Shown: in pieces, positions 1 through 64,000 of the stretch | How the letters are laid out: each line of letters starts with the position of its first letter | How positions within the stretch are numbered: the first letter of the stretch is position 1 | From: Roseibacillus sp. | Lineage (GTDB): Bacteria > Verrucomicrobiota > Verrucomicrobiia > Verrucomicrobiales > Akkermansiaceae | Assembly: GCA_051251855.1 (NCBI GenBank) | Contig: JBPOGI010000001.1 | Coordinates: forward strand, 608,001 to 672,000 | Direction of reading: 5' to 3' | Length of the DNA stretch: 64,000 nucleotides | Translations under genes and position numbers: made by a program | The notes under the pieces: generated by a model | Database searches by the model: none | What the model saw: the letters and a program-made list of their open reading frames with translations, nothing else | Told to the model about the DNA's origin: nothing

Positions 1-287
1 TGGAGCACCATTTCACCGTTGATAGTGAGAGTGGCGCTGCCATTACCCTCGAATGAGAAGTAGAGGCGCTGTCGTTTTTCGAGCTGAAGAGCTCCGGTCC
101 AAGTGACTTCGAAAGGACCAGCATTGAGCAAGGGAGTGGCGGGCTGGCCTTTGTCCACAAAGAGGGCTGGAAGGCGGCTAAGTTGGCTGTCAGTGGCTTC
201 TCCCTGTTGGAACTCTGCGAGAACGTCGCCACTGAGAAGAGGAGCGAAAAGTAGGAGCAGGAAAAAGATTGAGAAGGGAGAGGTCAT
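1..287 (-). CDS. Secreted protein, N-terminal part only (runs off the window start); PA14-like beta domain
   Basis: Manual translation from ATG at 287 gives MTSPFSIFFLLLLFAPLLSG (signal peptide) then ...GPFEVTWTGALQLEKRQRLYFSFEGNGSATLTINGEMVL, open to position 1. Confidence 0.65.
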   Translation of the reverse strand, partial: MTSPFSIFFLLLLFAPLLSGDVLAEFQQGEATDSQLSRLPALFVDKGQPATPLLNAGPFEVTWTGALQLEKRQRLYFSFEGNGSATLTINGEMVL

Positions 288-480
288 CTTAAGAAAATGG
301 TGAAATGAGAAAGAGCGTTTAGGAAAAGTGTCATCGTGAGACTGAGATTCATGAGGGAAAACCAAGAGAGCTTGGAACTTTTTGCAAAGATTGTGGCACG
401 GGGAAGGCTCTAAATTGGAGGTGGGAGGAATAGTTCCGTTGCTCTAACGGTGGTTCTCCTCCTATCCTTACAGCCGCATC

Positions 481-1932
481 ATGGATAAGACGAAGTCAGA
501 GAACAAGGGCCAGAAAGGGCAATCGCCAAGATTGCAAGTGGTTCCTGAGGAAGGGCTCAAAGATGGGCGTTCAATTCCTAATGCTTTGGAGGCTGAGCGC
601 TCGGTATTGTCATCGATGCTGCAAGATCCCGTGGACCGAATTGGTCAAGCGGTGGAGGCTGGCTTACGGCCCCAATACTTCTACCTGCCTTCGCACACGA
701 TGCTCTATGAGCTTTTGTTAGAGCGCTCGGATGCGGGGTTGCCGATTGATTTGGTGATCTTACACCAAGTGCTTTCGGACAAGGGATTGTTGGATTCCAT
801 TGGTGGTCCTTCGGCATTAGTGGACCTCTCTAATGCGGCAAGCTCAGCTGCTCACTTTGAGTACTATCTCAATATCATCCGTGATAAGTATGTCTTGCGT
901 GCTGTTATCGAGAATGCGAATTCCTCCATCGAGGAGGCTTACGGCAACCCTCCCGAGGTGGCAGGTTTTCTTGATTCGGTGGAGACCAATATATTTTCGA
1001 TTAAAGAAGATTTAGAGGTGAAGGGGGAGCTGACGATGAAGGAGTTGATCGGCGATGTCCTCGACGTTTTTGAGCAGTTGGCTTCGGGACAAAAAGGGCT
1101 GGAGGGGATTCCGACGGGCTATCCTATGCTCGATGAGATGTCCAATGGCCTCAAGCCGGGTGAAATGATGATTATCGCGGCTCGTCCTTCGATGGGGAAG
1201 ACCTCCTTCATGATGAACATTGTGGAGCAGATTGCCATCGACCAGAAGAAGCCTTCGCTGGTGTTTTCGTGTGAGATGTCGTCCCAGCAAATTGTGCAAC
1301 GTTTGTTGTTCTCGCGGGCGCGTTTCGCGCTTTCCCAGATGAAGCCGGGCTTCAAGATTACTAAGGAGGAGCTGAAGAATATTCAAAAAGCCTCGCAGGA
1401 ATTGGCGGAGGCTCCGCTCTTTATTGATGATACGCCGTCGCTGCCGATTGGAGATTTACGGGCGAAGGCGCGTCGTCTCAAGCGGGATGAAGATATCCAG
1501 CTCATCGCGGTGGATTATCTACAGCTGATGCGCTCGAACTCGAAGCAAGCGGGTGATTCTCGTGAGCGTGAAATTGCGGAGATTTCGTCGGGCCTGAAGG
1601 CGATTGCGAAGGAGTTAGGAATTCCGGTGATTGTCTTGGCTCAGCTGAACCGGGGGCCTGAGCAACGAGGAGGAACGCCACGAATGTCTGACTTGCGTGA
1701 GTCGGGTTCCATTGAGCAAGATGCCGACATGATTGGCCTCCTCTTTCGAAAGGAATACTACAACGACCCCACCAAGGACGATGCCGAGGAGGAGAAGGAA
1801 GCGAATGCGGGATTGGCGCAGCTGATTTTGGCGAAGAATCGTAACGGTGCTACTGGGGATATTCCTCTGCACTTTACGAAGGAGTTGATGCGCTTCGAGC
1901 CGCGTGAGTTCAATGATGATGAGTTGGAGTAG
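481..1932 (+). CDS. dnaB: Replicative DNA helicase DnaB
   Basis: AARPSMGKT Walker A, IAVDYLQLM, AQLNRGPEQR, SDLRESGSIEQDAD and LAKNRNGATG motifs. Confidence 0.98.
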   Translation: MDKTKSENKGQKGQSPRLQVVPEEGLKDGRSIPNALEAERSVLSSMLQDPVDRIGQAVEAGLRPQYFYLPSHTMLYELLLERSDAGLPIDLVILHQVLSDKGLLDSIGGPSALVDLSNAASSAAHFEYYLNIIRDKYVLRAVIENANSSIEEAYGNPPEVAGFLDSVETNIFSIKEDLEVKGELTMKELIGDVLDVFEQLASGQKGLEGIPTGYPMLDEMSNGLKPGEMMIIAARPSMGKTSFMMNIVEQIAIDQKKPSLVFSCEMSSQQIVQRLLFSRARFALSQMKPGFKITKEELKNIQKASQELAEAPLFIDDTPSLPIGDLRAKARRLKRDEDIQLIAVDYLQLMRSNSKQAGDSREREIAEISSGLKAIAKELGIPVIVLAQLNRGPEQRGGTPRMSDLRESGSIEQDADMIGLLFRKEYYNDPTKDDAEEEKEANAGLAQLILAKNRNGATGDIPLHFTKELMRFEPREFNDDELE

Positions 1933-1944
1933 GGGCTAAAGACG

Positions 1945-2583
1945 ATGCGGCTACTTTTTGATTTGGACGGAACTTTGACGAACCCGCTGGTCGGGTTTGC
2001 TCGCTCGGTTCAACATGCGATGACCGCTCTTGGGCGGGTTGCTCCGCCTGAGGAGGAGCTAGGTAGGTTTATTGGTCCGCTCTTGCATGATAGCTTTCGG
2101 ATACTGTTAGGCTCGCATGATGAGGAGTTGGTTCTAGAGGCGGTGAGATTGTATCGAGAGCGTTATGGGACCGTCGGGTTGTTTGAGAATGAGGTTTACT
2201 CGGGTATCGCGGATTCTTTGCAGAAATTGTCTCAGGAAGGTCATCGTCTCAGTGTTGCGACCTCCAAGCCGACTGTTTTTGCAAAACAGATCTTGGACCA
2301 CTTTGAGCTCAGCGAATTTTTCTGCTCGGTAGATGGAAGTGAGCTGAATGGGGTGCGTGGAGATAAGACGAGTCTCCTTGCTCATGTCATCGAGCGGGAT
2401 GGGTTGATTCCCAGTGAAGTGGTGATGATTGGGGATACCAAGTTCGACATGATTGGTTCGGTGAATAATGGGGTGCGTGGAGTGGGAGTTCTTTGGGGAT
2501 TTGGTTCGCAGGAAGAACTTTTGGAGGCTGGGGCGAGTGAGTGTCTCGGGAGTCCTAGTGAGCTGACCTCGCTGCGATTTTAG
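1945..2583 (+). CDS. HAD-superfamily phosphatase (phosphoglycolate phosphatase/5'-nucleotidase-like)
   Basis: FDLDGTL motif I, VATSK motif II, MIGDTKFD motif IV, GVLWGFG. Confidence 0.9.
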   Translation: MRLLFDLDGTLTNPLVGFARSVQHAMTALGRVAPPEEELGRFIGPLLHDSFRILLGSHDEELVLEAVRLYRERYGTVGLFENEVYSGIADSLQKLSQEGHRLSVATSKPTVFAKQILDHFELSEFFCSVDGSELNGVRGDKTSLLAHVIERDGLIPSEVVMIGDTKFDMIGSVNNGVRGVGVLWGFGSQEELLEAGASECLGSPSELTSLRF

Positions 2584-2640
2584 AGCTTGGGCACTCTGAA
2601 ACTTGAGGCCTGCGCCTCAAATTAACGGACGCGGTTGGGC

Positions 2641-2661
2641 CAGGCTAAAGCCTAGTGCTCC
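2641..2661 (-). repeat. REP-like palindrome between convergent genes
   Basis: Minus strand reads GGAGCAC-TAGGCTTTAGCCTG; a second hairpin TTGAGGC-CTGC-GCCTCAA lies at 2603-2620. Confidence 0.5.
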
Positions 2662-2702
2662 TATTTGAGACGATGCGGTTGCGGAGGTGGGTGAGTCGGA
2701 TT

Positions 2703-3413
2703 TTAAGAGGTCTTTTCTGGAGAAACCTGGAACCCGGCTTGCGAGATCGCCTGAATGAACTTGGATTTTGCATCTGTTAGGATGGGGTCTCCGTGGGCGA
2801 CGATGATGTGCTCAAAATCGAGGTCTGCAATTTGTTGAAGGGAATGAGTGAAGGCTTCGCGGTCCTTGATGCAGAGCTTCAGAAGGCGGCTCATGCCGGG
2901 GTAGACTTTGATTCCGGACAAGGCGCGCAAGAAGAAACGGGTCCACCCTTTAGTGGTGGGGGGAAGGTTGAAGATGAGGTCGGCAAGAATGAGGGTTTTT
3001 GAAGGGCTGTGGTAGAGTGCGAGTTCGTTGAGTTTGGGCGCGCCCTTGATGGGGATTACTTCCAACTCCCGGGCCCACTCGTTGGGTGCATTCTGCGGAG
3101 TGAGTGTTTGTGCATTGAGGCTTTCTGCTTCAGGAAATTTTTTTGGAACGAGATAGGGAATGTCTGGAAAGGCTGCGCGCCCTTCCTTGGCGAAGGTGTC
3201 GTGGTAGAGGGTCGCTTCAAGGAGCCAAGCAGGTTCACCGAGTTCGGAGATCGCCTGGGCGTCCTCCTCGGTAAAGTCGGCGGTAGAGTGAATGAGGAGC
3301 TTGCCGCTGGAGAGTCGGACGACGGTAATATTTCGCCCAAATTGAGCTCCCGCGATAGAGAGAGGGTGCCTTTGTAAAAAGACATTGTCTGTGAGTGGTT
3401 CGAGAGCGGACAT
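2703..3413 (-). CDS. DUF4336-like (metallo-beta-lactamase-fold) protein
   Basis: RNITVVRLSSGKLLIHS, YHDTF, HSPSKTLILADLIFN, FEHIIVAHGD; start 3413 (ATG), alternative 3440. Confidence 0.75.
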   Translation of the reverse strand: MSALEPLTDNVFLQRHPLSIAGAQFGRNITVVRLSSGKLLIHSTADFTEEDAQAISELGEPAWLLEATLYHDTFAKEGRAAFPDIPYLVPKKFPEAESLNAQTLTPQNAPNEWARELEVIPIKGAPKLNELALYHSPSKTLILADLIFNLPPTTKGWTRFFLRALSGIKVYPGMSRLLKLCIKDREAFTHSLQQIADLDFEHIIVAHGDPILTDAKSKFIQAISQAGFQVSPEKTS

Positions 3414-3436
3414 CAGGTGTTTTGGTGAAATGGCTA

Positions 3437-4912
3437 TCAAGCGATGTTGCCGATTTTTCCTCGAAGGTGGGCTAGGTAGTCAGCCCCTTCGGTGGGGCGG
3501 CCGGTGGCGGACTTCATGAGATCTTGGGGGAGGAGGGTGGCGCCTTTGCCGTGGATTTCGCGCTGGAGCCAGCTGAGGAGGGGAGCGGTGTCGGCTTGGG
3601 CGAAGGCGCTGGCGATGGTGGAATCTTGCATGGCGGTGCGGAAGAGTTGGGCGGCGTTGAGGTTGCCGAGGGAATAGGTGGCGAAGTAGCCGAGGCCTCC
3701 CATGGACCAGTGGATGTCTTGTAGGCAGCCTTCAGTATCAGTGGATGGGGTGATGCCAAAGAGTTCTTTGAATTGGGAATTCCAGGCGTCGGGGATATCT
3801 TGGACCTTGAGGTCACCGTTAATGAGTTGGCGCTCGAGGGCAAAGCGGAGGAGGATGTGAAGGTCGTAAGTGGCTTCGTCGGATTCGACTCGGACGAAGG
3901 AGTATTGCGAGCGATTGATGGCGGGAAGGAAGGTGTCGAGGTCGAGGGTGCGCAGGTGGGGGAAGAGTTCTTGGGCGCTTGGAAGCCATTTTTCCCAGAA
4001 GGGGCGGGAACGGCCGACGTGGTTTTCCCAGAGGCGGGATTGGGATTCGTGGATGCCGAGTGAGACAGAGTCGCCAGAGGGGAGGTGCGCTTGGTCGGAA
4101 GGGAGGCCTTGTTCGTAGAGACCATGACCTGCTTCGTGGAGGACTCCGAAGAGGGAGGAGGCGAAGTCGTTTTCATCATAGCGGGTGGTGAGGCGGACGT
4201 CTTGTGGCCCGAGGGTAGTGCAGAAGGGATGAGTGGTGGTGTCGATGCGGCCGTTGTCGAAATCGAAGCCAATGGACTCGGCGACTTCGCGATTGAGTTG
4301 CTGCTGTTGGGCAACGGGTGCGGCTCCGAAGAGGAGGTCGGCTGGGATTTCTTGGGAGGCGGCCACGGCTTGCGCGGCGATATCAGTGAGGTCGGTCTTG
4401 AGGGAGTCAAAGAGGGAGGAGATTTCGGTGGTGGTGGCGGCGCGCTCGTAACCGGAGAGGAGAGCGGTGTAGGGTTCGTCGTCATAGCCCCAGAGGTCGG
4501 CTTTTTCGCGGGCGATATCTAACAGGGTCTCGAGGTGAGGGGCGAAGGTGGCGAAGTCGTTTTCGGTGCGCGCTTTGGCCCAGGCTGCTTTGGCGAGGGA
4601 GGAGGTTTGGGAATCTTTCTCGACGAGGGCTTGCGGGATGCGAGTGGCGCGCTCGTAGTGATGGCGTAGTTCGCGCAAGTTAGCGGCGTGTTGTGGGAGG
4701 TTTTCTGCTTCGGCTGCTTCGAGGGCCTGGCGGTAGGTGTCGCTGGTGGAGAGTTGATGCACTTTGCCCGAGAGGAGAGAGAGTTGAGCTGCGCGATGAG
4801 GGATGGCTCCCTCGGGGAGGAAAGTCTCTTGGTCCCAGCCGAGGGTGGCGGCGGCGGTGTTGTAGAGGTGTTTTTCGCGAAGGAGCTGGGAGAGGTGTTC
4901 GAAGGCGGACAT
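3437..4912 (-). CDS. Carboxypeptidase, peptidase family M32 (Taq-type)
   Basis: HPFC, VLHEAGHGLYEQ (HExxH), HESQSRLWEN, GCLQDIHWS, GYFATYSLG. Confidence 0.95.
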   Translation of the reverse strand: MSAFEHLSQLLREKHLYNTAAATLGWDQETFLPEGAIPHRAAQLSLLSGKVHQLSTSDTYRQALEAAEAENLPQHAANLRELRHHYERATRIPQALVEKDSQTSSLAKAAWAKARTENDFATFAPHLETLLDIAREKADLWGYDDEPYTALLSGYERAATTTEISSLFDSLKTDLTDIAAQAVAASQEIPADLLFGAAPVAQQQQLNREVAESIGFDFDNGRIDTTTHPFCTTLGPQDVRLTTRYDENDFASSLFGVLHEAGHGLYEQGLPSDQAHLPSGDSVSLGIHESQSRLWENHVGRSRPFWEKWLPSAQELFPHLRTLDLDTFLPAINRSQYSFVRVESDEATYDLHILLRFALERQLINGDLKVQDIPDAWNSQFKELFGITPSTDTEGCLQDIHWSMGGLGYFATYSLGNLNAAQLFRTAMQDSTIASAFAQADTAPLLSWLQREIHGKGATLLPQDLMKSATGRPTEGADYLAHLRGKIGNIA

Positions 4913-5012
4913 GCCAGAGTTTTGGAAAGGGGGTGATTTTTTGCGAGGGGAATCTTGCAAAGGTTGCGCATTGCTCTTTCGGCTTTGCAAGCTCGGTGCT
5001 ATTCTCGCGCTC

Positions 5013-5804
5013 TTGTATTGGGAAGCATTCCAGAATCATTGGAGGGACGGGGTTGAAATTCTCGTCCTTTGGTTGGTGATCTATCAGCTCTATCGGGCAT
5101 TTCGTGCGACACGAGGGGCCAGTATTCTGGTGGGCTTGGCGACAGTGTTGATCGCGTTTATCTTGGTTTCTACGGTGCTGCAGCTGCCGGTGTTGAGCTG
5201 GATTTTGAGCAAGGCGGTCCTCTTTTTGGCCTTTGCGCTGTTGATTATTTTTCAACCTGAGATTCGCAGCACTTTAGCTCGTATCGGTAGCACGCGGTTC
5301 CTATCTTTTAACACGGGACAGCGGAAATTTTTGACCTTGTTGCAAGACTCGGTTGTGCAGCTTTCGAAGAAACGGTTCGGAGCGCTCTTTGCCTTGGAGC
5401 GTTCGATTTCGTTAAAGGAAATTCAGCAAACGGGAGTTGAGATTGGGGGCGAGCTTTCAGTGGAGTTGGCGATGACCTTGTTCTTTCCCAAGTCGGCCCT
5501 CCATGACGGTGGAGTGGTATTGGATGAGGAGAGGATTGTATCGGCGGGTTGCGTCTTTCCTGTGACGCAACGTGATATGAGCGACCGCTCCTTGGGGCTG
5601 CGTCATCGGGCTGCTATTGGGCTGACTGAGGAGACGGACGCGGTTGCGATTGTGGTGAGCGAGGAGACGGGCACGATTTCGATTGCAGTGGATGGGGAGT
5701 TGGAGCGTTTCAAGAATGAGACCGAGTTTCGCGAACGCTTGGAGGCGATTTTCTTAAATAATGAGCAGAAAAAAGACAGTTCAGATTCGGAATCTGACAG
5801 CTAA
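5013..5804 (+). CDS. cdaA: Diadenylate cyclase CdaA/DacA (3 TM + DAC domain)
   Basis: N-terminal TM helices, IFQPEIR, ALHDGG, GLRHRAAIG, VVSEETG; start uncertain (TTG 5013). Confidence 0.93.
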   Translation: MYWEAFQNHWRDGVEILVLWLVIYQLYRAFRATRGASILVGLATVLIAFILVSTVLQLPVLSWILSKAVLFLAFALLIIFQPEIRSTLARIGSTRFLSFNTGQRKFLTLLQDSVVQLSKKRFGALFALERSISLKEIQQTGVEIGGELSVELAMTLFFPKSALHDGGVVLDEERIVSAGCVFPVTQRDMSDRSLGLRHRAAIGLTEETDAVAIVVSEETGTISIAVDGELERFKNETEFRERLEAIFLNNEQKKDSSDSESDS

Positions 5805-5988
5805 GGTAGCTTCGCTATTTCTGGCAGTGATCGTTTGGTTCCTCATTACGACGGACCTTCGGCGAACCTCGAGTTCGGCTGATAAAAATGACGAAGACTC
5901 GACTCTGTTAGGGCCAGCCTTCAACCCTGATTTACAAGGAACGGGTGAACCTGTTGAGCCCAAGAAGGAGACTCCGACAGTTCACTGA
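5761..5988 (+). CDS. Small membrane protein resembling only the N-terminal anchor of CdaR/YbbR
   Basis: RNLTAKVASLFLAVIVWFLI resembles the CdaR N-terminal TM pattern; overlaps the cdaA 3' end. Confidence 0.6.
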   Translation: MSRKKTVQIRNLTAKVASLFLAVIVWFLITTDLRRTSSSADKNDEDSTLLGPAFNPDLQGTGEPVEPKKETPTVH

Positions 5989-6023
5989 CTACTTTGCGCC
6001 GAGAAAGGTGGACTTAGCTAAGG

Positions 6024-6551
6024 ATGAAGGTGAAACTAGCGCTCTTTGTTCTTGGTGTCTGTGCCTTTGTCGCTGGAGGCGTTTTTGTTATGTGGGTCTC
6101 TGGAGCTTTCGATGAAGTCCATCAGAGATACGAAAGTAAGAAACAGGCCCAAGCGGATCGCCTGTTTGAGCGAGGTTGGTTGCCTCACTTTATCCCTGAA
6201 AGTTCCAGGAATATCTCGATGGTGAACAACCTCGATATTAATACCACGATGGGTTCTTTTGATTTCGACCCGCTTGAGTTGGATTTGTTTGTCAGGAGTG
6301 TTCAGCAGGCGAACGATGGCTTGGTGAGGGTGGGCTCTTATCGGGAGAAAGAAGGGGAGCTAAATAGAAATGGCTACCTGATTTTTGACTGTAGTTTTGG
6401 AGAGGGAGCTTGGAAGTTTCTGATTCATCCCCGTGGGCACTGCGAGTTCTGGGGTAGTAGTAATGACGGGGTTCTTTCGAAAAAATCTGAGAAGGAGAAC
6501 AAAGCTGAGAACTTAAAGTCTATTGAGAGCGATGAGTCGGAGGTTGACTGA
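6024..6551 (+). CDS. Hypothetical exported/membrane-anchored protein
   Basis: 175-aa ORF, AAGG upstream of ATG, N-terminal hydrophobic helix, LFERGWLP motif. Confidence 0.7.
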   Translation: MKVKLALFVLGVCAFVAGGVFVMWVSGAFDEVHQRYESKKQAQADRLFERGWLPHFIPESSRNISMVNNLDINTTMGSFDFDPLELDLFVRSVQQANDGLVRVGSYREKEGELNRNGYLIFDCSFGEGAWKFLIHPRGHCEFWGSSNDGVLSKKSEKENKAENLKSIESDESEVD

Positions 6552-6619
6552 GCATGTGGTCGTAGTAGAACTAATCAAGGCGTGCTGAGTTGATTGGATT
6601 ATGGGCGCTGGAAGATTCT

Positions 6620-7267
6620 ATGAAAGGTGGCGTGATTGTTACGGGGACTGATACTGGGTGTGGTAAGACTTGGTTTTCGTGGTTGCTTGTGAAGGCGCTG
6701 CGGGCAAAGGGAATTGATGCGGTGGGCTGGAAACCGATGTGCTGCGGTGAGCGGGAGGATGCCTATGCTCTGGAAGATGCTAGCGACGGGCAGTTGACGA
6801 TTGACGAGGTGAATCCGGTGTGGTTTCGGACGCCGATTGCGCCCTTTCCTGCATCTGAGCTAGAGGGCGGAGCGGTTGACCTCGATGCCTTGGCTGCGTT
6901 AGGAAAGTCCTTGGCTGCGAAGCATGAGGTGGTGGTTTGTGAGGGGGTTGGAGGTTGGGAGGTGCCTTTGACGGCGTCGGAGGGTTTTTCGGACTTTGCG
7001 AAGAAGCTGGGCTGGCCGGTGATTTTGGTGATTGGAAACCGCCTCGGGGCGCTGAATCATACCTTTCTCTCGGCGGCGGCGATTGAGGCGGAAGGCTGTG
7101 AGTTGAAGGCTGCAGTCTTGAATCAGGTGATTGAAGAACAAGATGTGGCGGGGGTGACCAATCGTGGGGTGATTGAGCAACGAATGCCTGGGAAGGTTGT
7201 GGGAGAAGTGATGCACGGGGCTGAGGTGCTGGAGGAGGAGATTTTGGAGGCACTGATTGCGCGGTAG
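6620..7267 (+). CDS. bioD: Dethiobiotin synthase
   Basis: VTGTDTGCGKT, WKP, VCEGVGG, RLGALNHT. Confidence 0.95.
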   Translation: MKGGVIVTGTDTGCGKTWFSWLLVKALRAKGIDAVGWKPMCCGEREDAYALEDASDGQLTIDEVNPVWFRTPIAPFPASELEGGAVDLDALAALGKSLAAKHEVVVCEGVGGWEVPLTASEGFSDFAKKLGWPVILVIGNRLGALNHTFLSAAAIEAEGCELKAAVLNQVIEEQDVAGVTNRGVIEQRMPGKVVGEVMHGAEVLEEEILEALIAR

Positions 7268-7406
7268 GGGCTGGGTAGGTTTCGTTCACCGCAGAGTCGA
7301 AGAGACGCGAGAAGGGCAGAATGTAAGGCTCTGAGAGGAGGTGATTGGTGGACGACTGAAGTTCGACATTCCTGTTGGACTCCTCTTGTGGGGGGCGAGT
7401 GGGCAC

Positions 7407-7437
7407 AAAAAAACGGCTCCTGTCGGAGCCGCTTTTT
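7407..7437 (-). terminator. Rho-independent terminator of rplS (possibly bidirectional)
   Basis: CGGCTCC-GACA-GGAGCCG stem followed by T7 on the minus strand, with a T5 run on the plus strand. Confidence 0.85.
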
Positions 7438-7462
7438 GGAAAGTCTATTGTGTGGAGTAGAA

Positions 7463-7924
7463 TTACTCGGCGCTCTCGGTGGCTTCAGCGGCGGCTGGCG
7501 CGGGAGCTTCTTCCTTCGAAGCACGCTTGGCTGCAGAAGCTTCTTTCTTGGCTTCACGAGCTTTGGCAGCGGCGTTGGTGTCAGCGGGCTTAACAAGGAG
7601 GGCGCGCTTACCAACACGGTCACGGAGGTAGTGAAGCTTAGCACGACGAACACGGCCACGAGAAACAACTTCAATCTTAGAAACACGAGGAGTGTGAACT
7701 GGGAAAATACGTTCAACGCCTTCGCCGTAAGAAATCTTACGAACGGTGTAGGATGCGTTCACGCCGCCACCTTTACGAGCGATGACGAGTCCAGCAAAAA
7801 TCTGGGTCCGCTCTTTCTCTCCCTCACGAACGAGGCAATGGATTTTGACGCTGTCACCGACACCAAATTCGGGAATGTCACTTTTCTGTTGTTCTTGGTC
7901 GATTTTGTCGATGATGGCGCTCAT
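7463..7924 (-). CDS. rplS: 50S ribosomal protein L19
   Basis: [49 protein letters not shown]; Ala/Glu/Lys-rich tail. Confidence 0.98.
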
Positions 7925-8092
7925 AACTTGAAATTGGTTTCTTCCGGCTTTTCCGAGGGTTTCGGGACCGAAGGGGCGAGGGAACTAAGGGATTCGAAGG
8001 GTTGATTCAACTGTTTTTTTTGAAATTGGTGTCTCAATCCACTTTTTTCGTTGGAATACTGTCGGGAAGGGAGGTTGGGAGCATTTTAGGGC

Positions 8093-8800
8093 TTAACCGG
8101 CGAAGAGAATACGACCGCAGTTTTCGCACTGGGTGACTTCTTTGTCTGCGTTGACTTTGATGAGGGTAGCGGGGGTGACTTTGACGTGGCAGCCAGCGCA
8201 TTGTCCGCTTTCAGAGAGGCTGACAACGACCTTTGTTCCGCGCGCTTTGCGGAGGCGGTCGTAGGTTTCGAGTAGGTCTTGGTCGCTCGTCTCGGCGGCC
8301 GCCTTATCACGCATGGTCTTGACTTCGGCGAGACGCTTGGTTTCTTCGTCTTCACGTTTATCGTAGCTGACAAGCTCCTCATTCACGCTTTCTTCGGCCT
8401 TGGCAAGTTTGTCCTTGGCTTGATCGAGGACATCTCTTCGCTGGTCGCTTTTTTCCATGAGCTCAAGTTCGGTGGTCTCGTGGTCGTCAATTTCCTGCTG
8501 ATAACGCTCGATTTCGGTGCCGATAGCTCGAAATTCTTCGTTCTTACGCGTTTCAAACTGCTGGGTCTTGAGCCGGCCGATGGTTGTCTTGCGAGTTTCG
8601 ATGTCCAGTTCGACAGTTTTAATGGCCATCTCGTTCTCTTGGAGGCTGGCTTTGGCATCGGCAACGGCTTTCTGAGAGCTAGCGAGACGGGTCTTGGCCA
8701 TTTCCTTCTCGGCAGGAATACGCTTGAGGTCGGCGATGAGGTCAGCGATTGACTGGTCGCGCTGTTGAAGGATGAGAAGTTTCTCGATTTCGGGAATCAC
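8093..8800 (-). CDS. Coiled-coil C4 zinc-ribbon protein (CT398/HP0958/DUF164 family)
   Basis: Long coiled coil followed by CAGCHVKV...CENCGRIL. Confidence 0.9.
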   Translation of the reverse strand: MIPEIEKLLILQQRDQSIADLIADLKRIPAEKEMAKTRLASSQKAVADAKASLQENEMAIKTVELDIETRKTTIGRLKTQQFETRKNEEFRAIGTEIERYQQEIDDHETTELELMEKSDQRRDVLDQAKDKLAKAEESVNEELVSYDKREDEETKRLAEVKTMRDKAAAETSDQDLLETYDRLRKARGTKVVVSLSESGQCAGCHVKVTPATLIKVNADKEVTQCENCGRILFAG

Positions 8801-8950
8801 GCCCTGTGATTATCGCGCTGTGGAGGGGCTGGCAAGAGTAGGAATGCTTGAGTGTAAAAAGAAGACTCTAAAATTGAAGAGAATGAGTTGATGCCACGCC
8901 GTTAAAAAGGGAGACTCTTGCGAGCGACCATCGCTATCCCTTTTACCTGA

Positions 8951-10558
8951 ATGAATACTTTGAGAATTGAATGCCCCGGCTGCCACCAAGGCTTTGAGGT
9001 GAGCGAAGAGCTCAACGGACGGACTGTTGAATGCGGCTCCTGCGAGAATCGCTTTCAAGTGACCCAAGAAGTATTGGCTCCTCAACGGGAGCGATTTTAT
9101 CCTGACGAAGTTCGCAAGGAAGTGGACTTGAGCCGTTTCGGGCGAGTGCCGGCGAAGGAGGCTCCCGTCGAATTTCGGACGATGGAGTATGATAAGATGG
9201 CGAAACAGAATTTTGTGGGTCCCATTCCTCCCGTTCTCCTTTTTGCCACAATTGGAGGATTCTTAATTTTGATTGGGGCGGCTTTGATTTTCTTTTTCGG
9301 TTCGATGCCCTCGAGTCAGATTTTGCAGGATGTGGAACGTCCGCAGCGGTATGTGCTTGCTGGCTTCTTTGGTTTTGTGGGTTTCATTTTGCTGACTTGG
9401 GGGATGATTAAAAGCAGGTTCCTCGGTGCTATTTTGGGCCTTTTGGGGGCTGGAGGTTTGTTGGCTCTGGCTCACTATTTGCCGGTTCATCGAACAGCGA
9501 CTCTTTTGAATGGAGTCGCGACTACGACAGAGGACGAAGATTCAAGAGAGATTGCGCCCGATAGCCCTTTCTTTCCCGGAATCAGTGCTGAGGAACAATT
9601 GACGCCGCAGGAGGTGATGAAGAAGACACGGTGGGAAGCATCTGTGTTGCCGCTGGTGTCGAATGGAGATGAAACGCAAGTCGCTGCGATTTGGGTTCGT
9701 TCGATGGCTGAATTTCATAAATCACAGATCCGGTCTTACTTGAGCCAAGAGTTGGACCTTCCGATTCGTCCTGACTTTCGGGAGTTAAAAGACGGGGGAA
9801 TCTTTGTGATGAGCGGCATTCCGCTCGACTTGGACCGCATCGAGTTTGTGGTCGAGAGGTTTGGTGAGGTGGAACAGGTGATTCCTGAATTGAGACTGAT
9901 TCAGATGCAGGTGAATACCGCAGTCTTGGGCGAGGTGAGTAATGAGTTAACGGCCAAATTGAATAACTCGGAGGATGGTGCTTTTTACTCTCTTAACTAT
10001 TCCGAACTGATCGCCCTTGATCGCGGGCGAGTGAAGGATGCAATTCGTCGCTTGGCGATGGCTGAACCTATCCGAATGAGAAAGGACATTACTGTCCGGC
10101 TGGTGGGGCTTTTGAGCGAGGAGCACGACGCGGAAACCTACGGTAATATTGCTGCGGCGCTGCAAAAGTGGTCAGAGGAGGGGGATGGAGCGGACCGGAT
10201 ATTGGCGGATATTGCGAGTAAGAAGAGGGGACGAGGGGTCAAGGTCCCCGATGAAGTCTTACGATTTTTTGCTGAGCGTAAGACGCCATCGGCGGCGCAG
10301 TTGATGACCGAGTTGTGGTCTGATGATCCAACCAGTCGGCAAAGATTCCTTGAAATCTATGGTTCGCAGGCTGCGCCATTGGTCGCTCCTTATCTTCGCT
10401 CCTCCAAGCCTGGGCTGCCACGCTCATCTGTTCGCTTGTTGGGGAAAATCGGGACGAAGAACGAGCTGCCAACGATGCGTGAGGCGCTGGCTGCGTCCCA
10501 AGACGAAGAATTTAAGGCTTTGCTCAAAGAGTCGATTAATCGGGTCGCTGGGCGATAG
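8951..10558 (+). CDS. Membrane protein: N-terminal Zn-ribbon, 3 TM helices, C-terminal HEAT-like repeats
   Basis: IECPGC...VECGSC; hydrophobic segments; C-terminal RSSVRLLGKIGTKNELPTM helical repeat. Confidence 0.75.
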   Translation: MNTLRIECPGCHQGFEVSEELNGRTVECGSCENRFQVTQEVLAPQRERFYPDEVRKEVDLSRFGRVPAKEAPVEFRTMEYDKMAKQNFVGPIPPVLLFATIGGFLILIGAALIFFFGSMPSSQILQDVERPQRYVLAGFFGFVGFILLTWGMIKSRFLGAILGLLGAGGLLALAHYLPVHRTATLLNGVATTTEDEDSREIAPDSPFFPGISAEEQLTPQEVMKKTRWEASVLPLVSNGDETQVAAIWVRSMAEFHKSQIRSYLSQELDLPIRPDFRELKDGGIFVMSGIPLDLDRIEFVVERFGEVEQVIPELRLIQMQVNTAVLGEVSNELTAKLNNSEDGAFYSLNYSELIALDRGRVKDAIRRLAMAEPIRMRKDITVRLVGLLSEEHDAETYGNIAAALQKWSEEGDGADRILADIASKKRGRGVKVPDEVLRFFAERKTPSAAQLMTELWSDDPTSRQRFLEIYGSQAAPLVAPYLRSSKPGLPRSSVRLLGKIGTKNELPTMREALAASQDEEFKALLKESINRVAGR

Positions 10559-10639
10559 AACGGCGACGGTGGAGAACGAGGTAAAAGAACGCTTTTAAGC
10601 TTTGACGAGAACCCTCATTGCGAAGAAGAGAGCGCCGTT

Positions 10640-10987
10640 ATGTTACGCCAATTTTTAAAGTCCAAAATTCACCGCGCAGTGATTACTCAAGCCGACGTTG
10701 AATACGAAGGAAGCATTGAGATGCCAGGTAATCTGATGGATGAGGTGGGCCTCATGGAGGGCGAGAAGGTCTTAGTGGCCTCGGTGACATCTGGAAATCG
10801 CCTCGAGACCTATGCCCAGCGGGGACCTGACGGAACGGAGTTTTTGATCAATGGGGGGGCTGCTCTTCGTATTAAGAAGGGGGAGCGCGTGACGATTATG
10901 GCTTGGGGTCTTTCCGAAGGGCCGGTGGTCGCCCGTCGTATCGTGATGAATGAAAAGAATGAAATTGTGGCTCGATCGGGTCAGTGA
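10640..10987 (+). CDS. panD: Aspartate 1-decarboxylase
   Basis: LKSKIHRA, YEG/SI self-cleavage site, RLETYA, INGGAA. Confidence 0.95.
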   Translation: MLRQFLKSKIHRAVITQADVEYEGSIEMPGNLMDEVGLMEGEKVLVASVTSGNRLETYAQRGPDGTEFLINGGAALRIKKGERVTIMAWGLSEGPVVARRIVMNEKNEIVARSGQ

Positions 10988-11044
10988 AAGGTTCCTTAAA
11001 CTTCTTTTGACAACTTGGGGTCCCTTACCCATAGTCCGCCGCCC

Positions 11045-11605
11045 ATGACTCTGGCAGCAGTTTCCACAGCTCTTAGTATTTCGATCACTCTTCTGATTAT
11101 CACTTTGGTAGTCGTCAGCTTGCTGATGATTCTGGTCGTGATGATGCAGCGACCCAAGCAAGAAGGTTTGGGAGCCGCTTTTGGAGGAGGAATGACGGAC
11201 CAACTTTTGGGTGCCGGAACAACGAGTTTTCTTCAAAAGGCGACTGTCATTCTCGGTATTCTCTTTTTTGTTCTGAGTTTGATTCTCGGGATTTTGGTTG
11301 GCCGCTCCAATAAGCAGCAAGGTATCACGACGCAGGCTGCTGTTCCTACCGAGCAAAAAGCTGCTCCGGCCATCGCTGATGATATTCAGATTATCGAAGA
11401 CGGCGACGAAGATGAACTTTTGAAAGCGATTGAGACTGCGGCTGGAGCTTCTACCTTAGGGGATGCAGCCGAAACTGTCGAAGGAGCCATGACCGAATCT
11501 TCTGCTGAGGTAGAAGTTGCAGTCGAGGAAACGTCGGCGCCAGAAGTTGAAGAAGCACCTGCTCCCGTTGAAGGAGAAGAAGGTAGCACAGAGACTCCTC
11601 AATAG
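11045..11605 (+). CDS. secG: Preprotein translocase subunit SecG with long acidic tail
   Basis: VMMQRPKQEGLGAAFGGG...FLQKAT two-TM signature. Confidence 0.92.
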   Translation: MTLAAVSTALSISITLLIITLVVVSLLMILVVMMQRPKQEGLGAAFGGGMTDQLLGAGTTSFLQKATVILGILFFVLSLILGILVGRSNKQQGITTQAAVPTEQKAAPAIADDIQIIEDGDEDELLKAIETAAGASTLGDAAETVEGAMTESSAEVEVAVEETSAPEVEEAPAPVEGEEGSTETPQ

Positions 11606-11611
11606 ATTCTC

Positions 11612-12868
11612 ATGAGTGGGCAGGAACAAGAGACGGACCTGCCCGTCTGGCAGCGGGAGCACATTTTTCCACCCAAGCCGAAAAGCCCTTCCTATGGTGT
11701 TTTGCTAGGAAAGGGAGAAGCCAAGGGTTTTGACGAATTTTCCGAGCTAGAAGCGCATGTCATCCAATGGCGGGAGCCTGCAGGGCTGATTTGGACGCCG
11801 GAACGTGAGCGCTGCTTTCCACCCGAGGAAGATCCTCGACTGCTAAAGGCCCTGCGGAAGAGGAAGGCTGCTATCTCTGATGATGAGTGGAGTAAGAACC
11901 GGTTTCGAGCCTTTGCGTTCTTGTTGCCCATCGTCTATTTCGTTTGGAAAGGTCTCTCGGAGGGGCGGCTTTTACGTTCACAGGAACTCGGTCTTTTCGG
12001 GGTGCTTTGGCTTATGTTTGCTGGAATTCCAGCTTACGAGGCATGGAAAAGACGTAAGCGTGCGGTACGTTTGAATGCTGAGAATCTTACGAGCGAGGCG
12101 GAGGAAGTGCGCTTTGAGATCTGGCTGCGGCGTCAGCACATCCCCGTGACCAAGATTTTGTTAGGAATGGTGGTGGGAGTTTATCTCGTTCAGGTTCTTA
12201 AGGGGATTCCCCAGAGTGGGGGGCTTTTAGGTGCACTGTGGTTTCCACTCGACCTTTGGAATGGGAAGACGACGTTGGCCGGACTGCGCGAAGCGGGTTT
12301 GGTGAAGAATCAGGAGGGAATCGGGTACTTTAACGGCGAGTGGTGGCGGCTCTTTACGGCACCGATGCTTCATGGGCAGTTGATCCATTTAGTCATGAAT
12401 GGGCTGGGGCTTCTTTACTTGGGGAGGCGAACGGAGGTGATGGCAAGCTGGCCGCACCTAGTCCTCGTTTTTCTTGCTTCGATGATGGCTGGAGGAATTG
12501 CTTCTGCATACGGCTTGCCGACCCAGGCATCGGTAGGTGCTTCGGGTGGAATTATGGGCCTGTTGGGTTTCCTTCTTGTCTTTGAGTGGTTGCATGGACG
12601 GCTCGTACCTAAGCGGGCAACGCGACGATTGGTGGCGGCTCTGGTTTTCACCTTCGTGGTTGGCTTTGTGGGTTACAACTTTATCGACAATTGGGCTCAC
12701 GGGGGTGGGTTAGTTGCGGGGATGCTCTACGCGGGAATTGTCTTTCCGAAGTCGGGTTCGCCCCATCGTCCCAGAGCGACACGCGGGGACCAAGTTCTCG
12801 GAGTGATCGCGGCTTTGGTCGTGGTGGGGGGAGCTCTCGTCGCGGTCGTTAAAATGCGCGGGGGATAG
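11612..12868 (+). CDS. Rhomboid intramembrane serine protease with N-terminal extension
   Basis: WWRLFTAPMLH, HLVMN, GASGG catalytic Ser, DNWAHGGG catalytic His. Confidence 0.93.
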   Translation: MSGQEQETDLPVWQREHIFPPKPKSPSYGVLLGKGEAKGFDEFSELEAHVIQWREPAGLIWTPERERCFPPEEDPRLLKALRKRKAAISDDEWSKNRFRAFAFLLPIVYFVWKGLSEGRLLRSQELGLFGVLWLMFAGIPAYEAWKRRKRAVRLNAENLTSEAEEVRFEIWLRRQHIPVTKILLGMVVGVYLVQVLKGIPQSGGLLGALWFPLDLWNGKTTLAGLREAGLVKNQEGIGYFNGEWWRLFTAPMLHGQLIHLVMNGLGLLYLGRRTEVMASWPHLVLVFLASMMAGGIASAYGLPTQASVGASGGIMGLLGFLLVFEWLHGRLVPKRATRRLVAALVFTFVVGFVGYNFIDNWAHGGGLVAGMLYAGIVFPKSGSPHRPRATRGDQVLGVIAALVVVGGALVAVVKMRGG

Positions 12869-12871
12869 TTT

Positions 12872-12925
12872 TTTAAACAAGTGATTAAAACAATCGTTTG
12901 ACGGTGGCTTTTTTCGGGGTATTGT
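12872..12925 (+). promoter_or_regulatory. Sigma70-type promoter with tandem TetR (PsrA-like) operator sites
   Basis: TTGACG (12898) and TATTGT (12920); overlapping inverted repeats TTTAAACAAGTGATTAAA and TAAAACAATCGTTTGA (AAAC-N4-GTTT). Confidence 0.6.
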
Positions 12926-12939
12926 CGGCCGTGGTGAAG

Positions 12940-13566
12940 ATGAATTCCCTGAATGAGACCCAAGTGCGTCTCCTTGATGCTGCGGAGATTCTTTTTGCTG
13001 AGAAGGGGTTCGAGGCGGTTTCGCTGCGGGATATTACTCAAGCCGCAGATGCCAATGTGGCAGCGGTGAGTTACCACTTTGGAGGGAAGGAAAATTTGAT
13101 CAACGCGGTGATGGGGCGTCATGCCATGCCGATCAACTGCGAGCGGATTGAGCGCTTGGATCAATTGCTTGCTCGTGAGCAGAAGCCAACTGTGAGGGAG
13201 GTGGTCGATGCTTTTCTGCGGCCTTTGATGGAGCGGATCCTTGATCAAGAAAATCGGCAACAGCTCTTTGCGAAGTTTATGGCAAGAATGATGGGCGAGA
13301 AGGCCTGTGGATTGCCGGCAGAAGTGCTTCCGCAATTTCAAGAAATGGCCCGCAAGGTGGTGGCGGGGTTTCAAGCTGCAGTCCCAAGTTTGAGCGAAGA
13401 GCAGGCTTACTTCCGGCTTAAATTCTGCTTTGCGGTGATGGCAGATGCGATGATGCGTGACGAGGCTTTTGAACAGATTTCAGAGGGCCGTTTGGCTGGA
13501 CCTTGGAATTGGGAGCAGGTGTTTGAAGAGGTTTTGGATTTTTGTGAAGGAGGGTTGAAAGGATGA
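12940..13566 (+). CDS. TetR/AcrR family transcriptional regulator (PsrA-like)
   Basis: RLLDAAEILFAEKGFEAVSLRDITQAADANVAAVSYHFGGKENL helix-turn-helix. Confidence 0.93.
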   Translation: MNSLNETQVRLLDAAEILFAEKGFEAVSLRDITQAADANVAAVSYHFGGKENLINAVMGRHAMPINCERIERLDQLLAREQKPTVREVVDAFLRPLMERILDQENRQQLFAKFMARMMGEKACGLPAEVLPQFQEMARKVVAGFQAAVPSLSEEQAYFRLKFCFAVMADAMMRDEAFEQISEGRLAGPWNWEQVFEEVLDFCEGGLKG

Positions 13567-13595
13567 TGATAGCCGAGAGTGGAGGTGGCATCGCC

Positions 13596-15014
13596 ATGCG
13601 ATTTTTTGGAACTGTGATGGCATGCCTCGTCGTAAGCTGTGGTCAGGGAACTGTTCCAGGTTCTCAGATGGATGCGTTAGGAGGAACGACGCCTTCGACT
13701 TGGGCCGCGAGTCGTGCGGGGCGAGCGGGAGTGGATGAACGTTGGGTGAGTCGCTTTGGTGACCGCCGTCTGGACGCCTTGGTGTCGGAAGCAATTTCTG
13801 CCAATCCAAGTATGACCTCTGCACGCGAACGGGTGAATCGAGCCGTTATTTTGGCTAAGGCTTCGCAAGCTCCCAGTCTACCGCAGGCGTCGGCGGGGTT
13901 GAGCGGCAATCGTAGTAAGCAAGTTTTCGTAGGCCTACCGATTCCAGGGAGTTCTGGTCCGTTGTCTTCATTGGCGACGTCCTTGGGGGCTTCTTTGGAT
14001 GTGAGCTGGGAGCCTGATATTTGGGGAAAGGTTTCGGCGAGCCAATCTGCTGAGTTGGCGCGGGTCGGTGCTGAAGAGAACGCCTTTCGTGCGGCGCGGG
14101 CGAGTCTGGCAGCCCAAGTGGTGAAGGCTTGGTTGGCTCTAGGAGAAGCCAATGAACAGCTCACCCTCGCACACGAATCTTTGTCGATTAGGAAAAAGAC
14201 CGAGGTCGCTATTGAGGAGCGCTTTGCGAATTCTCTCGATGATGAGGGAGGCACTGCGGCACAGTTGCGACTGGCGCGAACGGACTCTGCAAACACGGAA
14301 GGAGTGATTGAGCAATGGCGGGCTGAGGTGGCTCGGGCTCAGCGGCAATTGGAGCTCTTAGTAGGTCGCTATCCGGCGGGACGTGCGGGGGAGGGGGTGA
14401 CTTTACCTAAGTTGCCAAGTAAGCCTCCGACAGGGCTCCCAAGTGAACTTTTGCAACGCCGGCCTGACGTGATTGAGGCGGAAAGGCGTTTTGCCGCTGC
14501 CATCAAGGATGCTGAGGTGGCGGACTTGGCGCGCTTTCCCAGCTTTTCTCTTACGAGCAGTGCGGGACGCACTTCGAGCAAGCTAGGCGACTTGTTAGAT
14601 AGTGATTTTGGAGTGTGGTCGCTGGGAGGAAACTTGGTGGCTCCCATTTTGAGTGGAGGTCGCCTCAAGGCAGATTTTGAGAGTGCACAGAGTCGTGAGC
14701 GGAGTGCTTTGTCTGATTTGCAACGCAAGGTTCTCGATGCTTTTGGAGAGGTTGAGCAGGCATTGATCGCGGATTACTTTTTTGACCAACAAGTATCGGC
14801 AGCTCAGCGAGCGCTCGGTGAAGCACAAGAGGCGGATGACGCTTCTTCACGCGATTATGCCGATGGCGTGGATACCGTTTTGACTGTCTTGCAGGCGCGC
14901 AGTCAGCGGATTCAGGTTGCGACTCAACTGGTCACTCTTCGCCGCCAAAGGCTGGAGAATCGGGTGAATCTGCATTTGGCATTGGGAGGCGACTTTCAGG
15001 TTCGAGGAAAATAG
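13596..15014 (+). CDS. RND efflux outer membrane factor lipoprotein (NodT/OprM family)
   Basis: Lipobox-like VVSC, SWEPDIWG, ELLQRRPDV, LHLALGG; GGAGG ribosome-binding site. Confidence 0.93.
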   Translation: MRFFGTVMACLVVSCGQGTVPGSQMDALGGTTPSTWAASRAGRAGVDERWVSRFGDRRLDALVSEAISANPSMTSARERVNRAVILAKASQAPSLPQASAGLSGNRSKQVFVGLPIPGSSGPLSSLATSLGASLDVSWEPDIWGKVSASQSAELARVGAEENAFRAARASLAAQVVKAWLALGEANEQLTLAHESLSIRKKTEVAIEERFANSLDDEGGTAAQLRLARTDSANTEGVIEQWRAEVARAQRQLELLVGRYPAGRAGEGVTLPKLPSKPPTGLPSELLQRRPDVIEAERRFAAAIKDAEVADLARFPSFSLTSSAGRTSSKLGDLLDSDFGVWSLGGNLVAPILSGGRLKADFESAQSRERSALSDLQRKVLDAFGEVEQALIADYFFDQQVSAAQRALGEAQEADDASSRDYADGVDTVLTVLQARSQRIQVATQLVTLRRQRLENRVNLHLALGGDFQVRGK

Positions 15015-15032
15015 AGAAGGAGACGGCACAGT

Positions 15033-16298
15033 ATGAATGATGATAAATTAGAGACGATGACCTTCGAGGAACTCGAGAAAGACCGAGGTCTTGCCTTGCG
15101 TGCAGTGATGAGCTTCGTCGCTGTGTTGGTGATTCTAGGGCTAATGTCTGCGGCGATTTGGATTCTGATTATGAGCAAGCCGACGGCGGCCAAGAAGGTG
15201 GAGACTGCGGCGATGGCTCGCACCGTTCAAGTGGCGACAGTTGAGAAGGCTAAGGGGGAGGTAGAGATTCGCGCCGAAGGGGTGGTCGAGAGTCAAAGGG
15301 TGGTGAACCTAACCGCTGAAGTCACAGGGAAACTCATTGAGGTGAGTTCGAATTTGGTTCCTGGAGGGAAAGTTCGTCAGGATGAGATCTTGGTCACCAT
15401 CGACCCTGCTGATTATCGGGCAGCCCTAGAGCAGGCCAAAGCGGCCCAAGAGCGAACGCGCATGACGGTGGCTGATGCAGAGTTGGCGATCGAGCAAGAG
15501 GAGGCCCGACGTGAGCAGGCGCTCCGTGATTGGAAGAAATTAGGGAAGGGGAACCCGAGTGATCTCCTAGCCCGCAAACCTCAGTTGGCAAGTGCGCAAG
15601 CTCGGTTGGCAAGCGCCAAGGCTGATGTCGAGAGTTCGGCGGCAGAGGTGGAGCGGGCGAGTCGTAATTTGACGCGGACTGTGATTCGAGCCCCTTTCGA
15701 CGCGGTTGTTCGGCAGGAGTCGGTTGAAGTGGGAGCTGTTTTGGCGCCGGGGACGATGTTAGCGACTCTATTTTCGGAAAGCAGTCTGGAGGTCGAACTC
15801 CCTCTGAAGCTCGAAGATTATGCTCTCTTAAGCCGTGATGAAAACGGGGCCGTGCAAGGCGACGTAAAGCTGGTGGGAACCCTTGGTGTGCGGGAAGTGA
15901 TTTGGCCGGGTCGAATTGTGAGAACAACGGGCGAAGTGGAGCGAGGAGCTCTTACTGCGAGTGTGGTGGTTGCCATTGAGGGCGCTGAGGGGGAGGGGGA
16001 ATTACGGTTACCTCCTCCGGGACTGTTCGTTCGGGCCGAGTTACAGGGGCAAACTTTGGATGACGCTTTGGTTATTCCGCGTGAGGCGGTGCGTGAGGGG
16101 AATCGCCTAGCGGTGGCTACTGAAGAGGGGACGCTTGATTTTCGGATTTTGACGGTGGTGCGCTCGAACGCCACCAAGGTGTTTGTCAGTGAAGGTGTCG
16201 AGGTTGGAGAGCGGGTCGTATTGACAAGGGTGACGGGGGCGATTCAGGGGATGGAAGTTGAAGTCGAGGAATCTGTCCAAGGAGAGGAAGGCGAGTAA
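15033..16298 (+). CDS. RND efflux periplasmic adaptor (membrane fusion protein)
   Basis: TM anchor, AEVTGKL lipoyl half, helical hairpin, TVIRAPFDAVV, PGLFVRA. Confidence 0.93.
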   Translation: MNDDKLETMTFEELEKDRGLALRAVMSFVAVLVILGLMSAAIWILIMSKPTAAKKVETAAMARTVQVATVEKAKGEVEIRAEGVVESQRVVNLTAEVTGKLIEVSSNLVPGGKVRQDEILVTIDPADYRAALEQAKAAQERTRMTVADAELAIEQEEARREQALRDWKKLGKGNPSDLLARKPQLASAQARLASAKADVESSAAEVERASRNLTRTVIRAPFDAVVRQESVEVGAVLAPGTMLATLFSESSLEVELPLKLEDYALLSRDENGAVQGDVKLVGTLGVREVIWPGRIVRTTGEVERGALTASVVVAIEGAEGEGELRLPPPGLFVRAELQGQTLDDALVIPREAVREGNRLAVATEEGTLDFRILTVVRSNATKVFVSEGVEVGERVVLTRVTGAIQGMEVEVEESVQGEEGE

Positions 16299-19200
16299 TG
16301 GAAGGTGTTGTTCGTTGGTTCACTCGTAATCATGTTGCAGGCAATTTTCTAATGCTGGCTATCTTGCTAGCGGGCTTTACGACTTGGTTCAAAGTCCGAA
16401 AGGAAATTTTTCCGGACACGGCGTTCGACGCTCTAACAGTTTCGATTCCTTATCCCAATGCCACTCCCGAGGAGGTAGAGCGTGGGGTGGTGGTGCCGGT
16501 TGAGGAAGCGGTGGCTGATGTGTTAGGCATTAAGAAGATGCGTTCGAGCTCGTCGCAGAATGGCGGCGGAGTGACGATTGAGGTTGAGAATGGTTATGAG
16601 GTTCGCGATGTCATGGATGATGTCAAAACGCGGGTCGATGCCATTGCTAACTTTCCTGAGGAGGCGGAGAAGCCTGTCCTGGAAGAGATTGTGATTACCT
16701 CACCGGTGATGGCGATTACGCTGGTTGCGGACGGGGCCGATGAAACGACTTTGGTCAAGCTGGCGGAAGAAATTAAGGACGAGTTGCTTTCTTTCGAGCC
16801 TCAGAAGAAGCCAACCTTCATGGAGTTCGTGGGGAACGCTTTGGCCGGAAAACCGAAGATTACCAAAGTATCGATCGCTGGAACCCGTCCTTATGAAATT
16901 TCGATTGAAGTCAGTGAGGAGCGGTTGAGGGAACTGGGATTGACCCTCGGTGAAGTTGCCGATTCTGTGCGGCGCTTCTCGGTCGACTTGCCAGCAGGAT
17001 CGATTCGCAGTGAGGGAGGCGAACTGATCGTGCGAACGGTTGGTAAGAAGTTCCACGCCGTTGATTTTGCAGGCGCTCCCATTAAGACTCTTTCCGATGG
17101 TTCGGTTGTTCGCTTGAGCCAAGTCGCGAAGCTAATCGATGGCTTTGAGGATGTGGACTTGAGCGTGACCTACGACAGTGAGGAAGCTGTGGTGGTCAAT
17201 GTCTATCGAGTGGGAGACCAAGATACCACGCGCTTGGCCAAGATGGTGGAAGAGTATGTAGAATGGAAGAATGGGCAATCTTTGAACGGAGTGACTCTCG
17301 GGATTTGGAATGATCAGAGTGAACTGCTCAAAGGACGTATTGATTTGTTAGCTCGTAACGCGTCTTTTGGGCTTCTGTTTGTTTTGATTGTGCTGGCGCT
17401 GTTTCTGCGTCCTTCTCTGGCGTTCCTAGTTGCCTTGGGGATTCCGGTTTCTTTCGCTGGAGGAATGTGGTTGATGCCAATGCTGGGGATCTCGATCAAT
17501 ATGATTTCTCTTTTCGCCTTCATTCTCGTTCTGGGAATTGTGGTCGATGATGCCATTGTTACGGGCGAAAATGTCTACGCGCGTATTCAAAAGGGGGAGC
17601 ATCCCACCTTGGCTGCTTGGAAAGGGACGCACGAGGTTGGAACAGTTGTTATTTTCGGAGTCCTCACGACGGTGGTTGCGTTTACGCCGATGCTCGGGTT
17701 GAGCGGGGTGAGCGGCAAGATTTGGCCAAACATTCCGTTGGTAGTCATTCCGACGTTGCTGTTCTCATTGGTGCAGTCGAAGTTGGTTCTGCCTGCTCAT
17801 TTGGCTTTATTGGGGCCAACGAAGTCGGACGAGGAGCGAAGCCACTCGCGGTGGAGGGCGTTTCATCCATTGAACCCGGTGAAGTGGGTTGTGTTTTTGG
17901 TAGAAGGACTTTTTTGGATTCAGCATCAGATCGCTTCGGGTCTTCTCCTCTTTGTTAAGAATATCTATCAGCCTGCGTTGAACTTTGGACTGCGTTGGAG
18001 GTATCCCATGATCGCCCTCTTTTTTGCAATCTTTGCCTTCAGTCTCGCGGTGGTGGGGACAGGGCGGATTAAGTTTCAGTTCTTTCCCGAGGTGGAGGGA
18101 GATATTTTGAGTGCGAAGTTGGAGTTGGCTCAAGGGGTGCCCTTTTACCAGACGGAAGAAGTAGTGGCTCGGATTGCGGAGGCTGCCTCTCAGATGGGTG
18201 AACAGTATCAGGGATACGAGGGTGAACCGGTTGTGCGGCATGTGCTTGCGAGTAGCGGGACTCAGCCTTTTATTACAGGGTTTCAGCCCGGTGGCCCACC
18301 AAAAGCAACGCACATTGGAGAGGTCACGATTGAGCTTTTACCCTCAGCGAAGCGCGCTGTAGGGAGTGACGAATTAGTCAGTAAATGGCGCGAGTTGACG
18401 GGGGATATTCCAGGAGTGGTTGAGCTCTCTTTTAAGGCGGAGACTGCCTCGGGCGGGAATGCGATTGATCTAAGTTTGACGGGATCGAACCTCGAAGAAT
18501 TGGAGGCAGCGACGGCTTTTGCTAAGGAGCGGTTGGGTGACTACGAGGGTGTGATTGATATTGCCGACAGTAGTCGGGCTGGGAAGGACGAGATTCAAAT
18601 CGTTCGCCTCACTCGCGCGGGGGAGACTTTGGGATTTACTCTGGGGGACGTGGGGGGGCAGGTCCGAGATGCCTTTTTCGGGAACGAAGTGCAACGACTG
18701 CAGCGAGGGCGAGATGAGGTAAAGGTTATGGTTCGACTACCAGCCGCAGACCGGCGCACGACAGAGACGATCGAGAAGTTGGAACTTACCAGCCCCTCCG
18801 GTGAGCGAGTGGCGTTACGGGATGTCGCGGTCTATCAGTTTGGAAGCGGTCCGGCGGTAATTAATCGTACTGATCGTCAAAGGTCAGTGAAGGTGACGGC
18901 CGATGTGGATGAAAGCACCAACGCTAACGAAGTGGTTGGGCTATACACGAAGGAGGCGCTTAGTGAGATGTCCAGCAGGTTTCCTAGTGTGCAGTGGGGT
19001 TTTGAGGGAGAGCAAGAGGACCAAGCCAACTCTGTTCGGGAAATCGGGATCGGCTTTTTGGGGGCGATTATTATCATGTATGTTCTGATTGCGATTCCTC
19101 TTAGAAGTTACTTTCAGCCGATTATTATTTTGAGTGTGATTCCGTTTGGGCTCATCGGAGGGATTTGGGGGCATGCTGCTCTCGGGATGAATTTGTCCAT

Positions 19201-19570
19201 CATGTCAATGGTAGGTTTTGTAGCGTTGGCTGGGGTTGTTGTGAATGATTCGTTGGTAATGGTGGACTTTGTGAATCGTCACCGAGATGAGTTGGGGTCC
19301 GCTCGGGAAGCGGCCTTGCAGGCGGGAGGACGGCGCTTTCGAGCTATTCTTTTGACCTCGTTGACAACGTTTGTCGGCCTTTTACCTATGCTGGCAGAGC
19401 AAGATATGCAGGCGAAATTTTTGATTCCAATGGCGGTTTCTTTGGGGTTTGGAATCATCTTTGCGACGACGATCACTCTCTTCTTGGTTCCGGGAGTTTA
19501 TGTCGTCATGGATGATGTCCAGAGGGTGCTTTTGCGCATCGCTCGCGGTTTCCGCAAGACGAAGGTATGA
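16298..19570 (+). CDS. RND efflux transporter permease (AcrB/AcrD/AcrF family)
   Basis: LGIVVDDAIV, GVVVNDSLV, RFRAILLTSLTT; 12-TM layout; TAATG coupling to the adaptor gene. Confidence 0.96.
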   Translation: MEGVVRWFTRNHVAGNFLMLAILLAGFTTWFKVRKEIFPDTAFDALTVSIPYPNATPEEVERGVVVPVEEAVADVLGIKKMRSSSSQNGGGVTIEVENGYEVRDVMDDVKTRVDAIANFPEEAEKPVLEEIVITSPVMAITLVADGADETTLVKLAEEIKDELLSFEPQKKPTFMEFVGNALAGKPKITKVSIAGTRPYEISIEVSEERLRELGLTLGEVADSVRRFSVDLPAGSIRSEGGELIVRTVGKKFHAVDFAGAPIKTLSDGSVVRLSQVAKLIDGFEDVDLSVTYDSEEAVVVNVYRVGDQDTTRLAKMVEEYVEWKNGQSLNGVTLGIWNDQSELLKGRIDLLARNASFGLLFVLIVLALFLRPSLAFLVALGIPVSFAGGMWLMPMLGISINMISLFAFILVLGIVVDDAIVTGENVYARIQKGEHPTLAAWKGTHEVGTVVIFGVLTTVVAFTPMLGLSGVSGKIWPNIPLVVIPTLLFSLVQSKLVLPAHLALLGPTKSDEERSHSRWRAFHPLNPVKWVVFLVEGLFWIQHQIASGLLLFVKNIYQPALNFGLRWRYPMIALFFAIFAFSLAVVGTGRIKFQFFPEVEGDILSAKLELAQGVPFYQTEEVVARIAEAASQMGEQYQGYEGEPVVRHVLASSGTQPFITGFQPGGPPKATHIGEVTIELLPSAKRAVGSDELVSKWRELTGDIPGVVELSFKAETASGGNAIDLSLTGSNLEELEAATAFAKERLGDYEGVIDIADSSRAGKDEIQIVRLTRAGETLGFTLGDVGGQVRDAFFGNEVQRLQRGRDEVKVMVRLPAADRRTTETIEKLELTSPSGERVALRDVAVYQFGSGPAVINRTDRQRSVKVTADVDESTNANEVVGLYTKEALSEMSSRFPSVQWGFEGEQEDQANSVREIGIGFLGAIIIMYVLIAIPLRSYFQPIIILSVIPFGLIGGIWGHAALGMNLSIMSMVGFVALAGVVVNDSLVMVDFVNRHRDELGSAREAALQAGGRRFRAILLTSLTTFVGLLPMLAEQDMQAKFLIPMAVSLGFGIIFATTITLFLVPGVYVVMDDVQRVLLRIARGFRKTKV

Positions 19571-19662
19571 CGGAAAGGGGCTGCTGTTAGGCATTTCACT
19601 GAGCACGAAAAAGTTCTATAGTCCTCTTTGAAGTGAGAGGAAATTTAGAGCAACCGGCTTTG

Positions 19663-20313
19663 ATGCCTGAGGCGGACCGTTTTCGGCAGCTATCTGTAAA
19701 GTGTCGTAACGTGCGCACTTCGTTTCCTCTCGCAATCCTGCGGCATCTCTACTTTCGGATGTGGGGACGAAAAATTCTCACTAGTAATCGAGTGCGAATT
19801 CAAGGACTTAAGAATATCGTAGCGGAAGAGTATCTTACGATTGGATTGAGTCACTACGGATTCATGAACCCCAAGGACAGGACGTTCTTAAACGTGGAGG
19901 GGAAGCTGATCTTTGCCGGACGCTTCACGATGGCTAAGGGGTGCCGTATCGATGTCGGTGGAGATGCAGAGGTGAAATTCGGGTCGGGGTATATGAGTCC
20001 CATGACCGATGTGATTATTGTACATGGCATGACAATTGGTGATGGGTGCGCCATTTCGTGGAGTTGTCAGTTCCTTGATGACGATTTTCACGACCTCAAT
20101 TACGAAGGGCGGAAAGAAATTGAGGATCCTCGAATCCGGATTGGCTCTCACGTTTGGATTGGCAGTCGCGTTTCGGTTCTCAAGGGGGCTGTGATTCCTG
20201 ATGGTTGCGTGGTGGCAGCTAACTCGGTAGTAAACAAAGTTTTTACCGAGAAGAACTGCCTCCTAGCAGGCAATCCCGCGAAGGTGATTCGACGGGATGT
20301 GAGTTGGAAATAG
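19663..20313 (+). CDS. Hexapeptide-repeat (left-handed beta-helix) acyltransferase
   Basis: IRIGSHVWIGSRVSVLKGAVIPDGCVVAANSVV, LAGNPAKVIR. Confidence 0.9.
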   Translation: MPEADRFRQLSVKCRNVRTSFPLAILRHLYFRMWGRKILTSNRVRIQGLKNIVAEEYLTIGLSHYGFMNPKDRTFLNVEGKLIFAGRFTMAKGCRIDVGGDAEVKFGSGYMSPMTDVIIVHGMTIGDGCAISWSCQFLDDDFHDLNYEGRKEIEDPRIRIGSHVWIGSRVSVLKGAVIPDGCVVAANSVVNKVFTEKNCLLAGNPAKVIRRDVSWK

Positions 20314-20339
20314 AGAATTCCCCGTTGGGGAACGGATTT

Positions 20340-23300
20340 TTACTGGCTGCTGTCTTCCTCAACAAGAACGCGGAGATATCCTCGCTCATGGTCCGACTCT
20401 GAGAGACGGAAGGTGAGGTAGTGATATCCGTTAGGTGCTACGGGGACGTTGCTTGGATTAGGAATGAAGGTGACGCCCTGATCCCAATCTTCGAGGTCGG
20501 AGGAGCCTTGGAAGGTGTAGATGAGGCCAGCTGCCCGATAGCTATTGCGCCCGAGGGTTCCACCGACTGCGACGGGAACGGTCTGGCAGCAATTGCCTTC
20601 ATGGTCGAAACCGAGAAGAAGTTGTGGGCGGCTTGAGGATGAGCCTTGATTTGAGCCGAAGGCAAATTCAAGGAGGTTGCTCGTGTTATCGCCATCGCTG
20701 TCCATCATTGCCGCGGCTTGTTGCCCGGTTTCGCTGAGCGTTGTGAAGGTCAGGTTGGACGCGGGTGCGGTTTCAATGAATTCGAACCAGTTCACATTAA
20801 CGGCATCGCCGATCATCTCGAGGCGAAGTACCCTTTCTCCAGAGGTGGCAATAGCTAGGTTCGGGAGAGTGAAGGTGACCCAATTTCCCCAACCGCCGGT
20901 GGACTGAACGTCAATCGTGCCAAGAACTTCACCGTCGAGGGTGACTCGGACGTCGCCCACGATGGACTCGTTACTGGAAGCGCGTAGGTTGAGCTGATAG
21001 ACGCCTGGTGTGGTGTTGAGGGTGTATTCCATCCATTGAGCATCATCAAACCAGCCTACATTAAATCCACCGTCAGTGTCACCAGAGGGCTCGATATCGA
21101 CGGCATCACCGCGATAGGAACCGCCAAAGTTCTCGGGGTCGGCATCGGAGTAGGCAACGCCTTCGCCGCCGAGGTCGTAGTCCTCAGCCTGAACGCGGCC
21201 GGGGACGGCATGGGCGGTGCCGCCGAAGGGCGACTGTCCCGTTGGAGGGGGAGGAGCGACGGATCCGTCGTCGAATTCAACCCAGTTCAGGTTGAAGCCT
21301 GCGGCTCCCGCGAATCTCAGTCGAAGGATGTGGCTGCCGGTCTCTGTGATGGTCACTTGGGGAATGGTAAGAGTCTCCCAGTTATACCAATCGCCGGTGC
21401 CATTGACGGAGAAGACACCGAGTGAACGACCGTCAAGTTCGACAGCCAGTTGACCAGGGAAGGTAAAGCCACTCGCGATACGTGCGTTGAGGTCGTAGGT
21501 GCCTGGGGTCACATTGACCGTGTATTCGAGCCATTCGCCGGGGTCGGTCCAACCGATGGAGGGAGTGGCGTTGGTGTCGAAGGAGGCCTCGATATCGACT
21601 CCGCTGGTGCGGTAGTTGAGGTCGGTATAGGTGAGACCGAAGTTCTCTTCCTCCGAGTCAAGGTAGGCTTCTCCTGGGCCGTCTTCGTCGAAGTTTTCGG
21701 CTTCAATTTTACCAGGGATATTGGCTGCCACTCCGCCGAATGGGGTTTGGTTGCCGGTCGGAGGCGGAGGAGTGACGGAAGGGTCACGGAGTTCGAGCCA
21801 GTTGAGGTTAAAGGATGATCCTTGATATTCGAGACGCAGGACGGCGTCACCACTAGGTACGGTGATGCTGGGGAGAGTGAAGTCTTCCCAGAGATACCAA
21901 CCTCCGGTGGAGTCGATATCGATTTCGCCGATAGGGCTGCCGTCTAACAGAACACGTATGGTTCCGGGGATAGCGAGTTCGCTGGCAGCGCGAGCCACAA
22001 TATCGTAGGTGCCAGCGGTGAGGGTAACGGAGTATTGAGTCCATTCACTGTCTTCGAGCCAGCCGATGGCAGGGGTGTCGTCGGTGTCGTTAGAGGCTTC
22101 GAGGTCGACGCCTTCGTCACGGAAGTTGGGACCAAAGTTAGCACCGAAGTTCTCGGGGTCGAGGTCACTGTAGGAGATGCCGGGACCACCAGTATCGTAG
22201 TTTTCGACTTGGAGCCGGCCGGGAAGTGCTGTCGGGGTTCCTCCGAAGGCAAGTGAGGCATCGGGAACTTCGTCTGGTTTACCTTCGAGCTGATTGATGA
22301 AGGATACCAGATAGTTGCGTTCCGTGGTGGTGACCGAAACGCCGTCATGGGCATCGATGGCGGCGGCGAGGTCGGGCGCGGAACCGTCATGGAGATAAGG
22401 GGCACCCGCGAATGCAGTGAGGAGAGAAGGGGTGTCGAGGCCGGGGAGGTTGCCGCCGAGACGTTGACCCGAAGCGGAAGTCAGAGTGCCGATATCGTGG
22501 AAGGAACTTCCGGAGTCCGTGAAGGCGCTTCCGCTATGACAGTCGACGCAGCCCTTCGAGGTGAAGAGGTCGCGGCCCGCGAGGCCGGCTGCGGTGAGCT
22601 CTCCGGCATTTGTGCGGTGCGGGGAGACCGGTTTCTCAGTCAGGCTTCCCAAGTAGGCTGCGAGGGCATCAAGGTCGGCACTGCGCCCGCCGTTAGGAGT
22701 GCCGAGTGGTGCATGGGGAGTGCCGTTCGCAATGAGTCCTGATCCTCCCGAGAAGTTGCGGATTTGGCCTTCGAAGTCTTGAACCTCATCAAAGTTGGCG
22801 GACCAGTGGAAGGGGCCGTGCTCTTCGCCGCCTCGGCCGTGAAGCTCGATGGTGTTGCGGAGTCCTTCTCCAACGCCGGTGAAGTCCCAAGTACGGCCGT
22901 CGTGTCCGGCGTCGTTGTGGCAAGAGGCGCAGGACATGTAGTTCTCCAAACTGAGTCTGTCGTCAAAAGAGTCGTAGAAGAGTTGTTTGCCGAGAAGGAT
23001 TTGAGCTGGCAGAGCTTCTGCAGCCGTCGCATCTAAGGTGGCGACGGTAGAAGAAGTTTCGGTTCCGTTCTCTACAAGGGCCGCAATATCGTGAAGGGTC
23101 ACGGATCGGCTCATGAAGTTGTGAACGAGGAGTGTGTGGCCGTCAGCAGAAAGAGCGAGGCCTTGGGGTGCTCGCTCCACGTTGATGCGGAAGAGCTCTT
23201 GTTCTCCGTAGACGTCGACGACGGAGACTTCGCGGGATCCTTCCAGTGCGACGAAGAGGTGTAGCCCGTAAGGTCCATAGATTGCTGCTGAGGGTAGTCC

Positions 23301-26300
23301 GGAGTTGTCAAAGTCGATTCGGCTTAGGTAATCCTCATTGTTTGTAGAGAGGTTCAGGCGCGACGTGACGGAGCGGACTGTATTCTGGTGGTCGAGTTGG
23401 CGTCCGTCGCGAAGCATTCCGCGTTCGATGTTGTCGAGCTTGGAGGGAATCCAGGCGGAGTCATTGGCGGGGGAAATGGCAGGGGCACCCAAATAGTTGG
23501 GGAGTCCACGGCCGCCGCCAGCGAAGTCACTTTCGGTGGAGGCTTGCAAGCGAGTCGTGGTGAGAGAACTTGGGTTGGCTGGGTCCATGATGCCGATGTA
23601 ACCGCCAGCGTTAGTGAGGTTAGGGTTCGCCGTAGACTCGCCGGGAGCGGGTGGGGAGATAAAGCGGGGTAGGTAGAGTTGGCTTCCGTTGTGGTTGATG
23701 GCGAGGTGGCGGGGACCTTCGCCCGCATCGTGACGACCGAGATTGCCACCAGTCGTGGGATTCAGCTGGGCGACGAGGCCGTCTGCTTCCAAGGCAACCC
23801 AAGCGCTGCTTCCATCAGGGCTATGCACGACTCCGTGAGGTTGGGAACCTCGGGGGAAGACGCGGGTCACTAAGCTGTAGTTGTTCGGGTTGATGATGGA
23901 GAGGGTTGCGGAGTTCTTGTTGGTGACCCAAACCCGTCCATCGGGGGCGAGGCTGAGGGTGCGAGGGGAGTCGCCTACCGCGACCTCGGTAATTTTGTTG
24001 CCGGTCACGAGGTTGAAGACGCTCACGGTGTCTTGGTCTGGATTAACGCTCCAGACTTGCTCGTTGGTGCCATTGCCCACAGTGATGACGGGTTGACTAT
24101 TGCGAGGACGGTTGGCGGTGAGTGCAGGGTGAACGAGATGAGTGATGCGCCTCGTGACTGAAGTGCCATTGTTGTCAGTCGCTGTCAGGGTCACTGTATA
24201 GCGACCAGGATTGGCGAAGGTATGGTTGGCCGCTGGGCTGGTGGAAGTGACTTCGGCGGTGCCATCACCAAAGTTCCAATTATAGCTCACGCCTGTTCCT
24301 CCCGTGGCTGCCACGGAGAAGTTGGTGGATGAACCCGACTGGCTTGGAGTGGTGAGAGTCTCGGGGAGGGTAATGGCCGCGCGAATGATCCAGCGGAAGG
24401 TGCGCGAGGCCTGTTCACCAGCAGGGTCGGAAACGGTGACGATAGGGTTGTAGGTCTGCGGACTGGTAGGGCTTCCTGTCATGCGGCCGCTGGTCGCATT
24501 CATGGTTAATCCTGGCGGTAAACCTGTGGCGCTATAGGTGAGAGTGTCTCCGTCGGCGTCCGAGCCGAAGGCTCGAATGTTGATAGCCGTTCCGACAGTG
24601 TGAATACGGTTGGCTAGGATGGCTAAGGTAGGAGCTTGGTTGTCATCAGGAATGAAGGTCACGCGAACTGACTCCAGTTCGAAGTGAGCAGACTCGCTGA
24701 GACCGTTCTTTTTCGAGAGGTAGGCGCCGAGGCGCAGGGTATGATTGCCGGCGGGAAGGATGGCTGAAGAGACAGTGGAAGTGAGGTCGCCCGAGTCGCC
24801 GCCACCGGTGTTTTGATAGAGGTAGCTATTGCCGTTTGTTCCGAGTAGCTGTCCGCCAATAGAGACAAGGGCTTGGCTGTTTTCATCGCTATCGAGAGTA
24901 AGATCCGCATCGAGTCTCCACTGGGGGCTGACGACAATGGTGCCCGGCTGGCTTAATGAGATCGTTCTTTGCCAAGCTCCCGACATCCCAGTGCGGCCAG
25001 AGGTGTCGACTCCTCCCAATTCGACATGAAGGCGACCATCACGAACGGGTGAACCCGAGCGACCTGCTTGGAAGTTGGTCGCGATATCGGCATTGGTCAG
25101 GCGTTTGCTGTAGACCGCAAGAAGATCGTAGTCGCCCAGCCAAGCGCGATCACCCGCCAGTTCGTTGGCGAGGGCAAATTGATAGGAAGGATCCCAGTTG
25201 GTGAAGTCGCCGGGAACGGTGGCAGATTTGATGAGGGAGCCGTTGAGGTAGATACGACCCACTCCGTCTGAGATGGTGTAGACGACGTGCTGGTAAGCGA
25301 TGGCTGCAGGGTTGGTGGTCGTTTCAACTCCAGGAAGTCCGTTGGTGGAGGTTTGCGGAGTGCGGACCCGTCCGTGGTAGTTGAGGGCTTCCTGTCCAAG
25401 GGTGAAGTTGCGCAGACTGGTTGTGCTCGAGAGTGTCGCAATGCGGGCAGGTCCTGCTTGGGTGAGATTTTGAGGACGGATCCAGGCCTCGATGGACATG
25501 GCATTGCTCGTGGTGATGGAGTTGTAGAGCTTACTTGCTGCTCCCGCGCTGCGGATGAGGGTGCTGCCGTTGACGCTGAGAGTTCCATCGCCATTCCAAG
25601 CGGTTTGAGCGGGTGTGGTGATGGTGAGGTTAAGCGGAGTGCCATTGCCAGCCACGTCGTAGACGATGTTAGAGTTTGCCCCTTGGTCAAAGGTATAGAG
25701 AGCCTGAAGAGTGCTGCCGGCGACTCGGCTCTGAATAGCGTTAACACCACTGGCGTAATTAGGGTTGTTGGTGCCACGGAAGGCGTCATCGACGTAGCTA
25801 AAGCCACCGTCGTCACTTTCAAAATCTTCTTCGAAAAGGAGACTGCCATCGATGGTCCATGGCTGTGTGCTAGAGACCTGTTGGCTATCGCTATCAGTGA
25901 CAGTGATGGTCACGTTGGTAGTCCCAGTTGCGGTCGGCTGGCCGGTGATGGCTCCAGTAGAGGAGTTGAGTGAAAGTCCCGCAGGGAGGTTGCTTGCCGA
26001 AAAGGAATAAGGGGGCACCCCTCCGCGAGCGGAAACGCCGTGATTGAGACTGGTATTGAGGAAGGCGTTGAGGGGCGCCTGATGGGTGAGAGAAAGTTCT
26101 CCGACTTTGATGCGCAGATAAAGACCGTTGCGATTGTTGAGGTTAGAGGACCAGACCCACTTGGCATCCGAGTCGACGGGGAATCCGGAGATGGTATTCC
26201 AAGGGGAGCTGCCGAGACCGCCGTGTTCGGTGGCGGAAGACCAAGAGGAGTCATTGAAGTTGGGTTGTTCCCAGCCTGAGGGAGCGGTGTGCGACACTTT

Positions 26301-28535
26301 CCAATCTGAGGAGGTTGTGACGAGCTCACCATTGACTCGAAGTTGCCCGAGTAAACCTGTGGCGCCTACGACGTCGGTCACGTGGATGGCAATGGTCGAA
26401 CTTTGGCTGCCTGAGAACGAGGTGGTCGTTGCGTTGTTAGAGTTGAGACCGATCTGAGTCAGTTGACCATCGACGTAGAGTTCGTGGCGGTTTTGGGAAG
26501 CGATAGTGGCCTCGTTGAGAGGCTCGATGGCGCGCAGCACGCGGGAGGGAACGATGGCCTTGGGAGTGCGAGGGCTGGACCACTTCAGCTGAATGATCGA
26601 GGCAGCAGTACCTTGAAAGTAGTCGAGGCGAATGGGGACGGGGACTCCTGCTTGGAGGCTGATGGTCGCCGAGTTCTCGGTGGATCCGTGGTTGGTCCAG
26701 TTATTGATGATGAGCTGGTCATCAATCCAGAGCCGGACGCCGTCATCTGATTGGGTGTGGAAGGTGTAGGTTTCGCTATACTCAGGAATGATCCAACCGG
26801 TCCAGCGAACGGAGTAGGTGTCGTTGCCGACGAGGTCAGGGAGGGGTGAGTTGGAGGTCGAGGTGTAGTCGATGAGGGCATCGGTACGAGTTTCCTTCAA
26901 AGTGTTGAAGCCGGTGCCATCGTAGTATCGAGCCAAAAGGCCGCTGGTGTCGGCGTCAGAGGTCTCCTTGACGTGAATGATTTTGGCTTCGGAGTAGGAG
27001 CCGTTGGCGCGGGTGCCGAACAGCATCCAGTAACCAGGAACCATGACATCCTTGTTAGGGTGAGAGATGAGTTGGTATTTTCCGCTGGAGGTCTCGGTGA
27101 AGGGAATGTCGAGAAAGCGTTGGTCTGAGGTGACGCCATGGGTGATGGCAATCATACGAATCATGGAGAATCGACGGAGGTTTGCGGAGGCATCAACTTC
27201 AAAGACCGAGCCTAATGAAACTGCATCTGGTGCGGTCGTAATAACGGGACGCGCAATAGGTTCGTTGCTGGCATTGAGAAGAGCGGGGGGAGTGAGAATT
27301 TGTGCATCAGGGTGGGTAGCGGGATGATTGGCATTGCCGACACCGGAGAGAAAGCCACCACCACCAGAAAAGACGCGACCGTCGGGCAAGAGTGCCGCGG
27401 TGGAGTGGTAGTTGCGAGGGATGGCCATGCTAGCAAGAGTGCGCCAAGTTCCGGTGGTGGGGTTCCAGACCTCGGCAGGGAGAATAGAGCCTGTATCAGA
27501 GAAGCGTTGACCGGTGGTGTTTCCTCCGATGGCAACGACTTCGCCTGAGGGCAATGCGACAATGTTGTGAAGACTGCGAGCAAAGGCCATGGAAGAAGTT
27601 GTCTCAACCGTGGGCGGAGTAGTGTTGAGATCAACGGTGTAGCAAAGCTTGCTGGCGGCATTCGAGGCGGCAACGGCAGCGCCACCGACGATGAGATACT
27701 TGCCGGAGCCATACATGACGATGCCGCCGTCGTGGGGATAATGGTTTCCTGGGACGGTGACTCCTGCGGAGATGCGTGAGCCGTTGCCACTGGCATCGAC
27801 CCAATGCATGGCATCCGTGGGGCCAAAGTGAAAGAGGCGTCCATCGGGAGCGACCATGAGGAAGGGCCAGCCTTCACTCTCGAATCCGGCCGCGCCTGAT
27901 ACCGGCTGCCAGTTGATACCGTTGAGCAAATTCCATTGGTTGCTATCACGGTCGAAGCGTTCAGCTTCGTTCGGGCTTCCTCGGCCTCCAAAGGTGGCGA
28001 CGTCTCCATCGGGGAGCGCTACCGCGGTGGTATACCAGCGCGGACCATTCATATCAGAGACGCGATTCCACGAATTGGAGCGCCAGTCATAGATGGAGGA
28101 GTGTTCGATGGTGAAGCGGCCGCCTACTGTTTGGAGGAGACCGTCGGTACGCATCACGGGGTGGGCGCAGAACATTTCGTGACCTTGATAGAGATCGTTC
28201 GCGAATTGGGAGGTCTCGGGATTCCAAAGCGACCAGTGAGTTCGGTGAGCCGTTCCGGGCCAACTGAGAAGCTCTTGTCCAGAGTAGGTGAGGAGCTTGC
28301 CGTTGGGAAGGACCGCCAAAGAAACCGGAACATGCGGCCAGTCGATGACGGGTCCCCAAGAACCTGCGCGCGTGGAAATGGTGGGAGCCGCTGGAGTGGC
28401 GGTGTAGTTGGGCAATAGGGAGGCCGCCTGCTGCCAAAACGCATCGTCTTCGGCGTGGACGTTGGCATCAGCGAGTGAGCTCGTGAGGGAGCTGAACCAA
28501 GTGATGAGGAGGATGAACAGGGTGGAACGTTTCAT
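20340..28535 (-). CDS. 2731-aa secreted multidomain copper radical oxidase: kelch/galactose-oxidase + DUF1929, PA14, jelly-roll, Ig-like, LamG, PKD, YVTN beta-propeller, di-heme cytochrome c, 3x CBM6-like, C-terminal motif
   Basis: Signal peptide; EMFC, RWY, RNYHS, ITHG Cu/radical motifs; GLLARYYDG...SDDGVRLWID (PA14); YNWNFGDG (PKD); CASCH and CVDCH; three PGxxxxExYD repeats. Confidence 0.9.
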   Translation of the reverse strand: MKRSTLFILLITWFSSLTSSLADANVHAEDDAFWQQAASLLPNYTATPAAPTISTRAGSWGPVIDWPHVPVSLAVLPNGKLLTYSGQELLSWPGTAHRTHWSLWNPETSQFANDLYQGHEMFCAHPVMRTDGLLQTVGGRFTIEHSSIYDWRSNSWNRVSDMNGPRWYTTAVALPDGDVATFGGRGSPNEAERFDRDSNQWNLLNGINWQPVSGAAGFESEGWPFLMVAPDGRLFHFGPTDAMHWVDASGNGSRISAGVTVPGNHYPHDGGIVMYGSGKYLIVGGAAVAASNAASKLCYTVDLNTTPPTVETTSSMAFARSLHNIVALPSGEVVAIGGNTTGQRFSDTGSILPAEVWNPTTGTWRTLASMAIPRNYHSTAALLPDGRVFSGGGGFLSGVGNANHPATHPDAQILTPPALLNASNEPIARPVITTAPDAVSLGSVFEVDASANLRRFSMIRMIAITHGVTSDQRFLDIPFTETSSGKYQLISHPNKDVMVPGYWMLFGTRANGSYSEAKIIHVKETSDADTSGLLARYYDGTGFNTLKETRTDALIDYTSTSNSPLPDLVGNDTYSVRWTGWIIPEYSETYTFHTQSDDGVRLWIDDQLIINNWTNHGSTENSATISLQAGVPVPIRLDYFQGTAASIIQLKWSSPRTPKAIVPSRVLRAIEPLNEATIASQNRHELYVDGQLTQIGLNSNNATTTSFSGSQSSTIAIHVTDVVGATGLLGQLRVNGELVTTSSDWKVSHTAPSGWEQPNFNDSSWSSATEHGGLGSSPWNTISGFPVDSDAKWVWSSNLNNRNGLYLRIKVGELSLTHQAPLNAFLNTSLNHGVSARGGVPPYSFSASNLPAGLSLNSSTGAITGQPTATGTTNVTITVTDSDSQQVSSTQPWTIDGSLLFEEDFESDDGGFSYVDDAFRGTNNPNYASGVNAIQSRVAGSTLQALYTFDQGANSNIVYDVAGNGTPLNLTITTPAQTAWNGDGTLSVNGSTLIRSAGAASKLYNSITTSNAMSIEAWIRPQNLTQAGPARIATLSSTTSLRNFTLGQEALNYHGRVRTPQTSTNGLPGVETTTNPAAIAYQHVVYTISDGVGRIYLNGSLIKSATVPGDFTNWDPSYQFALANELAGDRAWLGDYDLLAVYSKRLTNADIATNFQAGRSGSPVRDGRLHVELGGVDTSGRTGMSGAWQRTISLSQPGTIVVSPQWRLDADLTLDSDENSQALVSIGGQLLGTNGNSYLYQNTGGGDSGDLTSTVSSAILPAGNHTLRLGAYLSKKNGLSESAHFELESVRVTFIPDDNQAPTLAILANRIHTVGTAINIRAFGSDADGDTLTYSATGLPPGLTMNATSGRMTGSPTSPQTYNPIVTVSDPAGEQASRTFRWIIRAAITLPETLTTPSQSGSSTNFSVAATGGTGVSYNWNFGDGTAEVTSTSPAANHTFANPGRYTVTLTATDNNGTSVTRRITHLVHPALTANRPRNSQPVITVGNGTNEQVWSVNPDQDTVSVFNLVTGNKITEVAVGDSPRTLSLAPDGRVWVTNKNSATLSIINPNNYSLVTRVFPRGSQPHGVVHSPDGSSAWVALEADGLVAQLNPTTGGNLGRHDAGEGPRHLAINHNGSQLYLPRFISPPAPGESTANPNLTNAGGYIGIMDPANPSSLTTTRLQASTESDFAGGGRGLPNYLGAPAISPANDSAWIPSKLDNIERGMLRDGRQLDHQNTVRSVTSRLNLSTNNEDYLSRIDFDNSGLPSAAIYGPYGLHLFVALEGSREVSVVDVYGEQELFRINVERAPQGLALSADGHTLLVHNFMSRSVTLHDIAALVENGTETSSTVATLDATAAEALPAQILLGKQLFYDSFDDRLSLENYMSCASCHNDAGHDGRTWDFTGVGEGLRNTIELHGRGGEEHGPFHWSANFDEVQDFEGQIRNFSGGSGLIANGTPHAPLGTPNGGRSADLDALAAYLGSLTEKPVSPHRTNAGELTAAGLAGRDLFTSKGCVDCHSGSAFTDSGSSFHDIGTLTSASGQRLGGNLPGLDTPSLLTAFAGAPYLHDGSAPDLAAAIDAHDGVSVTTTERNYLVSFINQLEGKPDEVPDASLAFGGTPTALPGRLQVENYDTGGPGISYSDLDPENFGANFGPNFRDEGVDLEASNDTDDTPAIGWLEDSEWTQYSVTLTAGTYDIVARAASELAIPGTIRVLLDGSPIGEIDIDSTGGWYLWEDFTLPSITVPSGDAVLRLEYQGSSFNLNWLELRDPSVTPPPPTGNQTPFGGVAANIPGKIEAENFDEDGPGEAYLDSEEENFGLTYTDLNYRTSGVDIEASFDTNATPSIGWTDPGEWLEYTVNVTPGTYDLNARIASGFTFPGQLAVELDGRSLGVFSVNGTGDWYNWETLTIPQVTITETGSHILRLRFAGAAGFNLNWVEFDDGSVAPPPPTGQSPFGGTAHAVPGRVQAEDYDLGGEGVAYSDADPENFGGSYRGDAVDIEPSGDTDGGFNVGWFDDAQWMEYTLNTTPGVYQLNLRASSNESIVGDVRVTLDGEVLGTIDVQSTGGWGNWVTFTLPNLAIATSGERVLRLEMIGDAVNVNWFEFIETAPASNLTFTTLSETGQQAAAMMDSDGDNTSNLLEFAFGSNQGSSSSRPQLLLGFDHEGNCCQTVPVAVGGTLGRNSYRAAGLIYTFQGSSDLEDWDQGVTFIPNPSNVPVAPNGYHYLTFRLSESDHERGYLRVLVEEDSSQ

Positions 28536-30241
28536 GGTGAGTTGGGGAATTTGTGGTCAGTGAGGGTATTGAGAAAAGCGAGGAGATCGGCCTTGTCTTC
28601 GTCGTCGAGGTCAAGTCCGGTCTGGGGGTGCTTTGCGAGGTTGGGGTCGAGGGTGGGAGAGCGTTTGATGCCGGAGTTATAGTGCTCAATGACTTCTTCC
28701 AGAGTCTTAAAACGGCCGTCGTGCATGTAGGGCGCAGTGAGGGTGAGGTTGCGTAAGGAAGGCACTTTGAGCTTGCCGCGATCGTTAGGGTCTCCAGTGA
28801 CCAGTTCGCGGCCTAGGTCCTTGAAAGTGTTCGAAAGGCCGTTGTTGTGGAATCCATGATTGGTAAAGAGAGAGCCACCGTGGCAGTGGAAGCAATCCGC
28901 TCCTTTGAGGCCGTTTGCAGGGTCATGCTCGGTCACGAAGAGTTCGAAGCCGCGCTTTTCTTGTTCGGTGAATTCGACCTCGCCTCGCATCGCTTGGTCG
29001 AAACGGGCTTCCTGCGAAACCAAGGAAAGGAGGTATTGCTCGAGAGCTTTGGCGAGGTGATCCGAGGAGGCTTCCGCGATTCTAAAAACAGTTTCGAATT
29101 GTTGTTGGTAGTGACTATCGCTGTTGATGCGAGTCAGGGCTTCCTCGAGAGGAAGAGCCAGTTCGTCAGGATGCTCGATGGGGTGGAGGACTTGTTCCCG
29201 TAGAGTGGTCGCGCGGCCGTCCCAGAACATTTCTTTGTGCCAAGCGAGATTGAAAAGAGGCATTGAGTTACGAGAGCTCTTTCCACCGAGATGTCCGACG
29301 GAAAAGGCTTTGCCGGTATCAGAGAAGGCGGCTTCTGGTTGATGGCAACTGGCGCAAGAGAGGTTACGATCGTGAGAGAGGGTGGTGTCAAAAAAGAGCT
29401 TCTTGCCCAGGGCGATTCCTTCGGCTGTGAGGGGGTTATCAGCAGGGAAAGCTGGCTTGGGAAAGTGGCTTTGAATCAACGGCTGACCCGAGGAGGCTGA
29501 AGGCGACTCTAGGTCTGCGCCCGTGGTGGGAGGGTGGAAGACACCAGAGTGAATTTTCTCTACGGAGAAGCTTTTGGCTAAAGCTTCGGACATCAGTTTG
29601 GCGACGGGATCTCCGGTACGGGAATGAGTGGAAGTGGTCGCCCGAATATCAAGGTTTGAGCCTCCTAAGAGAGGGGAGAGGTCGAAGCGGAGAGAAATCG
29701 TGCGTGCACTTTGCGCAGACAGCGAGAGAGGGAGGGTGATGGTGGTGGCGTTCTCGTCATTGCCCAAATGATAGAGGAAGCCAAGGTCGCTCTCGCTGTG
29801 ACCTTCGACGGCGCAGAAAATGTAGCCGGTTTGCCAAGTCCAGTGCAGATTGTTGAGTTGGGGATTGAGAGGATGATCGGCTGGGTAACGATTAGGGTCG
29901 GAATGATTACTCTCTGAATCCAAGCCGACCACGAAGCGAATCGCACGATAATCGCCGGTTGGAATTTGACCTAAGGAGAAGTGGGTTCGGTTGTTCGAGT
30001 GAGAGATGAAGGCAACGAGACTGGCGTTGGCTTCCATCCAAGAACCGTCTTTGCGCTGGAGGGCAAATTGAGAGAGAAGGGAGTCGCAGCGAGTGACCTT
30101 GATTCCGTCCACTTCCTCTCCGAGTTGGTAAGAGCGGCCCGAAAGCTCCAGTTCGAAGGTAAGATCACAACGTGTCGTCTGAGCCTGAGCGGGCAGCAGA
30201 AACAGGAGTGGGAACAAAAAATGATGAGCGATCTTCCTCAT
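28532..30241 (-). CDS. MbnP-MbnH fusion: copper-binding WxW domain fused to a di-heme (MauG/bCcP superfamily) enzyme
   Basis: Signal peptide; GLDSESNHSDP, LHWTWQTGYIF, YHLG (MbnP); PADNPLT...LGKKLFFD, SCASCH, FWDGRA, CFHCH, KVPSLRN, PYMHDGRF (MbnH). Confidence 0.88.
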   Translation of the reverse strand: MRKIAHHFLFPLLFLLPAQAQTTRCDLTFELELSGRSYQLGEEVDGIKVTRCDSLLSQFALQRKDGSWMEANASLVAFISHSNNRTHFSLGQIPTGDYRAIRFVVGLDSESNHSDPNRYPADHPLNPQLNNLHWTWQTGYIFCAVEGHSESDLGFLYHLGNDENATTITLPLSLSAQSARTISLRFDLSPLLGGSNLDIRATTSTHSRTGDPVAKLMSEALAKSFSVEKIHSGVFHPPTTGADLESPSASSGQPLIQSHFPKPAFPADNPLTAEGIALGKKLFFDTTLSHDRNLSCASCHQPEAAFSDTGKAFSVGHLGGKSSRNSMPLFNLAWHKEMFWDGRATTLREQVLHPIEHPDELALPLEEALTRINSDSHYQQQFETVFRIAEASSDHLAKALEQYLLSLVSQEARFDQAMRGEVEFTEQEKRGFELFVTEHDPANGLKGADCFHCHGGSLFTNHGFHNNGLSNTFKDLGRELVTGDPNDRGKLKVPSLRNLTLTAPYMHDGRFKTLEEVIEHYNSGIKRSPTLDPNLAKHPQTGLDLDDEDKADLLAFLNTLTDHKFPNSP

Positions 30242-30531
30242 GGGGTGGAAACGAGCGCGCAGACTACTATTTTTTATAAATACGATAAAATATTTTATGA
30301 AAGTTGTTTAATGGGGATGTGGCTTTATATTCTTGCAGTAATCTTATTTTAAGTGGTTTAAGTGGTATTTCGTGTCTGTTTAGTAAGGGTGTTTTCCTGC
30401 TGGTTCCGCAATTTTTTAGTTAGGTTTTATGTAATACCTTGTTTGTTTGATTTTTTGAAGAAGAGAGGTAGATGGCTTTAGGGTGACAGTTCTCTTGGCT
30501 GAAGGAGGGTGCTTTGGCTAGGGTTGCCTTA

Positions 30532-31788
30532 GTGAAAGCTTTAGCCCTGTTCCCAATTCTCTTCTTTTGGTTGTTGAGTGTCCCTCTTTTTGCTGAGCCG
30601 ACGGAGGAACGTGAATGGACCTCGAAAGCAGGAACGAAGTTGGTGGCCTCGGCGCTCGAAATTGATGGCTCGGAAGTGGTTCTGCAACGGGGAACGGGCG
30701 CAACTCTGCGAGTCAAACTGAACCAACTCGTGGCCGAAGATCAGGAGGTTTTGAAAAAGCACTTCTCGGAAGGAGATTCTGAGATTGCGAACGGGAAGAT
30801 GGAGGGCTTGCCTCATCCGCAGGGGGAGGTCGTGGGGCCGATTCAGGCGGAAGGAGGGAAGTATTTTCTCTATGTTCCCAAGAATTTGGTGAAGGAGCGA
30901 TTGGCTCCGTTGTTATTTTTTACGGGCGCAGGAGGTGGGTCTGCGGGGAGCGTTAAGCGTTTCACCGAAGGGGCAGAAGTGAATGGTTGGATCGTAGCGG
31001 CTTCAGTGGAGTCGAAAAATGGCAAAGACGGTCGCCCGTTTGTGAAGGCTTGCTTAGAGCATATTCAAGCCACCCTTCCAGTCGACCCCGAGCGGTTGTA
31101 TTTCACGGGGACTTCGGGTGGCGCAGTGTTCTCGATGATCAACTGCGAGACCTACGATGGAGCAGGGGCGATGCCCTTTATCGCGCATGGGGTGATCAAT
31201 ACTTTGCCTTCGAAGAAGGGCCACTACTACTTTGTGAACGGCGCTACCGACTATAACCGCTATGGGTCTTCCTGGATGCGCACGGGTTACAAGGATCATG
31301 CCTTTCATCGCTTCCATAAGGGCGCTCATGGCGCGGGACCTTTTTATCTGGGGCATGATGGGATGGCTTGGCTCAATGGTCAGTATCTTGCAGAGAAGGA
31401 ATCGGACCGGGAATTTGCGCAAGAGCGTCTCGACTACGAAAGAGCCATCTTGGCATGGGCTGGTCGCTTGCAGGCGGACGCGCCTCATAGAGCGCTTATG
31501 CATTTAGATTTTCTGACCGAAGAGTATGAGGTCTCAAGAGAGAATGCTGGCAAGGTCGATGAGTTGAAGCGTGAGCTCTCGGAGAACCCGAACAATGTTC
31601 GTTACGTCGAGGCTCTTAAAGCGATTGACGAGTTCTCGCAGGACGAATTTTCTGGAAAAGGCGGGAGTTCTCTCCACAAGCACACGAGCGACGATATCAA
31701 AAAAGCAGCGTCCAAATTGGAAGCCGAGTATCAGGGAGTTCCCGAGGTGCCCGAGATTCTGAAGAATCTTCCGAAGCCTTCGATTTAG
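30532..31788 (+). CDS. Secreted SHD1 (SLA1 homology)-domain alpha/beta hydrolase
   Basis: Signal peptide, REWTSKAG...LNQLVAEDQE (SHD1-like), YFLYVP, YFTGTSGG nucleophile elbow, KGAHG. Confidence 0.75.
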   Translation: MKALALFPILFFWLLSVPLFAEPTEEREWTSKAGTKLVASALEIDGSEVVLQRGTGATLRVKLNQLVAEDQEVLKKHFSEGDSEIANGKMEGLPHPQGEVVGPIQAEGGKYFLYVPKNLVKERLAPLLFFTGAGGGSAGSVKRFTEGAEVNGWIVAASVESKNGKDGRPFVKACLEHIQATLPVDPERLYFTGTSGGAVFSMINCETYDGAGAMPFIAHGVINTLPSKKGHYYFVNGATDYNRYGSSWMRTGYKDHAFHRFHKGAHGAGPFYLGHDGMAWLNGQYLAEKESDREFAQERLDYERAILAWAGRLQADAPHRALMHLDFLTEEYEVSRENAGKVDELKRELSENPNNVRYVEALKAIDEFSQDEFSGKGGSSLHKHTSDDIKKAASKLEAEYQGVPEVPEILKNLPKPSI

Positions 31789-31952
31789 GGGAGTCTGCCG
31801 ATGGATTCGGTGGGGCCGCTTTCCATGGCTTCCAATGTGGAAGCTAGTTCTTCTCCGGTCGTGGGTTGTTTATGGACGTAGCTAAGACCTTCGTCGTCGT
31901 CGCGCTTGAAGATTGAGGGTGCTTGTTCGGGGCAGAGTCCGCAATCAAGGCA
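31785..31952 (-). pseudogene. Ferredoxin remnant (5'-truncated; last cluster Cys replaced by Gly)
   Basis: CLDCGLC...F...SYVHKQP...AMES-G-PTESIG where CPxxxI is expected; no native N-terminus. Confidence 0.75.
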
Positions 31953-32168
31953 ACTGATAGCTTCGACATGATGGTTCAACTGGTTGAATTGGGAGTGGGG
32001 GTTGCCTTTGTTCCTCGGAGGGCGCTTTCGGCATTTCGACGGGCAGGCAAAGTGGAGCGACTCGATGTCGGTCCTGCGCCCGTTCGTGAGATTGGGGTGC
32101 TCAGCCGCAAAGAACCTCGGCCGTCACGCGTGGTGAGAGAGTTTGTTGATGGGATTCTGTTCTCTTGA
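31953..32168 (+). pseudogene. LysR-type regulator C-terminal remnant
   Basis: DSFDMMVQLVELGVGVAFVPRRA...REIGVL...VREFVD is the end of a LysR substrate-binding domain; no HTH present. Confidence 0.75.
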
Positions 32169-32192
32169 AGGCAAGTGTTCGCTGCCGCGCTA

Positions 32193-34616
32193 CTACTTGT
32201 ATTCGAGGATTGCAGAGGCTTTGGTGTCCTCGTTCGAGACGAAGCGGATCCAGTAGGCTGAGAAAGCCTTGGGGAACGTGTGATCGATGTTTTCGCTGAT
32301 TTGGAAGGTTTGGTAGTTCACCCAATTACCGTCGCCAGTGAGATCCACTTGGGCGGTGATGGTGCAAGGTATACTGGCGGAGAGGGTGAGATGTTTTTCG
32401 TCGTAGGCGGTCATGAGGTAGGGGTCGGAAGGGGCTCCGGCTTTGACGGGGGTCTCTTTCCAAGGTCCGCCTTTTCCTCGTGGTTTTCCTAGCTTCCAGG
32501 TATCGTCGATGGCTCCGGCCCAGAGCGCGGTTTTGCCGTCATCGGACCGGATGAGGTGTGGGTTGTTAGATTGGGTGTCTTCTTTAATGCCACTCAGGAT
32601 GAGGAGGCCGCGATAGGAGCAGAAGTCGTGAATGGCAAGGTTGTGGGTCGCGACGGGACGCACTTTGGTGAAGCCGCCGGCGTTGCGCGCGGGAAGTTCG
32701 TAGAAAGTGCCGCCAGCGTTGAAGAAGTCGCGTTCGGTGGCGACTTCGCGGGCGATGCGGTGATTGCCGAGAGGGTGTTCGTCGAGATTGCTTTTGGGCA
32801 AGCGCCAACGGTTGCCGTCGTCGTCGGTGTAGATGAGGGAGGCTTCATCGACGGTGAGGGGACCTGAGGCGATGGCGGCATTTTTCTTTGTGAAACGATG
32901 GGATGCGGCGTCGTCGATTCTTTTGAGAGCGAGTTTCTCATCGAGTTCGTAGTAACCGAGGTCTTCTCCATTGGAGTCTACTGCAGCGAAGGCGAGAGTT
33001 CGTTTGTCTTTGTCGCGAGCGCGCACGATTCCACCGGTGAGAGAGTCGTCTTTGGTTGCGAGGTCGGCGAAGATGGGGTCGTTTTCGCTGCTGCGGTCGT
33101 CTTTGTTTCGGCAGGTGAAGGCGGCGGTGACGTTCTTGAGATTGGTTTCGGCAACAAGACGAATCCAAGCGAGTTCGGGGTTGCTCATGGAGAAGAAATC
33201 GGTCTTCTTGAACTCAAGGGATTTGAGAATTCGCCACTGGCCGGTTCCTTTTTTGTCGAACTCAAGTCGCACTTTGGCCGTTTCTTCGTTGTCGGTTTTG
33301 AGTTGGAGGGTGTGGAGGTTGTAGCCTGAAGCGAGAAAGGGATCGGAGATGGTGCCAGCTGCTATGTCTTCGTTTTTCCAGACACAACCTCGTCCGATGG
33401 CGGGACCCAGGTTGTCGAGGGTTTCGGGCGCGATGAACCAGAGGTTGGATTGGGACTGAGGGCCCGCGATATGTCCTTTCGCTTTTCGTTTGTTGAGGAA
33501 TTCGCTCTTTGCGGTGTCGTCACAACCCATCACCAAGCGGTCTCCCCAACGGCAGAAGTCGCCGATGACTTTGAGATAGTTGGAACGGGGAGAAATGCCT
33601 CTGGAGTTGGTGGGGGAGAAATCTTTGGGGAACTTCCAAAAGGTGCCGTGCATGGTCATCAGGAGATCTCTTTCGCCAATATCGCGGATGCGTGGCCACT
33701 CGGTGTTCCATCCGTGGGCGCCGTCGTAGGAGTGGGACCCCTTGGGGAGGCGGTAGAAGGACCAGCCTTCTTCGGGAGTGCGCACGCCGAGGAGGAGAGA
33801 TTTATCATCCCAACCTATGGCCCAGATGGGATCGGTTGCGGGATTGGGATTGCCGTGGATTCCTCCTGGACCCGTGATATCGGTGAATTGATTACGGCGA
33901 ATGATGGTCCACTCGTCAGACTTGCCATCCCACTCTGCGAGGACGCCAGAAGGAATGGTGGGTTCTTTCTTGGCTGCTCGAGTTGGTTCGCCGTTGTTAG
34001 AGTAGGTGACCACTCCTTGTCCCGAATACAGTCCCTTACCGTGATAGCCGGGAAGGAGAGAAAGGCGTCTTTCTTCGCTGGAACGGCTCTTTGATTGGTC
34101 GGCGACTTGTTGCTGGTCGTCGGCGAAGAGTTCGGTAGGCTCGAGGGTCTCGACATCAACCTCGTAGAGTCCTTCTTCCATGGTCGCGAAGTAGATTTTC
34201 CCCTCGGGGTCGAAGAGGTGACGCGCGTTTCCGGTATGACGACCGGGCATTTTCTCGTAGGGAATCGCGCGGACACTGCCTTCGGCTGAGATGGCATACG
34301 GCCCCATGAAGAGCTGATTGGACTCTCGGTGAATCATACGATTGGCGGGGGTGCCGCCAAGGGATTCGGGGTGGATGGTTTGGGTCAGGTCCTTGGAAAT
34401 GGAATAAAGTTTGTCGTCGGAACCTTTGGGCCAGTGAGGAGCATAGGTCATCACCCAAAGCTTCTCACCAAAAGGAACAATAGCTCCGGTTCCGCACTCG
34501 GCGTGGGAATTGAACATCGCGAGATGGGGATAGATTCCGGAAAGCTGCACCGGTTCAGCGCAGAGCGGGGAGGTAAGGGTGAGGCTGAGAAGGACTTTTG
34601 AGAGAGAGCTATTCAT
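32193..34616 (-). CDS. Secreted hypothetical protein (807 aa) with internal duplication
   Basis: Signal peptide, long ORF, duplicated GTF...DFC...G-x-G-x-x-WK...SDP[FY]L motifs. Confidence 0.8.
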   Translation of the reverse strand: MNSSLSKVLLSLTLTSPLCAEPVQLSGIYPHLAMFNSHAECGTGAIVPFGEKLWVMTYAPHWPKGSDDKLYSISKDLTQTIHPESLGGTPANRMIHRESNQLFMGPYAISAEGSVRAIPYEKMPGRHTGNARHLFDPEGKIYFATMEEGLYEVDVETLEPTELFADDQQQVADQSKSRSSEERRLSLLPGYHGKGLYSGQGVVTYSNNGEPTRAAKKEPTIPSGVLAEWDGKSDEWTIIRRNQFTDITGPGGIHGNPNPATDPIWAIGWDDKSLLLGVRTPEEGWSFYRLPKGSHSYDGAHGWNTEWPRIRDIGERDLLMTMHGTFWKFPKDFSPTNSRGISPRSNYLKVIGDFCRWGDRLVMGCDDTAKSEFLNKRKAKGHIAGPQSQSNLWFIAPETLDNLGPAIGRGCVWKNEDIAAGTISDPFLASGYNLHTLQLKTDNEETAKVRLEFDKKGTGQWRILKSLEFKKTDFFSMSNPELAWIRLVAETNLKNVTAAFTCRNKDDRSSENDPIFADLATKDDSLTGGIVRARDKDKRTLAFAAVDSNGEDLGYYELDEKLALKRIDDAASHRFTKKNAAIASGPLTVDEASLIYTDDDGNRWRLPKSNLDEHPLGNHRIAREVATERDFFNAGGTFYELPARNAGGFTKVRPVATHNLAIHDFCSYRGLLILSGIKEDTQSNNPHLIRSDDGKTALWAGAIDDTWKLGKPRGKGGPWKETPVKAGAPSDPYLMTAYDEKHLTLSASIPCTITAQVDLTGDGNWVNYQTFQISENIDHTFPKAFSAYWIRFVSNEDTKASAILEYK

Positions 34617-34687
34617 CCGTGTTTTGAAATTACTCTCAAGGGCGCTAATATCTTTCCCGATTGGCTAAGAAAAGTGGTGGGCTTCGA

Positions 34688-36382
34688 TCACTCTTCAGCT
34701 TTGTTTTGCAACATCTCGGTGCGAGCTTGCCGCAGGGGAGGAGAGGCGATGGTGGAGGCCACCTTCAAAGCTTGGGGGAGGTTGGTTGCGGAGAGTTGGT
34801 CGGCGAGCATGTCGAGAGCTCCGTCGCGGGTGGGACCGTCGGGAATGGATAAGACCCAGTTGGAAGTGTCGCCGGGGTCTCTGACATACCAGTTCTCAGT
34901 CACGGCGCGGGCCAGATCAATGCGGAGAAGGCTTTCGGGTTGAGTCATGACCCAGGTGCTGGTGTCTTGGGGAGAGATGCGGGACCAGCCTCGCACCACC
35001 GCGTCGACAGCTAACATTTGGATGTCTTCGTTTTGAAAAGACTGGGCCCAAGAGATGGCCGCTTGAGGGTCTTCTTGTGCGAGGGGGTAGGCGACGGAGT
35101 TAATGGCAGCGGGTTGTTCGGTTTCGGAAAGCTGTGGGACGAAGTTACTTGCCTTCTCAGGCTCGAGGAGGGCCCAGTAGGAGAAGGCGCTTTGCAGGGC
35201 TTCCTGCCGAATGGAGACCTCTTGTGGGAAACTGGCAACCCACTGGACCGCTTCGGCAGGTTGGCTGCGTGCCCACGAAGAGGAGAGCGAGAGCCAGGCC
35301 GCATCTCGGGCTTCAGTTGTGGGTAAGTTTTCGGCCCAAGTGAAGGCTGCTTGCGGGTCTTTGCGTCCGAGATTGTCTGCGAGTTGAGCTGCGGCCAAAT
35401 TGAGGCTTTCTCCTGAGGGGAGTCTGTTCACAAAGTCCATGGCCGCGGCAGGGTCGGTCTCACTCCAGACATCGAGAAGATTGTTCATTGCCAAATCGTG
35501 CAGTCGACCTTCTTCAAACCCTTGCAACCATTCGAGGACCGCATTGGGTTGTTCGACGGCGAGAGCCCGGACGACTTTCAGAACGGTGGCATCGCGGACT
35601 TCTCCTGCTGGGAGTTGACTGACGAACCCACTCGCTTCATGGGGATCGCGTGCGATGAGTTCGCGGATACTCTCTAACAGAATACGATCCATTGCCTTGC
35701 CGGTTAGGTTTTCCTGCGCAAGGAGAAAGGCACTTTCCGGTTCGGTCTTTGCTCGAATGGTCAGGGCGGCTTCAAGGGCGGCCTCATGAGTGTCTTCTCC
35801 TTGGAGGGTTTGGGCCCATTCCCAAGCGGCGGCGAAGTCGTCGCTTGCCCAGCGGGTGACTAGGGCTCGGGTGGCCCGCGTGAGAGCTTCGCCGGGGGGC
35901 ACGAGGGAGAGTAAGGGTTGCGCTTCTGCGATGTCGTCTTCCGCAAATTGTGAAAAGAGAGCACTGTAAAGAATGAGGTCTTCACTCTGGATCGCCATTT
36001 CCTGCGCGAGTCGCAGAGCGCGCTCGGGGTCGGTTTCTGCGATTCCTCCCAAGACGACGAGAAGGCCGGCGGTGTATTCGTTTCCGGGTGGCAGCCCCTT
36101 GAGATAGGCCAGAGCGCCTTCTGGATCTTCTTTAAACCAAGCTCGCAGATTGCGGCCAAATTGCGCCGAACGAACGCCGGGAGCTGGATCTTGGAGAGCT
36201 TCGTTCAGTCTTGTTTCCCAGCCAGCACCTGAGTTCCCTGTGCTCTTGGAGGACTGGGTAGTGGAGGTTGGGTCTTTGGAGGGGTGCTGAGGGGCTGTCT
36301 TCTTCCAAGCAAAGAAGATCACCCCGAGGAATAGCGCTCCGGAGGTGAGCGCTCCAATCCAAGAGCGAGAGACTTTTGGCAT
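34688..36382 (-). CDS. Membrane-anchored alpha-helical repeat protein (DPxxAxxW repeats)
   Basis: N-terminal TM, Ser/Thr linker, many units such as DPQAAFTWAENLP, QPAEAVQWVASFP, DPQAAISWAQSF. Confidence 0.8.
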   Translation of the reverse strand: MPKVSRSWIGALTSGALFLGVIFFAWKKTAPQHPSKDPTSTTQSSKSTGNSGAGWETRLNEALQDPAPGVRSAQFGRNLRAWFKEDPEGALAYLKGLPPGNEYTAGLLVVLGGIAETDPERALRLAQEMAIQSEDLILYSALFSQFAEDDIAEAQPLLSLVPPGEALTRATRALVTRWASDDFAAAWEWAQTLQGEDTHEAALEAALTIRAKTEPESAFLLAQENLTGKAMDRILLESIRELIARDPHEASGFVSQLPAGEVRDATVLKVVRALAVEQPNAVLEWLQGFEEGRLHDLAMNNLLDVWSETDPAAAMDFVNRLPSGESLNLAAAQLADNLGRKDPQAAFTWAENLPTTEARDAAWLSLSSSWARSQPAEAVQWVASFPQEVSIRQEALQSAFSYWALLEPEKASNFVPQLSETEQPAAINSVAYPLAQEDPQAAISWAQSFQNEDIQMLAVDAVVRGWSRISPQDTSTWVMTQPESLLRIDLARAVTENWYVRDPGDTSNWVLSIPDGPTRDGALDMLADQLSATNLPQALKVASTIASPPLRQARTEMLQNKAEE

Positions 36383-38278
36383 CTACGAATTTCTGGGATT
36401 CGGCGAGGCGGTGGCAAAATCGGCGGCATTGTCGTCGGTGTCGGTTGCGCCGGATGCTCCGCGGTGGGCGGACTTGCTAGAATTGAGAGAGGGGGTGGCT
36501 CCGCTCCCTTCATAGGCGTTCGCGGAACCAAATCCGACAAAGTCGACAACATCCGAGTTGCTCGTTGGATTGCTCACCACAAGCTGAGTTTGCGAATCGG
36601 TGAGGGCGACCTTGCCGCTCGACCCCGACATGTTGCTGGTGCCGGTTACTTGCGGAGTAGGCAGTTCGGTGGTTCCGCCTGAGCCGCCACCGAGTTTGAT
36701 GAGGTAATAACTGCCTGGGGCAATTGAACCGACCAGGTTGGTCTTGGACCAAGAGCTTCCGCTGGAGCTGGCATATTGCACAGCATAGGAGCTGAGATTG
36801 ATTGTGCTGCTGCTGGCGTTGTAGAGTTCGACGAAATCGTTTTTATAAACTGAGCCGCTATTGCCACCTCCACCATAAACCTGACTGATGGCGAGTCCGC
36901 CGCTTGAGCCCCCCGTTGAAGAGTTTCTGGGGGTGGGAGTGAGGGCGGAAAAGTCAGCTGCATTATTATCGGTATCGGTGGCTCCTCCGGAATCGCGAAT
37001 GGCTGCTTTGGTTGAGGAAAGACTGGGTGTGGAACCGCTGCCTTCATAGGCACTGGCAGAACCAAATCCTACGAAGTCTACGATTGAGCTTCCGCCTATC
37101 GGGTTGCTTCCGCTGAGAGTGGAGGTGGTGTCGGTGAGAGCGACTTTGCCCTTGCTCGCCGACATATTGATGGAAGCGGTGAGGTCAGGAGTGGGCAAGG
37201 CAGGAGCTGAATTGCTGCCTCCCGAAAGTTGAATCAAGAAGTAGCCCCCAGAAGCAATGGACCCGCTGAGGTTCTTCTTGGACCAGGAGCTTCCTGATGA
37301 ACTGGCGTACTGGACGGCGTAGCCACTGAGGTTGATGCTCGTGGTCCCGCCGTTGTAGAGTTCGATGAAGTCCTTTTCAAAGGTCGCTCCGCTGTTGCCG
37401 CCACCCCCATAGACTTGGCTGATGGTCAAGGTGCCGCTGGAGCCTCCGCTTTGGCCGTCGACTTTGGTTCGAAGAACGCTGGCCACACTGTTAGGGAGAG
37501 CGGTGAAGAAGGTGAAGCCGGTATCGGCTTCGAGGACGCTGGCGGAGGTGATGTAGTCTTCCCAAGGATCGCTTCGGATTCCCGAGATGTTGGGAATTTT
37601 CAAGGCAATCACTCGAGTCGAGGTTGTGATACGGCTCAATGCAGTCCCCGAACCAGGGGGAACAACCACCACGATTTTCCAAGTGTAGCCCGGAATTGCC
37701 GCTTCTCCACTCGGTTGAATGTAGGAGCCGGTAAAGAGGCTGGGTCCGGAGATGATTAAGAGCTCGTCTCCGGCTTGAGCGAGACCTTGACAGTAGGCTT
37801 CGAAGTCTTGCCAAGGACCTTGATTGTTGTCTGCCTCTTGAGGGATGACGTTCGACATTTTGAAGGTCTCCTTGTTGTTGGTAAGGATGTCGGTTCGGTC
37901 CAAAGAAGGGCACATGTGACCTCGGTTGAAACCTGAATTGGTATAGTCACTGCTGGTGAGCCGATTGAAACTGCTGGGAAGAAGAGTATCGCGCGTAAAG
38001 GAATTCGAGCGGCCCGAGTTACCGATGTCTGGAGAGGTGAGATCCCAGCTGACCCAGTTCGAGAGACCGAGGTTATTGCTAAAGTCGATCGCGTTTACCG
38101 CCCGAGTATCTAGAAGGTAGTGATTGTTGTTGCTCGAGTTGGTGGTGGCGTTGGTGGGATTTCCCAGCTGCATTTGGAGCGCGTTATTAATCTCTCCAGA
38201 GAGACTCCCCGAGGCCACAAAGGCTGCGGCAGTGATGGTTCCGAAAATACGATGATTGTTTTGGCTGTTACTTTGCAT
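36383..38278 (-). CDS. Secreted DNA/RNA non-specific endonuclease (NucA-type) with two lamin-tail domains
   Basis: FNRGHMCPS, FKMSNVIPQ, NNQGPWQDFE, IPGYTWKIVV; ISQVYGGGGNSG...DF[IV]ELYN...PRNS occurs twice. Confidence 0.92.
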   Translation of the reverse strand: MQSNSQNNHRIFGTITAAAFVASGSLSGEINNALQMQLGNPTNATTNSSNNNHYLLDTRAVNAIDFSNNLGLSNWVSWDLTSPDIGNSGRSNSFTRDTLLPSSFNRLTSSDYTNSGFNRGHMCPSLDRTDILTNNKETFKMSNVIPQEADNNQGPWQDFEAYCQGLAQAGDELLIISGPSLFTGSYIQPSGEAAIPGYTWKIVVVVPPGSGTALSRITTSTRVIALKIPNISGIRSDPWEDYITSASVLEADTGFTFFTALPNSVASVLRTKVDGQSGGSSGTLTISQVYGGGGNSGATFEKDFIELYNGGTTSINLSGYAVQYASSSGSSWSKKNLSGSIASGGYFLIQLSGGSNSAPALPTPDLTASINMSASKGKVALTDTTSTLSGSNPIGGSSIVDFVGFGSASAYEGSGSTPSLSSTKAAIRDSGGATDTDNNAADFSALTPTPRNSSTGGSSGGLAISQVYGGGGNSGSVYKNDFVELYNASSSTINLSSYAVQYASSSGSSWSKTNLVGSIAPGSYYLIKLGGGSGGTTELPTPQVTGTSNMSGSSGKVALTDSQTQLVVSNPTSNSDVVDFVGFGSANAYEGSGATPSLNSSKSAHRGASGATDTDDNAADFATASPNPRNS

Positions 38279-38378
38279 TTGTTCCCTTTCCAATTAATTC
38301 CATTTATGAATCAGAGAGGACTGGGGGAACGGCATGGTGGGGTTGCCAGAAATCGCTCAGAAATTCACCCTCAAGGGT

Positions 38379-38394
38379 AGCAGTTTGAGAGCCA
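38379..38394 (-). promoter_or_regulatory. Candidate sigma54 (-24/-12) promoter for the nuclease operon
   Basis: Minus strand TGGCTCTCAAACTGCT has GG and GC at the canonical spacing, about 100 nt upstream of the ATG. Confidence 0.35.
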
Positions 38395-38511
38395 ATGTCG
38401 GTATTTCGTGTTGTCACGCAAGTTGCCAGCGATTTTCGGCCGCTAGGAACAGCAAGAGTTTGGAGCTCCTTCTTTCAATCTGAGACTTCAGAGAATCGGA
38501 GTTGAGTTGGT

Positions 38512-40734
38512 TTAGGAAAAGTCGTGGGCGTCGATGTCGGTGACGAGGATGACGTCTTCGGGGATGGGGAGTTTGGCGAGGACGGTGTGGATGTGTTTGG
38601 TGAGGGTACGCGGGTTGCGGTGCTTGATGAGGAGTTGGAAGCGGTGCAGGTCGTGGGCGCGGGTGATGGGGTTGGGATTGGGGAGGCCGATTTCCATGCC
38701 GGCGGGCTGGTTTTCGGAGAGGCGGCGGTGGATGGTTTGGAGGGTGAACTCGGCGCGCTTTTCGTGGCGACTACGGGTGGATAACAAGGCGATGTGATGA
38801 AAGGGCGGGAAGTGGTATTTCTCGCGGAATTCGAGCTCTTGTTCGACGAAGCCGAGAAAGTCGTGGTGGCGGGCGAATTGGATGGAGGGGCTGTGGGGGA
38901 CGAAGGTTTGGATGAAAACTTCGCCTTCCATTTCGCCGCGGCCTGCGCGTCCGGCGACTTGGGTGAGGAGAGAGAAGGTGCGTTCGCCGGCGCGGAAGTC
39001 GGGGGCGTTGAGGGAGAGGTCGGCATTGAGAACGCCGACGAGGGTGACGTTGGGGAAGTCGAGGCCTTTGGCAATCATTTGGGTGCCTAACAGGATGTCG
39101 ATTTTGCGGGCTTTGAAATCGGCGAGGGTGCGTTTGAGGACGTGTTTCTTGCGGACGGTATCGCCGTCGAGTCGGGCGAGGCGGGCTTTGGGGAAGACTT
39201 TGCGGAGGATTTCTTCTACTTTTTCGGTGCCGTAGCCTTGGAGGCGGATGGAGGGGTCTTGGCACTTGGGGCAGATGCGGGGGACGATCGCTTGGTAGCC
39301 GCAGAGGTGGCAGATGAGGCGTTCTTCGGCGCGGTGATAGGTGACGGGGATGGAGCAATGGGCGCACTCGCAGGTGTGGCCGCAGGTGGGACAGGTAAGG
39401 GAACGGGCAAAGCCACGGCGGTTGAGGAAGAGGATGATTTGGTCTCCGGCGGCGAGCTTTTGGTCCATGGCATGGCGCAGGCGTTGGGAGAGAATGGGTG
39501 GACCGCCTTTCTTGGGCTCGTTGCGCATGTCGACGATGCGAACAAGGGGGAGGGCTTGACCGTCGGCTCGTTGGGTGAGGGGGACGAGCTGGTATTTGTC
39601 TTTGGTGCTGGTGTTGAAGTAGCTTTCGACGGAAGGAGTGGCGGAGCCAAGGACGATAGTGGCGCCTTCGATATGGGCGCGAACGACGGCGAGGTCGCGG
39701 CCGTGGTATTTAGGTGGGTTCTCTTGTTTGTAAGTGGTCTCGTGCTCTTCGTCGACGAGGATGAGGCCGAGGTTGGGGAGGGGGGCGAAGATGGCGGAGC
39801 GGGCTCCGACGACGACTTTGGCAACCCCTTTGCGGATGCGGTGCCACTCGTCGAAGCGTTCGCCTTGGGTGAGGGTGGAGTGGAGGATGGCGACGAGTTC
39901 GGGGGTCTCGCTAAAGCGGGACTTGAAGCGTTGTACGGTCTGGGGAGTGAGAGAGATTTCGGGAAGGAGAACGATGACGGTTTTGCCGGCTTCGAGGGCC
40001 GCTTGGGTGGCTTGGAGGTAGACTTCGGTTTTGCCAGAGCCGGTGATGCCGTGGAGGAGAATGGGTTTTCCTTTGGTGTCGGTTGCTTGGGAGTCGAGGT
40101 TGGCCGTGATTTCTTTGAGAGCGACGGCTTGTTCGGGATTGAGTGTCTTTTCGGGATCGTGGAGGAAAGTCTCGTCGGCGTCGGGGTCGCGCTGAATGGC
40201 GATGTCCTTGAGGGTGAGGAGGTTTTTCTCGGAAAGGCCTTTGACAGGACCGCCAGCACCTTCGCCGAGTTGGGAGACGGGCATGCCTTCCTTTCCGGCG
40301 GCTTGGAGGAGGGAGAGGATGGCGTGTTGGCGGGGGGCGCGCTTGGCGAGTTTTTCGAGGACTTCGGGGTCGATGTTTTCGGCGGCGATGGCCTGTTTGA
40401 TGGTTTTTTCGGAGTGGTTTTCCTGGCGCACCGCTTCGGGGAGAAGAGAGCGCATGATGTGTTCGAGCGGGGTGCCGTAGTAGCCGGACATCCAGTCGGC
40501 GAGTTTGAGGAGGCCCGGGGTGATAAGTGGGTCGGGGTCGATGAGGGATTCGAGAGGGCGGAGGTCGAACTGCATTTCCTCGGGTTCGTGGACACGGAGG
40601 ACAGTGCCGGAGGCGGGGCGGTTGCGCAGGGGGACGCGGACGCGATGACCGGGCACGATTTCGAGCCCCTCGGGGATGGCGTAGTCGAAGACGAGTTCGG
40701 AAGGACCGTCGATGAGGACTTGGGCGGCGGGCAT
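38512..40734 (-). CDS. priA: Primosomal protein N' (replication restart helicase)
   Basis: HGITGSGKTEVY, VDEEHE, LGSATPS, LNRRGFA, four CxxC pairs, GTQMIAKGLDFP, QVAGRAGR. Confidence 0.98.
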   Translation of the reverse strand: MPAAQVLIDGPSELVFDYAIPEGLEIVPGHRVRVPLRNRPASGTVLRVHEPEEMQFDLRPLESLIDPDPLITPGLLKLADWMSGYYGTPLEHIMRSLLPEAVRQENHSEKTIKQAIAAENIDPEVLEKLAKRAPRQHAILSLLQAAGKEGMPVSQLGEGAGGPVKGLSEKNLLTLKDIAIQRDPDADETFLHDPEKTLNPEQAVALKEITANLDSQATDTKGKPILLHGITGSGKTEVYLQATQAALEAGKTVIVLLPEISLTPQTVQRFKSRFSETPELVAILHSTLTQGERFDEWHRIRKGVAKVVVGARSAIFAPLPNLGLILVDEEHETTYKQENPPKYHGRDLAVVRAHIEGATIVLGSATPSVESYFNTSTKDKYQLVPLTQRADGQALPLVRIVDMRNEPKKGGPPILSQRLRHAMDQKLAAGDQIILFLNRRGFARSLTCPTCGHTCECAHCSIPVTYHRAEERLICHLCGYQAIVPRICPKCQDPSIRLQGYGTEKVEEILRKVFPKARLARLDGDTVRKKHVLKRTLADFKARKIDILLGTQMIAKGLDFPNVTLVGVLNADLSLNAPDFRAGERTFSLLTQVAGRAGRGEMEGEVFIQTFVPHSPSIQFARHHDFLGFVEQELEFREKYHFPPFHHIALLSTRSRHEKRAEFTLQTIHRRLSENQPAGMEIGLPNPNPITRAHDLHRFQLLIKHRNPRTLTKHIHTVLAKLPIPEDVILVTDIDAHDFS

Positions 40735-40952
40735 CTAGGTGAGTTAGGCTGGAACGTCTGGGAGGAATGAAAAGAGTTTTTTAACCACCGCCGAGCGGGG
40801 CGCGCAGAAGAACGCAAAGGATCGCAAAGTCGGGGTTAGATTTGGGGGGAGGGAGACAGAGGGAATAGTTTTTCTCAAGGCTTTGCGGATTGGTTGGAGG
40901 CGGGAGAGTGTTTGATTGTGTCTTCGTTTCTGGGCGCTATAGCTCTCCTGAT

Positions 40953-41855
40953 ATGGAGACCAAGAAGAAGAGTTTTATTGCACGGCGGTGGTGGGTCTTT
41001 TTGTTGGTTGGGGCGTTGGTGGGGCCGATGTTAGGGGTTTTGGGCGCGGTCCTCGTGAGCTATCTGATGCCGAGGCAGTACGAGAGCACCGCAGTGGTGC
41101 AAGTTACGCCATCGGGGGCGGGAGCTTCTCACGGTATATTGGAGTCGCGACAGTATTTTGCGACCCAGTTTGAGGTGATCACGGCCGTGAAGACTCTCGC
41201 TCCGGTTGTTGAGGAGTTAGACTTAGTCAATCACTGGAGTAAGACCGAACAAGAGTCGGTGACGCTTCTCAAGGGAGCAATCACGGTAAACCAACGAACT
41301 GGAACCGACTTGATTGAGATCACAATGCGGTATGTCGATCCCATCTTGGCTCAGAAAATTGCGGGGTCAGTAGCGTTGAGCTATCAGAATCGGCGTAATC
41401 ATGAGGAGCGTCGGCGTGCCGATATGATGCTTGAGGCCTTGGATGCTGAGATTGAGGAACAGAAGGGTCACGTAGATAAGAAGCGGAAAGCTTTGGATGC
41501 CATTGTGAGAACTACGGGAAGGCCTTATTTTGAAGGGAAAAGCAGCGAAGCTACTCCGGATGATGAAATGGGCGATGGTTCAGCCGATTACCGGAAGATC
41601 AGGAGAGATTATGAGTCGGCACTGGCGCTTTTGCAGGAGCTCAAGATCAAGCATTCCACTGAGCGGGTTGGACTACGTGCTCCAAGGGTGACGGTTACGA
41701 TTCATGAAGAGCCGAGAGAGAATTTGCGGCCGGTGAGCCCGAATGTTCCCTTCAATCTGATGTTGGGGGTTGTCGGTGGAGGCTTGGGAGGGGTTTTGAT
41801 TGCGATTTTGATGATGCTCTTTTTTGCCGTCTTTTCGATTGGGGGAAAGGATTGA
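40953..41855 (+). CDS. Wzz/GumC-like polysaccharide co-polymerase-type protein without kinase domain
   Basis: N-terminal TM, PRQYESTAVVQV, YFATQFEVI, TDLIEI, coiled coil, PVSPNVPFNL plus C-terminal TM. Confidence 0.8.
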   Translation: METKKKSFIARRWWVFLLVGALVGPMLGVLGAVLVSYLMPRQYESTAVVQVTPSGAGASHGILESRQYFATQFEVITAVKTLAPVVEELDLVNHWSKTEQESVTLLKGAITVNQRTGTDLIEITMRYVDPILAQKIAGSVALSYQNRRNHEERRRADMMLEALDAEIEEQKGHVDKKRKALDAIVRTTGRPYFEGKSSEATPDDEMGDGSADYRKIRRDYESALALLQELKIKHSTERVGLRAPRVTVTIHEEPRENLRPVSPNVPFNLMLGVVGGGLGGVLIAILMMLFFAVFSIGGKD

Positions 41856-41903
41856 TAAGCTGTGTACTTGTGACTTGATGGCTGTTACGCTAGTCAAAAA
41901 GGG

Positions 41904-43709
41904 GTGGCGATTGACTTTCAGATCCAAGAAATGATTCATCAGGATGCTGATGGGGTGATTTTTCAGGCGTTGGACAAGCAGACTGGCCATTTGGTGGCGC
42001 TACGGAGGTTCTTTTTGCCAGATGAGGTGATCACGAGGCTGAAGGAGAAGGAAGAAAACGGAAAAACGATTTTCGAGAATGGGGTGGAGTGGTTGAAGTC
42101 GTTGGATGTTCCTCACCTTCAAAAGGTCGTGACGGGTGGATTCGATGATTTGGACGATACTCCCTACTTTGTAACGGAGTGGGTTGATGGCCGAAAGTTG
42201 ACGGAGGCGCATGAAGAGGGAATTTTTTCGGCTGGAGAAGGAGAGGTTTTTGATGGTCAGGCACGGGCGGTGTTAATGGCTTTGCCGATGGAGGTGCGGC
42301 CCGCTGTTTGCTTGGAGGAAGAGAGGATCTTGGTGTCCCGTGATGATAAGGGCGCTTTGTTAACGACGCTTTTATTGTCGCCACGTATCTTCTTTGGTGC
42401 GAAGGGCGGCATGGAGTTCAATAGCGTGGACCGGCAGGAGGTTCTTGAGGCTTTGAAGGAGCGGTTTCCGGCTGGTGAGGTCGCGCAGGCAGCGCCGGTG
42501 TCAGGGATAGTGAAAGGGCAGGTGACACCGGTGGCTGGTCAGGTGACGGGGACAATTTCTTCGAATACGCAACCCGTCCTGAAGAGTGCGCAAACGTCGG
42601 GAGGAAATGGATTACTCTGGGGGCTGATGGTGGCCCTAGTGGCGGTTCTCGGGGTGGGAGGTTGGTTAGTCTTTAGGGGGGGGAGCGATGAGATCGCAGA
42701 GGTTGCGGAAAAGGCGGAAGTGATGAAGCAGGAGTCTGAGGCGGAGGATGACTCTGCTGAGAAGGAAGCGACTGAAGAGGTGGTTGTCGAGGGTGAGAGT
42801 GACACTGAGTCTGCCGAGATGGCAGCGGTTGTGGAACCGGAAGTTGCAGAGCCAGTGGAAGAGTTTGTAGCGGAACCGGAGGTGACTTTAAGCGACGAGA
42901 GTCAAGAGATTGCTGCGGCGGAAGTGCCAATCGAAGATATGGAGCCGCCTCCTGTGATGACTCCTCCGACTCCTGATTCTTCCCAAGTGGAAGAGCCGAG
43001 TGCGACAGGAGAGGGAGTGCCCTCTGGGGGTGCGGAAAAGGTGGTTGCTGGGGCGAAGGACTATTATACTCCTAAGGATTTGGCGACATTGAAGAAAATG
43101 GGAGGCAAGGAGGTTAAGTTCCGCGGGAAGGTTATGGAGAGTAACGAGAGCGGAGGACAAAAGACGCTTTGGTATCTCGATTTTGGCAATTATAGAAGAC
43201 AACCATTTGTAATTTTTAGGCATAGGGATAACCCAACTCCGGCTAAGCGAGAGGACTGGGATGCTTTTGTGGGAAAAGTCGTCTATGTGAAAGGCACGGT
43301 TGAGACCAATAACGGTAAAGGAGGTAGAGGTAGCGGGGTTTGGATTAAGATCTCTAAAATGGATGACGTTCAACTGGAGCCGGAGAAGCCGAAAGAGGTG
43401 ATCTATCAGTTTGCTGATTTGGATGACTTGCGGGTGGTTTCGCCAGGAGAGAAGGTGATTTTTGAAGGAGATTTTAGGGGACATCGCACACGTGAAAAAT
43501 TCGTGTATTTGCTTTTCAAGGATGGGAACGCGATCGTCGGCCGGTTCGATGTCGGGGGGCCTCTGTCGACTCAAGCAATCTTGGAAAAACTTGAAAAACT
43601 CAAGGGTAAGAAGGTGAGGCTCGTTGGTGTGGGAGCATCTGATGAGAACCCTAATTTTCAAGTGGTGATTCAGCTCAATGAGCAAGATGGGTTTCAAGAG
43701 GCCAAGTAG
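41904..43709 (+). CDS. Membrane protein: degenerate Ser/Thr kinase-like N-terminus, TM, acidic linker, two OB-fold-like C-terminal domains
   Basis: FQIQEMI...GVIFQALDKQTGHLVALRRF, PYFVTEWVDG; no HRD or DFG; TM LLWGLMVALVAVLGVGGWLVF; GKEVKFRGKV, GKVVYVKGTV and GKKVRLVG motifs. Confidence 0.65.
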   Translation: MAIDFQIQEMIHQDADGVIFQALDKQTGHLVALRRFFLPDEVITRLKEKEENGKTIFENGVEWLKSLDVPHLQKVVTGGFDDLDDTPYFVTEWVDGRKLTEAHEEGIFSAGEGEVFDGQARAVLMALPMEVRPAVCLEEERILVSRDDKGALLTTLLLSPRIFFGAKGGMEFNSVDRQEVLEALKERFPAGEVAQAAPVSGIVKGQVTPVAGQVTGTISSNTQPVLKSAQTSGGNGLLWGLMVALVAVLGVGGWLVFRGGSDEIAEVAEKAEVMKQESEAEDDSAEKEATEEVVVEGESDTESAEMAAVVEPEVAEPVEEFVAEPEVTLSDESQEIAAAEVPIEDMEPPPVMTPPTPDSSQVEEPSATGEGVPSGGAEKVVAGAKDYYTPKDLATLKKMGGKEVKFRGKVMESNESGGQKTLWYLDFGNYRRQPFVIFRHRDNPTPAKREDWDAFVGKVVYVKGTVETNNGKGGRGSGVWIKISKMDDVQLEPEKPKEVIYQFADLDDLRVVSPGEKVIFEGDFRGHRTREKFVYLLFKDGNAIVGRFDVGGPLSTQAILEKLEKLKGKKVRLVGVGASDENPNFQVVIQLNEQDGFQEAK

Positions 43710-43826
43710 AGAAGGAGAGAAGTCGTTCTCGTCGGTTATCGTCAAATTAAGAGAGGTTTTCCCTCTTGTTGACTAAAAGTCTTTTGGTTCGAAGTGAAAT
43801 TGATGAGGCTTCTGCTTAGAAACTCT

Positions 43827-44762
43827 ATGAAAAAGCTTTTTACCCTCATTGCCTTTGTGCCTTGTCTTCTTTGCGGGGAGGACTGGACTCCACTTCTTGA
43901 TTCCGAACTCTCCAAGTGGGAGATTTTTATGGGGGTGCCTCATGAGAGTGTCTCTGTGGAAGATTATGTCCCGAAAGAGGGGACGGACCATATGTCGGGG
44001 GTGGCAATTGGCTTGGGGAAGGATCCGCTGGAGGTATTTCGAATGATTGAAGTGGAGGGGAAGCCGGTACTCCATATCAGTGGGCAGATCTACGCTGGTT
44101 TAAGCACGAAGAAGGAGTTTGAGAATTATCACCTCAGGCTGGACTTCAAGTGGGGCGAGAAGAAGTGGGAACCACGCTTGAATGCGCCTAGAGACAGTGG
44201 GTTGTTATTTCATTGTGTGGGTGAGCATGGAGCCTTTTGGAATGTGTGGTTACAGTCTCAGGAGTTTCAAATTCAGGAGAAGGATTGCGGTGACTTTATT
44301 CCGTTGGCGGGGACTTCGGCGCACATTCCTGTGGGGCCCTACGGATATAAGAATGAGAAGCAGGCGGTTTATATGCCGGGTGGTGATTTACGCTCGAGGA
44401 CGGGCTATACGCAGCACGGTGGGAGTGAGGAGAAGCCCAATGGCGAGTGGAATACTCTGGAGCTTTACACGGTGGGGGATAGTGCGGTTTTTGTGGTGAA
44501 CGGGACACCGAATATGGCTCTCTTTGATATGCAGCAAAGGAATCTTGAGGGAAAAGGCCGAGTGAAGTCTGTGAAAGGAAGGATTCAGTTGCAGTCAGAA
44601 GCTGCGGAGATTTTTTATCGAAATATCGAGATTCGTTCGATTGAAGAGTATCCCGCTGAGTTGAGTGAGTTTACTAAACGGCCCGAGGGCGATGTGGAGA
44701 AGTGGGATGGTGACAAGGCGGAAGAGGTCGTCGCGGAATTGAGGGCGAAGGAAAAGGGGTAG
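43827..44762 (+). CDS. DUF1080 family (3-keto-disaccharide hydrolase-like) secreted protein
   Basis: FENYHLRLDFKWG, RDSGLLFH, EFQIQE, GEWNTLEL, GRIQLQSEAAEIFYRNIEI. Confidence 0.92.
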   Translation: MKKLFTLIAFVPCLLCGEDWTPLLDSELSKWEIFMGVPHESVSVEDYVPKEGTDHMSGVAIGLGKDPLEVFRMIEVEGKPVLHISGQIYAGLSTKKEFENYHLRLDFKWGEKKWEPRLNAPRDSGLLFHCVGEHGAFWNVWLQSQEFQIQEKDCGDFIPLAGTSAHIPVGPYGYKNEKQAVYMPGGDLRSRTGYTQHGGSEEKPNGEWNTLELYTVGDSAVFVVNGTPNMALFDMQQRNLEGKGRVKSVKGRIQLQSEAAEIFYRNIEIRSIEEYPAELSEFTKRPEGDVEKWDGDKAEEVVAELRAKEKG

Positions 44763-44837
44763 CCAAGTTGGTGACAACTTGGGCGGGGTAGATCACGAAG
44801 TCTGCCTCCCAGCCTGAATTGTTACAAATTCAGCTAC
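44759..44837. repeat. GTAG-type REP doublet (REPIN-like)
   Basis: GTAG-CCAAGTTG-GTGA-CAACTTGG-GC on +, and GTAG-CTGAATTT-GTAA-CAATTCAG-GC on -, in inverted orientation. Confidence 0.75.
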
Positions 44838-44861
44838 GTAGGAAAGGGACAGGGTGCAAAT

Positions 44862-45620
44862 TTACAATCCTTCGGCGAAAGGCCTTAGGAGGTAGCCAAT
44901 GGTGTAGGCGAGGCCGGAGGCGAAGGCGCCGATGGCGAGGGTTTCAAGGATGCCCATGAAGGTGTTCTGGCCGACGACACGAGCCTTGAGGGCTCCGACG
45001 ATGGCGAAGGAGAAGGCGGTGAGGATGCAGGCGGGGAGAAAAGGGTTCCCAATGAGGCCGGGGCGAGCGAGGTCGAGGAAGTAGGCGAGGAGGGGGATGA
45101 CGCCGATGGCAAGGAAGGCTAGGAAAGTAGCGAGAGCGGCTTTCCAGGCTGTGGGGCGCTCGGAGGTGATGCCGTGTTCTTCTAATAGCATGGTTTCGAG
45201 CCAGCGGTCTTGGTCGGATGTGATGACCTCGACGACTTTTTCGAGGGCTTCGCCTTGGAAGCCCTTGGCTGCGAAAATTTGACGGATTTCTTCGCGTTCG
45301 CCCTCGGGGTGAAGGGCGATTTCGGCTTCCTCTTCGCGGCGAGCACGATTGGCGGCTTGGTTTTCGGCACGGGTGCCGAGGAAGTTTCCGGAAGCCATGG
45401 AAAAGCCGTCGGCTAACAGGTTGGCTGCGCCTAAAACGATAACGATGCCGGAGGGGAGGCCGGCTCCGGCGACTGAGGAGACGACGGCGAAGGTGGTGAC
45501 AGCTCCATCAATGGCTCCGTAAATCGAGTCTTTGAGGAAGTCTTGGGAAGACCCCGCAGAGATACGCTCCTGAATGGCTTCGGGAGTGTGCTCGGCTTCG
45601 TGATCGTGGTGGTGGGACAA
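44862..45620 (-). CDS. VIT1/CCC1 family Fe/Mn transporter
   Basis: IYGAIDGAVTTFAVV, LGAANLLADGFSMASGNFLG, PEGEREE, EEHG; His-rich N-terminus. Confidence 0.93.
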   Translation of the reverse strand: MSHHHDHEAEHTPEAIQERISAGSSQDFLKDSIYGAIDGAVTTFAVVSSVAGAGLPSGIVIVLGAANLLADGFSMASGNFLGTRAENQAANRARREEEAEIALHPEGEREEIRQIFAAKGFQGEALEKVVEVITSDQDRWLETMLLEEHGITSERPTAWKAALATFLAFLAIGVIPLLAYFLDLARPGLIGNPFLPACILTAFSFAIVGALKARVVGQNTFMGILETLAIGAFASGLAYTIGYLLRPFAEGL

Positions 45621-45625
45621 AGTGT

Positions 45626-47044
45626 TTAGAGGATGTCGCCGGGGGTGTAGGTGGCGGCGTCGGGGTGTTTGGCGACGATTTCTCCGACGGTGCTGGTGAA
45701 GCTTTGGATTTGGGCGGGAGCGTTGCCGGTGTTGGTCTTGTTGGCTTCGAGAAGGGCTTCGAGGGCGGGGAGGTCGAGGGGGAGGCGATCGTCGTTGGCG
45801 AGGCGCTGAAGAAGGTCGTTCTCCTTGAGGGTTCCGCCTCGGAGGTCGGCGACGGTGGCGAGGGCGTGCTCTTTGATGACGTGGTGCGCGGTTTCGCGGC
45901 CGACTCCGGCTTTGACGGCGGCCATCATAATGGTTGTGGTGAGGAGGAAGGGGAGATAGTGGGCTGTTTCTTTGGCAATGACGGCGGGGTAGGTCTCCAT
46001 TTGGTCAAGGACGGTGAGGAGGGTTTCGAACAATCCGTCGCAGGCAAAGAAGGCGTCGGGGAGCATCACGCGGCGGACCACGGAGCAGGAGACGTCGCCT
46101 TCGTTCCATTGGTCGCCGGCAAGGGAGGAGGCCATGGCGAGGTGGCCTTTGAGGATGGCGTGGAAGCCGTTGATGCGCTCGCAGGAGCGAGAGTTCATCT
46201 TGTGCGGCATGGCAGAGGAACCGGTTTGGCCAGGGGCGAAGCCTTCGGAGGCGGTTTCATGACCAGCCATGAGGCGCAGGGTCTTGGCGAAGGAGGAAGG
46301 GCCGCTGCCGAGTTCGACGAGAGAAGCGACGACGGAGAAGTCGAGGGAGCGGGGGTAAACTTGACCGACGTTCTCCCAGACGTCGGGGATGCCGAGGTGG
46401 GTGGCGAGGCTTTTTTCGAGTTGGGCCACTTTGGCTGAATCGCCATCAAAGAGGGAAAGTTGATCGAGTTGAGTTCCGACCGCTCCTTTGAGTCCGCGCA
46501 CGCAGTAGCTGGCGATGAGGTGCTCGAAACGCATGAGGGCGTCGATAAGCTCTTCCCCGAACATGGCGAGGCGTTTGCCGTAGGTGGTGGTCTGGGCGGC
46601 GACGTTGTGGGTGCGAGCGGTGATGACGAGCTCGGCGTTCTCGGTGGAAAGCTTGGCCAGACGTGCGAGGGCGGCGACGGTTTTGTCGCGCATGAGGAGA
46701 AGGGATCGGTAGACTTGCAGCTGCTCGACGTTCTCGGTGAGGTCCCGCGAGGTCATTCCTTTGTGGAGCTGCTCGTGGCCAGCAAGATCGTTGAATTCTT
46801 CGATGCGCGCTTTGACGTCGTGGCGAGTGATACGTTCGCGTGCGTCAATTGCGGGGAGGTTAATTTGGGTTTTGACGGATTCGTAGGCGTCGAGGGCTTC
46901 GTCGGGGATGTCGAGGCCGAGGTCCTTTTGTGCGCGGGCGACGGCAAGCCAGAGTTCGCGTTCGAGGAGGATTCGGCCTTCTGGGGACCAGATGTCTTTG
47001 AGGGCAGGAGAGGCGTATCGTTCAGCGAGGACGTTTGGAATCAT
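45626..47044 (-). CDS. purB: Adenylosuccinate lyase
   Basis: LAERYAS, TRHDVKA, HKGMTSRD, ARTHNVAAQ, GSSAMPHKMN. Confidence 0.97.
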   Translation of the reverse strand: MIPNVLAERYASPALKDIWSPEGRILLERELWLAVARAQKDLGLDIPDEALDAYESVKTQINLPAIDARERITRHDVKARIEEFNDLAGHEQLHKGMTSRDLTENVEQLQVYRSLLLMRDKTVAALARLAKLSTENAELVITARTHNVAAQTTTYGKRLAMFGEELIDALMRFEHLIASYCVRGLKGAVGTQLDQLSLFDGDSAKVAQLEKSLATHLGIPDVWENVGQVYPRSLDFSVVASLVELGSGPSSFAKTLRLMAGHETASEGFAPGQTGSSAMPHKMNSRSCERINGFHAILKGHLAMASSLAGDQWNEGDVSCSVVRRVMLPDAFFACDGLFETLLTVLDQMETYPAVIAKETAHYLPFLLTTTIMMAAVKAGVGRETAHHVIKEHALATVADLRGGTLKENDLLQRLANDDRLPLDLPALEALLEANKTNTGNAPAQIQSFTSTVGEIVAKHPDAATYTPGDIL

Positions 47045-47170
47045 GTGCGGAGGGAGTTTGGACAGGAATTCTGGGATGAAACAGAATTTTGAGGGGCTTG
47101 ATTGTTATTTTTCAACGGTTTGTATGGGAAAAGAACCCTGATTTATCGAAAAACAGTACAAAACAGTGAA

Positions 47171-47198
47171 TTGCGTTGGGGCGTGGTGACGTTATACT
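47171..47198 (+). promoter_or_regulatory. Candidate sigma70 promoter of the OmpA-domain gene
   Basis: TTGCGT-16 nt-TATACT, ending 7 nt before the GTG start (possibly leaderless). Confidence 0.45.
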
Positions 47199-47205
47199 TC
47201 TTGAA

Positions 47206-48429
47206 GTGGCGAAAGAATATCAGTGGGAGAGTGGTGGCTATGATGTCCGTTCCGGAGGGGGCGGGGGCATGGGCTATGGCTTTTCGGTGCTGCTTTCGGT
47301 GATTGTAGGGGTGGCGCTTTTTACGGGGGCGTTGTTTGGAATGTCCCATTTGAAGATTTGGTTGGGAATCATCGAGCCGCTGGAGATCAAGAGTAAGGCT
47401 TTCAATCTGGAGCAGGTGGAGATTTCGTCGGAGCCGTTACCCGAGGTTGAGGAAGAGATTGTGGTTTCGGAGACGACAGATGCCACAGAGTTGCTGGCGG
47501 AAGTGGAGGAGTTGATTCCGGAGTTGGATAATATGGAATTAGATATTTCACCGGAGATTATGCAGCCGGAAGTGGCGCTAGAGGCGAGTATTCCACTGGA
47601 TGCAGGAGAGGAATTTGGGGAATTGCTAGAGCCGGTGGCGGCGCCGGAGGTGGATCATGTGCTCGACCAGATTGGGCGCACGGAGAATCTCTTTCAAGAG
47701 GCGGCGACGGGCCAGATTATGGTGGAGGAGGGCTCGGTGAAGGCGGATATCGTGGATCCGGACGAATTTCTTAAGGATATGGCAAGCAAGGGTAGTGGGG
47801 GGCTTTCGGAAGATGGGCTGCCTTCTGGTTATGCGAGTATCGATGGTTTGTTGCGGATGGCGACGGGCGAATTGAGCCGCAGTCGGGCGGCTTTGCCGAG
47901 TGATTTGTTGTTCGAGTATGATAGTGCGCAGCTTCGTGAGACTGCGCGGCTCGGGCTGATGAAGCTGGCGATGTTGATCGACCGCAATCCGCAAATGTTC
48001 TGTATCTTGGAGGGGCATTCCGATTTGTTCGGTGATAGCGGCTACAATTTGAATCTTTCGCGACAGCGGGCTCAAGCGGTGAAGAGTTGGTTGGTAGACT
48101 CGATGCGGCTTAATGGAGAGCGGATTGTGGTGCGGGCGTATGGAAGTACGCAGCCGAAGGTAATGGCGGGCTCGATTGAAGAGCAAGCGATCAACCGTCG
48201 GGTAGATATTTTGATGAGGAAGGAATTGCCGGCTGAAATTTCGCCACAGATTCAGGAGAGATTACCGAGTCGGCCGGTGCCTGCAGCAGAGAGGCAACCG
48301 TTGAAAGCTCTTAGGGTGGATGATGAGGCTCCCAGTGAGCCCAAGCCTTTGCGTGCGTTACCGAGTGAACCTGAGGAGCCAAGCAAGCCTGTTGAGCGTA
48401 AGCCGTTGCGGGCATTGCCGGTGGAATAA
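47206..48429 (+). CDS. Inner-membrane-anchored OmpA/MotB-like peptidoglycan-binding protein
   Basis: TM, acidic linker, LLFEYDSAQL, LEGHSD, YNLNLSRQRAQAV, GSTQP, NRRVDI; Pro-rich tail. Confidence 0.88.
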   Translation: MAKEYQWESGGYDVRSGGGGGMGYGFSVLLSVIVGVALFTGALFGMSHLKIWLGIIEPLEIKSKAFNLEQVEISSEPLPEVEEEIVVSETTDATELLAEVEELIPELDNMELDISPEIMQPEVALEASIPLDAGEEFGELLEPVAAPEVDHVLDQIGRTENLFQEAATGQIMVEEGSVKADIVDPDEFLKDMASKGSGGLSEDGLPSGYASIDGLLRMATGELSRSRAALPSDLLFEYDSAQLRETARLGLMKLAMLIDRNPQMFCILEGHSDLFGDSGYNLNLSRQRAQAVKSWLVDSMRLNGERIVVRAYGSTQPKVMAGSIEEQAINRRVDILMRKELPAEISPQIQERLPSRPVPAAERQPLKALRVDDEAPSEPKPLRALPSEPEEPSKPVERKPLRALPVE

Positions 48430-48538
48430 GGGAGCGATTCCGCGGGGCGCCTAAGAGTCTGGGTGAACGGAGTGGGGTATTCGCGGTCCGTTGTTGGCGT
48501 TTCTTGACTGGAGGGAGGTGTTGGGGAAGGGTCTTGCC

Positions 48539-49339
48539 GTGCGAGCTTTGTCTTTGGTTGAAAATCCTAGTGGGATTCTAGCGTTCGATTTTGATGGCAC
48601 GATGCATTGCCCGGAGCATCAACCTCCGGTGGATGAGAGGTTGTTAGAATGGATCGAACGGTTACGGGAGCAAGAGCAGATGATTTGGGGAGTTTGCACG
48701 GGGCGCTCGATGATGCATCTGATGGAGGGGATGGCGCGGAGTTTGCGTTTTTTACCCGACTTTGCGATCACGCGAGAGAGGGAGATTTTTTTTCCCAACC
48801 GGTTCGGGCGTTTCATTCCTGACGAGGATTGGAACAAGCGTTGTGATAAAGACCACAAGCGGTTGTTCAAGAAAGTGAAGAAGGAGTTGAAGGCGATTCG
48901 GAAGTACGTTGAGGAGACCGCGAAGGGAGAATGGGTTGCGGTGGAGGGAGATTTGGCGGGGGTGGTGTTGCCGCACGAAGAGGAGATGGAGGGGTTGTTG
49001 GTTGAGATTGATAGGCTTTGCGCAGGCTGCGAGAATTTGGGGCACGAGCGCAATGGGATCTATCTACGCTTTAGCCATACTGATTATGGGAAAGGACCTG
49101 CGCTGAAGGAGGTTGCGCGTCGGGTGGGAGCTGCGCCGGAAAAGGTGGTGGCAGGGGGAGATAATTTCAACGATCTCACGATGCTTTCAGCGGAGGTTAC
49201 GGCTCGTCCGGTATGTCCAGGGAATGCGGTTGCGGAAGTGAAAGCGCGGGTGAAGGAAATAGGTGGAGCGGTTGGGGAGTCGGTTGCGAGCGTGGGTATA
49301 GTGGAGGCGCTGGAGGAGATTTTTGGGGAAGCAGATTGA
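48539..49339 (+). CDS. HAD-IIB family hydrolase (sucrose-phosphatase/Cof-like)
   Basis: AFDFDGT, CTGRS, YGKGPAL, AGGDNFNDLTML, PGNA. Confidence 0.88.
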   Translation: MRALSLVENPSGILAFDFDGTMHCPEHQPPVDERLLEWIERLREQEQMIWGVCTGRSMMHLMEGMARSLRFLPDFAITREREIFFPNRFGRFIPDEDWNKRCDKDHKRLFKKVKKELKAIRKYVEETAKGEWVAVEGDLAGVVLPHEEEMEGLLVEIDRLCAGCENLGHERNGIYLRFSHTDYGKGPALKEVARRVGAAPEKVVAGGDNFNDLTMLSAEVTARPVCPGNAVAEVKARVKEIGGAVGESVASVGIVEALEEIFGEAD

Positions 49340-49384
49340 GCCTGCAAGAGGGGCATTTTATGTTTGCCCGTATAGCCCGACTAA

Positions 49385-49652
49385 TACCATTCTCACAGTT
49401 AAATCGATGCAATGGTTTTATTTTTGGTCCTAAGAAAAGCGCTGCGCGAGCACTCAGAAAGTCGGCCCAAGTTTCCCAATACCCGCGTTGCTTGCTGCTC
49501 CCCCCCGGTCGCACCCTTCGGGTTGCCTTGGCAGGCAAGCTATCTCGCTCCGCTCGTTTCTTGTTCAGAGTGCTAGCACTCCTCCCTCGGCGCGCCTTGG
49601 TTTTGGAAAGCCTGATTCCGACCATTACACCAATTTAACTGCTCAAATGGTA
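49385..49652. mobile_element. Non-autonomous MITE, 268 bp, 32-bp imperfect terminal inverted repeats, TAA direct repeats
   Basis: Left TACCATTCTCACAGTTAAATCGATGCAATGGT vs reverse complement of right TACCATTTGAGCAGTTAAATTGGTGTAATGGT; TAA at 49382-49384 and 49653-49655. Confidence 0.8.
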
Positions 49653-49717
49653 TAAAGTCTCAGAGGGAAGGAAGTCACCGTAGAGATTACGCTAGGTCAG
49701 GGCGTGGGGGAATAATG

Positions 49718-49769
49718 ATCCGCTCGGGATGAGCGGATTGACCGTCGCGGGACAGAGTCCTCGCGCCAC
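49718..49769 (-). repeat. Two adjacent REP-like hairpins
   Basis: ATCCGCTC-GGGAT-GAGCGGAT and, on -, GTGG-CGCGAGGAC-TCT-GTCCCGCG, just past the stop of a convergent gene. Confidence 0.55.
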
Positions 49770-49784
49770 GTAAACTTTGAGGCT

Positions 49785-50285
49785 CTAGGCCAGTTTGAGA
49801 CGATCGTCCTCTTCGAGGATTTTGGTCAGGTTGTCCCAGCCAGTGGCGGTTTGAAGATTGAAGACTTGAAAGTAGAGTGCGACGACTTTGGAATCGAACA
49901 TTTCTAACAGTCTGTCGATTGTGGCGGCAAGTTTGTCGTCCTCGAGGGTTTCGGGAAGCTCGCCGATGACTTGGCCATTGCCGTCGTGTTCGATTTCCAT
50001 ACGGTCACAGAAGGTACGGAGAAGGTCCTGATGCCCTTTCATGAACCAGACTTGAAGAAGGTGCTCGCCGACGAGATCCTGAGTTTTCAGCTTCAGGATT
50101 TTGTGCATGAAAGCGATTTGGTCATCGATAGATTTCTTCTGAAGAAAGACGAGTCGAAGTTTACGAGCCTGACCAAGAGAGGAGAGGGTGGTCTTGTAGA
50201 GATTGCGTTCCTCGGTGCGCATCCAACGGAACATGTCTACGATGACGGCGGGATCGATGATTTGGTAAATAAGGTGAGCTTTCAC
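49785..50285 (-). CDS. Hypothetical cytoplasmic protein
   Basis: Open frame with probable GTG start at 50285; LRTFCDRMEIEHDGNG, VALYFQVF. Confidence 0.7.
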   Translation of the reverse strand: MKAHLIYQIIDPAVIVDMFRWMRTEERNLYKTTLSSLGQARKLRLVFLQKKSIDDQIAFMHKILKLKTQDLVGEHLLQVWFMKGHQDLLRTFCDRMEIEHDGNGQVIGELPETLEDDKLAATIDRLLEMFDSKVVALYFQVFNLQTATGWDNLTKILEEDDRLKLA

Positions 50286-50424
50286 AGAGATTGGTATGGA
50301 GGGAGAATTGCTTGGCGAAGGGAGGGGATGCAAGCGCGAAAGAGGGACAGGGGGAGCCAATGCTGTCTTGCGCAACACACGTTTTTTCAACGCTTTCTTG
50401 AGTTTGTTCCGCTAGACTCACGAC

Positions 50425-51123
50425 ATGAGCGATTCAGAAACAGTTGAGGAGGGTAATTCGGGCCGAGAGCGGAGCCCTTTTTCCTTCTTTTTAGGGCTGG
50501 CGCTGCTGGTGGCAGTAGCGGGCGCGGTTTGGTGGTTTGTGATGGTAAAGCCGGCGCAATCGATGGCGGAGTCGACCATTGAGAAGGTAGAGAAGTTCTT
50601 TGGAGGGATTTTGGGGAGTCGGGGCACGGTGACGCGATTGGATTCGTCGTCTATCTTGAAGGTATCGGATGTGGGGGAATTGGCGTTGATGGAGTTCGAT
50701 ATGAAGGTGAACAAGGAGATTGAGAGTGAGGCGGTGGTGATTGGACCACTGACGAGCACCAAGCGGTTACGTATGGAGGGACGGTTTAAGGTGAAAATTG
50801 GCTATGATATCACGAATGGTCTCGCGGTGGGTTATGATGAGGAGGGTAAGGCTGTGATTCAGGGATTAGGGGAGCCGATGGTGCTTTCCGCTGAGATGGA
50901 GTCTGTGAAGACGGTGGAGGATAAGAGTGGAATTTGGAATAAAGTGGACGGCAAGGATCGGGATGAGTTGATCGGGCAGCTTCGATTGCAGGCGATTCGG
51001 GATGTAAAGGAAAGTGGGATGCTGCAGCAGATGGATGCGCTGATGCAGCAGAATATGAAGGCGCTTTTAGGAGTGGATGATATTCAGATGGATGCTGAAT
51101 ATATGCCGGCTGTTGTGCCGTAG
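50425..51123 (+). CDS. DUF4230-like membrane-anchored protein
   Basis: TM, GELALME, KVKIGYDI, PMVLSAE, KSGIWNK. Confidence 0.65.
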   Translation: MSDSETVEEGNSGRERSPFSFFLGLALLVAVAGAVWWFVMVKPAQSMAESTIEKVEKFFGGILGSRGTVTRLDSSSILKVSDVGELALMEFDMKVNKEIESEAVVIGPLTSTKRLRMEGRFKVKIGYDITNGLAVGYDEEGKAVIQGLGEPMVLSAEMESVKTVEDKSGIWNKVDGKDRDELIGQLRLQAIRDVKESGMLQQMDALMQQNMKALLGVDDIQMDAEYMPAVVP

Positions 51124-51138
51124 TTTGACGAGACGAAG

Positions 51139-51468
51139 GTGATGTCCGAGTTCGTTGCTCAAGTTATGTTTCTTCTCGGAATGGTGTGTTTTCCGGCTTC
51201 TTTGGCATTCTTTCTATCGGGATGGTTCGCCAAGTCTCTTCGTCAAGGGATGCTGCTGTTGGTCTTCTCTTCGTTCGCTGGCTGCCACTTTCTTTGGTAT
51301 TTTCGAACCCTAGGAACGGCTTTGGGTGATAAGCTTGGCACTGCGACTTATCCGATTTGGTGGCACTATATGCTCGTTGCTATTTTACCTGCGATGCTCT
51401 TGGTTCTCGTGCGACATGCGCTGGCGAATCTAAAGAAGGTATCGCCAAATAGCAGTTCAGCGAAATGA
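51139..51468 (+). CDS. Small 3-TM hypothetical membrane protein
   Basis: 109 aa with three hydrophobic segments, in line with neighbouring genes. Confidence 0.6.
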   Translation: MMSEFVAQVMFLLGMVCFPASLAFFLSGWFAKSLRQGMLLLVFSSFAGCHFLWYFRTLGTALGDKLGTATYPIWWHYMLVAILPAMLLVLVRHALANLKKVSPNSSSAK

Positions 51469-51487
51469 ACGAAACATCTGAAACGAA

Positions 51488-52126
51488 ATGGCACCGATTG
51501 AAATTATTGAGCTGATGGCGGTGGTGACCGCGAGTATCTACGGGATCTTGTTGGCCGCACGCAGTGGGCTGGATTTGACGGGAATATTTGCGGTGGCGTT
51601 TGTGGCTGCTTTTGGGGGCGGGACGTTGCGGGACTTGTGTTTGGGCAGAGAGCCGCTGTTTTGGATGGATGCTGCGCACTACCCCGTGATCGTTTTCTTT
51701 TTGAGCCTTGTTGCGGTGGTGGCGCCGAAGTTGGTTGTGCGAATGGAAAAGTTTCTACTCTATCCTGATGCTCTGGGGATGGGCTTGTTTGCGGTGGCGG
51801 GCTCGGCGATTGCACTCGATTCCGGAACCACCTTGTTTTTGGCTGCCTTGTTTGGGGTCATGACGGGGACCTTTGGAGGGGTGGTTGCGGAGATTATTTG
51901 CAATCGGATTCCGGCAACGTTTCAGCCGGGAACGCCGTTGAATATCACTTGTTGTTTTGTGGGGGCTTGGTGCTTTTTGTTAGCATTGCACTTTGGGATG
52001 GAAAGGCCTTGGGCGATGGCTCTGGGTGTGGCTGTAGTGACGGTGATGCGGATTATTGCGGTGAGAAAGCATTGGACGCTGGGGAGGTTGAACCGGTTTT
52101 CAGGGGTGGCCGAGGAAGATGACTAG
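51488..52126 (+). CDS. Trimeric intracellular cation channel family protein (UPF0126/YadS-like)
   Basis: AFGGGTLRDL, PDALGMGLF, TGTFGGVV duplicated TM halves. Confidence 0.92.
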   Translation: MAPIEIIELMAVVTASIYGILLAARSGLDLTGIFAVAFVAAFGGGTLRDLCLGREPLFWMDAAHYPVIVFFLSLVAVVAPKLVVRMEKFLLYPDALGMGLFAVAGSAIALDSGTTLFLAALFGVMTGTFGGVVAEIICNRIPATFQPGTPLNITCCFVGAWCFLLALHFGMERPWAMALGVAVVTVMRIIAVRKHWTLGRLNRFSGVAEEDD

Positions 52127-52319
52127 GTGGTCGGAGAAGAACGGTTACGATATATACGTTATGAGTTTTCCTAGTTTTGAAATTTTAACTTTTCCTCAGT
52201 TAACAGATTAGCAGTAAAACATAAGTCTTTGATGAAAATATATCTCGACTCTTTTAAGTGGGCTCTTATCCTCTTAGGCTTCGACTTGGACTCTCCATCT
52301 CGAAATACTTCCTACGAAG

Positions 52320-55300
52320 ATGATAAAAACGACCGCCCCGATGGCATTTGCAATGGGGGTCTTCAGTCTCCTCAATAGTTACGCCGAGACCATCCGAATC
52401 GATACTGGGTCAGACCTCGTGAGTCAGTCTCCTGGAAGCCAAATTTCCTTGGATGGAGTTCCGGGGTATGACTTTGGAGGTCAATTAGTAAGCGTTGATC
52501 GGCTGAGCGATCAGACTTTGAGGTTGGTGATTTCGGGGGATCTCGTTTTGGCTGCCGGAGCTCGGTTGGAAGGGGTGGGCCCCTTTCCGGTGATTCTGGA
52601 AGTGGGGAATGACGTCTTGATTGAGGATGGGGCGGTGATCGATTTTTCCGCCATTGATAGGGTTCCTGGGGCGGGTGGAGCAACTGGAAGATGGGGCGGA
52701 GACGGTGGTATCTACGGGCGTGGAGGCCGTGGCGGAGAGGGCGGAAGAGGAGGATTTCGTGGGCTTGGAGGGCTGGTGGGAGATGTGCCCGGAGTTCCTC
52801 CGATTGTGCCATTGAACTTAACGACACCGGGGACTCCGGCTTTCTCGGGGAAGTCTGGGGGAGCTGGAAAACGGGGTGAATTGGGGGGGGATGGCCGGAC
52901 GGGACGCCAAGGTCGGGCGGGTGCTGGTTGGACTGGGAGCGGAGGTTCTTGGGGCCTACCTCAGTTCTCCTTGGATCAGTCGTTTCATGACTCTCCGGAG
53001 GCTTCGGGGAAAGGGCGTGCGACAAGCTATAATCCTTTGTTCGCGAGACCTCCTATCTACATCGAGAATGACTGGGAGCGGGGACTGATCTATGGGGATG
53101 GGGATGGCCGAGGCTTGGGGATACCGGGGACAAATTTGTATTTAGGAGACGAAGGAGTTGATGCTTCGAATGAGGAGATCTTCCGCAGCCACTACTATGA
53201 TGGTGGCCATGGCAGTGATGGGCTCTCATTCTCGACGCCCGGGCCAACCGACGTTCAGATTCCTGCTTCGAAACATCAGGGAGATGGCGGACAGCACGGA
53301 GCTCCGGATTGGGTTCTAGGCGGAGGGGCATCAGGAGGCTCTGGAGGAGGAGCTCCAGGAGGCCGTGGGGGCACCGGTGGTGCGGGCGGAGGGGGAGGGG
53401 CCGGAGGTCAGGGCCAATTTCCCGATCCCTTGCCGATTCAGCTTTCAGACTTCGCGGCGGGGGTCGGAGCGAATTATTTAGGTGAATTTTTCGAGGCAAA
53501 AGCGAATGCACTGGCTAAAGAGACAGGAAAAAGTGCGAGTAACTTGTATAAAATCTTTAGCTACGGCGTGGGTGCGGGTGGTGGCTCGGGAGGGCGCGGT
53601 GGCGATGGCTCTGCGGGAGAGATCGGAGGGCTAGGCGGAGGAGGTGGAACTGGCGGCGCTGGAGCTGGAGCGCTGCGGATCCTTGCCCAAGGAGAGATTC
53701 GGCTGGAAGGGAAAGGGCGATTCCTCGGCGGAGAGGGTGGCGCTGGTCAGGCGGGGCTGGCTCCATTTGGTTTGGGGTCCGGGCAGAGTCCGGAGGGGGG
53801 AAGCGCTGCTAAGATTCGGATTCCGCCTGTGTCGGTCGATGAGATGTTGGAGACGCTTTTCACCTTAGGTGAAGGCGGGGTCCTCGATCCGAAGTCTGGC
53901 TTTGGCGGTAGAGGAGGAGATGGGGCTGAGGGGCAGGCTGGCTACTGGGGCGGAACGGGTGCGGCGGGGGGAGGTGGTTCGGGGGGAACTCTGATTCTAG
54001 AGGGGAGTCGAGTGCGCGTGTCGCAAGCAGTGAAGCTAGCTGGCGGTAGCGTCGGAGAAGGTGATCGAGAGGGAGGAGCAGGGCGTCTCTATGTGGCTAC
54101 GAACGAACTCGTAGCGGGCACGAATTTGTCGGCGGCGGGGGTCTCGGTCGCTGGGACGTATCGGGAGTCTCAAACGCGAGTCGGCACCCGAGCTACGAAT
54201 CCGTTCATTCGAGGAGGTCTTCAGACTCCGACCTTGGTCGAGATTTTCGATGGAGCTGAAGGGTTTGGCTATTTATCGGATCGTCAGGTGAGTAACGATC
54301 CTGCAGAGGCGGATCAACTCTTGGTCAATGGGATGAGTTTGGCGGCTCATGCCAATGCTTTGGCTTTGCCAGATGCGGCGGTGGTTGCGGCGGTTCGACT
54401 CGATGATGGGCCGGATGGTTTTGGGCTCGATGCCTTGTATCCAGGTTATGATATGGTGCTGGTTTTCAATCCTCGGTTGTCAGAATTATGCGAGGTTCGC
54501 TTTGGAGTTGCTGAGCAAGCGCTTCCGATAACGACAGGAAATGCGGCGGCCTATCATGCTGCGATTTTGCGCGAGGGGGGCGCGGAGAACGACCGCCACT
54601 TCGGGGGAGGTGGCGATTTGCTGACGGGGTTGTTCGCGGTTGGGAATCAGGATGTTTACGCGTTTTTGGTGCCAGAGGATACAGGAGCAAGCGGTTATAA
54701 TTTCGCGATCAGTGCAACCGCAAAAGGGGCCCTCGGGGCGGAGGCTGTTTTCGTGGGATCGGATGAGCACTTTGTGAATGGGGAGTTCCTCGTGGTGAGT
54801 GCTTCCGCAGATATCCCGGTCTATGAGGCTGACTGGTTGGCCGGAGGCTCGAGTCTGAAGTGGGCTCTCGAGACAAATTGGATAGTGCTCGACCCTCAGG
54901 GGAGCCCGGTTCCGGTTCCGCCGAACAATACTCTCTTGGAGGCCTACAATGTGCGGATCGAGGCTGGAGGTGAAGAGGTGGAAATCGGGGGCGCGACTAC
55001 GGCGGAAGATTACTCGGTGACTATTGACCGGATGATTGTGGGGCCGGGTGACTCGGTGAAGGTCTTCGACGGGAACGACTTTTGTATTGAGAAGTTTTTC
55101 GTCCGCAAGGAAGCGGGCGTGATTGAGAATGAGGGAATCCTGCGGGTGGAAGGAGATGCACGGCCCACTCAGCTCGGTTTCTTAGGGAGTGCCTTGGTAT
55201 TGACTGGCAGTGGAGAGCTGGTGACTTCGGTTTCAGGGCAGAATTCGATTTATGGTAAGAGTGGCAATGATGGTCTCATCCAAGAAGCGACCCATACGGT

Positions 55301-58300
55301 GCGGGCGAGTGGTAATCTAGGGAGTGACTCACTGGTCTTTCGTAACAGGGGACTGGTGACTTCACTGACCGGTGCTGTGCCTCTGACGGTAGACCCTGCA
55401 CAAGGGAGTGATTCGCCAGCGCCCGGGGTGGTGAGCGAAGGAGGGACTTGGAGTGTGGGGCTAGGGCCTTCGACGCTAAGTTTGAGGGACGGTTTTTTCG
55501 ATTTTGATGAAAATTCGACTCTCGGATTCGAGGTGGATGGCGCGCAGGGAGCTCAACTGTTAGAGATTGCGGACGCGCGCTTCCGATGGACGGCGGAGCC
55601 GTTTTCCGACGGAACTGCTGATGAGGTGCTGGGGGATGACGATGCTTTGGTGGCGGATCTGCCGGGGCGCACGATTCGGATTACGGGGGATTCGACTTTG
55701 GAACAGACGAACCTTCGTGCTCGCAACGGGGGTGAAGTTCTGATCGAGGATGCGGACCTCAAATTGCGAGAGGTGGCGATTCAGCTTCCAGCCTCTGAGC
55801 AGAGTTTGCGGGTGCCGACGGTCAAGATGAACGATAGTCGGCTTGAGGGTGGGTTCTTGACCTTTGTTGACTCTGTGGACTTGTTAGGTTGCGTGCCGAT
55901 TCAATATTTAGCGGGAGCTGATGAGGGTGAACAGGAGGATTTTGCAGAATCACTGGATGATTTGTTTGATTCTATTACGAAAGGTCGCGGGGTTTTCTTG
56001 CTAGGGGGGACCTCAAATACGGTAGGAAATCTCGTCATTGATGGAACTTATTGCTGGGACCAGTATATGCATCAGGCGCGATTGGTCACTATTAATTTTG
56101 GGACTGGGAACTTCTATGAACCCGGGAAGATGGCCTCATTGCGCTCTGATAATGGGGTCGATTTGGAAATTTTTGGGACGATTGAGAACAATGGATTGGT
56201 GAGTCTGACTAACTTTGACGGAGTGAGTGAGAGCGAGCTATCGGTCCTTGGCGATGTGGAATTGGCTGGCAACGGAGGTTGGCGCTTGTCTCGGAAGACG
56301 GTGCGCGGAGCGCAGAGTGGGGTGAGGTCGTTTCTGCAAGTCGGCGCAGGACAGGTGATACATGAGCCGGTCTTCGAGAGCGCGGACTTGGAAGTGGAAA
56401 ATCTCGGGGCAATCTATCAGGTCGGGATGCTCTATGATGATTCTACTCTCGCGGATCCAGCGGTGCCTGATTACGAGGAGCGGGTGGCGGAGGTGGTGGC
56501 GCAGAGATTGATGCACAATGAGGGGGTGATTCAGCCGCAGGGTGCTTTCGGTGGTGGAACGATTGATAATACGGAGGGAGTGGTGGTGCTGGGCCGTGGG
56601 GTGGACTCATTCGCCCTTCTGGGTGTGAAGGACGCTGCGCTCTTTGAAAATGTGAGAATCGAGGGCGGGGAGATTTTGGTGAACGAGTTTCTCAAGTTGG
56701 CGGATCGGGTGACGATTGAGGAAGAATATGGCTTTGATAGCACGCTTAGCGAGGCCGAGGGAGAGAACCTCCAGTTCGCAAATTTAAGCATAGCGAGTCC
56801 CTTTTTCGAGCCTCTTCCCTACGCTACCTATGGGTATGAACTCTCGGAGGTAGCGTCTTCGGCCTTCCAGTTGGGCTTCCTACAAATTGGTGGAGATATC
56901 TTGTTGGAAGGGGTTCATCTCAAGACTCATTGTGCCTTGCCGCAGACTGAGGTGCGGGGAGAGTTGAAGGTGGACGCGGGTGTTGTGGTGGAAATTACGA
57001 AGCTCAACTTAAAAGATGGCGATGCGTATTTTTCATGGGATGAATCAGGAAGTGTGCCGCCAAGCTTGGTGCTCGGTCGGCTCTCGAATCCGTCGGTGGC
57101 AGTGGCCTTGACGGGGGAGGTAGGGAATACGCTGGTGGTTCCTGAGTCGGTGGTCTGCCGCTCGAATAGTTCGCTGGGAGATGATTTAGTGAGGGTGGAA
57201 AACTATGGTGAGATTCGCGCAATTGGTCTGGAAGCGGGGAGGTTGATAGTGGATCCCCCAGGGAAAGGCTTCACGCCGGCGGGGGAGGATGAGGAAATCG
57301 GCTTCGTGAACAATGGCCTGCTGAGTGGACTTCCTGGCTTTGCAGAATTTAACGATGGTGTAGTCAATGGAGATTCAACCTTACCAAGCACCTTGGAGCT
57401 GCGGGGTGGATACTACGAGAATAGTGGAGTCGGAGGAGAGCTGGGAGTGATTGAGTTCGTTCACCCAGTTGAGTTTTGGAGTGGGTTGCCTACTGGAGGA
57501 GAGAACCGAATCGCTGATGCCATCATTGATGGCGGGGTGATTCGAGGAACAGCCCCAGGAACTGTGGTGACGTTGTCTGGGGAGGTAGAGTTTCGGAATG
57601 TGGAGTTTGTGAATATCATTCTCGAGGGCTCCTACACGATTCGTGACGGCAACTTCTGCAACGACGATGAAATCTCGGATGGGGCGATCGGTGGGACAAT
57701 GGTTCTCACTGGCGATACCAGCTTCAAGCGGGCCCCGGGATTCGTGCCTTCTGATCCCGATTTCTATGACTTCATCCTAGATGATACTAACAGTTTTCTC
57801 GCCTTTGGGTCTCCTAATGACGTCTTGCGCGTGACGCCGCAAACCCGGATGTATCTCGGAGAATCTGGCTTCTCTCCTGGGGCTATTGCCGGGTTATTCA
57901 ATGAGGGGGAGATTTTCTTTGTGGGGGAGAGCACTTTCTCTTCTTATCGCAGCGACTCTGGCATTGTGCTGGATGAGGACTTGATCGTTTATAACCCCTT
58001 CACGCAAACGATGACCACTGCTGGGGCTTTAGGGTTGTTAGAGTCCGGCCAGACAGTGGCGCTTGAGTCGGCGGCGTCTTTGCAAAACCTTGGGACGATC
58101 CGAGTTGAGGAAGATAGCTTTTTCCAAGAGACCCTTTTTAATAATTCGAATGGAGTCTTCAAATCGGGTGGGGCCTTTGTCGTTGAGCGCGCTGTTTTTG
58201 ATAATTTAGAGGGGTCGGTCGAGTCACTCGACCCTGGTTACTTCTTTGAAGCGACGGTGCGTGGGGGGACCTATGATGGCGATCTGGAAGTATGGGCAAG

Positions 58301-61235
58301 ACCTCGGGAAGCCCTTCTCAGTGAAGGGCGCGACAAAACGAGTATCGTTGGCGATTTGCAGATGGCGGGTAATGTTTACCTTGCGGAGGGGTCGTTGCTC
58401 ATGCTGGGTGACTGTTCCTTGGATGGTCCTCTCGAAGTGGATTTGGATGGCACCTTGATTGCGGCGGGAGTCTTGTCGGCTGGCCCAAGCTTCCAGATGG
58501 AGAGCTTCGGACGGGTGGACTTTGTCGAAGGAACTCTGCCTGGGTTCATTGCTTTTGAGGACTCGGTGATTTCGGGGTCGGGCCGGATTGAGGGACTTTT
58601 GGAGCTGGCTGTTCCTGGTGTGATTTTCGAAGTGCGCCTAGATGGTCAAAGCTTTGAGCCCCTCTCTGTTGCGTCGCTTTTGGGGTCGGGATTGGTTTTA
58701 GATTTAGAGTTTTTAGACGGTTACGTCCCCTGTGGTTTGGATGAGTTTGTGCTCTTAGATTCAGACCTCCCTCTCCCTACGGATCTCTTCGCGGTGAGTA
58801 GCGGTGGACGATTGACCTTGGCTGATGGAGGGTCTTTTCAGTTGAATTATGGACCTGGCAGTTCGCAGCCGAATTCCTTTTCGCTCTCGGACTTCGAGCC
58901 GGGCTACGAGATATATCATGTTGATCAACTCGCGAGTAGTGGGGGTGATGGACTGAGCTGGGGAACGGCCTTTGTCGCTCTTCAGTCGGCCTTGGCGGTC
59001 GCGGTCGATGGCGACGAGGTCTTGGTGGCGGCAGGAGTTTACACTCCGGGTGGGAGTCGGGCAGATTCGTTTATCCTACCCTCGGGGGTTGGGGTCTATG
59101 CCGGCTACGAGACTGTGGACGGAGTTTGCAAGCCGGGGCGCAACTTGGATCCTGAGACGAATGGCTGTGTGCTGTCGGGTGATATTGGGGTGCTCGGGGT
59201 GGCTGCTGACAATTGCTACCATGTGATCCAGAGTGACAACGGATCTGAGGAGACGGTGTTAGATGGTTTTCGGGTTACGGGAGGATACGCAGATGGGGGA
59301 TTATACAGTGGGATGGGAGGAGGTCTTCTTTTGCGCAATGGTGCTGACATTGAGTTGGTGAATTTACAAGTGTGCGAGAATGAGGCGCGGGGCGCAGGTG
59401 TGCCGCTGGTCGCTTCGGATGGGAATGCCTTTGGAGGTGGGATGGCTGCTTTGGACTCCTCGCCTTTGGTGTCCTTCAGTGTCTTTACTGAAAATCGAGT
59501 GAAGGGTTCGAACGGAGTTGGGGTTTTGCCGGGTGGGGATGCGACAGGGGCCGGGGTCTATTTGCTCAACAGTGCAGCTCAGTTTTCGAACTGTATTTTC
59601 TTACGCAATGTATGCGTGGGGGGAGATGGTGTGGCGGGAGCCAATGGTATGGATGGCGGGACCCCGAGTGGTTCCGGTCAAGCGGGGGGAATGGGTGTGA
59701 CTGGTGAACCAGGAACTGCGGGTGGCGGTGGTCTGGGTGGTGGGCTCTATGCTTCGGGATGGAGCGGCTTGCTGAGTGATTGCATGGTGCAGGAGAATGA
59801 GGTGGGCGGTGGAGCGGGTGGTCTCGGCGGCGAAGGTGGTCGCGCTGGTGCCGGGCAGGACGGGACCGGCACCTCGGGACTTGATGGAGACTCAGGGGGA
59901 GACGGTGGAGTGGGTGGTTCCGGAGGCACGGGCGGCGATGCGGGAAGAGTGTGTGGTGGTGGCGCGGGGTTGGCCGATAGTGATGGTGAATTGATTCGCT
60001 GCCAGTTCTTGGGCAATGTGGCGATCGCAAATCGAAATGGAAAAGGAGGGGCCGGTGGTGCAGGTGGCGCAGGAGGAGATGGCGAAGACGGTGTGGGCCT
60101 CTTTAGCAGCGCTGGTGATGGTGGCGATGGCGGTGACGGTGGCGATGGCGGTGACGGTGGTGATGCAGGACTGATGGGAGAGGCTGTAGGTGGAGGCCTC
60201 TGGACGGGGTCCAGTATACCTGATGTGATCGGGTCGCTTTTTGTCGGAAATCTGGTGACCGAAGTGCCCGGAATTCTTACTGCCAATCTTGGTGGAAATC
60301 GAGGAAGTGGAGGGAACAGAGGAATCCGAGGATTGGGCGGTGACGCGAGCATTGGTTCGGATGGTGCAAACGGTTCATCTGGCTCGCCTGGGAGCAACGG
60401 CGTTGATGGGCAAGCTTCTGCAGCCGATGAGCAGTTGGGCGGAGCGGTCGCGGTTGAGGGAAGCCAACAACCGAGCTTTGTGAATTTGACGCTGGTGGAG
60501 AATGTCGCCTTGGACGGTTCCGGGGCGGTGTGGTTCGCGGATGGCGAGCCTCAAGTTGGAAATTGCCTGAGCTTTGGAAATGGAATGAATGCTTGGTCCG
60601 GATTATCTGCAGTGGCCGAGACGGGTCCTAACTTGTTAGAGGAAGACGATGCGCTCTGTCTGATCCAACCCAATGCCGGCGATGGTGACTGGGGAACCCC
60701 CCTTGATAATGATTACGGAGACCTACGGCTCAGGCTAGGATCGGCGGCTTTGGAAGGGGGAAGCAACGCTCTCAATACGGAGCTCATTGCGCTTGAGGGG
60801 GAGGACCGAGTGTCTGGTGCGAAGATTGACCTCGGAGCTTACGAGGGTGGATGGTCGCGCTTTGAACTCTCCTATCCAAGTTTGGACCCTCATGCAGATG
60901 ATAACGGAAACGGCCTCAGCAACTTTTCGGACTATGCAGCGGGTTACGATCCTGAGCTTTTGAATAGCCTCGTCCAACTCGTAGCGTTGGAGCCATCGGG
61001 CCAGTCGTTCATGGTTGGCTATCCGGTGCGCAGCCGAGCGGTTGATGTGCGGGTCTTGCTAGAGAAGTCGAGCGACCTTCTCAGCTTCGTGGATGCGGTC
61101 GATGGAGTCGATTTTGAAGTTCGAACGACTCTCTCAGCCACCAGTGAGCGTGACGAGATCGTGGTGGAGTTGTTACCGGCTTCTCTCTCCGAGGGGCGGT
61201 TGTTCCTTCGTCAGCGCTTTGAGCAAGTTCCGTAA
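52320..61235 (+). CDS. 2971-aa secreted glycine-rich surface protein with beta-helix regions, choice-of-anchor-Q-like segment and C-terminal motif
   Basis: Signal peptide; GGxGGxGG tracts at ~52660-54090 and ~59615-60420; DGLSWGTAF...VAAGVYTP; DLRLRLGSAALEGG...IDLGAYE; DDNGNGLSN...SSDL...FLR. Confidence 0.85.
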   Translation: MIKTTAPMAFAMGVFSLLNSYAETIRIDTGSDLVSQSPGSQISLDGVPGYDFGGQLVSVDRLSDQTLRLVISGDLVLAAGARLEGVGPFPVILEVGNDVLIEDGAVIDFSAIDRVPGAGGATGRWGGDGGIYGRGGRGGEGGRGGFRGLGGLVGDVPGVPPIVPLNLTTPGTPAFSGKSGGAGKRGELGGDGRTGRQGRAGAGWTGSGGSWGLPQFSLDQSFHDSPEASGKGRATSYNPLFARPPIYIENDWERGLIYGDGDGRGLGIPGTNLYLGDEGVDASNEEIFRSHYYDGGHGSDGLSFSTPGPTDVQIPASKHQGDGGQHGAPDWVLGGGASGGSGGGAPGGRGGTGGAGGGGGAGGQGQFPDPLPIQLSDFAAGVGANYLGEFFEAKANALAKETGKSASNLYKIFSYGVGAGGGSGGRGGDGSAGEIGGLGGGGGTGGAGAGALRILAQGEIRLEGKGRFLGGEGGAGQAGLAPFGLGSGQSPEGGSAAKIRIPPVSVDEMLETLFTLGEGGVLDPKSGFGGRGGDGAEGQAGYWGGTGAAGGGGSGGTLILEGSRVRVSQAVKLAGGSVGEGDREGGAGRLYVATNELVAGTNLSAAGVSVAGTYRESQTRVGTRATNPFIRGGLQTPTLVEIFDGAEGFGYLSDRQVSNDPAEADQLLVNGMSLAAHANALALPDAAVVAAVRLDDGPDGFGLDALYPGYDMVLVFNPRLSELCEVRFGVAEQALPITTGNAAAYHAAILREGGAENDRHFGGGGDLLTGLFAVGNQDVYAFLVPEDTGASGYNFAISATAKGALGAEAVFVGSDEHFVNGEFLVVSASADIPVYEADWLAGGSSLKWALETNWIVLDPQGSPVPVPPNNTLLEAYNVRIEAGGEEVEIGGATTAEDYSVTIDRMIVGPGDSVKVFDGNDFCIEKFFVRKEAGVIENEGILRVEGDARPTQLGFLGSALVLTGSGELVTSVSGQNSIYGKSGNDGLIQEATHTVRASGNLGSDSLVFRNRGLVTSLTGAVPLTVDPAQGSDSPAPGVVSEGGTWSVGLGPSTLSLRDGFFDFDENSTLGFEVDGAQGAQLLEIADARFRWTAEPFSDGTADEVLGDDDALVADLPGRTIRITGDSTLEQTNLRARNGGEVLIEDADLKLREVAIQLPASEQSLRVPTVKMNDSRLEGGFLTFVDSVDLLGCVPIQYLAGADEGEQEDFAESLDDLFDSITKGRGVFLLGGTSNTVGNLVIDGTYCWDQYMHQARLVTINFGTGNFYEPGKMASLRSDNGVDLEIFGTIENNGLVSLTNFDGVSESELSVLGDVELAGNGGWRLSRKTVRGAQSGVRSFLQVGAGQVIHEPVFESADLEVENLGAIYQVGMLYDDSTLADPAVPDYEERVAEVVAQRLMHNEGVIQPQGAFGGGTIDNTEGVVVLGRGVDSFALLGVKDAALFENVRIEGGEILVNEFLKLADRVTIEEEYGFDSTLSEAEGENLQFANLSIASPFFEPLPYATYGYELSEVASSAFQLGFLQIGGDILLEGVHLKTHCALPQTEVRGELKVDAGVVVEITKLNLKDGDAYFSWDESGSVPPSLVLGRLSNPSVAVALTGEVGNTLVVPESVVCRSNSSLGDDLVRVENYGEIRAIGLEAGRLIVDPPGKGFTPAGEDEEIGFVNNGLLSGLPGFAEFNDGVVNGDSTLPSTLELRGGYYENSGVGGELGVIEFVHPVEFWSGLPTGGENRIADAIIDGGVIRGTAPGTVVTLSGEVEFRNVEFVNIILEGSYTIRDGNFCNDDEISDGAIGGTMVLTGDTSFKRAPGFVPSDPDFYDFILDDTNSFLAFGSPNDVLRVTPQTRMYLGESGFSPGAIAGLFNEGEIFFVGESTFSSYRSDSGIVLDEDLIVYNPFTQTMTTAGALGLLESGQTVALESAASLQNLGTIRVEEDSFFQETLFNNSNGVFKSGGAFVVERAVFDNLEGSVESLDPGYFFEATVRGGTYDGDLEVWARPREALLSEGRDKTSIVGDLQMAGNVYLAEGSLLMLGDCSLDGPLEVDLDGTLIAAGVLSAGPSFQMESFGRVDFVEGTLPGFIAFEDSVISGSGRIEGLLELAVPGVIFEVRLDGQSFEPLSVASLLGSGLVLDLEFLDGYVPCGLDEFVLLDSDLPLPTDLFAVSSGGRLTLADGGSFQLNYGPGSSQPNSFSLSDFEPGYEIYHVDQLASSGGDGLSWGTAFVALQSALAVAVDGDEVLVAAGVYTPGGSRADSFILPSGVGVYAGYETVDGVCKPGRNLDPETNGCVLSGDIGVLGVAADNCYHVIQSDNGSEETVLDGFRVTGGYADGGLYSGMGGGLLLRNGADIELVNLQVCENEARGAGVPLVASDGNAFGGGMAALDSSPLVSFSVFTENRVKGSNGVGVLPGGDATGAGVYLLNSAAQFSNCIFLRNVCVGGDGVAGANGMDGGTPSGSGQAGGMGVTGEPGTAGGGGLGGGLYASGWSGLLSDCMVQENEVGGGAGGLGGEGGRAGAGQDGTGTSGLDGDSGGDGGVGGSGGTGGDAGRVCGGGAGLADSDGELIRCQFLGNVAIANRNGKGGAGGAGGAGGDGEDGVGLFSSAGDGGDGGDGGDGGDGGDAGLMGEAVGGGLWTGSSIPDVIGSLFVGNLVTEVPGILTANLGGNRGSGGNRGIRGLGGDASIGSDGANGSSGSPGSNGVDGQASAADEQLGGAVAVEGSQQPSFVNLTLVENVALDGSGAVWFADGEPQVGNCLSFGNGMNAWSGLSAVAETGPNLLEEDDALCLIQPNAGDGDWGTPLDNDYGDLRLRLGSAALEGGSNALNTELIALEGEDRVSGAKIDLGAYEGGWSRFELSYPSLDPHADDNGNGLSNFSDYAAGYDPELLNSLVQLVALEPSGQSFMVGYPVRSRAVDVRVLLEKSSDLLSFVDAVDGVDFEVRTTLSATSERDEIVVELLPASLSEGRLFLRQRFEQVP

Positions 61236-61328
61236 GAACGTAGGGGAAGTAGGAGGGAAGGCTGTTCCTTTTTCGACGCGGAGCCGCAGAGGGCATGGAG
61301 TGAAACGCAGAGATGACGGTTCGGTGGG

Positions 61329-61350
61329 GCCGATTGCAAACCGGCGGTCC
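61329..61350 (-). repeat. REP-like palindrome between convergent genes
   Basis: Minus strand reads GGAC-CGCCGGTT-TGC-AATCGGC. Confidence 0.45.
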
Positions 61351-61360
61351 TAGTGAGGAG

Positions 61361-64000
61361 CTATTTACGGCGCTTGGCGCGGTCGAAGCGGGAGGTGCGT
61401 TGGGTGGGGGCTCCGGTGGTGGGTGGGCCGCTTCCTGAAGGAGGGAGGTTTGATTCGGGAGGAGGAGATTGGGCTGAAGAAGGGGTGTCGTTGGCTGGAG
61501 TTTGGGTGGGGACGAGCGTTTTGACCGCATTCTTTTTATTAGAGGCTTTGCCTTGTGGAAAAGCGGGAAGGACGAAGCTGGGGAGGGTCCAGCCCATACG
61601 GGAAACGAGGGCGTCTAACAGGATGAGAAGAAGGGCGGTGATGACGAGGGGGAGGCGGAGGTCGCTGGAGTAGTTGGCGGGAGGGCGGAGCCAGGCTTTG
61701 GAGAGGTCGATAAGTTCGCGGCCTCCCGTTGCTGCTGAGGCGGCGCGGAGTTCGGCGAGGCGCTCGGGTTCGAAGGTCCACTCGGTGGAGGAGCCGACGG
61801 CAATGGGGCCGAATGGGAGCGCGTTGCGGCCAGCTTGGATGGAGCCGCGGATGACGGAGCCTTCTTCGAGTTCGCGAGTGAGGGTGAAGTGGCCGGGGGC
61901 GAGGCGCTTCCAGGTGACTTCGTAGGGTTCGCCGCCGGCGGTGCCGTCGAGCATCTTGATGGTGGGCGGGTTTTGGGAGAAGGGTGCGGTCCATTCTTCC
62001 AAGTCGTAGAGGAGGTCGAGAGTGAGAGTGGTCCCTTCGAGGCGATGGCGCATGCCGAGTCCGGGAGGGATGGCGTCGCCAGCGATCCAGTTACCGACGG
62101 ATTGGAGGAAGTTGCCGTAGCCCTCCCAGTTGCGAGTGCGCTGGGAGAATTCGCCGCCGAGAGGGAAGGAGATGGCAAGAGTGCGGCCAAGTCCGCGACG
62201 AGCGTGTGCCACGAGGGGAGCGAGGTATTCGTCTTGGGCGACGAGTGAGGTGGTGGCATCGGGGCGCGCGTAGGAGAGATTGTAGCCGTCTACGGCGGGG
62301 AGCCAGTCGAGTTGGCGCTGGAAGATTTCAGCACCGCGTCCGGTGGGTTGGGTTTTGATGGGGTCGGTGAGAAAAGCGGAGCGAGCGATGGTGACGGTTT
62401 CTTGAGCGAAGAGCTTGGGGATGGAGAGAGGGCGGTCGGTGAAGAACATGCGTCCGTTGCCAAGTTTGGCGATGTCTTCTAACAGGGCTGCGTCGGAGTC
62501 GGTTTTGGTGCCAAGGCCAATGACGGAGACGGTGGCGTCGGCGGCTTCCATTTCCTTGAGGAGTTTTTTGTAGGCTCCGGGTTCTTCGGTGTCGGCAGCG
62601 TCGGAAAAGAGGATGACGTGTTTGGTGCCGACCTTTGATTTTTTGAGTTGGTCCCAAGCAGCCTTGAGCCCGCGGTAGACGAAGATGCCGCCACCTTGCG
62701 ATTGCATGCGCATGGCTTTGTTAGTGAGCTCCTTTTTCTTGTTCCCTATTTTGGTGAGTTTGACGATGTCGTGAGGCTCGGAGTCGACGGCGAGGATGGC
62801 GACTTCGTCCATGGCGCCGAGCAGTTTGATGGCTTCGGCAGTGCCGTTGTTGGCGAGCTGCATCTTGGTTACGGGCTTGCCGCCGTTGTTGACGGTCATG
62901 CCCATGGAGCCAGAACGGTCGATGACGATGGCAAGGGCAACAGAGAGTTTGCGGTGCTCGTTTTTGAGCTCCATGGAAATGGGGAGGAGTTCGTCAACGG
63001 CTGATTGATAGTAGCCACCGGAACCGAAAGACTGTTTGCCGCCAGCCATAAGGAAGCCGCCGCCTTGCTCCTTGACGTAAAAGGGAAGAGCGTCGAGGAA
63101 GTCGCCGGGGATTTCAAAGGCGGGGACGTTGTTGAAGATAACGGCTTTGGCTCCAGCGAGTTGTCCGACACGCAGTTTGGTGGAGTCGCGAACGACTTCG
63201 AGAGTGTAGCTCTGGTTGGCGAGGACTTTCTCGAGAGGGTCGGGATTGTATTTGGTTACGAGGAGGACCCGTGGGCCGCCGGTTATTTGAATCCAGCGTT
63301 CGGTGACGTTATTGCCGGGATGGGCGTCTTCGATAGAGGGCTCAGCGGCGGAGGGGACGATTTCAGCGCGGTATTGGTAGGAGCCAGTCTTGGCGAGGCG
63401 GTCGGTGAACTCGGTTTTGGCAACGCCATTGATGAGAGTGACGTTGGTTTCGCTCAGGAGAGAGTCGTTGCGGTAGATTTTGAGAGGAACGGCTTTGTCT
63501 TCTGCGCCACGGACGGTGATGCCGATGACAAAAGGTTCGCCGGTTTGCGCACGGGGTGGGGTGGTGAAGCGGGTGATGGAGTAGTCGTCGGCGGTCTCGT
63601 CGCGGACGAGGCGGAAGTCGAGGGGGATGCCTTGGGCCTTGAGTTTTGCGGTGGCGGAGGAGAGGGATTCGGTAGCGAAGCCGTCGGAGAAGACCAGGAC
63701 GCGAGAGGGGCGGTCTTTTTCGGAGAGGGCGAGGGCGTTTTGGATAGCGAGTCCAGTGCGAGTGAGTTTGCGGGAGCCGGTGTAAAGGGCGCGGTCGTTC
63801 TGCTCTTGCTCGATGACTTCGGAGGCGTAGTCGAGATAGCGGAGGCGGTCTTTGCGAGTGGGTTTGGAGTTTTCGAGGAGTTCTTTCCATTCGGGCAAGC
63901 CTTTGTCGACGAGATCTTCGGTGGAGTCTGAGCGATCGAGGAGGACCCAAAGGTCGAGGGCTTTTTGCTGTTTGGAGATGCGGGGATCGGCGAGGAGGAT
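61361..64000 (-). CDS. VWA-domain membrane protein with Ig-like and glutamine-amidotransferase-like domains (5' end beyond the window)
   Basis: Frame open to 64000 (DLWVLLDRSDS); VFSDG; GGFLMAGGKQSFGSGGY; IVIDRSGSM MIDAS motif; HVILFSD; C-terminal TM. Confidence 0.9.
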   Translation of the reverse strand: MLLADPRISKQQKALDLWVLLDRSDSTEDLVDKGLPEWKELLENSKPTRKDRLRYLDYASEVIEQEQNDRALYTGSRKLTRTGLAIQNALALSEKDRPSRVLVFSDGFATESLSSATAKLKAQGIPLDFRLVRDETADDYSITRFTTPPRAQTGEPFVIGITVRGAEDKAVPLKIYRNDSLLSETNVTLINGVAKTEFTDRLAKTGSYQYRAEIVPSAAEPSIEDAHPGNNVTERWIQITGGPRVLLVTKYNPDPLEKVLANQSYTLEVVRDSTKLRVGQLAGAKAVIFNNVPAFEIPGDFLDALPFYVKEQGGGFLMAGGKQSFGSGGYYQSAVDELLPISMELKNEHRKLSVALAIVIDRSGSMGMTVNNGGKPVTKMQLANNGTAEAIKLLGAMDEVAILAVDSEPHDIVKLTKIGNKKKELTNKAMRMQSQGGGIFVYRGLKAAWDQLKKSKVGTKHVILFSDAADTEEPGAYKKLLKEMEAADATVSVIGLGTKTDSDAALLEDIAKLGNGRMFFTDRPLSIPKLFAQETVTIARSAFLTDPIKTQPTGRGAEIFQRQLDWLPAVDGYNLSYARPDATTSLVAQDEYLAPLVAHARRGLGRTLAISFPLGGEFSQRTRNWEGYGNFLQSVGNWIAGDAIPPGLGMRHRLEGTTLTLDLLYDLEEWTAPFSQNPPTIKMLDGTAGGEPYEVTWKRLAPGHFTLTRELEEGSVIRGSIQAGRNALPFGPIAVGSSTEWTFEPERLAELRAASAATGGRELIDLSKAWLRPPANYSSDLRLPLVITALLLILLDALVSRMGWTLPSFVLPAFPQGKASNKKNAVKTLVPTQTPANDTPSSAQSPPPESNLPPSGSGPPTTGAPTQRTSRFDRAKRRK

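Follow-up and report, generated by a model that had tools for sequence, protein, structure and literature searches.

Copper radical oxidases (CROs) oxidize primary alcohols with the release of H2O2. Those of family AA5, as in structures 9g8h/9g43, 1gof from Fusarium and 6ryv/5c86 from Colletotrichum, join a Kelch propeller to an E-set domain and carry the same five residues of the galactose oxidase (GalOx) site. Peroxidases activate CROs (PMC9770985; PMC11611005). In the fungal tandem AlcOx-peroxidase, a class II b-heme peroxidase encoded by a second gene oxidizes the resting CRO to its radical form (PMC9770985), and maturation of GlxA, an exported CRO of Streptomyces, requires sco and dtpA, which encode a copper chaperone (Sco/ECuC) and, as a protein of its own, a b-heme peroxidase of the DyP type (PMC4736821). 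Another heme unit is present in the anammox enzyme hydrazine synthase (5c2v), where the beta and gamma subunits, which reduce NO, make up a seven-bladed propeller followed by a di-heme domain with a bis-His second heme. This enzyme has a third heme-linked Cys (gamma-165) and a His at gamma-144, in place of which non-anammox fused homologues have Trp (PMC12758564).

In the window analysed here, a stretch of 64,000 nucleotides from Roseibacillus sp., a single open frame encodes a chain that brings together a CRO and a propeller-di-heme unit, along with many binding domains (Table 1). The product is probably exported, as predicted from its sequence. A preliminary description of the DNA had placed the protein at 22285..28370; all motifs do lie in one frame, but the gene continues to 20340, adding three modules of the CBM6 kind, then a tail at the C-terminus that would probably act as a sorting or anchoring domain. 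Homologues spanning the full length are 76-81% identical across the propeller-di-heme module. The hairpin beyond the stop codon comes from a consensus search that yields 14 sites against 9.4 in shuffled sequences. Short contigs about 95-100% identical to the gene occur in two runs, both from a single study of macroalgae metagenomes, which gives a weak hint of habitat.

Table 1. The CRO fusion gene, its domains and key residues, and its immediate surroundings (positions in the window)
Feature	Position	Strand	Remarks
MbnP-MbnH fusion gene, upstream, 569 aa	28532..30241	(-)	PF20243 E 1.5e-33, PF03150 E 5.5e-53, 6e1c E 6e-53
Whole gene, CRO/propeller/di-heme/CBM fusion	20340..28535	(-)	single open frame, 2,731 aa
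Probable Sec signal peptide, about aa 1-24	28464..28535	(-)	judged by eye from sequence
CRO domain, Kelch propeller and E-set Ig, aa 55-523	26967..28373	(-)	PF07250/PF13964/PF09118
C123, cross-link Cys of EMFC (GalOx C228)	28167..28169	(-)	all five residues kept in 262/267
W167-Y168 of RWY; Y168, radical Tyr (GalOx Y272)	28032..28037	(-)	Y 266/267, W 244/267
Y376-H377, copper ligands (Y495/H496)	27405..27410	(-)	267/267 each; in RNYHS, 27416-27402
H466, copper ligand, E-set domain (H581)	27138..27140	(-)	267/267; in ITHG, 27146-27135
PA14 domain, aa 531-662	26550..26945	(-)	PF07691 E 3e-27
LamG/ConA-like lectin domain, aa 1003-1152	25080..25529	(-)	PF13385 E 1.1e-18
Ig (He_PIG) and PKD spacers, aa 1316-1464	24144..24590	(-)	PF05345, PF00801
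Seven-bladed YVTN-type propeller	23061..24068	(-)	nearest fold hydrazine synthase beta, 5c2v_B Z 36.6
Di-heme c domain, bCcP/MauG fold	22266..23045	(-)	nearest fold hydrazine synthase gamma, 5c2v_C Z 18.9
Heme 1, CASCH	22917..22931	(-)	motif
N1894 (Ca-site Asn equivalent) to H1910-W1911 (inter-heme Trp equivalent)	22803..22856	(-)	alignment mapping
Heme 2, CVDCH	22536..22550	(-)	motif
PYLHDG	22400-22383	(-)	motif
H2063, predicted sixth ligand of heme 2	22347..22349	(-)	136/136 fused, 24/24 CRO-less
Three CBM6/CBM35-like modules, about aa 2105-2590	20766..22223	(-)	PF03422, three stretches, E 2.6e-48
C-terminal tail	20343..20738	(-)	common to 5 further ORFs of the genome, E 4e-14 to 0.0025
Terminator-like hairpin directly past the stop codon	20317..20333	(-)	consensus match only

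The matches of residues 50-525 to the solved 'galactose oxidase' 9g8h (E 3.5e-76) and to Fusarium galactose oxidase 1gof (E 1.1e-55) are too strong for the CRO motif set to be a product of chance. Aligned with the sequence of 9g8h, the five residues initially picked out in the sequence, C123, Y168, Y376, H377 and H466, fall on the known motifs, exactly where they had been located, and the order Cys, Tyr, Tyr, His, His on a Kelch propeller and E-set domain is that of AA5 CROs. Of 117 homologous domains in the alignment, 115 have all five, the remaining two being cut at the N-terminus; among 267 complete fusions the exceptions are three cut sequences and two with Ala or Ser at the Cys column. 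An intact CRO site is supported by these alignments. With E 1e-55 against GalOx and 2e-24 against GlxA, the domain is closer to the former; it scores 134.7 bits, over model positions 266-645 only, against a cut-off of 800 for the GlxA equivalog NF052501. Like GlxA, it has a Trp beside the radical Tyr: judging from adjacency, W167 would be placed as W288, which adjoins Y289 in GlxA (PMC11611005). The sugar site of the GalOx type (AA5_2) is another matter. There, W290 provides stacking and R330 and Q406 bind the sugar (PMC11611005); none of the three is matched in the fusion, which has the G186 region, E219 and A290 instead, and the corresponding columns vary across the family, W290 itself being inserted with respect to the profile of the family. 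The substrate is probably not galactose bound in the GalOx manner.

The YVTN-like propeller that had been recognized in the sequence and the di-heme domain are borne out by Pfam/NCBIfam and by a confident model of both together (pLDDT 93.5, pTM 0.94). Both halves of the model superpose best on hydrazine synthase, the propeller on beta with rmsd 1.9 over 304 aligned residues, and the di-heme domain on gamma with rmsd 2.8 over 222, followed by bCcP (Z 16.0-16.1) and MauG (about 15), the PF03150 superfamily lying overall at Z 14-16. A profile search recovers the di-heme domain at E 1.3e-22, and the match to NF052342 (E 1.2e-14) is far under its cut-off. With a seven-bladed propeller joined directly to a gamma-like di-heme domain, the module is of the fused hydrazine synthase beta-gamma type. 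It shares the Trp at gamma-144 (W1911) with the non-anammox homologues, but it has no further Cys in the domain that might stand for gamma-165, no extra c554 hemes and no alpha partner among the clustered neighbours, and it comes with a CRO.

CASCH, CVDCH and the PYLHDG that follows are where they had been reported, and the first two are the only CxxCH motifs in the entire protein. Together with the fold, the inter-heme Trp (W1911, 136/136 fusions), the Ca-site Asn (N1894, 130/136) and the PY motif, they make the domain a member of the superfamily that includes bCcP, MauG, MbnH and BthA; as read from sequence, the Ca site (Asn and Thr-x-Pro carbonyls) is complete, P2046 being kept in 136/136. 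Those enzymes use Met or Tyr at heme 2, whereas the fusion has H2063 14 residues past the His of PYxH, which, by the spacing in alignments, is where MauG has Y294 and bCcP its Met. Heme 2 is therefore predicted to be bis-His; this His, invariant at PYxH+14 in 136/136 fusions, replaces both the His/Met electron-entry heme of canonical bacterial cytochrome c peroxidases and the Tyr ligand of the six-coordinate heme in MauG, MbnH and BthA, linked to bis-Fe(IV). The distal triad Gln103/Pro107/Glu113 (Trp+10, +14, +20) is out of register: at these places stand F1921/I1925/G1931 or, when aligned to the profile, a gap. The position of the MauG surface Trp W199 is a variable K1994. Lacking both the Tyr ligand and this surface Trp, the module is unlikely to follow a MauG-type bis-Fe(IV) route of long-range oxidation. 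Heme 1, capped by the propeller, is the probable open, reactive heme. Invariant residues that might stand in for the triad are E1890, H1910, E1917, D1920 and Q1924; in the propeller, there is an invariant polar cluster of G1677-Y1681, K1699, D1701, N1702, R1709, R1721, R1739 and D1741. The di-heme peroxidase-like module of the preliminary description thus stands as to its bCcP/MauG fold, but it is no canonical peroxidase.

This raises the question of whether peroxide is involved at all. Hydrazine synthase beta-gamma, with NO reduction, and RoxA, with O2 chemistry, offer parallels for a heme protein with another substrate. The module might act on NO, O2, hydroxylamine or the aldehyde made by the CRO, with low-potential electrons passing through heme 2, predicted to be bis-His as in gamma-II, and perhaps delivered by a small neighbouring cytochrome c (a mono-heme gene is close in 13 of 80 loci). 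The affinity of both halves for hydrazine synthase and the absence of the distal triad fit such a role, as does the Ca site, where 13 of the 24 forms lacking a CRO have Arg for Asn. Still, we consider it unlikely: the third heme-linked Cys is absent, Trp rather than His occupies gamma-144, clustering of neighbours reveals no recurrent alpha-like gene, and a tight link to an enzyme that makes H2O2 from O2 would be left unexplained.

Fusions of this kind form a large family that spans several phyla. They are intact at 72 of 80 genome loci (of the other eight, six are cut at a contig end and two have a frameshifted CRO just upstream), 64 of 79 metagenome loci are fused, and hundreds of independent fusions rule out an assembly artefact. 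Among the nearest 150 representatives of CRO clusters, 97 possess the heme domain and seven more the propeller, ending before a complete heme domain; close CROs without the module also exist, six of them long and others among the 40 with short tails. In 61 related genomes, each of the ten CRO matches of full length sits in a fusion frame. The domain order is fixed in 267/267, with the CRO N-terminal and -1 to 5 aa between the propeller and the heme domain that it abuts; the linker between CRO and module ranges from 101 to 1,222 aa. Because distinct CRO lineages carry close heme modules (31% identity for the CRO vs 70% for the module between L088 and L056, 31% vs 63% between L041 and L060), the pairing survives CRO replacement. 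CRO and module identities are correlated (Spearman 0.17, above the maximum of 0.127 in 200 permutations, kinship inflating the value), too weakly to retain strict co-evolution, and the FastTree tree, from which no order of events is drawn, has 14 label changes between CROs with and without the module. A conserved and selected pairing is supported by these data. The fusion could be a secreted scaffold that displays two independent enzymes and interchangeable binding domains, with no chemical coupling. Each domain is found without the other, the spacers are highly variable, and the histories of CRO and module differ; we nevertheless hold co-display to be quite improbable, as it would have to account for the fixed order, the dominance of fusions among close CROs, an architecture that outlasts its CRO, and Pfam lists in which no other recurrent known catalytic domain appears between or around. 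No description of a CRO-di-heme fusion was found in the literature searches made; in PMC12758564, 'galactose' is absent from the main text, and 'galactose', 'DUF1929', 'kelch' and 'glyoxal' from one supplement.

The module also exists without a CRO, which, together with close CROs devoid of it, weakens the case for self-activation. The 24 short CRO-less forms nest within the fused clade at at least five places. Their gene context comes from two cases, L113, where an intact stand-alone module lies on a 3.4-kb contig that shows no CRO, and L126, where such a module has sco and a complete fusion as neighbours; a metagenome scan with a stand-alone query, looking for split systems with a separate CRO gene nearby, gave mostly fusions. 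In a sister family, 110 of 120 proteins have an LVIVD propeller instead, and none of the 120 a CRO. This propeller, with its own invariant set of Glu, His, Tyr and Asp, may be a new redox enzyme. Its motif is one that we had presumed to resemble SBP56/methanethiol oxidase, a homology that was dropped, as PF05694 matched one of 12 members (E 0.12) and no SBP56 figured among the PDB matches. One may imagine, as a possible but doubtful generalization, that the propeller-di-heme unit is an uncharacterized class of heme redox engine, kin to hydrazine synthase beta-gamma, handling H2O2 without the canonical triad and serving as built-in activator of tethered catalytic propellers, the CRO here and LVIVD in the sister family; if so, the CRO would be self-activating by nature, and the homologues outside anammox would gain their first function.

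The hierarchy of the two enzymes might also be reversed. Glyoxal oxidase feeds lignin peroxidases, and in the same way the CRO would supply peroxide with which the propeller-capped heme oxidizes a separate small substrate or a glycan end. Over 135 fusions the module is far better conserved than the CRO (median identity 55% vs 37%), the CRO pocket is variable, the Lys/Asp/Asn/Arg cluster of the propeller could line a pocket, and the module persists alone or with other N-terminal partners. Yet the missing distal triad speaks against such a peroxidase, and no downstream pathway gene is conserved at the 80 loci, where only Sco, a mono-heme cytochrome and housekeeping genes recur, so that this arrangement, too, seems unlikely.

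Sco lies within 500 bp of the fusion at 44 of 80 genome loci and inside the fetched locus at 45 of 79 in metagenomes, and a small mono-heme cytochrome gene is near in 13 of 80; the same clustering reveals no recurrent cellulose-synthase-like or hydrazine synthase alpha-like neighbour. In the window, the fusion gene overlaps by 4 nt (ATGA) an upstream gene of the MbnP-MbnH family (PMC11951088), with a copper-binding WxW domain (WTW) and a MauG-type di-heme domain that does have Gln/Pro/Glu and the Tyr ligand (HY). This gene is upstream in 7/7 fetched fused relatives vs 0/13 CRO-less loci of the order. As a universal partner it is ruled out (1/80 cross-phylum loci), and since MbnP gives 26 matches in 21 of the 61 genomes, the association is lineage-specific and not exclusive. 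The Sco or MbnP-MbnH neighbours speak indirectly for a copper-dependent oxidase and match the need of GlxA for sco and dtpA, the partner being here an in-chain di-heme c module.

The reading that we prefer, with a probability of about 0.45, is by analogy with DtpA and Sco for GlxA: the module would use up peroxide within the chain and so keep the radical of the CRO in its active state. Copper would be loaded via the neighbouring copper protein, MbnP-MbnH here and Sco elsewhere, and the Cys123-Tyr168 cross-link would form. The CRO would then oxidize a primary alcohol, probably on a glycan bound by PA14, LamG or CBM6, releasing H2O2, which at heme 1 would generate a compound-I-like high-valent species, Trp1911 and the bis-His heme 2 forming the relay. 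This oxidant may be discharged by one-electron donors, among them the tethered CRO when off-cycle and radical-less, by loose collision or through a mediator. Discharge would regenerate the radical and remove inhibitory H2O2, a task performed in trans by HRP, by DtpA and by the tandem peroxidase of Colletotrichum. Activation would need H2O2, because the ferric hemes by themselves should fail to oxidize the cofactor if their potentials resemble those of hydrazine synthase gamma (about 0 and -330 mV).

That the heme unit regenerates the radical or handles H2O2 in cis had been proposed at the outset. An intact CRO site, a selected pairing and copper-related neighbours speak for it, and H2O2 coupling or radical regeneration appears to be the most likely function of the module; its identity as a peroxidase, however, is not established. 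The triad out of register and a nearest fold, gamma, that is not a peroxidase weaken the peroxide reading. BthA made bis-His by Y463H retains H2O2 reduction (PMC6405878), and BthA deprived of its distal Glu is impaired in peroxidase activity. A complex prediction of the CRO propeller (without the E-set domain) with the propeller-di-heme module scored 0.00, which gives no answer either way. Two c hemes in the chain and a mono-heme cytochrome gene near 13 of 80 loci might evoke a dehydrogenase, the CRO passing its electrons to heme and not to O2, after the manner of the cytochrome domain of cellobiose dehydrogenase. This is very improbable indeed: the CRO cofactor needs an oxidant near +0.4 V (PMC11611005), for which a bis-His heme near -330 mV, as gamma-II, is a poor acceptor, and a fold of the peroxidase family whose open heme is capped is more than a mere wire for electrons.

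CROs serve as biocatalysts, but their activity lasts only if HRP and catalase are supplied (PMC11611005). A chain with its own activator and peroxide sink, if the present reading is true, would be directly useful for this purpose, and would provide a test of cooperation between CROs and peroxidases in bacteria. The fusion can be put to the test, as compact members (P0002, P0077) hold CRO, PKD, propeller and di-heme domain within about 1,250-1,300 aa, and cultured carriers exist in Roseibacillus persicicus, Rivibacter subsaxonicus, Steroidobacter agaridevorans and Haloferula sargassicola. The module is also one of the widespread proteins resembling hydrazine synthase beta-gamma (PMC12758564), and an oxidase partner as constant as this one offers a tangible way to approach the role of such hemes. 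As the pairing recurs across bacterial groups, usually beside a gene for copper delivery, the CRO fusion may be a naturally self-activating oxidase.

One gene joins a copper radical oxidase (CRO) of the galactose oxidase type to a propeller and a di-heme cytochrome c domain (together, the module) in a single chain with a signal-peptide-like N-terminus. The motifs that the preliminary description had picked out (the CRO residues, CASCH, CVDCH and PYLHDG) all lie in this one frame at the positions it gave. CRO-peroxidase partnerships are known, and so are beta-gamma-like fusions. The combination of both within a single protein seems not to have been described: full-text searches, whose coverage leaves out most subscription journals and bioRxiv supplements, found no account of it. 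The Roseibacillus persicicus homologue is 76% identical in the module and 85% in the CRO. An upstream gene, in which the copper-binding domain MbnP is fused to the MauG-type di-heme MbnH, overlaps the start of the fusion through ATGA, and both genes also occur in a genome of the same genus. The C-terminal 130 residues resemble the C-termini of five other ORFs of this genome. Upstream of the operon lie two exported-looking ORFs, the shorter with a repeated helical motif; neither they nor a 2,971-residue ORF of the window had a match in Pfam or NCBIfam.

Positions of the fusion gene, its domains and further features
Feature	Position	Strand	Source
CRO-module fusion, 2,731 aa	20340-28535	-	
Kelch/glyoxal-oxidase/E-set	aa about 55-522	-	Pfam
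PA14, He_PIG, LamG, He_PIG, PKD	after CRO, N to C	-	Pfam
YVTN-like propeller, CCP_MauG with two CxxCH, three CBM6-like modules	after PKD, in this order	-	Pfam
Exported-looking ORF, 807 aa	32193-34616	-	
Exported-looking ORF, 564 aa	34688-36382	-	
ORF, 2,971 aa	52320-61235	+	
Second MbnP-MbnH gene of this genome	G000:C6:354973-356772		
YtkA-MauG genes beside CRO fusions	L062:12314-13954, L081:12331-13920, L107:4802-6541		
Sister family members	L013-L025, L151, P0375-P0494		

Judged by its sequence, the N-terminal domain is a CRO. Residues 50-525 match 9g8h (E 3.5e-76), 1gof (1.1e-55) and GlxA 4unm (2.3e-24). The five residues already recognized as galactose-oxidase equivalents (C123, Y168, Y376, H377 and H466) are all retained in 115 of 117 aligned domains and in 262/267 fused ones. 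Trp precedes the radical Tyr in 244/267 fused CROs, as W288 does in GlxA (roles discussed in PMC11611005). The second sphere differs from that of Fusarium galactose oxidase: W290 of the latter falls in an insertion relative to the profile of this family, and positions equivalent to R330 and Q406 are variable, suggesting a CRO whose substrate probably varies across the family. That this site would work in a dehydrogenase mode seems to us most improbable.

Propeller and di-heme region are predicted as one confident unit (pLDDT 93.5, pTM 0.94). The propeller is structurally closest to hydrazine synthase beta (Z 36.6, rmsd 1.9, 304 aligned; next match 35.1); the di-heme domain, modelled by itself (pLDDT 79.9), comes nearest to hydrazine synthase gamma (Z 18.9, rmsd 2.8, 222 aligned), which also tops a family-profile search. 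Lower structural matches of this domain are bCcP (Z 16.0-16.1), MauG (about 15), MbnH (14.9), BthA (14.1) and RoxA (11.4). A non-peroxide chemistry of hydrazine synthase or RoxA type is nevertheless unlikely in our estimate: the third heme Cys and His144, hallmarks of hydrazine synthase (PMC12758564, section 8), are not present in the module. In hydrazine synthase, heme gamma-II, with bis-His ligation, has a potential of about -330 mV, against a value near 0 mV for gamma-I (PMC12607021); the predicted sixth-ligand position of heme 2 in the module is His (H2063) in 136/136. The neighbouring MbnH served as a bridge for mapping residues onto MauG and Nitrosomonas bCcP. The earlier label of a di-heme peroxidase-like unit holds for the CCP_MauG domain, the two CxxCH, the inter-heme Trp (W1911, 136/136) and the Ca-site Asn (130/136), but not for the nearest relative, nor for the positions of MauG Q103/P107/E113, which are F/I/G or deleted; Trp is likewise absent, in this sequence mapping, at the MauG W199 position. 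In BthA, replacing Tyr by His removes the bis-Fe(IV) feature while H2O2 reduction survives, and both suffer when the distal Glu is lost (PMC6405878). With the distal residues missing, peroxide chemistry by the module would be possible, but only with a non-canonical acid, for which E1890, H1910, E1917, D1920 and Q1924, all invariant, are candidates.

The fusion is real and widespread. A search limited to proteins of 1,502-4,780 residues found 2,385 module matches; among the best 120, 118 carry an N-terminal CRO and two have none but apparently begin mid-domain, and searches free of the length limit gave the same picture. From no fewer than 580 genome matches, 80 loci were retained; they come from Pseudomonadota, Myxococcota, Chloroflexota, Acidobacteriota, Deinococcota and Verrucomicrobiota (72 intact fusions, six ending at a contig edge, two with a frameshifted CRO upstream); a Nitrospira member is among the long protein matches. 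Metagenomes gave 79 loci: 64 fused, 13 cut, one whose CRO occupies its own frame immediately upstream, and one intact stand-alone. In 61 related genomes, full-length CRO matches fall within fusion frames in 10/10 cases, with three partial matches outside. The heme domain is present in 97 of the nearest 150 CRO representatives; of the rest, seven have the propeller and end before a complete heme domain, six are long without heme domain and 40 are short-tailed, many of these being fragments and one a false Kelch-repeat match. Domain order is invariant, with a CRO-to-propeller spacer of 101-1,222 residues (median 483); mere co-display of two enzymes would be an improbable account of this architecture. 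Conservation is higher in the module than in the CRO (55% vs 37% identity across fusions), their identities correlate weakly, and distant CROs are found on close modules, a pattern suggesting that CROs were replaced, or modules homogenised, while the architecture was kept. Some genomes carry tandem or multiple fusion paralogues (L033, L045, L094, L101; L056/L088/L095), sometimes with CROs from different deep clades, and a Rivibacter protein (P0002) has one CRO and two near-identical propeller-di-heme copies.

The module also exists without CRO. In a sister family sharing its invariant heme residues, an LVIVD propeller and Big_5 stand in the place of the CRO (110/120 matches; CRO in 0/120). Across an alignment of 108 close members, that propeller has Glu-x-His, three Tyr, Gln and Asp-His at invariant positions, which suggests a so far uncharacterised site for catalysis or metal binding; at L151, a gene of this kind is located opposite both a CRO fusion and sco. 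Within the fused clade, 24 short CRO-less forms nest at five or more places (FastTree, 136 fused rows, no clade tests); 13 of them have Arg for the Ca-site Asn, which is reminiscent of BthA, where Lys takes the place of Ca. In the Atlas, clusters of related stand-alone propeller-di-heme proteins are frequent, and in the P0195-P0233 group and L113 the module is a stand-alone lipoprotein. Taken together, sister family, nested forms and stand-alone clusters argue that the module has an activity of its own. The CRO might then feed peroxide to a second oxidation, which we consider unlikely; CROs of the fused clade occur also without module.

Copper handling marks the neighbourhood. At least 44/80 genome loci have a Sco1/SenC gene (a copper chaperone with CxxxC) no more than 500 bp away, in 43 of them on the strand of the fusion, and at least 45/79 metagenome loci contain Sco; several loci are truncated, which makes the neighbour counts minimum values. 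In Verrucomicrobiales, MbnP-MbnH takes the Sco slot in 7/7 fetched fused relatives, which are kin rather than independent cases, vs 0/13 CRO-less loci. It also stands beside the fusion at L076; MbnP is found at other loci as well and is not confined to the fusion. The second MbnP-MbnH gene of this genome adjoins a 998-residue exported-looking ORF, and frames of MbnP-MbnH length occur in 21/61 related genomes. A YtkA-like domain joined to a MauG-type di-heme, present in at least three of the 80 loci (L062, L081 and L107, all gammaproteobacterial), is possibly a third copper-related partner type. A small mono-heme cytochrome c (CxNCH) gene is nearby in at least 13/80, beside fusion and sco at L044, L066, L074, L080, L094, L103 and others; the one tested had no Pfam match, and it is a possible electron donor.

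This arrangement parallels known pairs. In Streptomyces, GlxA maturation needs Sco and the peroxidase DtpA, which takes the H2O2 of GlxA (PMC4736821); in fungi, a tandem peroxidase oxidises AlcOx to its radical form (PMC9770985). Beside the observed residues, architecture, distribution and neighbours, the chemistry is one we wholly infer. Our preferred reading, at a probability of roughly 0.45, is that the neighbouring gene product would load copper into the CRO, the CRO would oxidise an alcohol and release H2O2, and heme 1 would reach a high-valent state discharged in part by resting CRO, so that the module would be both an on-board peroxide consumer and a re-activator of the CRO radical.

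Follow-up and report, generated by a model that had tools for sequence, protein, structure and literature searches.

Why should a marine Roseibacillus sp. encode an MbnP-MbnH fusion protein immediately ahead of a giant secreted copper radical oxidase (CRO)? We examined this question in a 64,000-nucleotide stretch of the genome (the window), in which the open reading frames (ORFs) of a 569-residue secreted MbnP-MbnH fusion (mbnPH) and of a 2731-residue secreted protein were both confirmed. The gene pair and the parts of MbnPH are located as follows.

28532..30241, minus strand: mbnPH gene (P0001), an ORF with Pfam MbnP and CCP_MauG matches; closest solved relative MbnH (PDB 6E1C, E 1.1e-52)
20340..28535, minus strand: giant oxidase gene (P0002), an ORF of 2731 residues
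28532..28535, minus strand: ATGA stop/start overlap of mbnPH and the oxidase gene, read from the sequence
20317..20335, no strand assigned: hairpin resembling a terminator, in the gap separating the oxidase stop from a convergent hexapeptide-transferase gene (consensus match only)
30182..30241, minus strand: putative Sec signal peptide of MbnPH, residues 1-20 (...PAQA before Q, read by eye)
29633..30169, minus strand: MbnP domain, residues 25-203 (PF20243, 116.7 bits; AF2 model, Foldseek, and 7L6G profile match)
29831..29845, minus strand: HWTWQ motif, residues 133-137 (H133, W134, W136), from conservation and alignment to the WxW motif of 7L6G
28535..29446, minus strand: MbnH (MauG-like di-heme) domain, residues 266-569 (TIGR04039, 229.9 bits), with CxxCH motifs at 29342-29356 and 28880-28894 and H520-Y521, all invariant

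The junction reads ...CCATGAAA..., so that the oxidase ATG (28535-28533) and the mbnPH TGA (28534-28532) have four bases in common; translation of the two genes is coupled, and they are inherited as a pair. The overlap had been pointed out in a preliminary description of the locus, as had signal peptides on both products and the absence of adjacent methanobactin or TonB receptor genes, and these points hold: the N termini are Sec-like as judged by eye, no methanobactin gene or TonB-dependent receptor was found among 17 neighboring ORFs scanned, and PF05114 (MbnB) had no match in the 95%-complete genome.

Sequence and structural comparisons place both halves of MbnPH near the MbnP/MbnH pair of Methylosinus trichosporium OB3b (7L6G, 6E1C). 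Pfam assigned residues 25-203 to MbnP (E 1.5e-33) and residues 274-421 to CCP_MauG (E 5.5e-53). The AF2 model of the MbnP domain (pLDDT 90.8) retrieved 7L6G for all six of its top Foldseek matches (E 1.7e-8, TMq 0.69-0.74), the next match having a TM of 0.27, and a profile match to 7L6G (E 0.013) aligned the WxW motifs of both proteins. The two systems thus have folds, families, the WxW motif, and a MauG-like di-heme partner in common, and each is extracytoplasmic with a connection to copper, the role in the window being predicted from sequence. No variation is seen among 38/38 CRO-linked MbnPH fusions at H133, W134, H158, H206, H520-Y521, or either CxxCH motif; W136 is kept in at least 90% of them, and the invariant residues (H133, W134, H158, H206, and the heme motifs) are kept in all 10 other MbnPH fusions. 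W134 is the candidate kynurenine precursor. According to section 2.1.5 of PMC11951088, the kynurenine required for copper binding by MbnP is a product of MbnH, and PMC13729199 reports that copper-bound methanobactin stays unprocessed when either mbnP or mbnH is missing. In contrast to the M. trichosporium proteins, the two domains in the window are fused in one polypeptide, methanobactin genes and a TonB receptor are lacking at the locus, and the partner is a defined cuproenzyme. The scores also fall under both family cut-offs (45 bits against 140 bits for TIGR04052; below the cut-off for TIGR04039), and the four-Cys motif and Met ligand of the M. trichosporium protein are not conserved. Because the MbnP subfamily of the window has no invariant Cys or Met within the domain, the published His/Met/Kyn site is incompletely kept.

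The partner protein consists of an oxidase followed by a long series of further modules.

26970..28373, minus strand: CRO domain, residues 55-522 (PDB 9G8H and 1GOF; PF09118; invariant active-site residues)
28167-28169 (C123), 28032-28034 (Y168), 27405-27410 (Y376-H377), and 27138-27140 (H466), minus strand: CRO active-site codons, positions checked
26550..26945, minus strand: PA14 domain, residues 531-662 (PF07691, E 3e-27)
26193..26507, minus strand: lectin-like domain, residues 677-781 (PDB lectins 6T0Q and 6KBJ, E about 4e-10)
25080..25529, minus strand: Laminin_G_3/ConA-like domain, residues 1003-1152 (PF13385, E 1.1e-18)
24159..24590, minus strand: He_PIG and PKD Ig-like spacers, residues 1316-1459 (PF05345, PF00801)
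23046..24104, minus strand: seven-bladed YVTN/YncE-type beta-propeller, about residues 1478-1830 (AF2 pLDDT 84.9; fold match)
22266..23006, minus strand: built-in di-heme bCCP/MauG-superfamily domain, residues 1844-2090 (PF03150, 38.7 bits), with CxxCH motifs at 22917-22931 and 22536-22550
20766..22088, minus strand: three CBM6/CBM35 modules, about residues 2150-2590 (PF03422, E 2.6e-48, three stretches; PF18099)
20343..20771, minus strand: C-terminal 143-residue domain with no assigned family

Galactose oxidase 9G8H aligns with the CRO domain across residues 55-521 (E 5.4e-75), Fusarium 1GOF is a further match (E 1.6e-54), and all five active-site residues are invariant in 38/38 orthologues; the galactose-oxidase-type site (Cys-Tyr pair, axial Tyr, and two His) is intact. 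Like the AA5_2 galactose oxidases of CAZy (1GOF; 9G8H/9G43), the protein combines a kelch propeller with an E-set domain, but it is four times longer and adds PA14, lectin, LamG, and CBM6 domains, the propeller/di-heme module, and the unassigned C-terminal domain. A 2729-residue orthologue of identical architecture occurs in a genome matching Roseibacillus persicicus. Separately, five further matches to the C-terminal domain occur in large ORFs elsewhere in the same genome (G000), at E 4e-15 to 2e-3.

The propeller and di-heme module are strongly conserved; both CxxCH motifs of the latter are invariant in 58/58 sequences, at 47-77% identity. The di-heme domain matches 3O5C (E 4.7e-9) and 5C2V_C (E 5.4e-7) and is homologous to the MbnPH profile (hhalign prob 99.3). 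Hydrazine synthase is the top fold match of the propeller model (5C2V_B, VIA Z 37.2, rmsd 2.0, 303 residues aligned; Z 36.1 for 1L0Q), and its beta and gamma subunits (5C2V), like the beta-gamma fusion of NCBIfam NF052342, place a YVTN-type propeller before a bCCP-like di-heme domain in the same order. However, the match to NF052342 (E 1.2e-14) reaches 53.5 bits, far under the 1250-bit cut-off, no alpha subunit accompanies it, and the context is non-anammox; the two systems have architecture alone in common. Compared with MbnPH, this built-in module is the stronger candidate for dealing with H2O2 and for activation, a point that the preliminary description missed.

The neighborhoods of the 80 best CRO relatives (contigs, one genome per species) were surveyed for the pairing. 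In 55 loci the gene immediately upstream encodes an MbnPH fusion in the same orientation; 15 loci have none there, and the other 10 are cut by a contig end and uninformative. The 55/70 informative loci extend across Verrucomicrobiota, with record labels of Opitutaceae, Chthoniobacteraceae, Verrucomicrobiaceae, and the Roseibacillus lineage, and 31 of the 55 pairs have the ATGA overlap. Among 31 related genomes, four of six full-length CRO matches have MbnPH directly upstream (the window pair, G004, G027, and G028), one is separated from MbnPH by a contig end, and one has no MbnPH. In a 401-genome sample of the phylum, a galactose-oxidase-like E-set domain was found in 4 genomes and MbnP in 16; the two loci directly adjoin in all four E-set genomes, in three of which the oxidase-adjacent MbnP is the only one. 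This frequency of pairing is far above chance. In a tree of 38 CRO-linked, 8 YHYH-linked, and 2 other MbnPH fusions, a 100/100 branch sets all 38 CRO-linked proteins apart from the rest. The conserved upstream position with its frequent four-base overlap and the CRO-linked clade make a functional two-gene unit well supported. No account of the pairing turned up in literature searches, in agreement with the preliminary description, which knew of none.

That mbnPH and the oxidase are neighbors by descent alone, without functional meaning, is hardly credible: gene order is inherited among related genomes, so counts across kin overstate independence, but this reading already conflicts with the data, since flanking genes vary by lineage while the pair remains together across the four groups of record labels with its stop/start overlap maintained.

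The association is nevertheless not obligate. In 15 of the 70 informative loci, no MbnPH was seen in the 1.2-6 kb available upstream. PF20243 had no match in 4 of 15 giant-bearing genomes checked, namely those of a gammaproteobacterium (L094), a member of the Chloroflexia (L079), a member of the Promineifilaceae (L033, Chloroflexota), and a MAG (L084); L033 is a contig-cut locus outside the 15 negative loci, to which the other three belong. The giant thus does not always depend on MbnPH, and MbnPH is not strictly required by the oxidase family; giants in genomes without any MbnP retain the di-heme module. Non-adjacent MbnPH fusions were present in 10 of 13 verrucomicrobial-type genomes whose giant has no adjacent copy (nine plus G439). 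The proposal of the preliminary description is partly supported. The lack of conserved co-occurrence that it named as a refutation is clearly contradicted by the 55/70 loci, and the conserved pair has its own MbnPH clade; dedicated copper loading is a putative role, and not an obligate one.

These observations are best explained by a Verrucomicrobiota two-gene operon for a secreted, glycan-targeted CRO and its own accessory metalloprotein. What the accessory protein does is less certain. We give about an even chance to MbnPH being a dedicated extracytoplasmic copper-supply or maturation partner of the oxidase, with the built-in di-heme module handling H2O2 and radical activation, as judged from sequence. 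The MbnH half, working in the periplasm or on the cell surface, would use H2O2 to turn W134 in the MbnP half of the same polypeptide into kynurenine by oxidation, creating a putative copper site of H133, H158, H206, and Kyn. This site would capture scarce copper and pass it to the apo-oxidase, which would then form its Tyr-Cys cofactor. Anchored on polysaccharide by its CBMs, the oxidase would convert primary alcohols (e.g., galactose C6-OH) to aldehydes and H2O2, and the built-in di-heme module would consume this H2O2 and return the enzyme, by re-oxidation, to its active Cu(II)-tyrosyl form.

Known CRO systems offer partial parallels. The glycan-associated bacterial CRO GlxA of Streptomyces lividans is reported in PMC4736821 to require the copper chaperone Sco and the heme peroxidase DtpA for maturation under limiting copper, and the proposed role of MbnPH would by analogy parallel that of Sco plus DtpA. 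The accessory proteins are unrelated, however: Sco has a thioredoxin fold and DtpA is a DyP peroxidase, whereas the window has MbnP and MauG-type di-heme domains, both the oxidase and MbnP carry fused heme modules, and translation of the two genes is coupled. GlxA is also a 645-residue membrane-tethered protein, and the giant scores 134.7 bits against the 800-bit cut-off of the GlxA model. CROs require initial oxidation, typically by peroxidases, with genetic pairing in fungi, as described in PMC12951238 and PMC11611005. In the Colletotrichum alcohol oxidase/peroxidase tandem (CorAlcOx, CorPerOx; PMC9770985, PMC12951238), a CRO is likewise genetically paired with a heme protein that activates it, but the fungal peroxidases are reported as eukaryotic, single-heme class II-type, separate proteins, whereas the window has one di-heme bCCP-type module inside the oxidase polypeptide and a second in the neighboring gene.

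It is possible, if unlikely, that MbnPH works not as a copper donor but as an oxidative maturase or activator, its H2O2-charged MauG-like hemes forming or regenerating the Tyr-Cys radical cofactor at a distance while the MbnP half serves as a docking or hole-relay domain. The retained MauG-family heme motifs and invariant H520-Y521 are consistent with this, as are the one-electron peroxidase activation that CROs need and the natural CRO-peroxidase gene pairs (PMC12951238, PMC11611005), the requirement of GlxA for DtpA (PMC4736821), and the likewise Tyr/His-rich nature of the other partner class, the YHYH proteins. However, a second activator would seem redundant because the giant already carries a conserved di-heme module of its own, MbnP itself is the only substrate shown for MbnH (PMC11951088), and the MbnP half has an invariant cluster of His and Trp that resembles a metal site.

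We consider it rather doubtful that MbnPH is a general envelope protein of copper acquisition or homeostasis, coexpressed with a copper-hungry enzyme and raising local copper without specific hand-off. MbnPH pairs are found in a wide range of contexts, PMC3621798 speaks of the family as partners in copper homeostasis whose role is unknown, Streptomyces sco and dtpA mutants are reported to be rescued by excess copper (PMC4736821), and the non-adjacent fusions in 10 of 13 genomes fit as well. The separate monophyletic CRO-linked clade and frequent four-base overlap argue instead for client specialization, and in three genomes the oxidase-adjacent MbnP is the only one.

An improbable reading makes MbnPH a redox partner of the giant's di-heme module in an electron or peroxide relay, e.g., a peroxidase couple shielding the cell surface from oxidase-made H2O2, with the MbnP copper as redox center. 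The homologous di-heme domains of the two proteins would suit it, and on a gapless reading the distal-ligand position of the giant is an invariant His (H2063), not Met/Tyr, which would suggest an electron-transfer heme. Hhalign, however, places H2063 differently, the module is retained where MbnP is missing from the genome, and we know of no precedent.

The preliminary description overlooked sister MbnPH fusions with YHYH partners. Most MbnPH fusions in close relatives are paired with YHYH proteins; they belong to the same protein family, with the same invariant His, Trp, and heme residues and a large secreted partner, but form a separate clade in which a PF14240 YHYH protein, often fused to a sulfatase, takes the place of the CRO. 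Given these partners, the common trait of MbnPH clients may not be copper.

For the poorly understood MbnPH family, the operon provides a likely, testable client enzyme, and dozens of related species retain the gene pair.

The two open reading frames (ORFs) reported in the preliminary description were borne out, as was the short overlap between them: the junction reads CCATGAAA, so that the mbnPH stop and the start of the giant oxidase gene have four bases in common. Both products have Sec-like N termini as judged by eye, in agreement with the signal peptides ascribed to them. The pair and its surroundings in the window are as follows.

28532-30241 (-): mbnPH, 569 aa, secreted MbnP-MbnH fusion
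20340-28535 (-): giant gene, 2731 aa, secreted copper radical oxidase (CRO)
30285-30298: perfect 14-base AT palindrome ATAAAATATTTTAT, 44 to 57 bases upstream of the mbnPH start
30514-31788 (+): divergent ORF upstream of mbnPH, 424 aa, no Pfam match
12898-19570 (+): ordinary operon of TetR, outer-membrane factor, membrane-fusion protein, and AcrB-type RND efflux protein
32193-36382 (-): two ORFs of 807 and 564 aa, no Pfam match, same strand as and downstream of the next feature
36383-38293 (-): secreted protein with Endonuclease_NS and lamin-tail domains
52320-61235 (+): giant ORF of 2971 aa, no Pfam family at E <= 1e-4

The pair is isolated from other genes; downstream of the giant's stop codon comes a terminator-like hairpin, and beyond it lies a convergent acetyltransferase-like gene. 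Methanobactin genes and their receptor had been described as missing from the vicinity, and indeed none of MbnA, MbnB, MbnC, or MbnT was found among the 17 neighboring ORFs scanned. In the genome as a whole (4.96 Mb, 95.4% complete), PF05114 (MbnB) was not found, and no methanobactin genes were detected there. The sequence of the mbnPH-giant region (window 27500-29500) is present in seawater metagenome runs, and none of the runs listed for it is an RNA data set. Every 2-kb bin of the window shows a strongly positive GC skew (0.14 to 0.35), whatever the gene strand. An AT-rich palindromic stretch similar to that upstream of mbnPH also occurs upstream in the closest relative, locus L005. The regions upstream of 38 mbnPH genes yielded neither a common promoter or operator (only AT-rich 8-mers, each in at most 6 sequences) nor a common inverted repeat, and a scan for the sigma-70 consensus returned sites no more frequently than in shuffled sequence.

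The mbnPH product combines an MbnP domain (residues 25 to 203; PF20243, 116.7 bits versus a gathering score of 27) with a CCP_MauG domain (residues 274 to 421; PF03150, 180 bits), and among solved chains the MbnH of Methylosinus comes nearest to it (6E1C; E 1.1e-52). The MbnP half scores 45.3 bits against the TIGR04052 equivalog, below the 140-bit cutoff, and the MbnH half 229.9 bits against TIGR04039, below the cutoff of 362.85 bits. A single-sequence search of the PDB with the MbnP half returned no match at E values up to 10; a profile of the 38 CRO-linked orthologues found MbnP 7L6G (E 0.013) with the WxW motifs aligned. An AlphaFold model of the domain (pLDDT 90.8) was compared with solved structures by Foldseek, and 7L6G chains filled ranks 1 to 6 (E 1.7e-8 to 2.2e-7; TMq 0.69 to 0.74), followed by a TM of 0.27 at rank 7. 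On the basis of this model, we conclude that the MbnP half has the 7L6G fold.

The WxW motif of the MbnP half is HWTWQ, in which W134 is the candidate kynurenine precursor. W134 is invariant in all 38 CRO-linked fusions and in all 10 other fusions examined. For W136 the figure is at least 90% among CRO-linked fusions, and this residue varies in the sister fusions linked to YHYH-domain proteins (PF14240). Also invariant in the 38 orthologues, and kept in the 10 further fusions of the other clade, are H133, H158, H206, H520-Y521, and both CxxCH heme motifs of the MbnH half (CASCH and CFHCH). Y521 lies one residue beyond the stretch aligned with the Nitrosomonas peroxidase 1IQC, and it may be the equivalent of the distal ligand of the second heme in MauG and bCCP, a position where bis-Fe(IV) chemistry requires Tyr. 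Whereas 7L6G has a four-Cys motif, as its depositors named it, no column of the CRO-linked MbnP-domain alignment that is invariant or nearly so holds a Cys, nor is any Met conserved in the MbnP half of the 38 orthologues. Because of these missing residues and the scores below both TIGR cutoffs, the sequence identifies the mbnPH product as a divergent member of the MbnP and MbnH families.

The giant opens with an oxidase domain that matches galactose oxidase 9G8H (residues 55 to 521; E 5.4e-75) and the Fusarium enzyme 1GOF (residues 55 to 522; E 1.6e-54). The kelch propeller and the galactose oxidase (GO)-like E-set domain (PF09118, 59.5 bits), a combination that is the hallmark of copper radical oxidases (CAZy AA5), are both present. 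C123, Y168, Y376, H377, and H466 line up with the corresponding motifs of 9G8H, and the thioether cofactor pair (C123 and Y168), the axial Tyr, and the two His ligands are invariant in 38/38 orthologues. The giant thus carries all five residues of a galactose-oxidase-type active site and is predicted to oxidize an alcohol with release of H2O2. It scores 134.7 bits against the GlxA equivalog NF052501, for which the cutoff is 800, and by sequence it is no GlxA orthologue. Its closest relative by oxidase domain is that of Roseibacillus persicicus (83% identity).

After the oxidase, the giant runs through PA14, lectin-like, and LamG domains, He_PIG/PKD spacers, a seven-bladed propeller, a di-heme module, three CBM6/35 domains, and a C-terminal domain of 143 residues (window 20343-20771, minus strand). 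Matches to the last occur in five additional large ORFs of this genome (E 4e-15 to 2e-3), and it may serve them all for sorting or anchoring. The lectin and carbohydrate-binding modules (CBMs) vary by lineage (PA14, legume lectin, F5/8-C, jacalin, DUF1349), and the oxidase, Ig spacers, propeller, and di-heme module form a constant core. An invariant His stands in an acidic motif after the signal peptide in 38/38 giants (H27 in the window; 28455-28457). We considered this motif as a docking signal for MbnPH and rejected it, since giants without MbnPH carry it too. Extra His-rich N-terminal tails were seen in two giants that lack an adjacent MbnPH, those of loci L033 (Chloroflexota) and L057 (Rhodothermales).

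The propeller/di-heme block (residues 1471 to 2100) is contiguous and full length in 61 related loci, with 47 to 77% identity between the window copy and 57 other aligned rows, and it is conserved at least as well as the oxidase domain. The di-heme module scores 38.7 bits against PF03150 (threshold, 25.6), and both of its CxxCH motifs are invariant (58/58). This part of the giant is homologous to MbnH (hhalign probability of 99.3 versus the MbnPH profile) and, by sequence, also matches hydrazine synthase gamma and bCCPs. The distal-ligand position is held by Met in the peroxidases and by Tyr in MauG. In the giants there is no invariant Met after the second CxxCH; by a gapless reading the invariant H2063 occupies that place, and hhalign puts H2063 elsewhere. 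A model of the 630-residue block (pLDDT 84.9) gave hydrazine synthase beta as the top VIA propeller match (Z 37.2), in a fold comparison that covers the propeller half, the Foldseek and VIA lists consisting entirely of propellers. The giant scores 53.5 bits against NF052342 (hydrazine synthase beta-gamma), for which the cutoff is 1,250, and the likeness between the two is confined to architecture.

The preliminary description had treated mbnPH and the giant as one system, and their co-occurrence is indeed conserved. An alignment of six oxidase domains, searched against species-representative contigs, gave 199 relatives; among the best 80 of these, MbnPH immediately precedes the oxidase on the same strand in 55, is absent from 15 whose upstream sequence extends for at least 1.2 kb, and could not be placed in 10 cut by contig ends. 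The ATGA overlap occurs in 31 of these 55 pairs when the first in-frame ATG is counted as the start codon. Within the same 80 loci, the di-heme module follows the oxidase in 66; of the 14 without it, 13 end within 2.6 kb, and the Rhodothermales locus L057 has FG-GAP repeats instead. Nearly all of the 80 are labeled Verrucomicrobiota, the exceptions being two Chloroflexota, one Rhodothermales, and one Gammaproteobacteria, and a few metagenome-assembled genome (MAG) labels look misassigned. Cultured strains with the pair in their records are Roseibacillus persicicus KCTC 12988 (L020), Haloferula sargassicola NBRC 104335 (L035), and Brevifollis gellanilyticus NBRC 108608 (L073).

Two further samples were examined. 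Among 31 related genomes there were six full-length oxidase matches: four with MbnPH directly upstream (the window's pair and those of G004, G027, and G028), one parted from MbnPH by contig ends only (G002:C4 and C200), and one paralogue without MbnPH (G002:C158). In the G027 locus (L011), the stop of the giant gene lies in a 4-base overlap with an aldehyde dehydrogenase gene of 553 aa (15595-17256, plus strand), which would fit an aldehyde product and was not seen in the other loci examined. In a 401-genome even sample of the phylum, 4 genomes have the GO-like E-set domain and 16 have MbnP; each of the 4 E-set genomes has the two side by side, and in three of these the MbnP is the only one in the genome. 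A maximum-likelihood tree of 48 MbnPH fusions, midpoint rooted and with outgroup rows from the window's order only, places 38/38 oxidase-linked fusions on one side of a 100/100 branch and 8 YHYH-linked plus 2 other fusions on the other. In one interrupted fusion (L046, 4892-5786), the MbnH half is split over two frames.

No alternative copper module was found upstream of the 15 oxidases without an adjacent MbnPH. Seven of them are a Prosthecobacter/Brevifollis-type paralogue adjoining a dehydrogenase gene, and several apparent ORFs of 405 to 450 aa upstream of the negatives are probably antisense readings of an isocitrate/isopropylmalate dehydrogenase-like gene. We checked 15 genomes (those of 14 negatives and of the contig-cut locus L033) for MbnP elsewhere, and it was present in 11, including nine verrucomicrobial genomes with fusion-size ORFs and the Rhodothermales genome, where an unfused MbnP lies ∼10 kb upstream of the oxidase on the same strand. 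The other four, one MAG, two Chloroflexota genomes, and the Gammaproteobacteria genome, gave no MbnP match. Since giants occur in these genomes too, we conclude that MbnPH is not always needed by the giant family.

In the sister clade, MbnPH is mostly partnered by YHYH proteins, which adjoin 8 of the 10 fusions examined. The window's genome itself encodes a second MbnPH fusion (593 aa), clustered with a YHYH-sulfatase protein in five same-strand genes whose order is repeated in G001 (L015).

L004 (G000:C6:344000-363999), 8264-19307 (-): YHYH-sulfatase (1117 aa), 995-aa protein of no family, MbnPH, OmpA-like protein, mechanosensitive-channel-like protein

A rule of one MbnPH per YHYH protein was rejected, as YHYH proteins are found apart from MbnPH as well. 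A preprint predicts a tri-His metal site for one YHYH member (10.64898/2026.10.18.759936), which is consistent with, and short of proof of, metal delivery. A further copper link is seen in G004, where a 1401-aa protein (L014 10447-14652, minus strand; G004:C5) with GDSL lipase, DUF7133, HEAT, and C-terminal cupredoxin-like domains adjoins a YHYH-linked MbnPH, together with a DsbD_N protein. Two YHYH-type or other MbnPH copies contain in-frame stops (G001:C27 and G029:C94; one TAG and one TAA).

What, then, does MbnPH do for the oxidase? The kynurenine required for copper binding by MbnP is made by MbnH and H2O2 (PMC11951088), and Cu-bound methanobactin accumulates in mbnP and mbnH mutants (PMC13729199). 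When copper is scarce, GlxA of Streptomyces depends for its maturation on both the chaperone Sco and the heme peroxidase DtpA (PMC4736821). From such published facts on MbnPH, GlxA, and CROs, and from the anatomy of both proteins, we infer a mechanism in which MbnPH would mature itself, bind copper, and supply the apo-oxidase with it; the CBMs would hold the oxidase on a glycan, where it would yield aldehyde and H2O2; and the giant's own di-heme module would consume that H2O2 and maintain the radical state. We give an even chance to its central element, that MbnPH is the copper supplier.

The first oxidation of copper radical oxidases is usually carried out by a peroxidase, and fungi pair both genes (PMC12951238, PMC11611005); the fungal alcohol oxidase/peroxidase tandem is reportedly one such pair (PMC9770985). 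MbnPH may act on the oxidase through its hemes, as an activator, a reading that we consider unlikely; the giant has a di-heme module of its own. Quite unlikely, in our estimate, is a general copper-uptake module. A redox relay between the heme proteins is very doubtful, and, given the recurrence of the arrangement, a chance adjacency of mbnPH and the giant gene is scarcely credible.

Two elements are already known: the MbnPH copper pair, and the maturation of a bacterial CRO by a chaperone together with a peroxidase. The purpose of MbnP and MbnH outside methanobactin operons was left open in PMC3621798, which called them "mysterious partners" in 2013, and full-text searching found no literature linking either protein to a copper radical oxidase, although published MbnPH neighborhood analyses may mention the pairing. 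If copper is supplied as proposed, MbnPH might, as a tentative and rather doubtful extension, be the first member of the "metallo-mystery pair" family identified as a dedicated metallochaperone-maturase whose client is known. Cu would pass from its kynurenine-copper site straight to the CRO, and the MauG-type hemes of MbnH and of the oxidase's di-heme module would create and sustain the tyrosyl radical from the oxidase's H2O2, the whole forming a self-contained copper/heme machine for glycan oxidation; by extension, the YHYH proteins of the sister clade would be further secreted Tyr/His copper enzymes matured likewise.

A conserved, translationally coupled, copper-dependent client makes the purpose of MbnPH open to simple experiments. 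Copper radical oxidases serve as biocatalysts, whose activation needs added peroxidase, and a natural one that has a di-heme module built in and a copper partner to itself would offer a useful new model. The CBMs and the seawater metagenome runs, taken together, point to what may be an unstudied oxidative step in bacterial polysaccharide handling.
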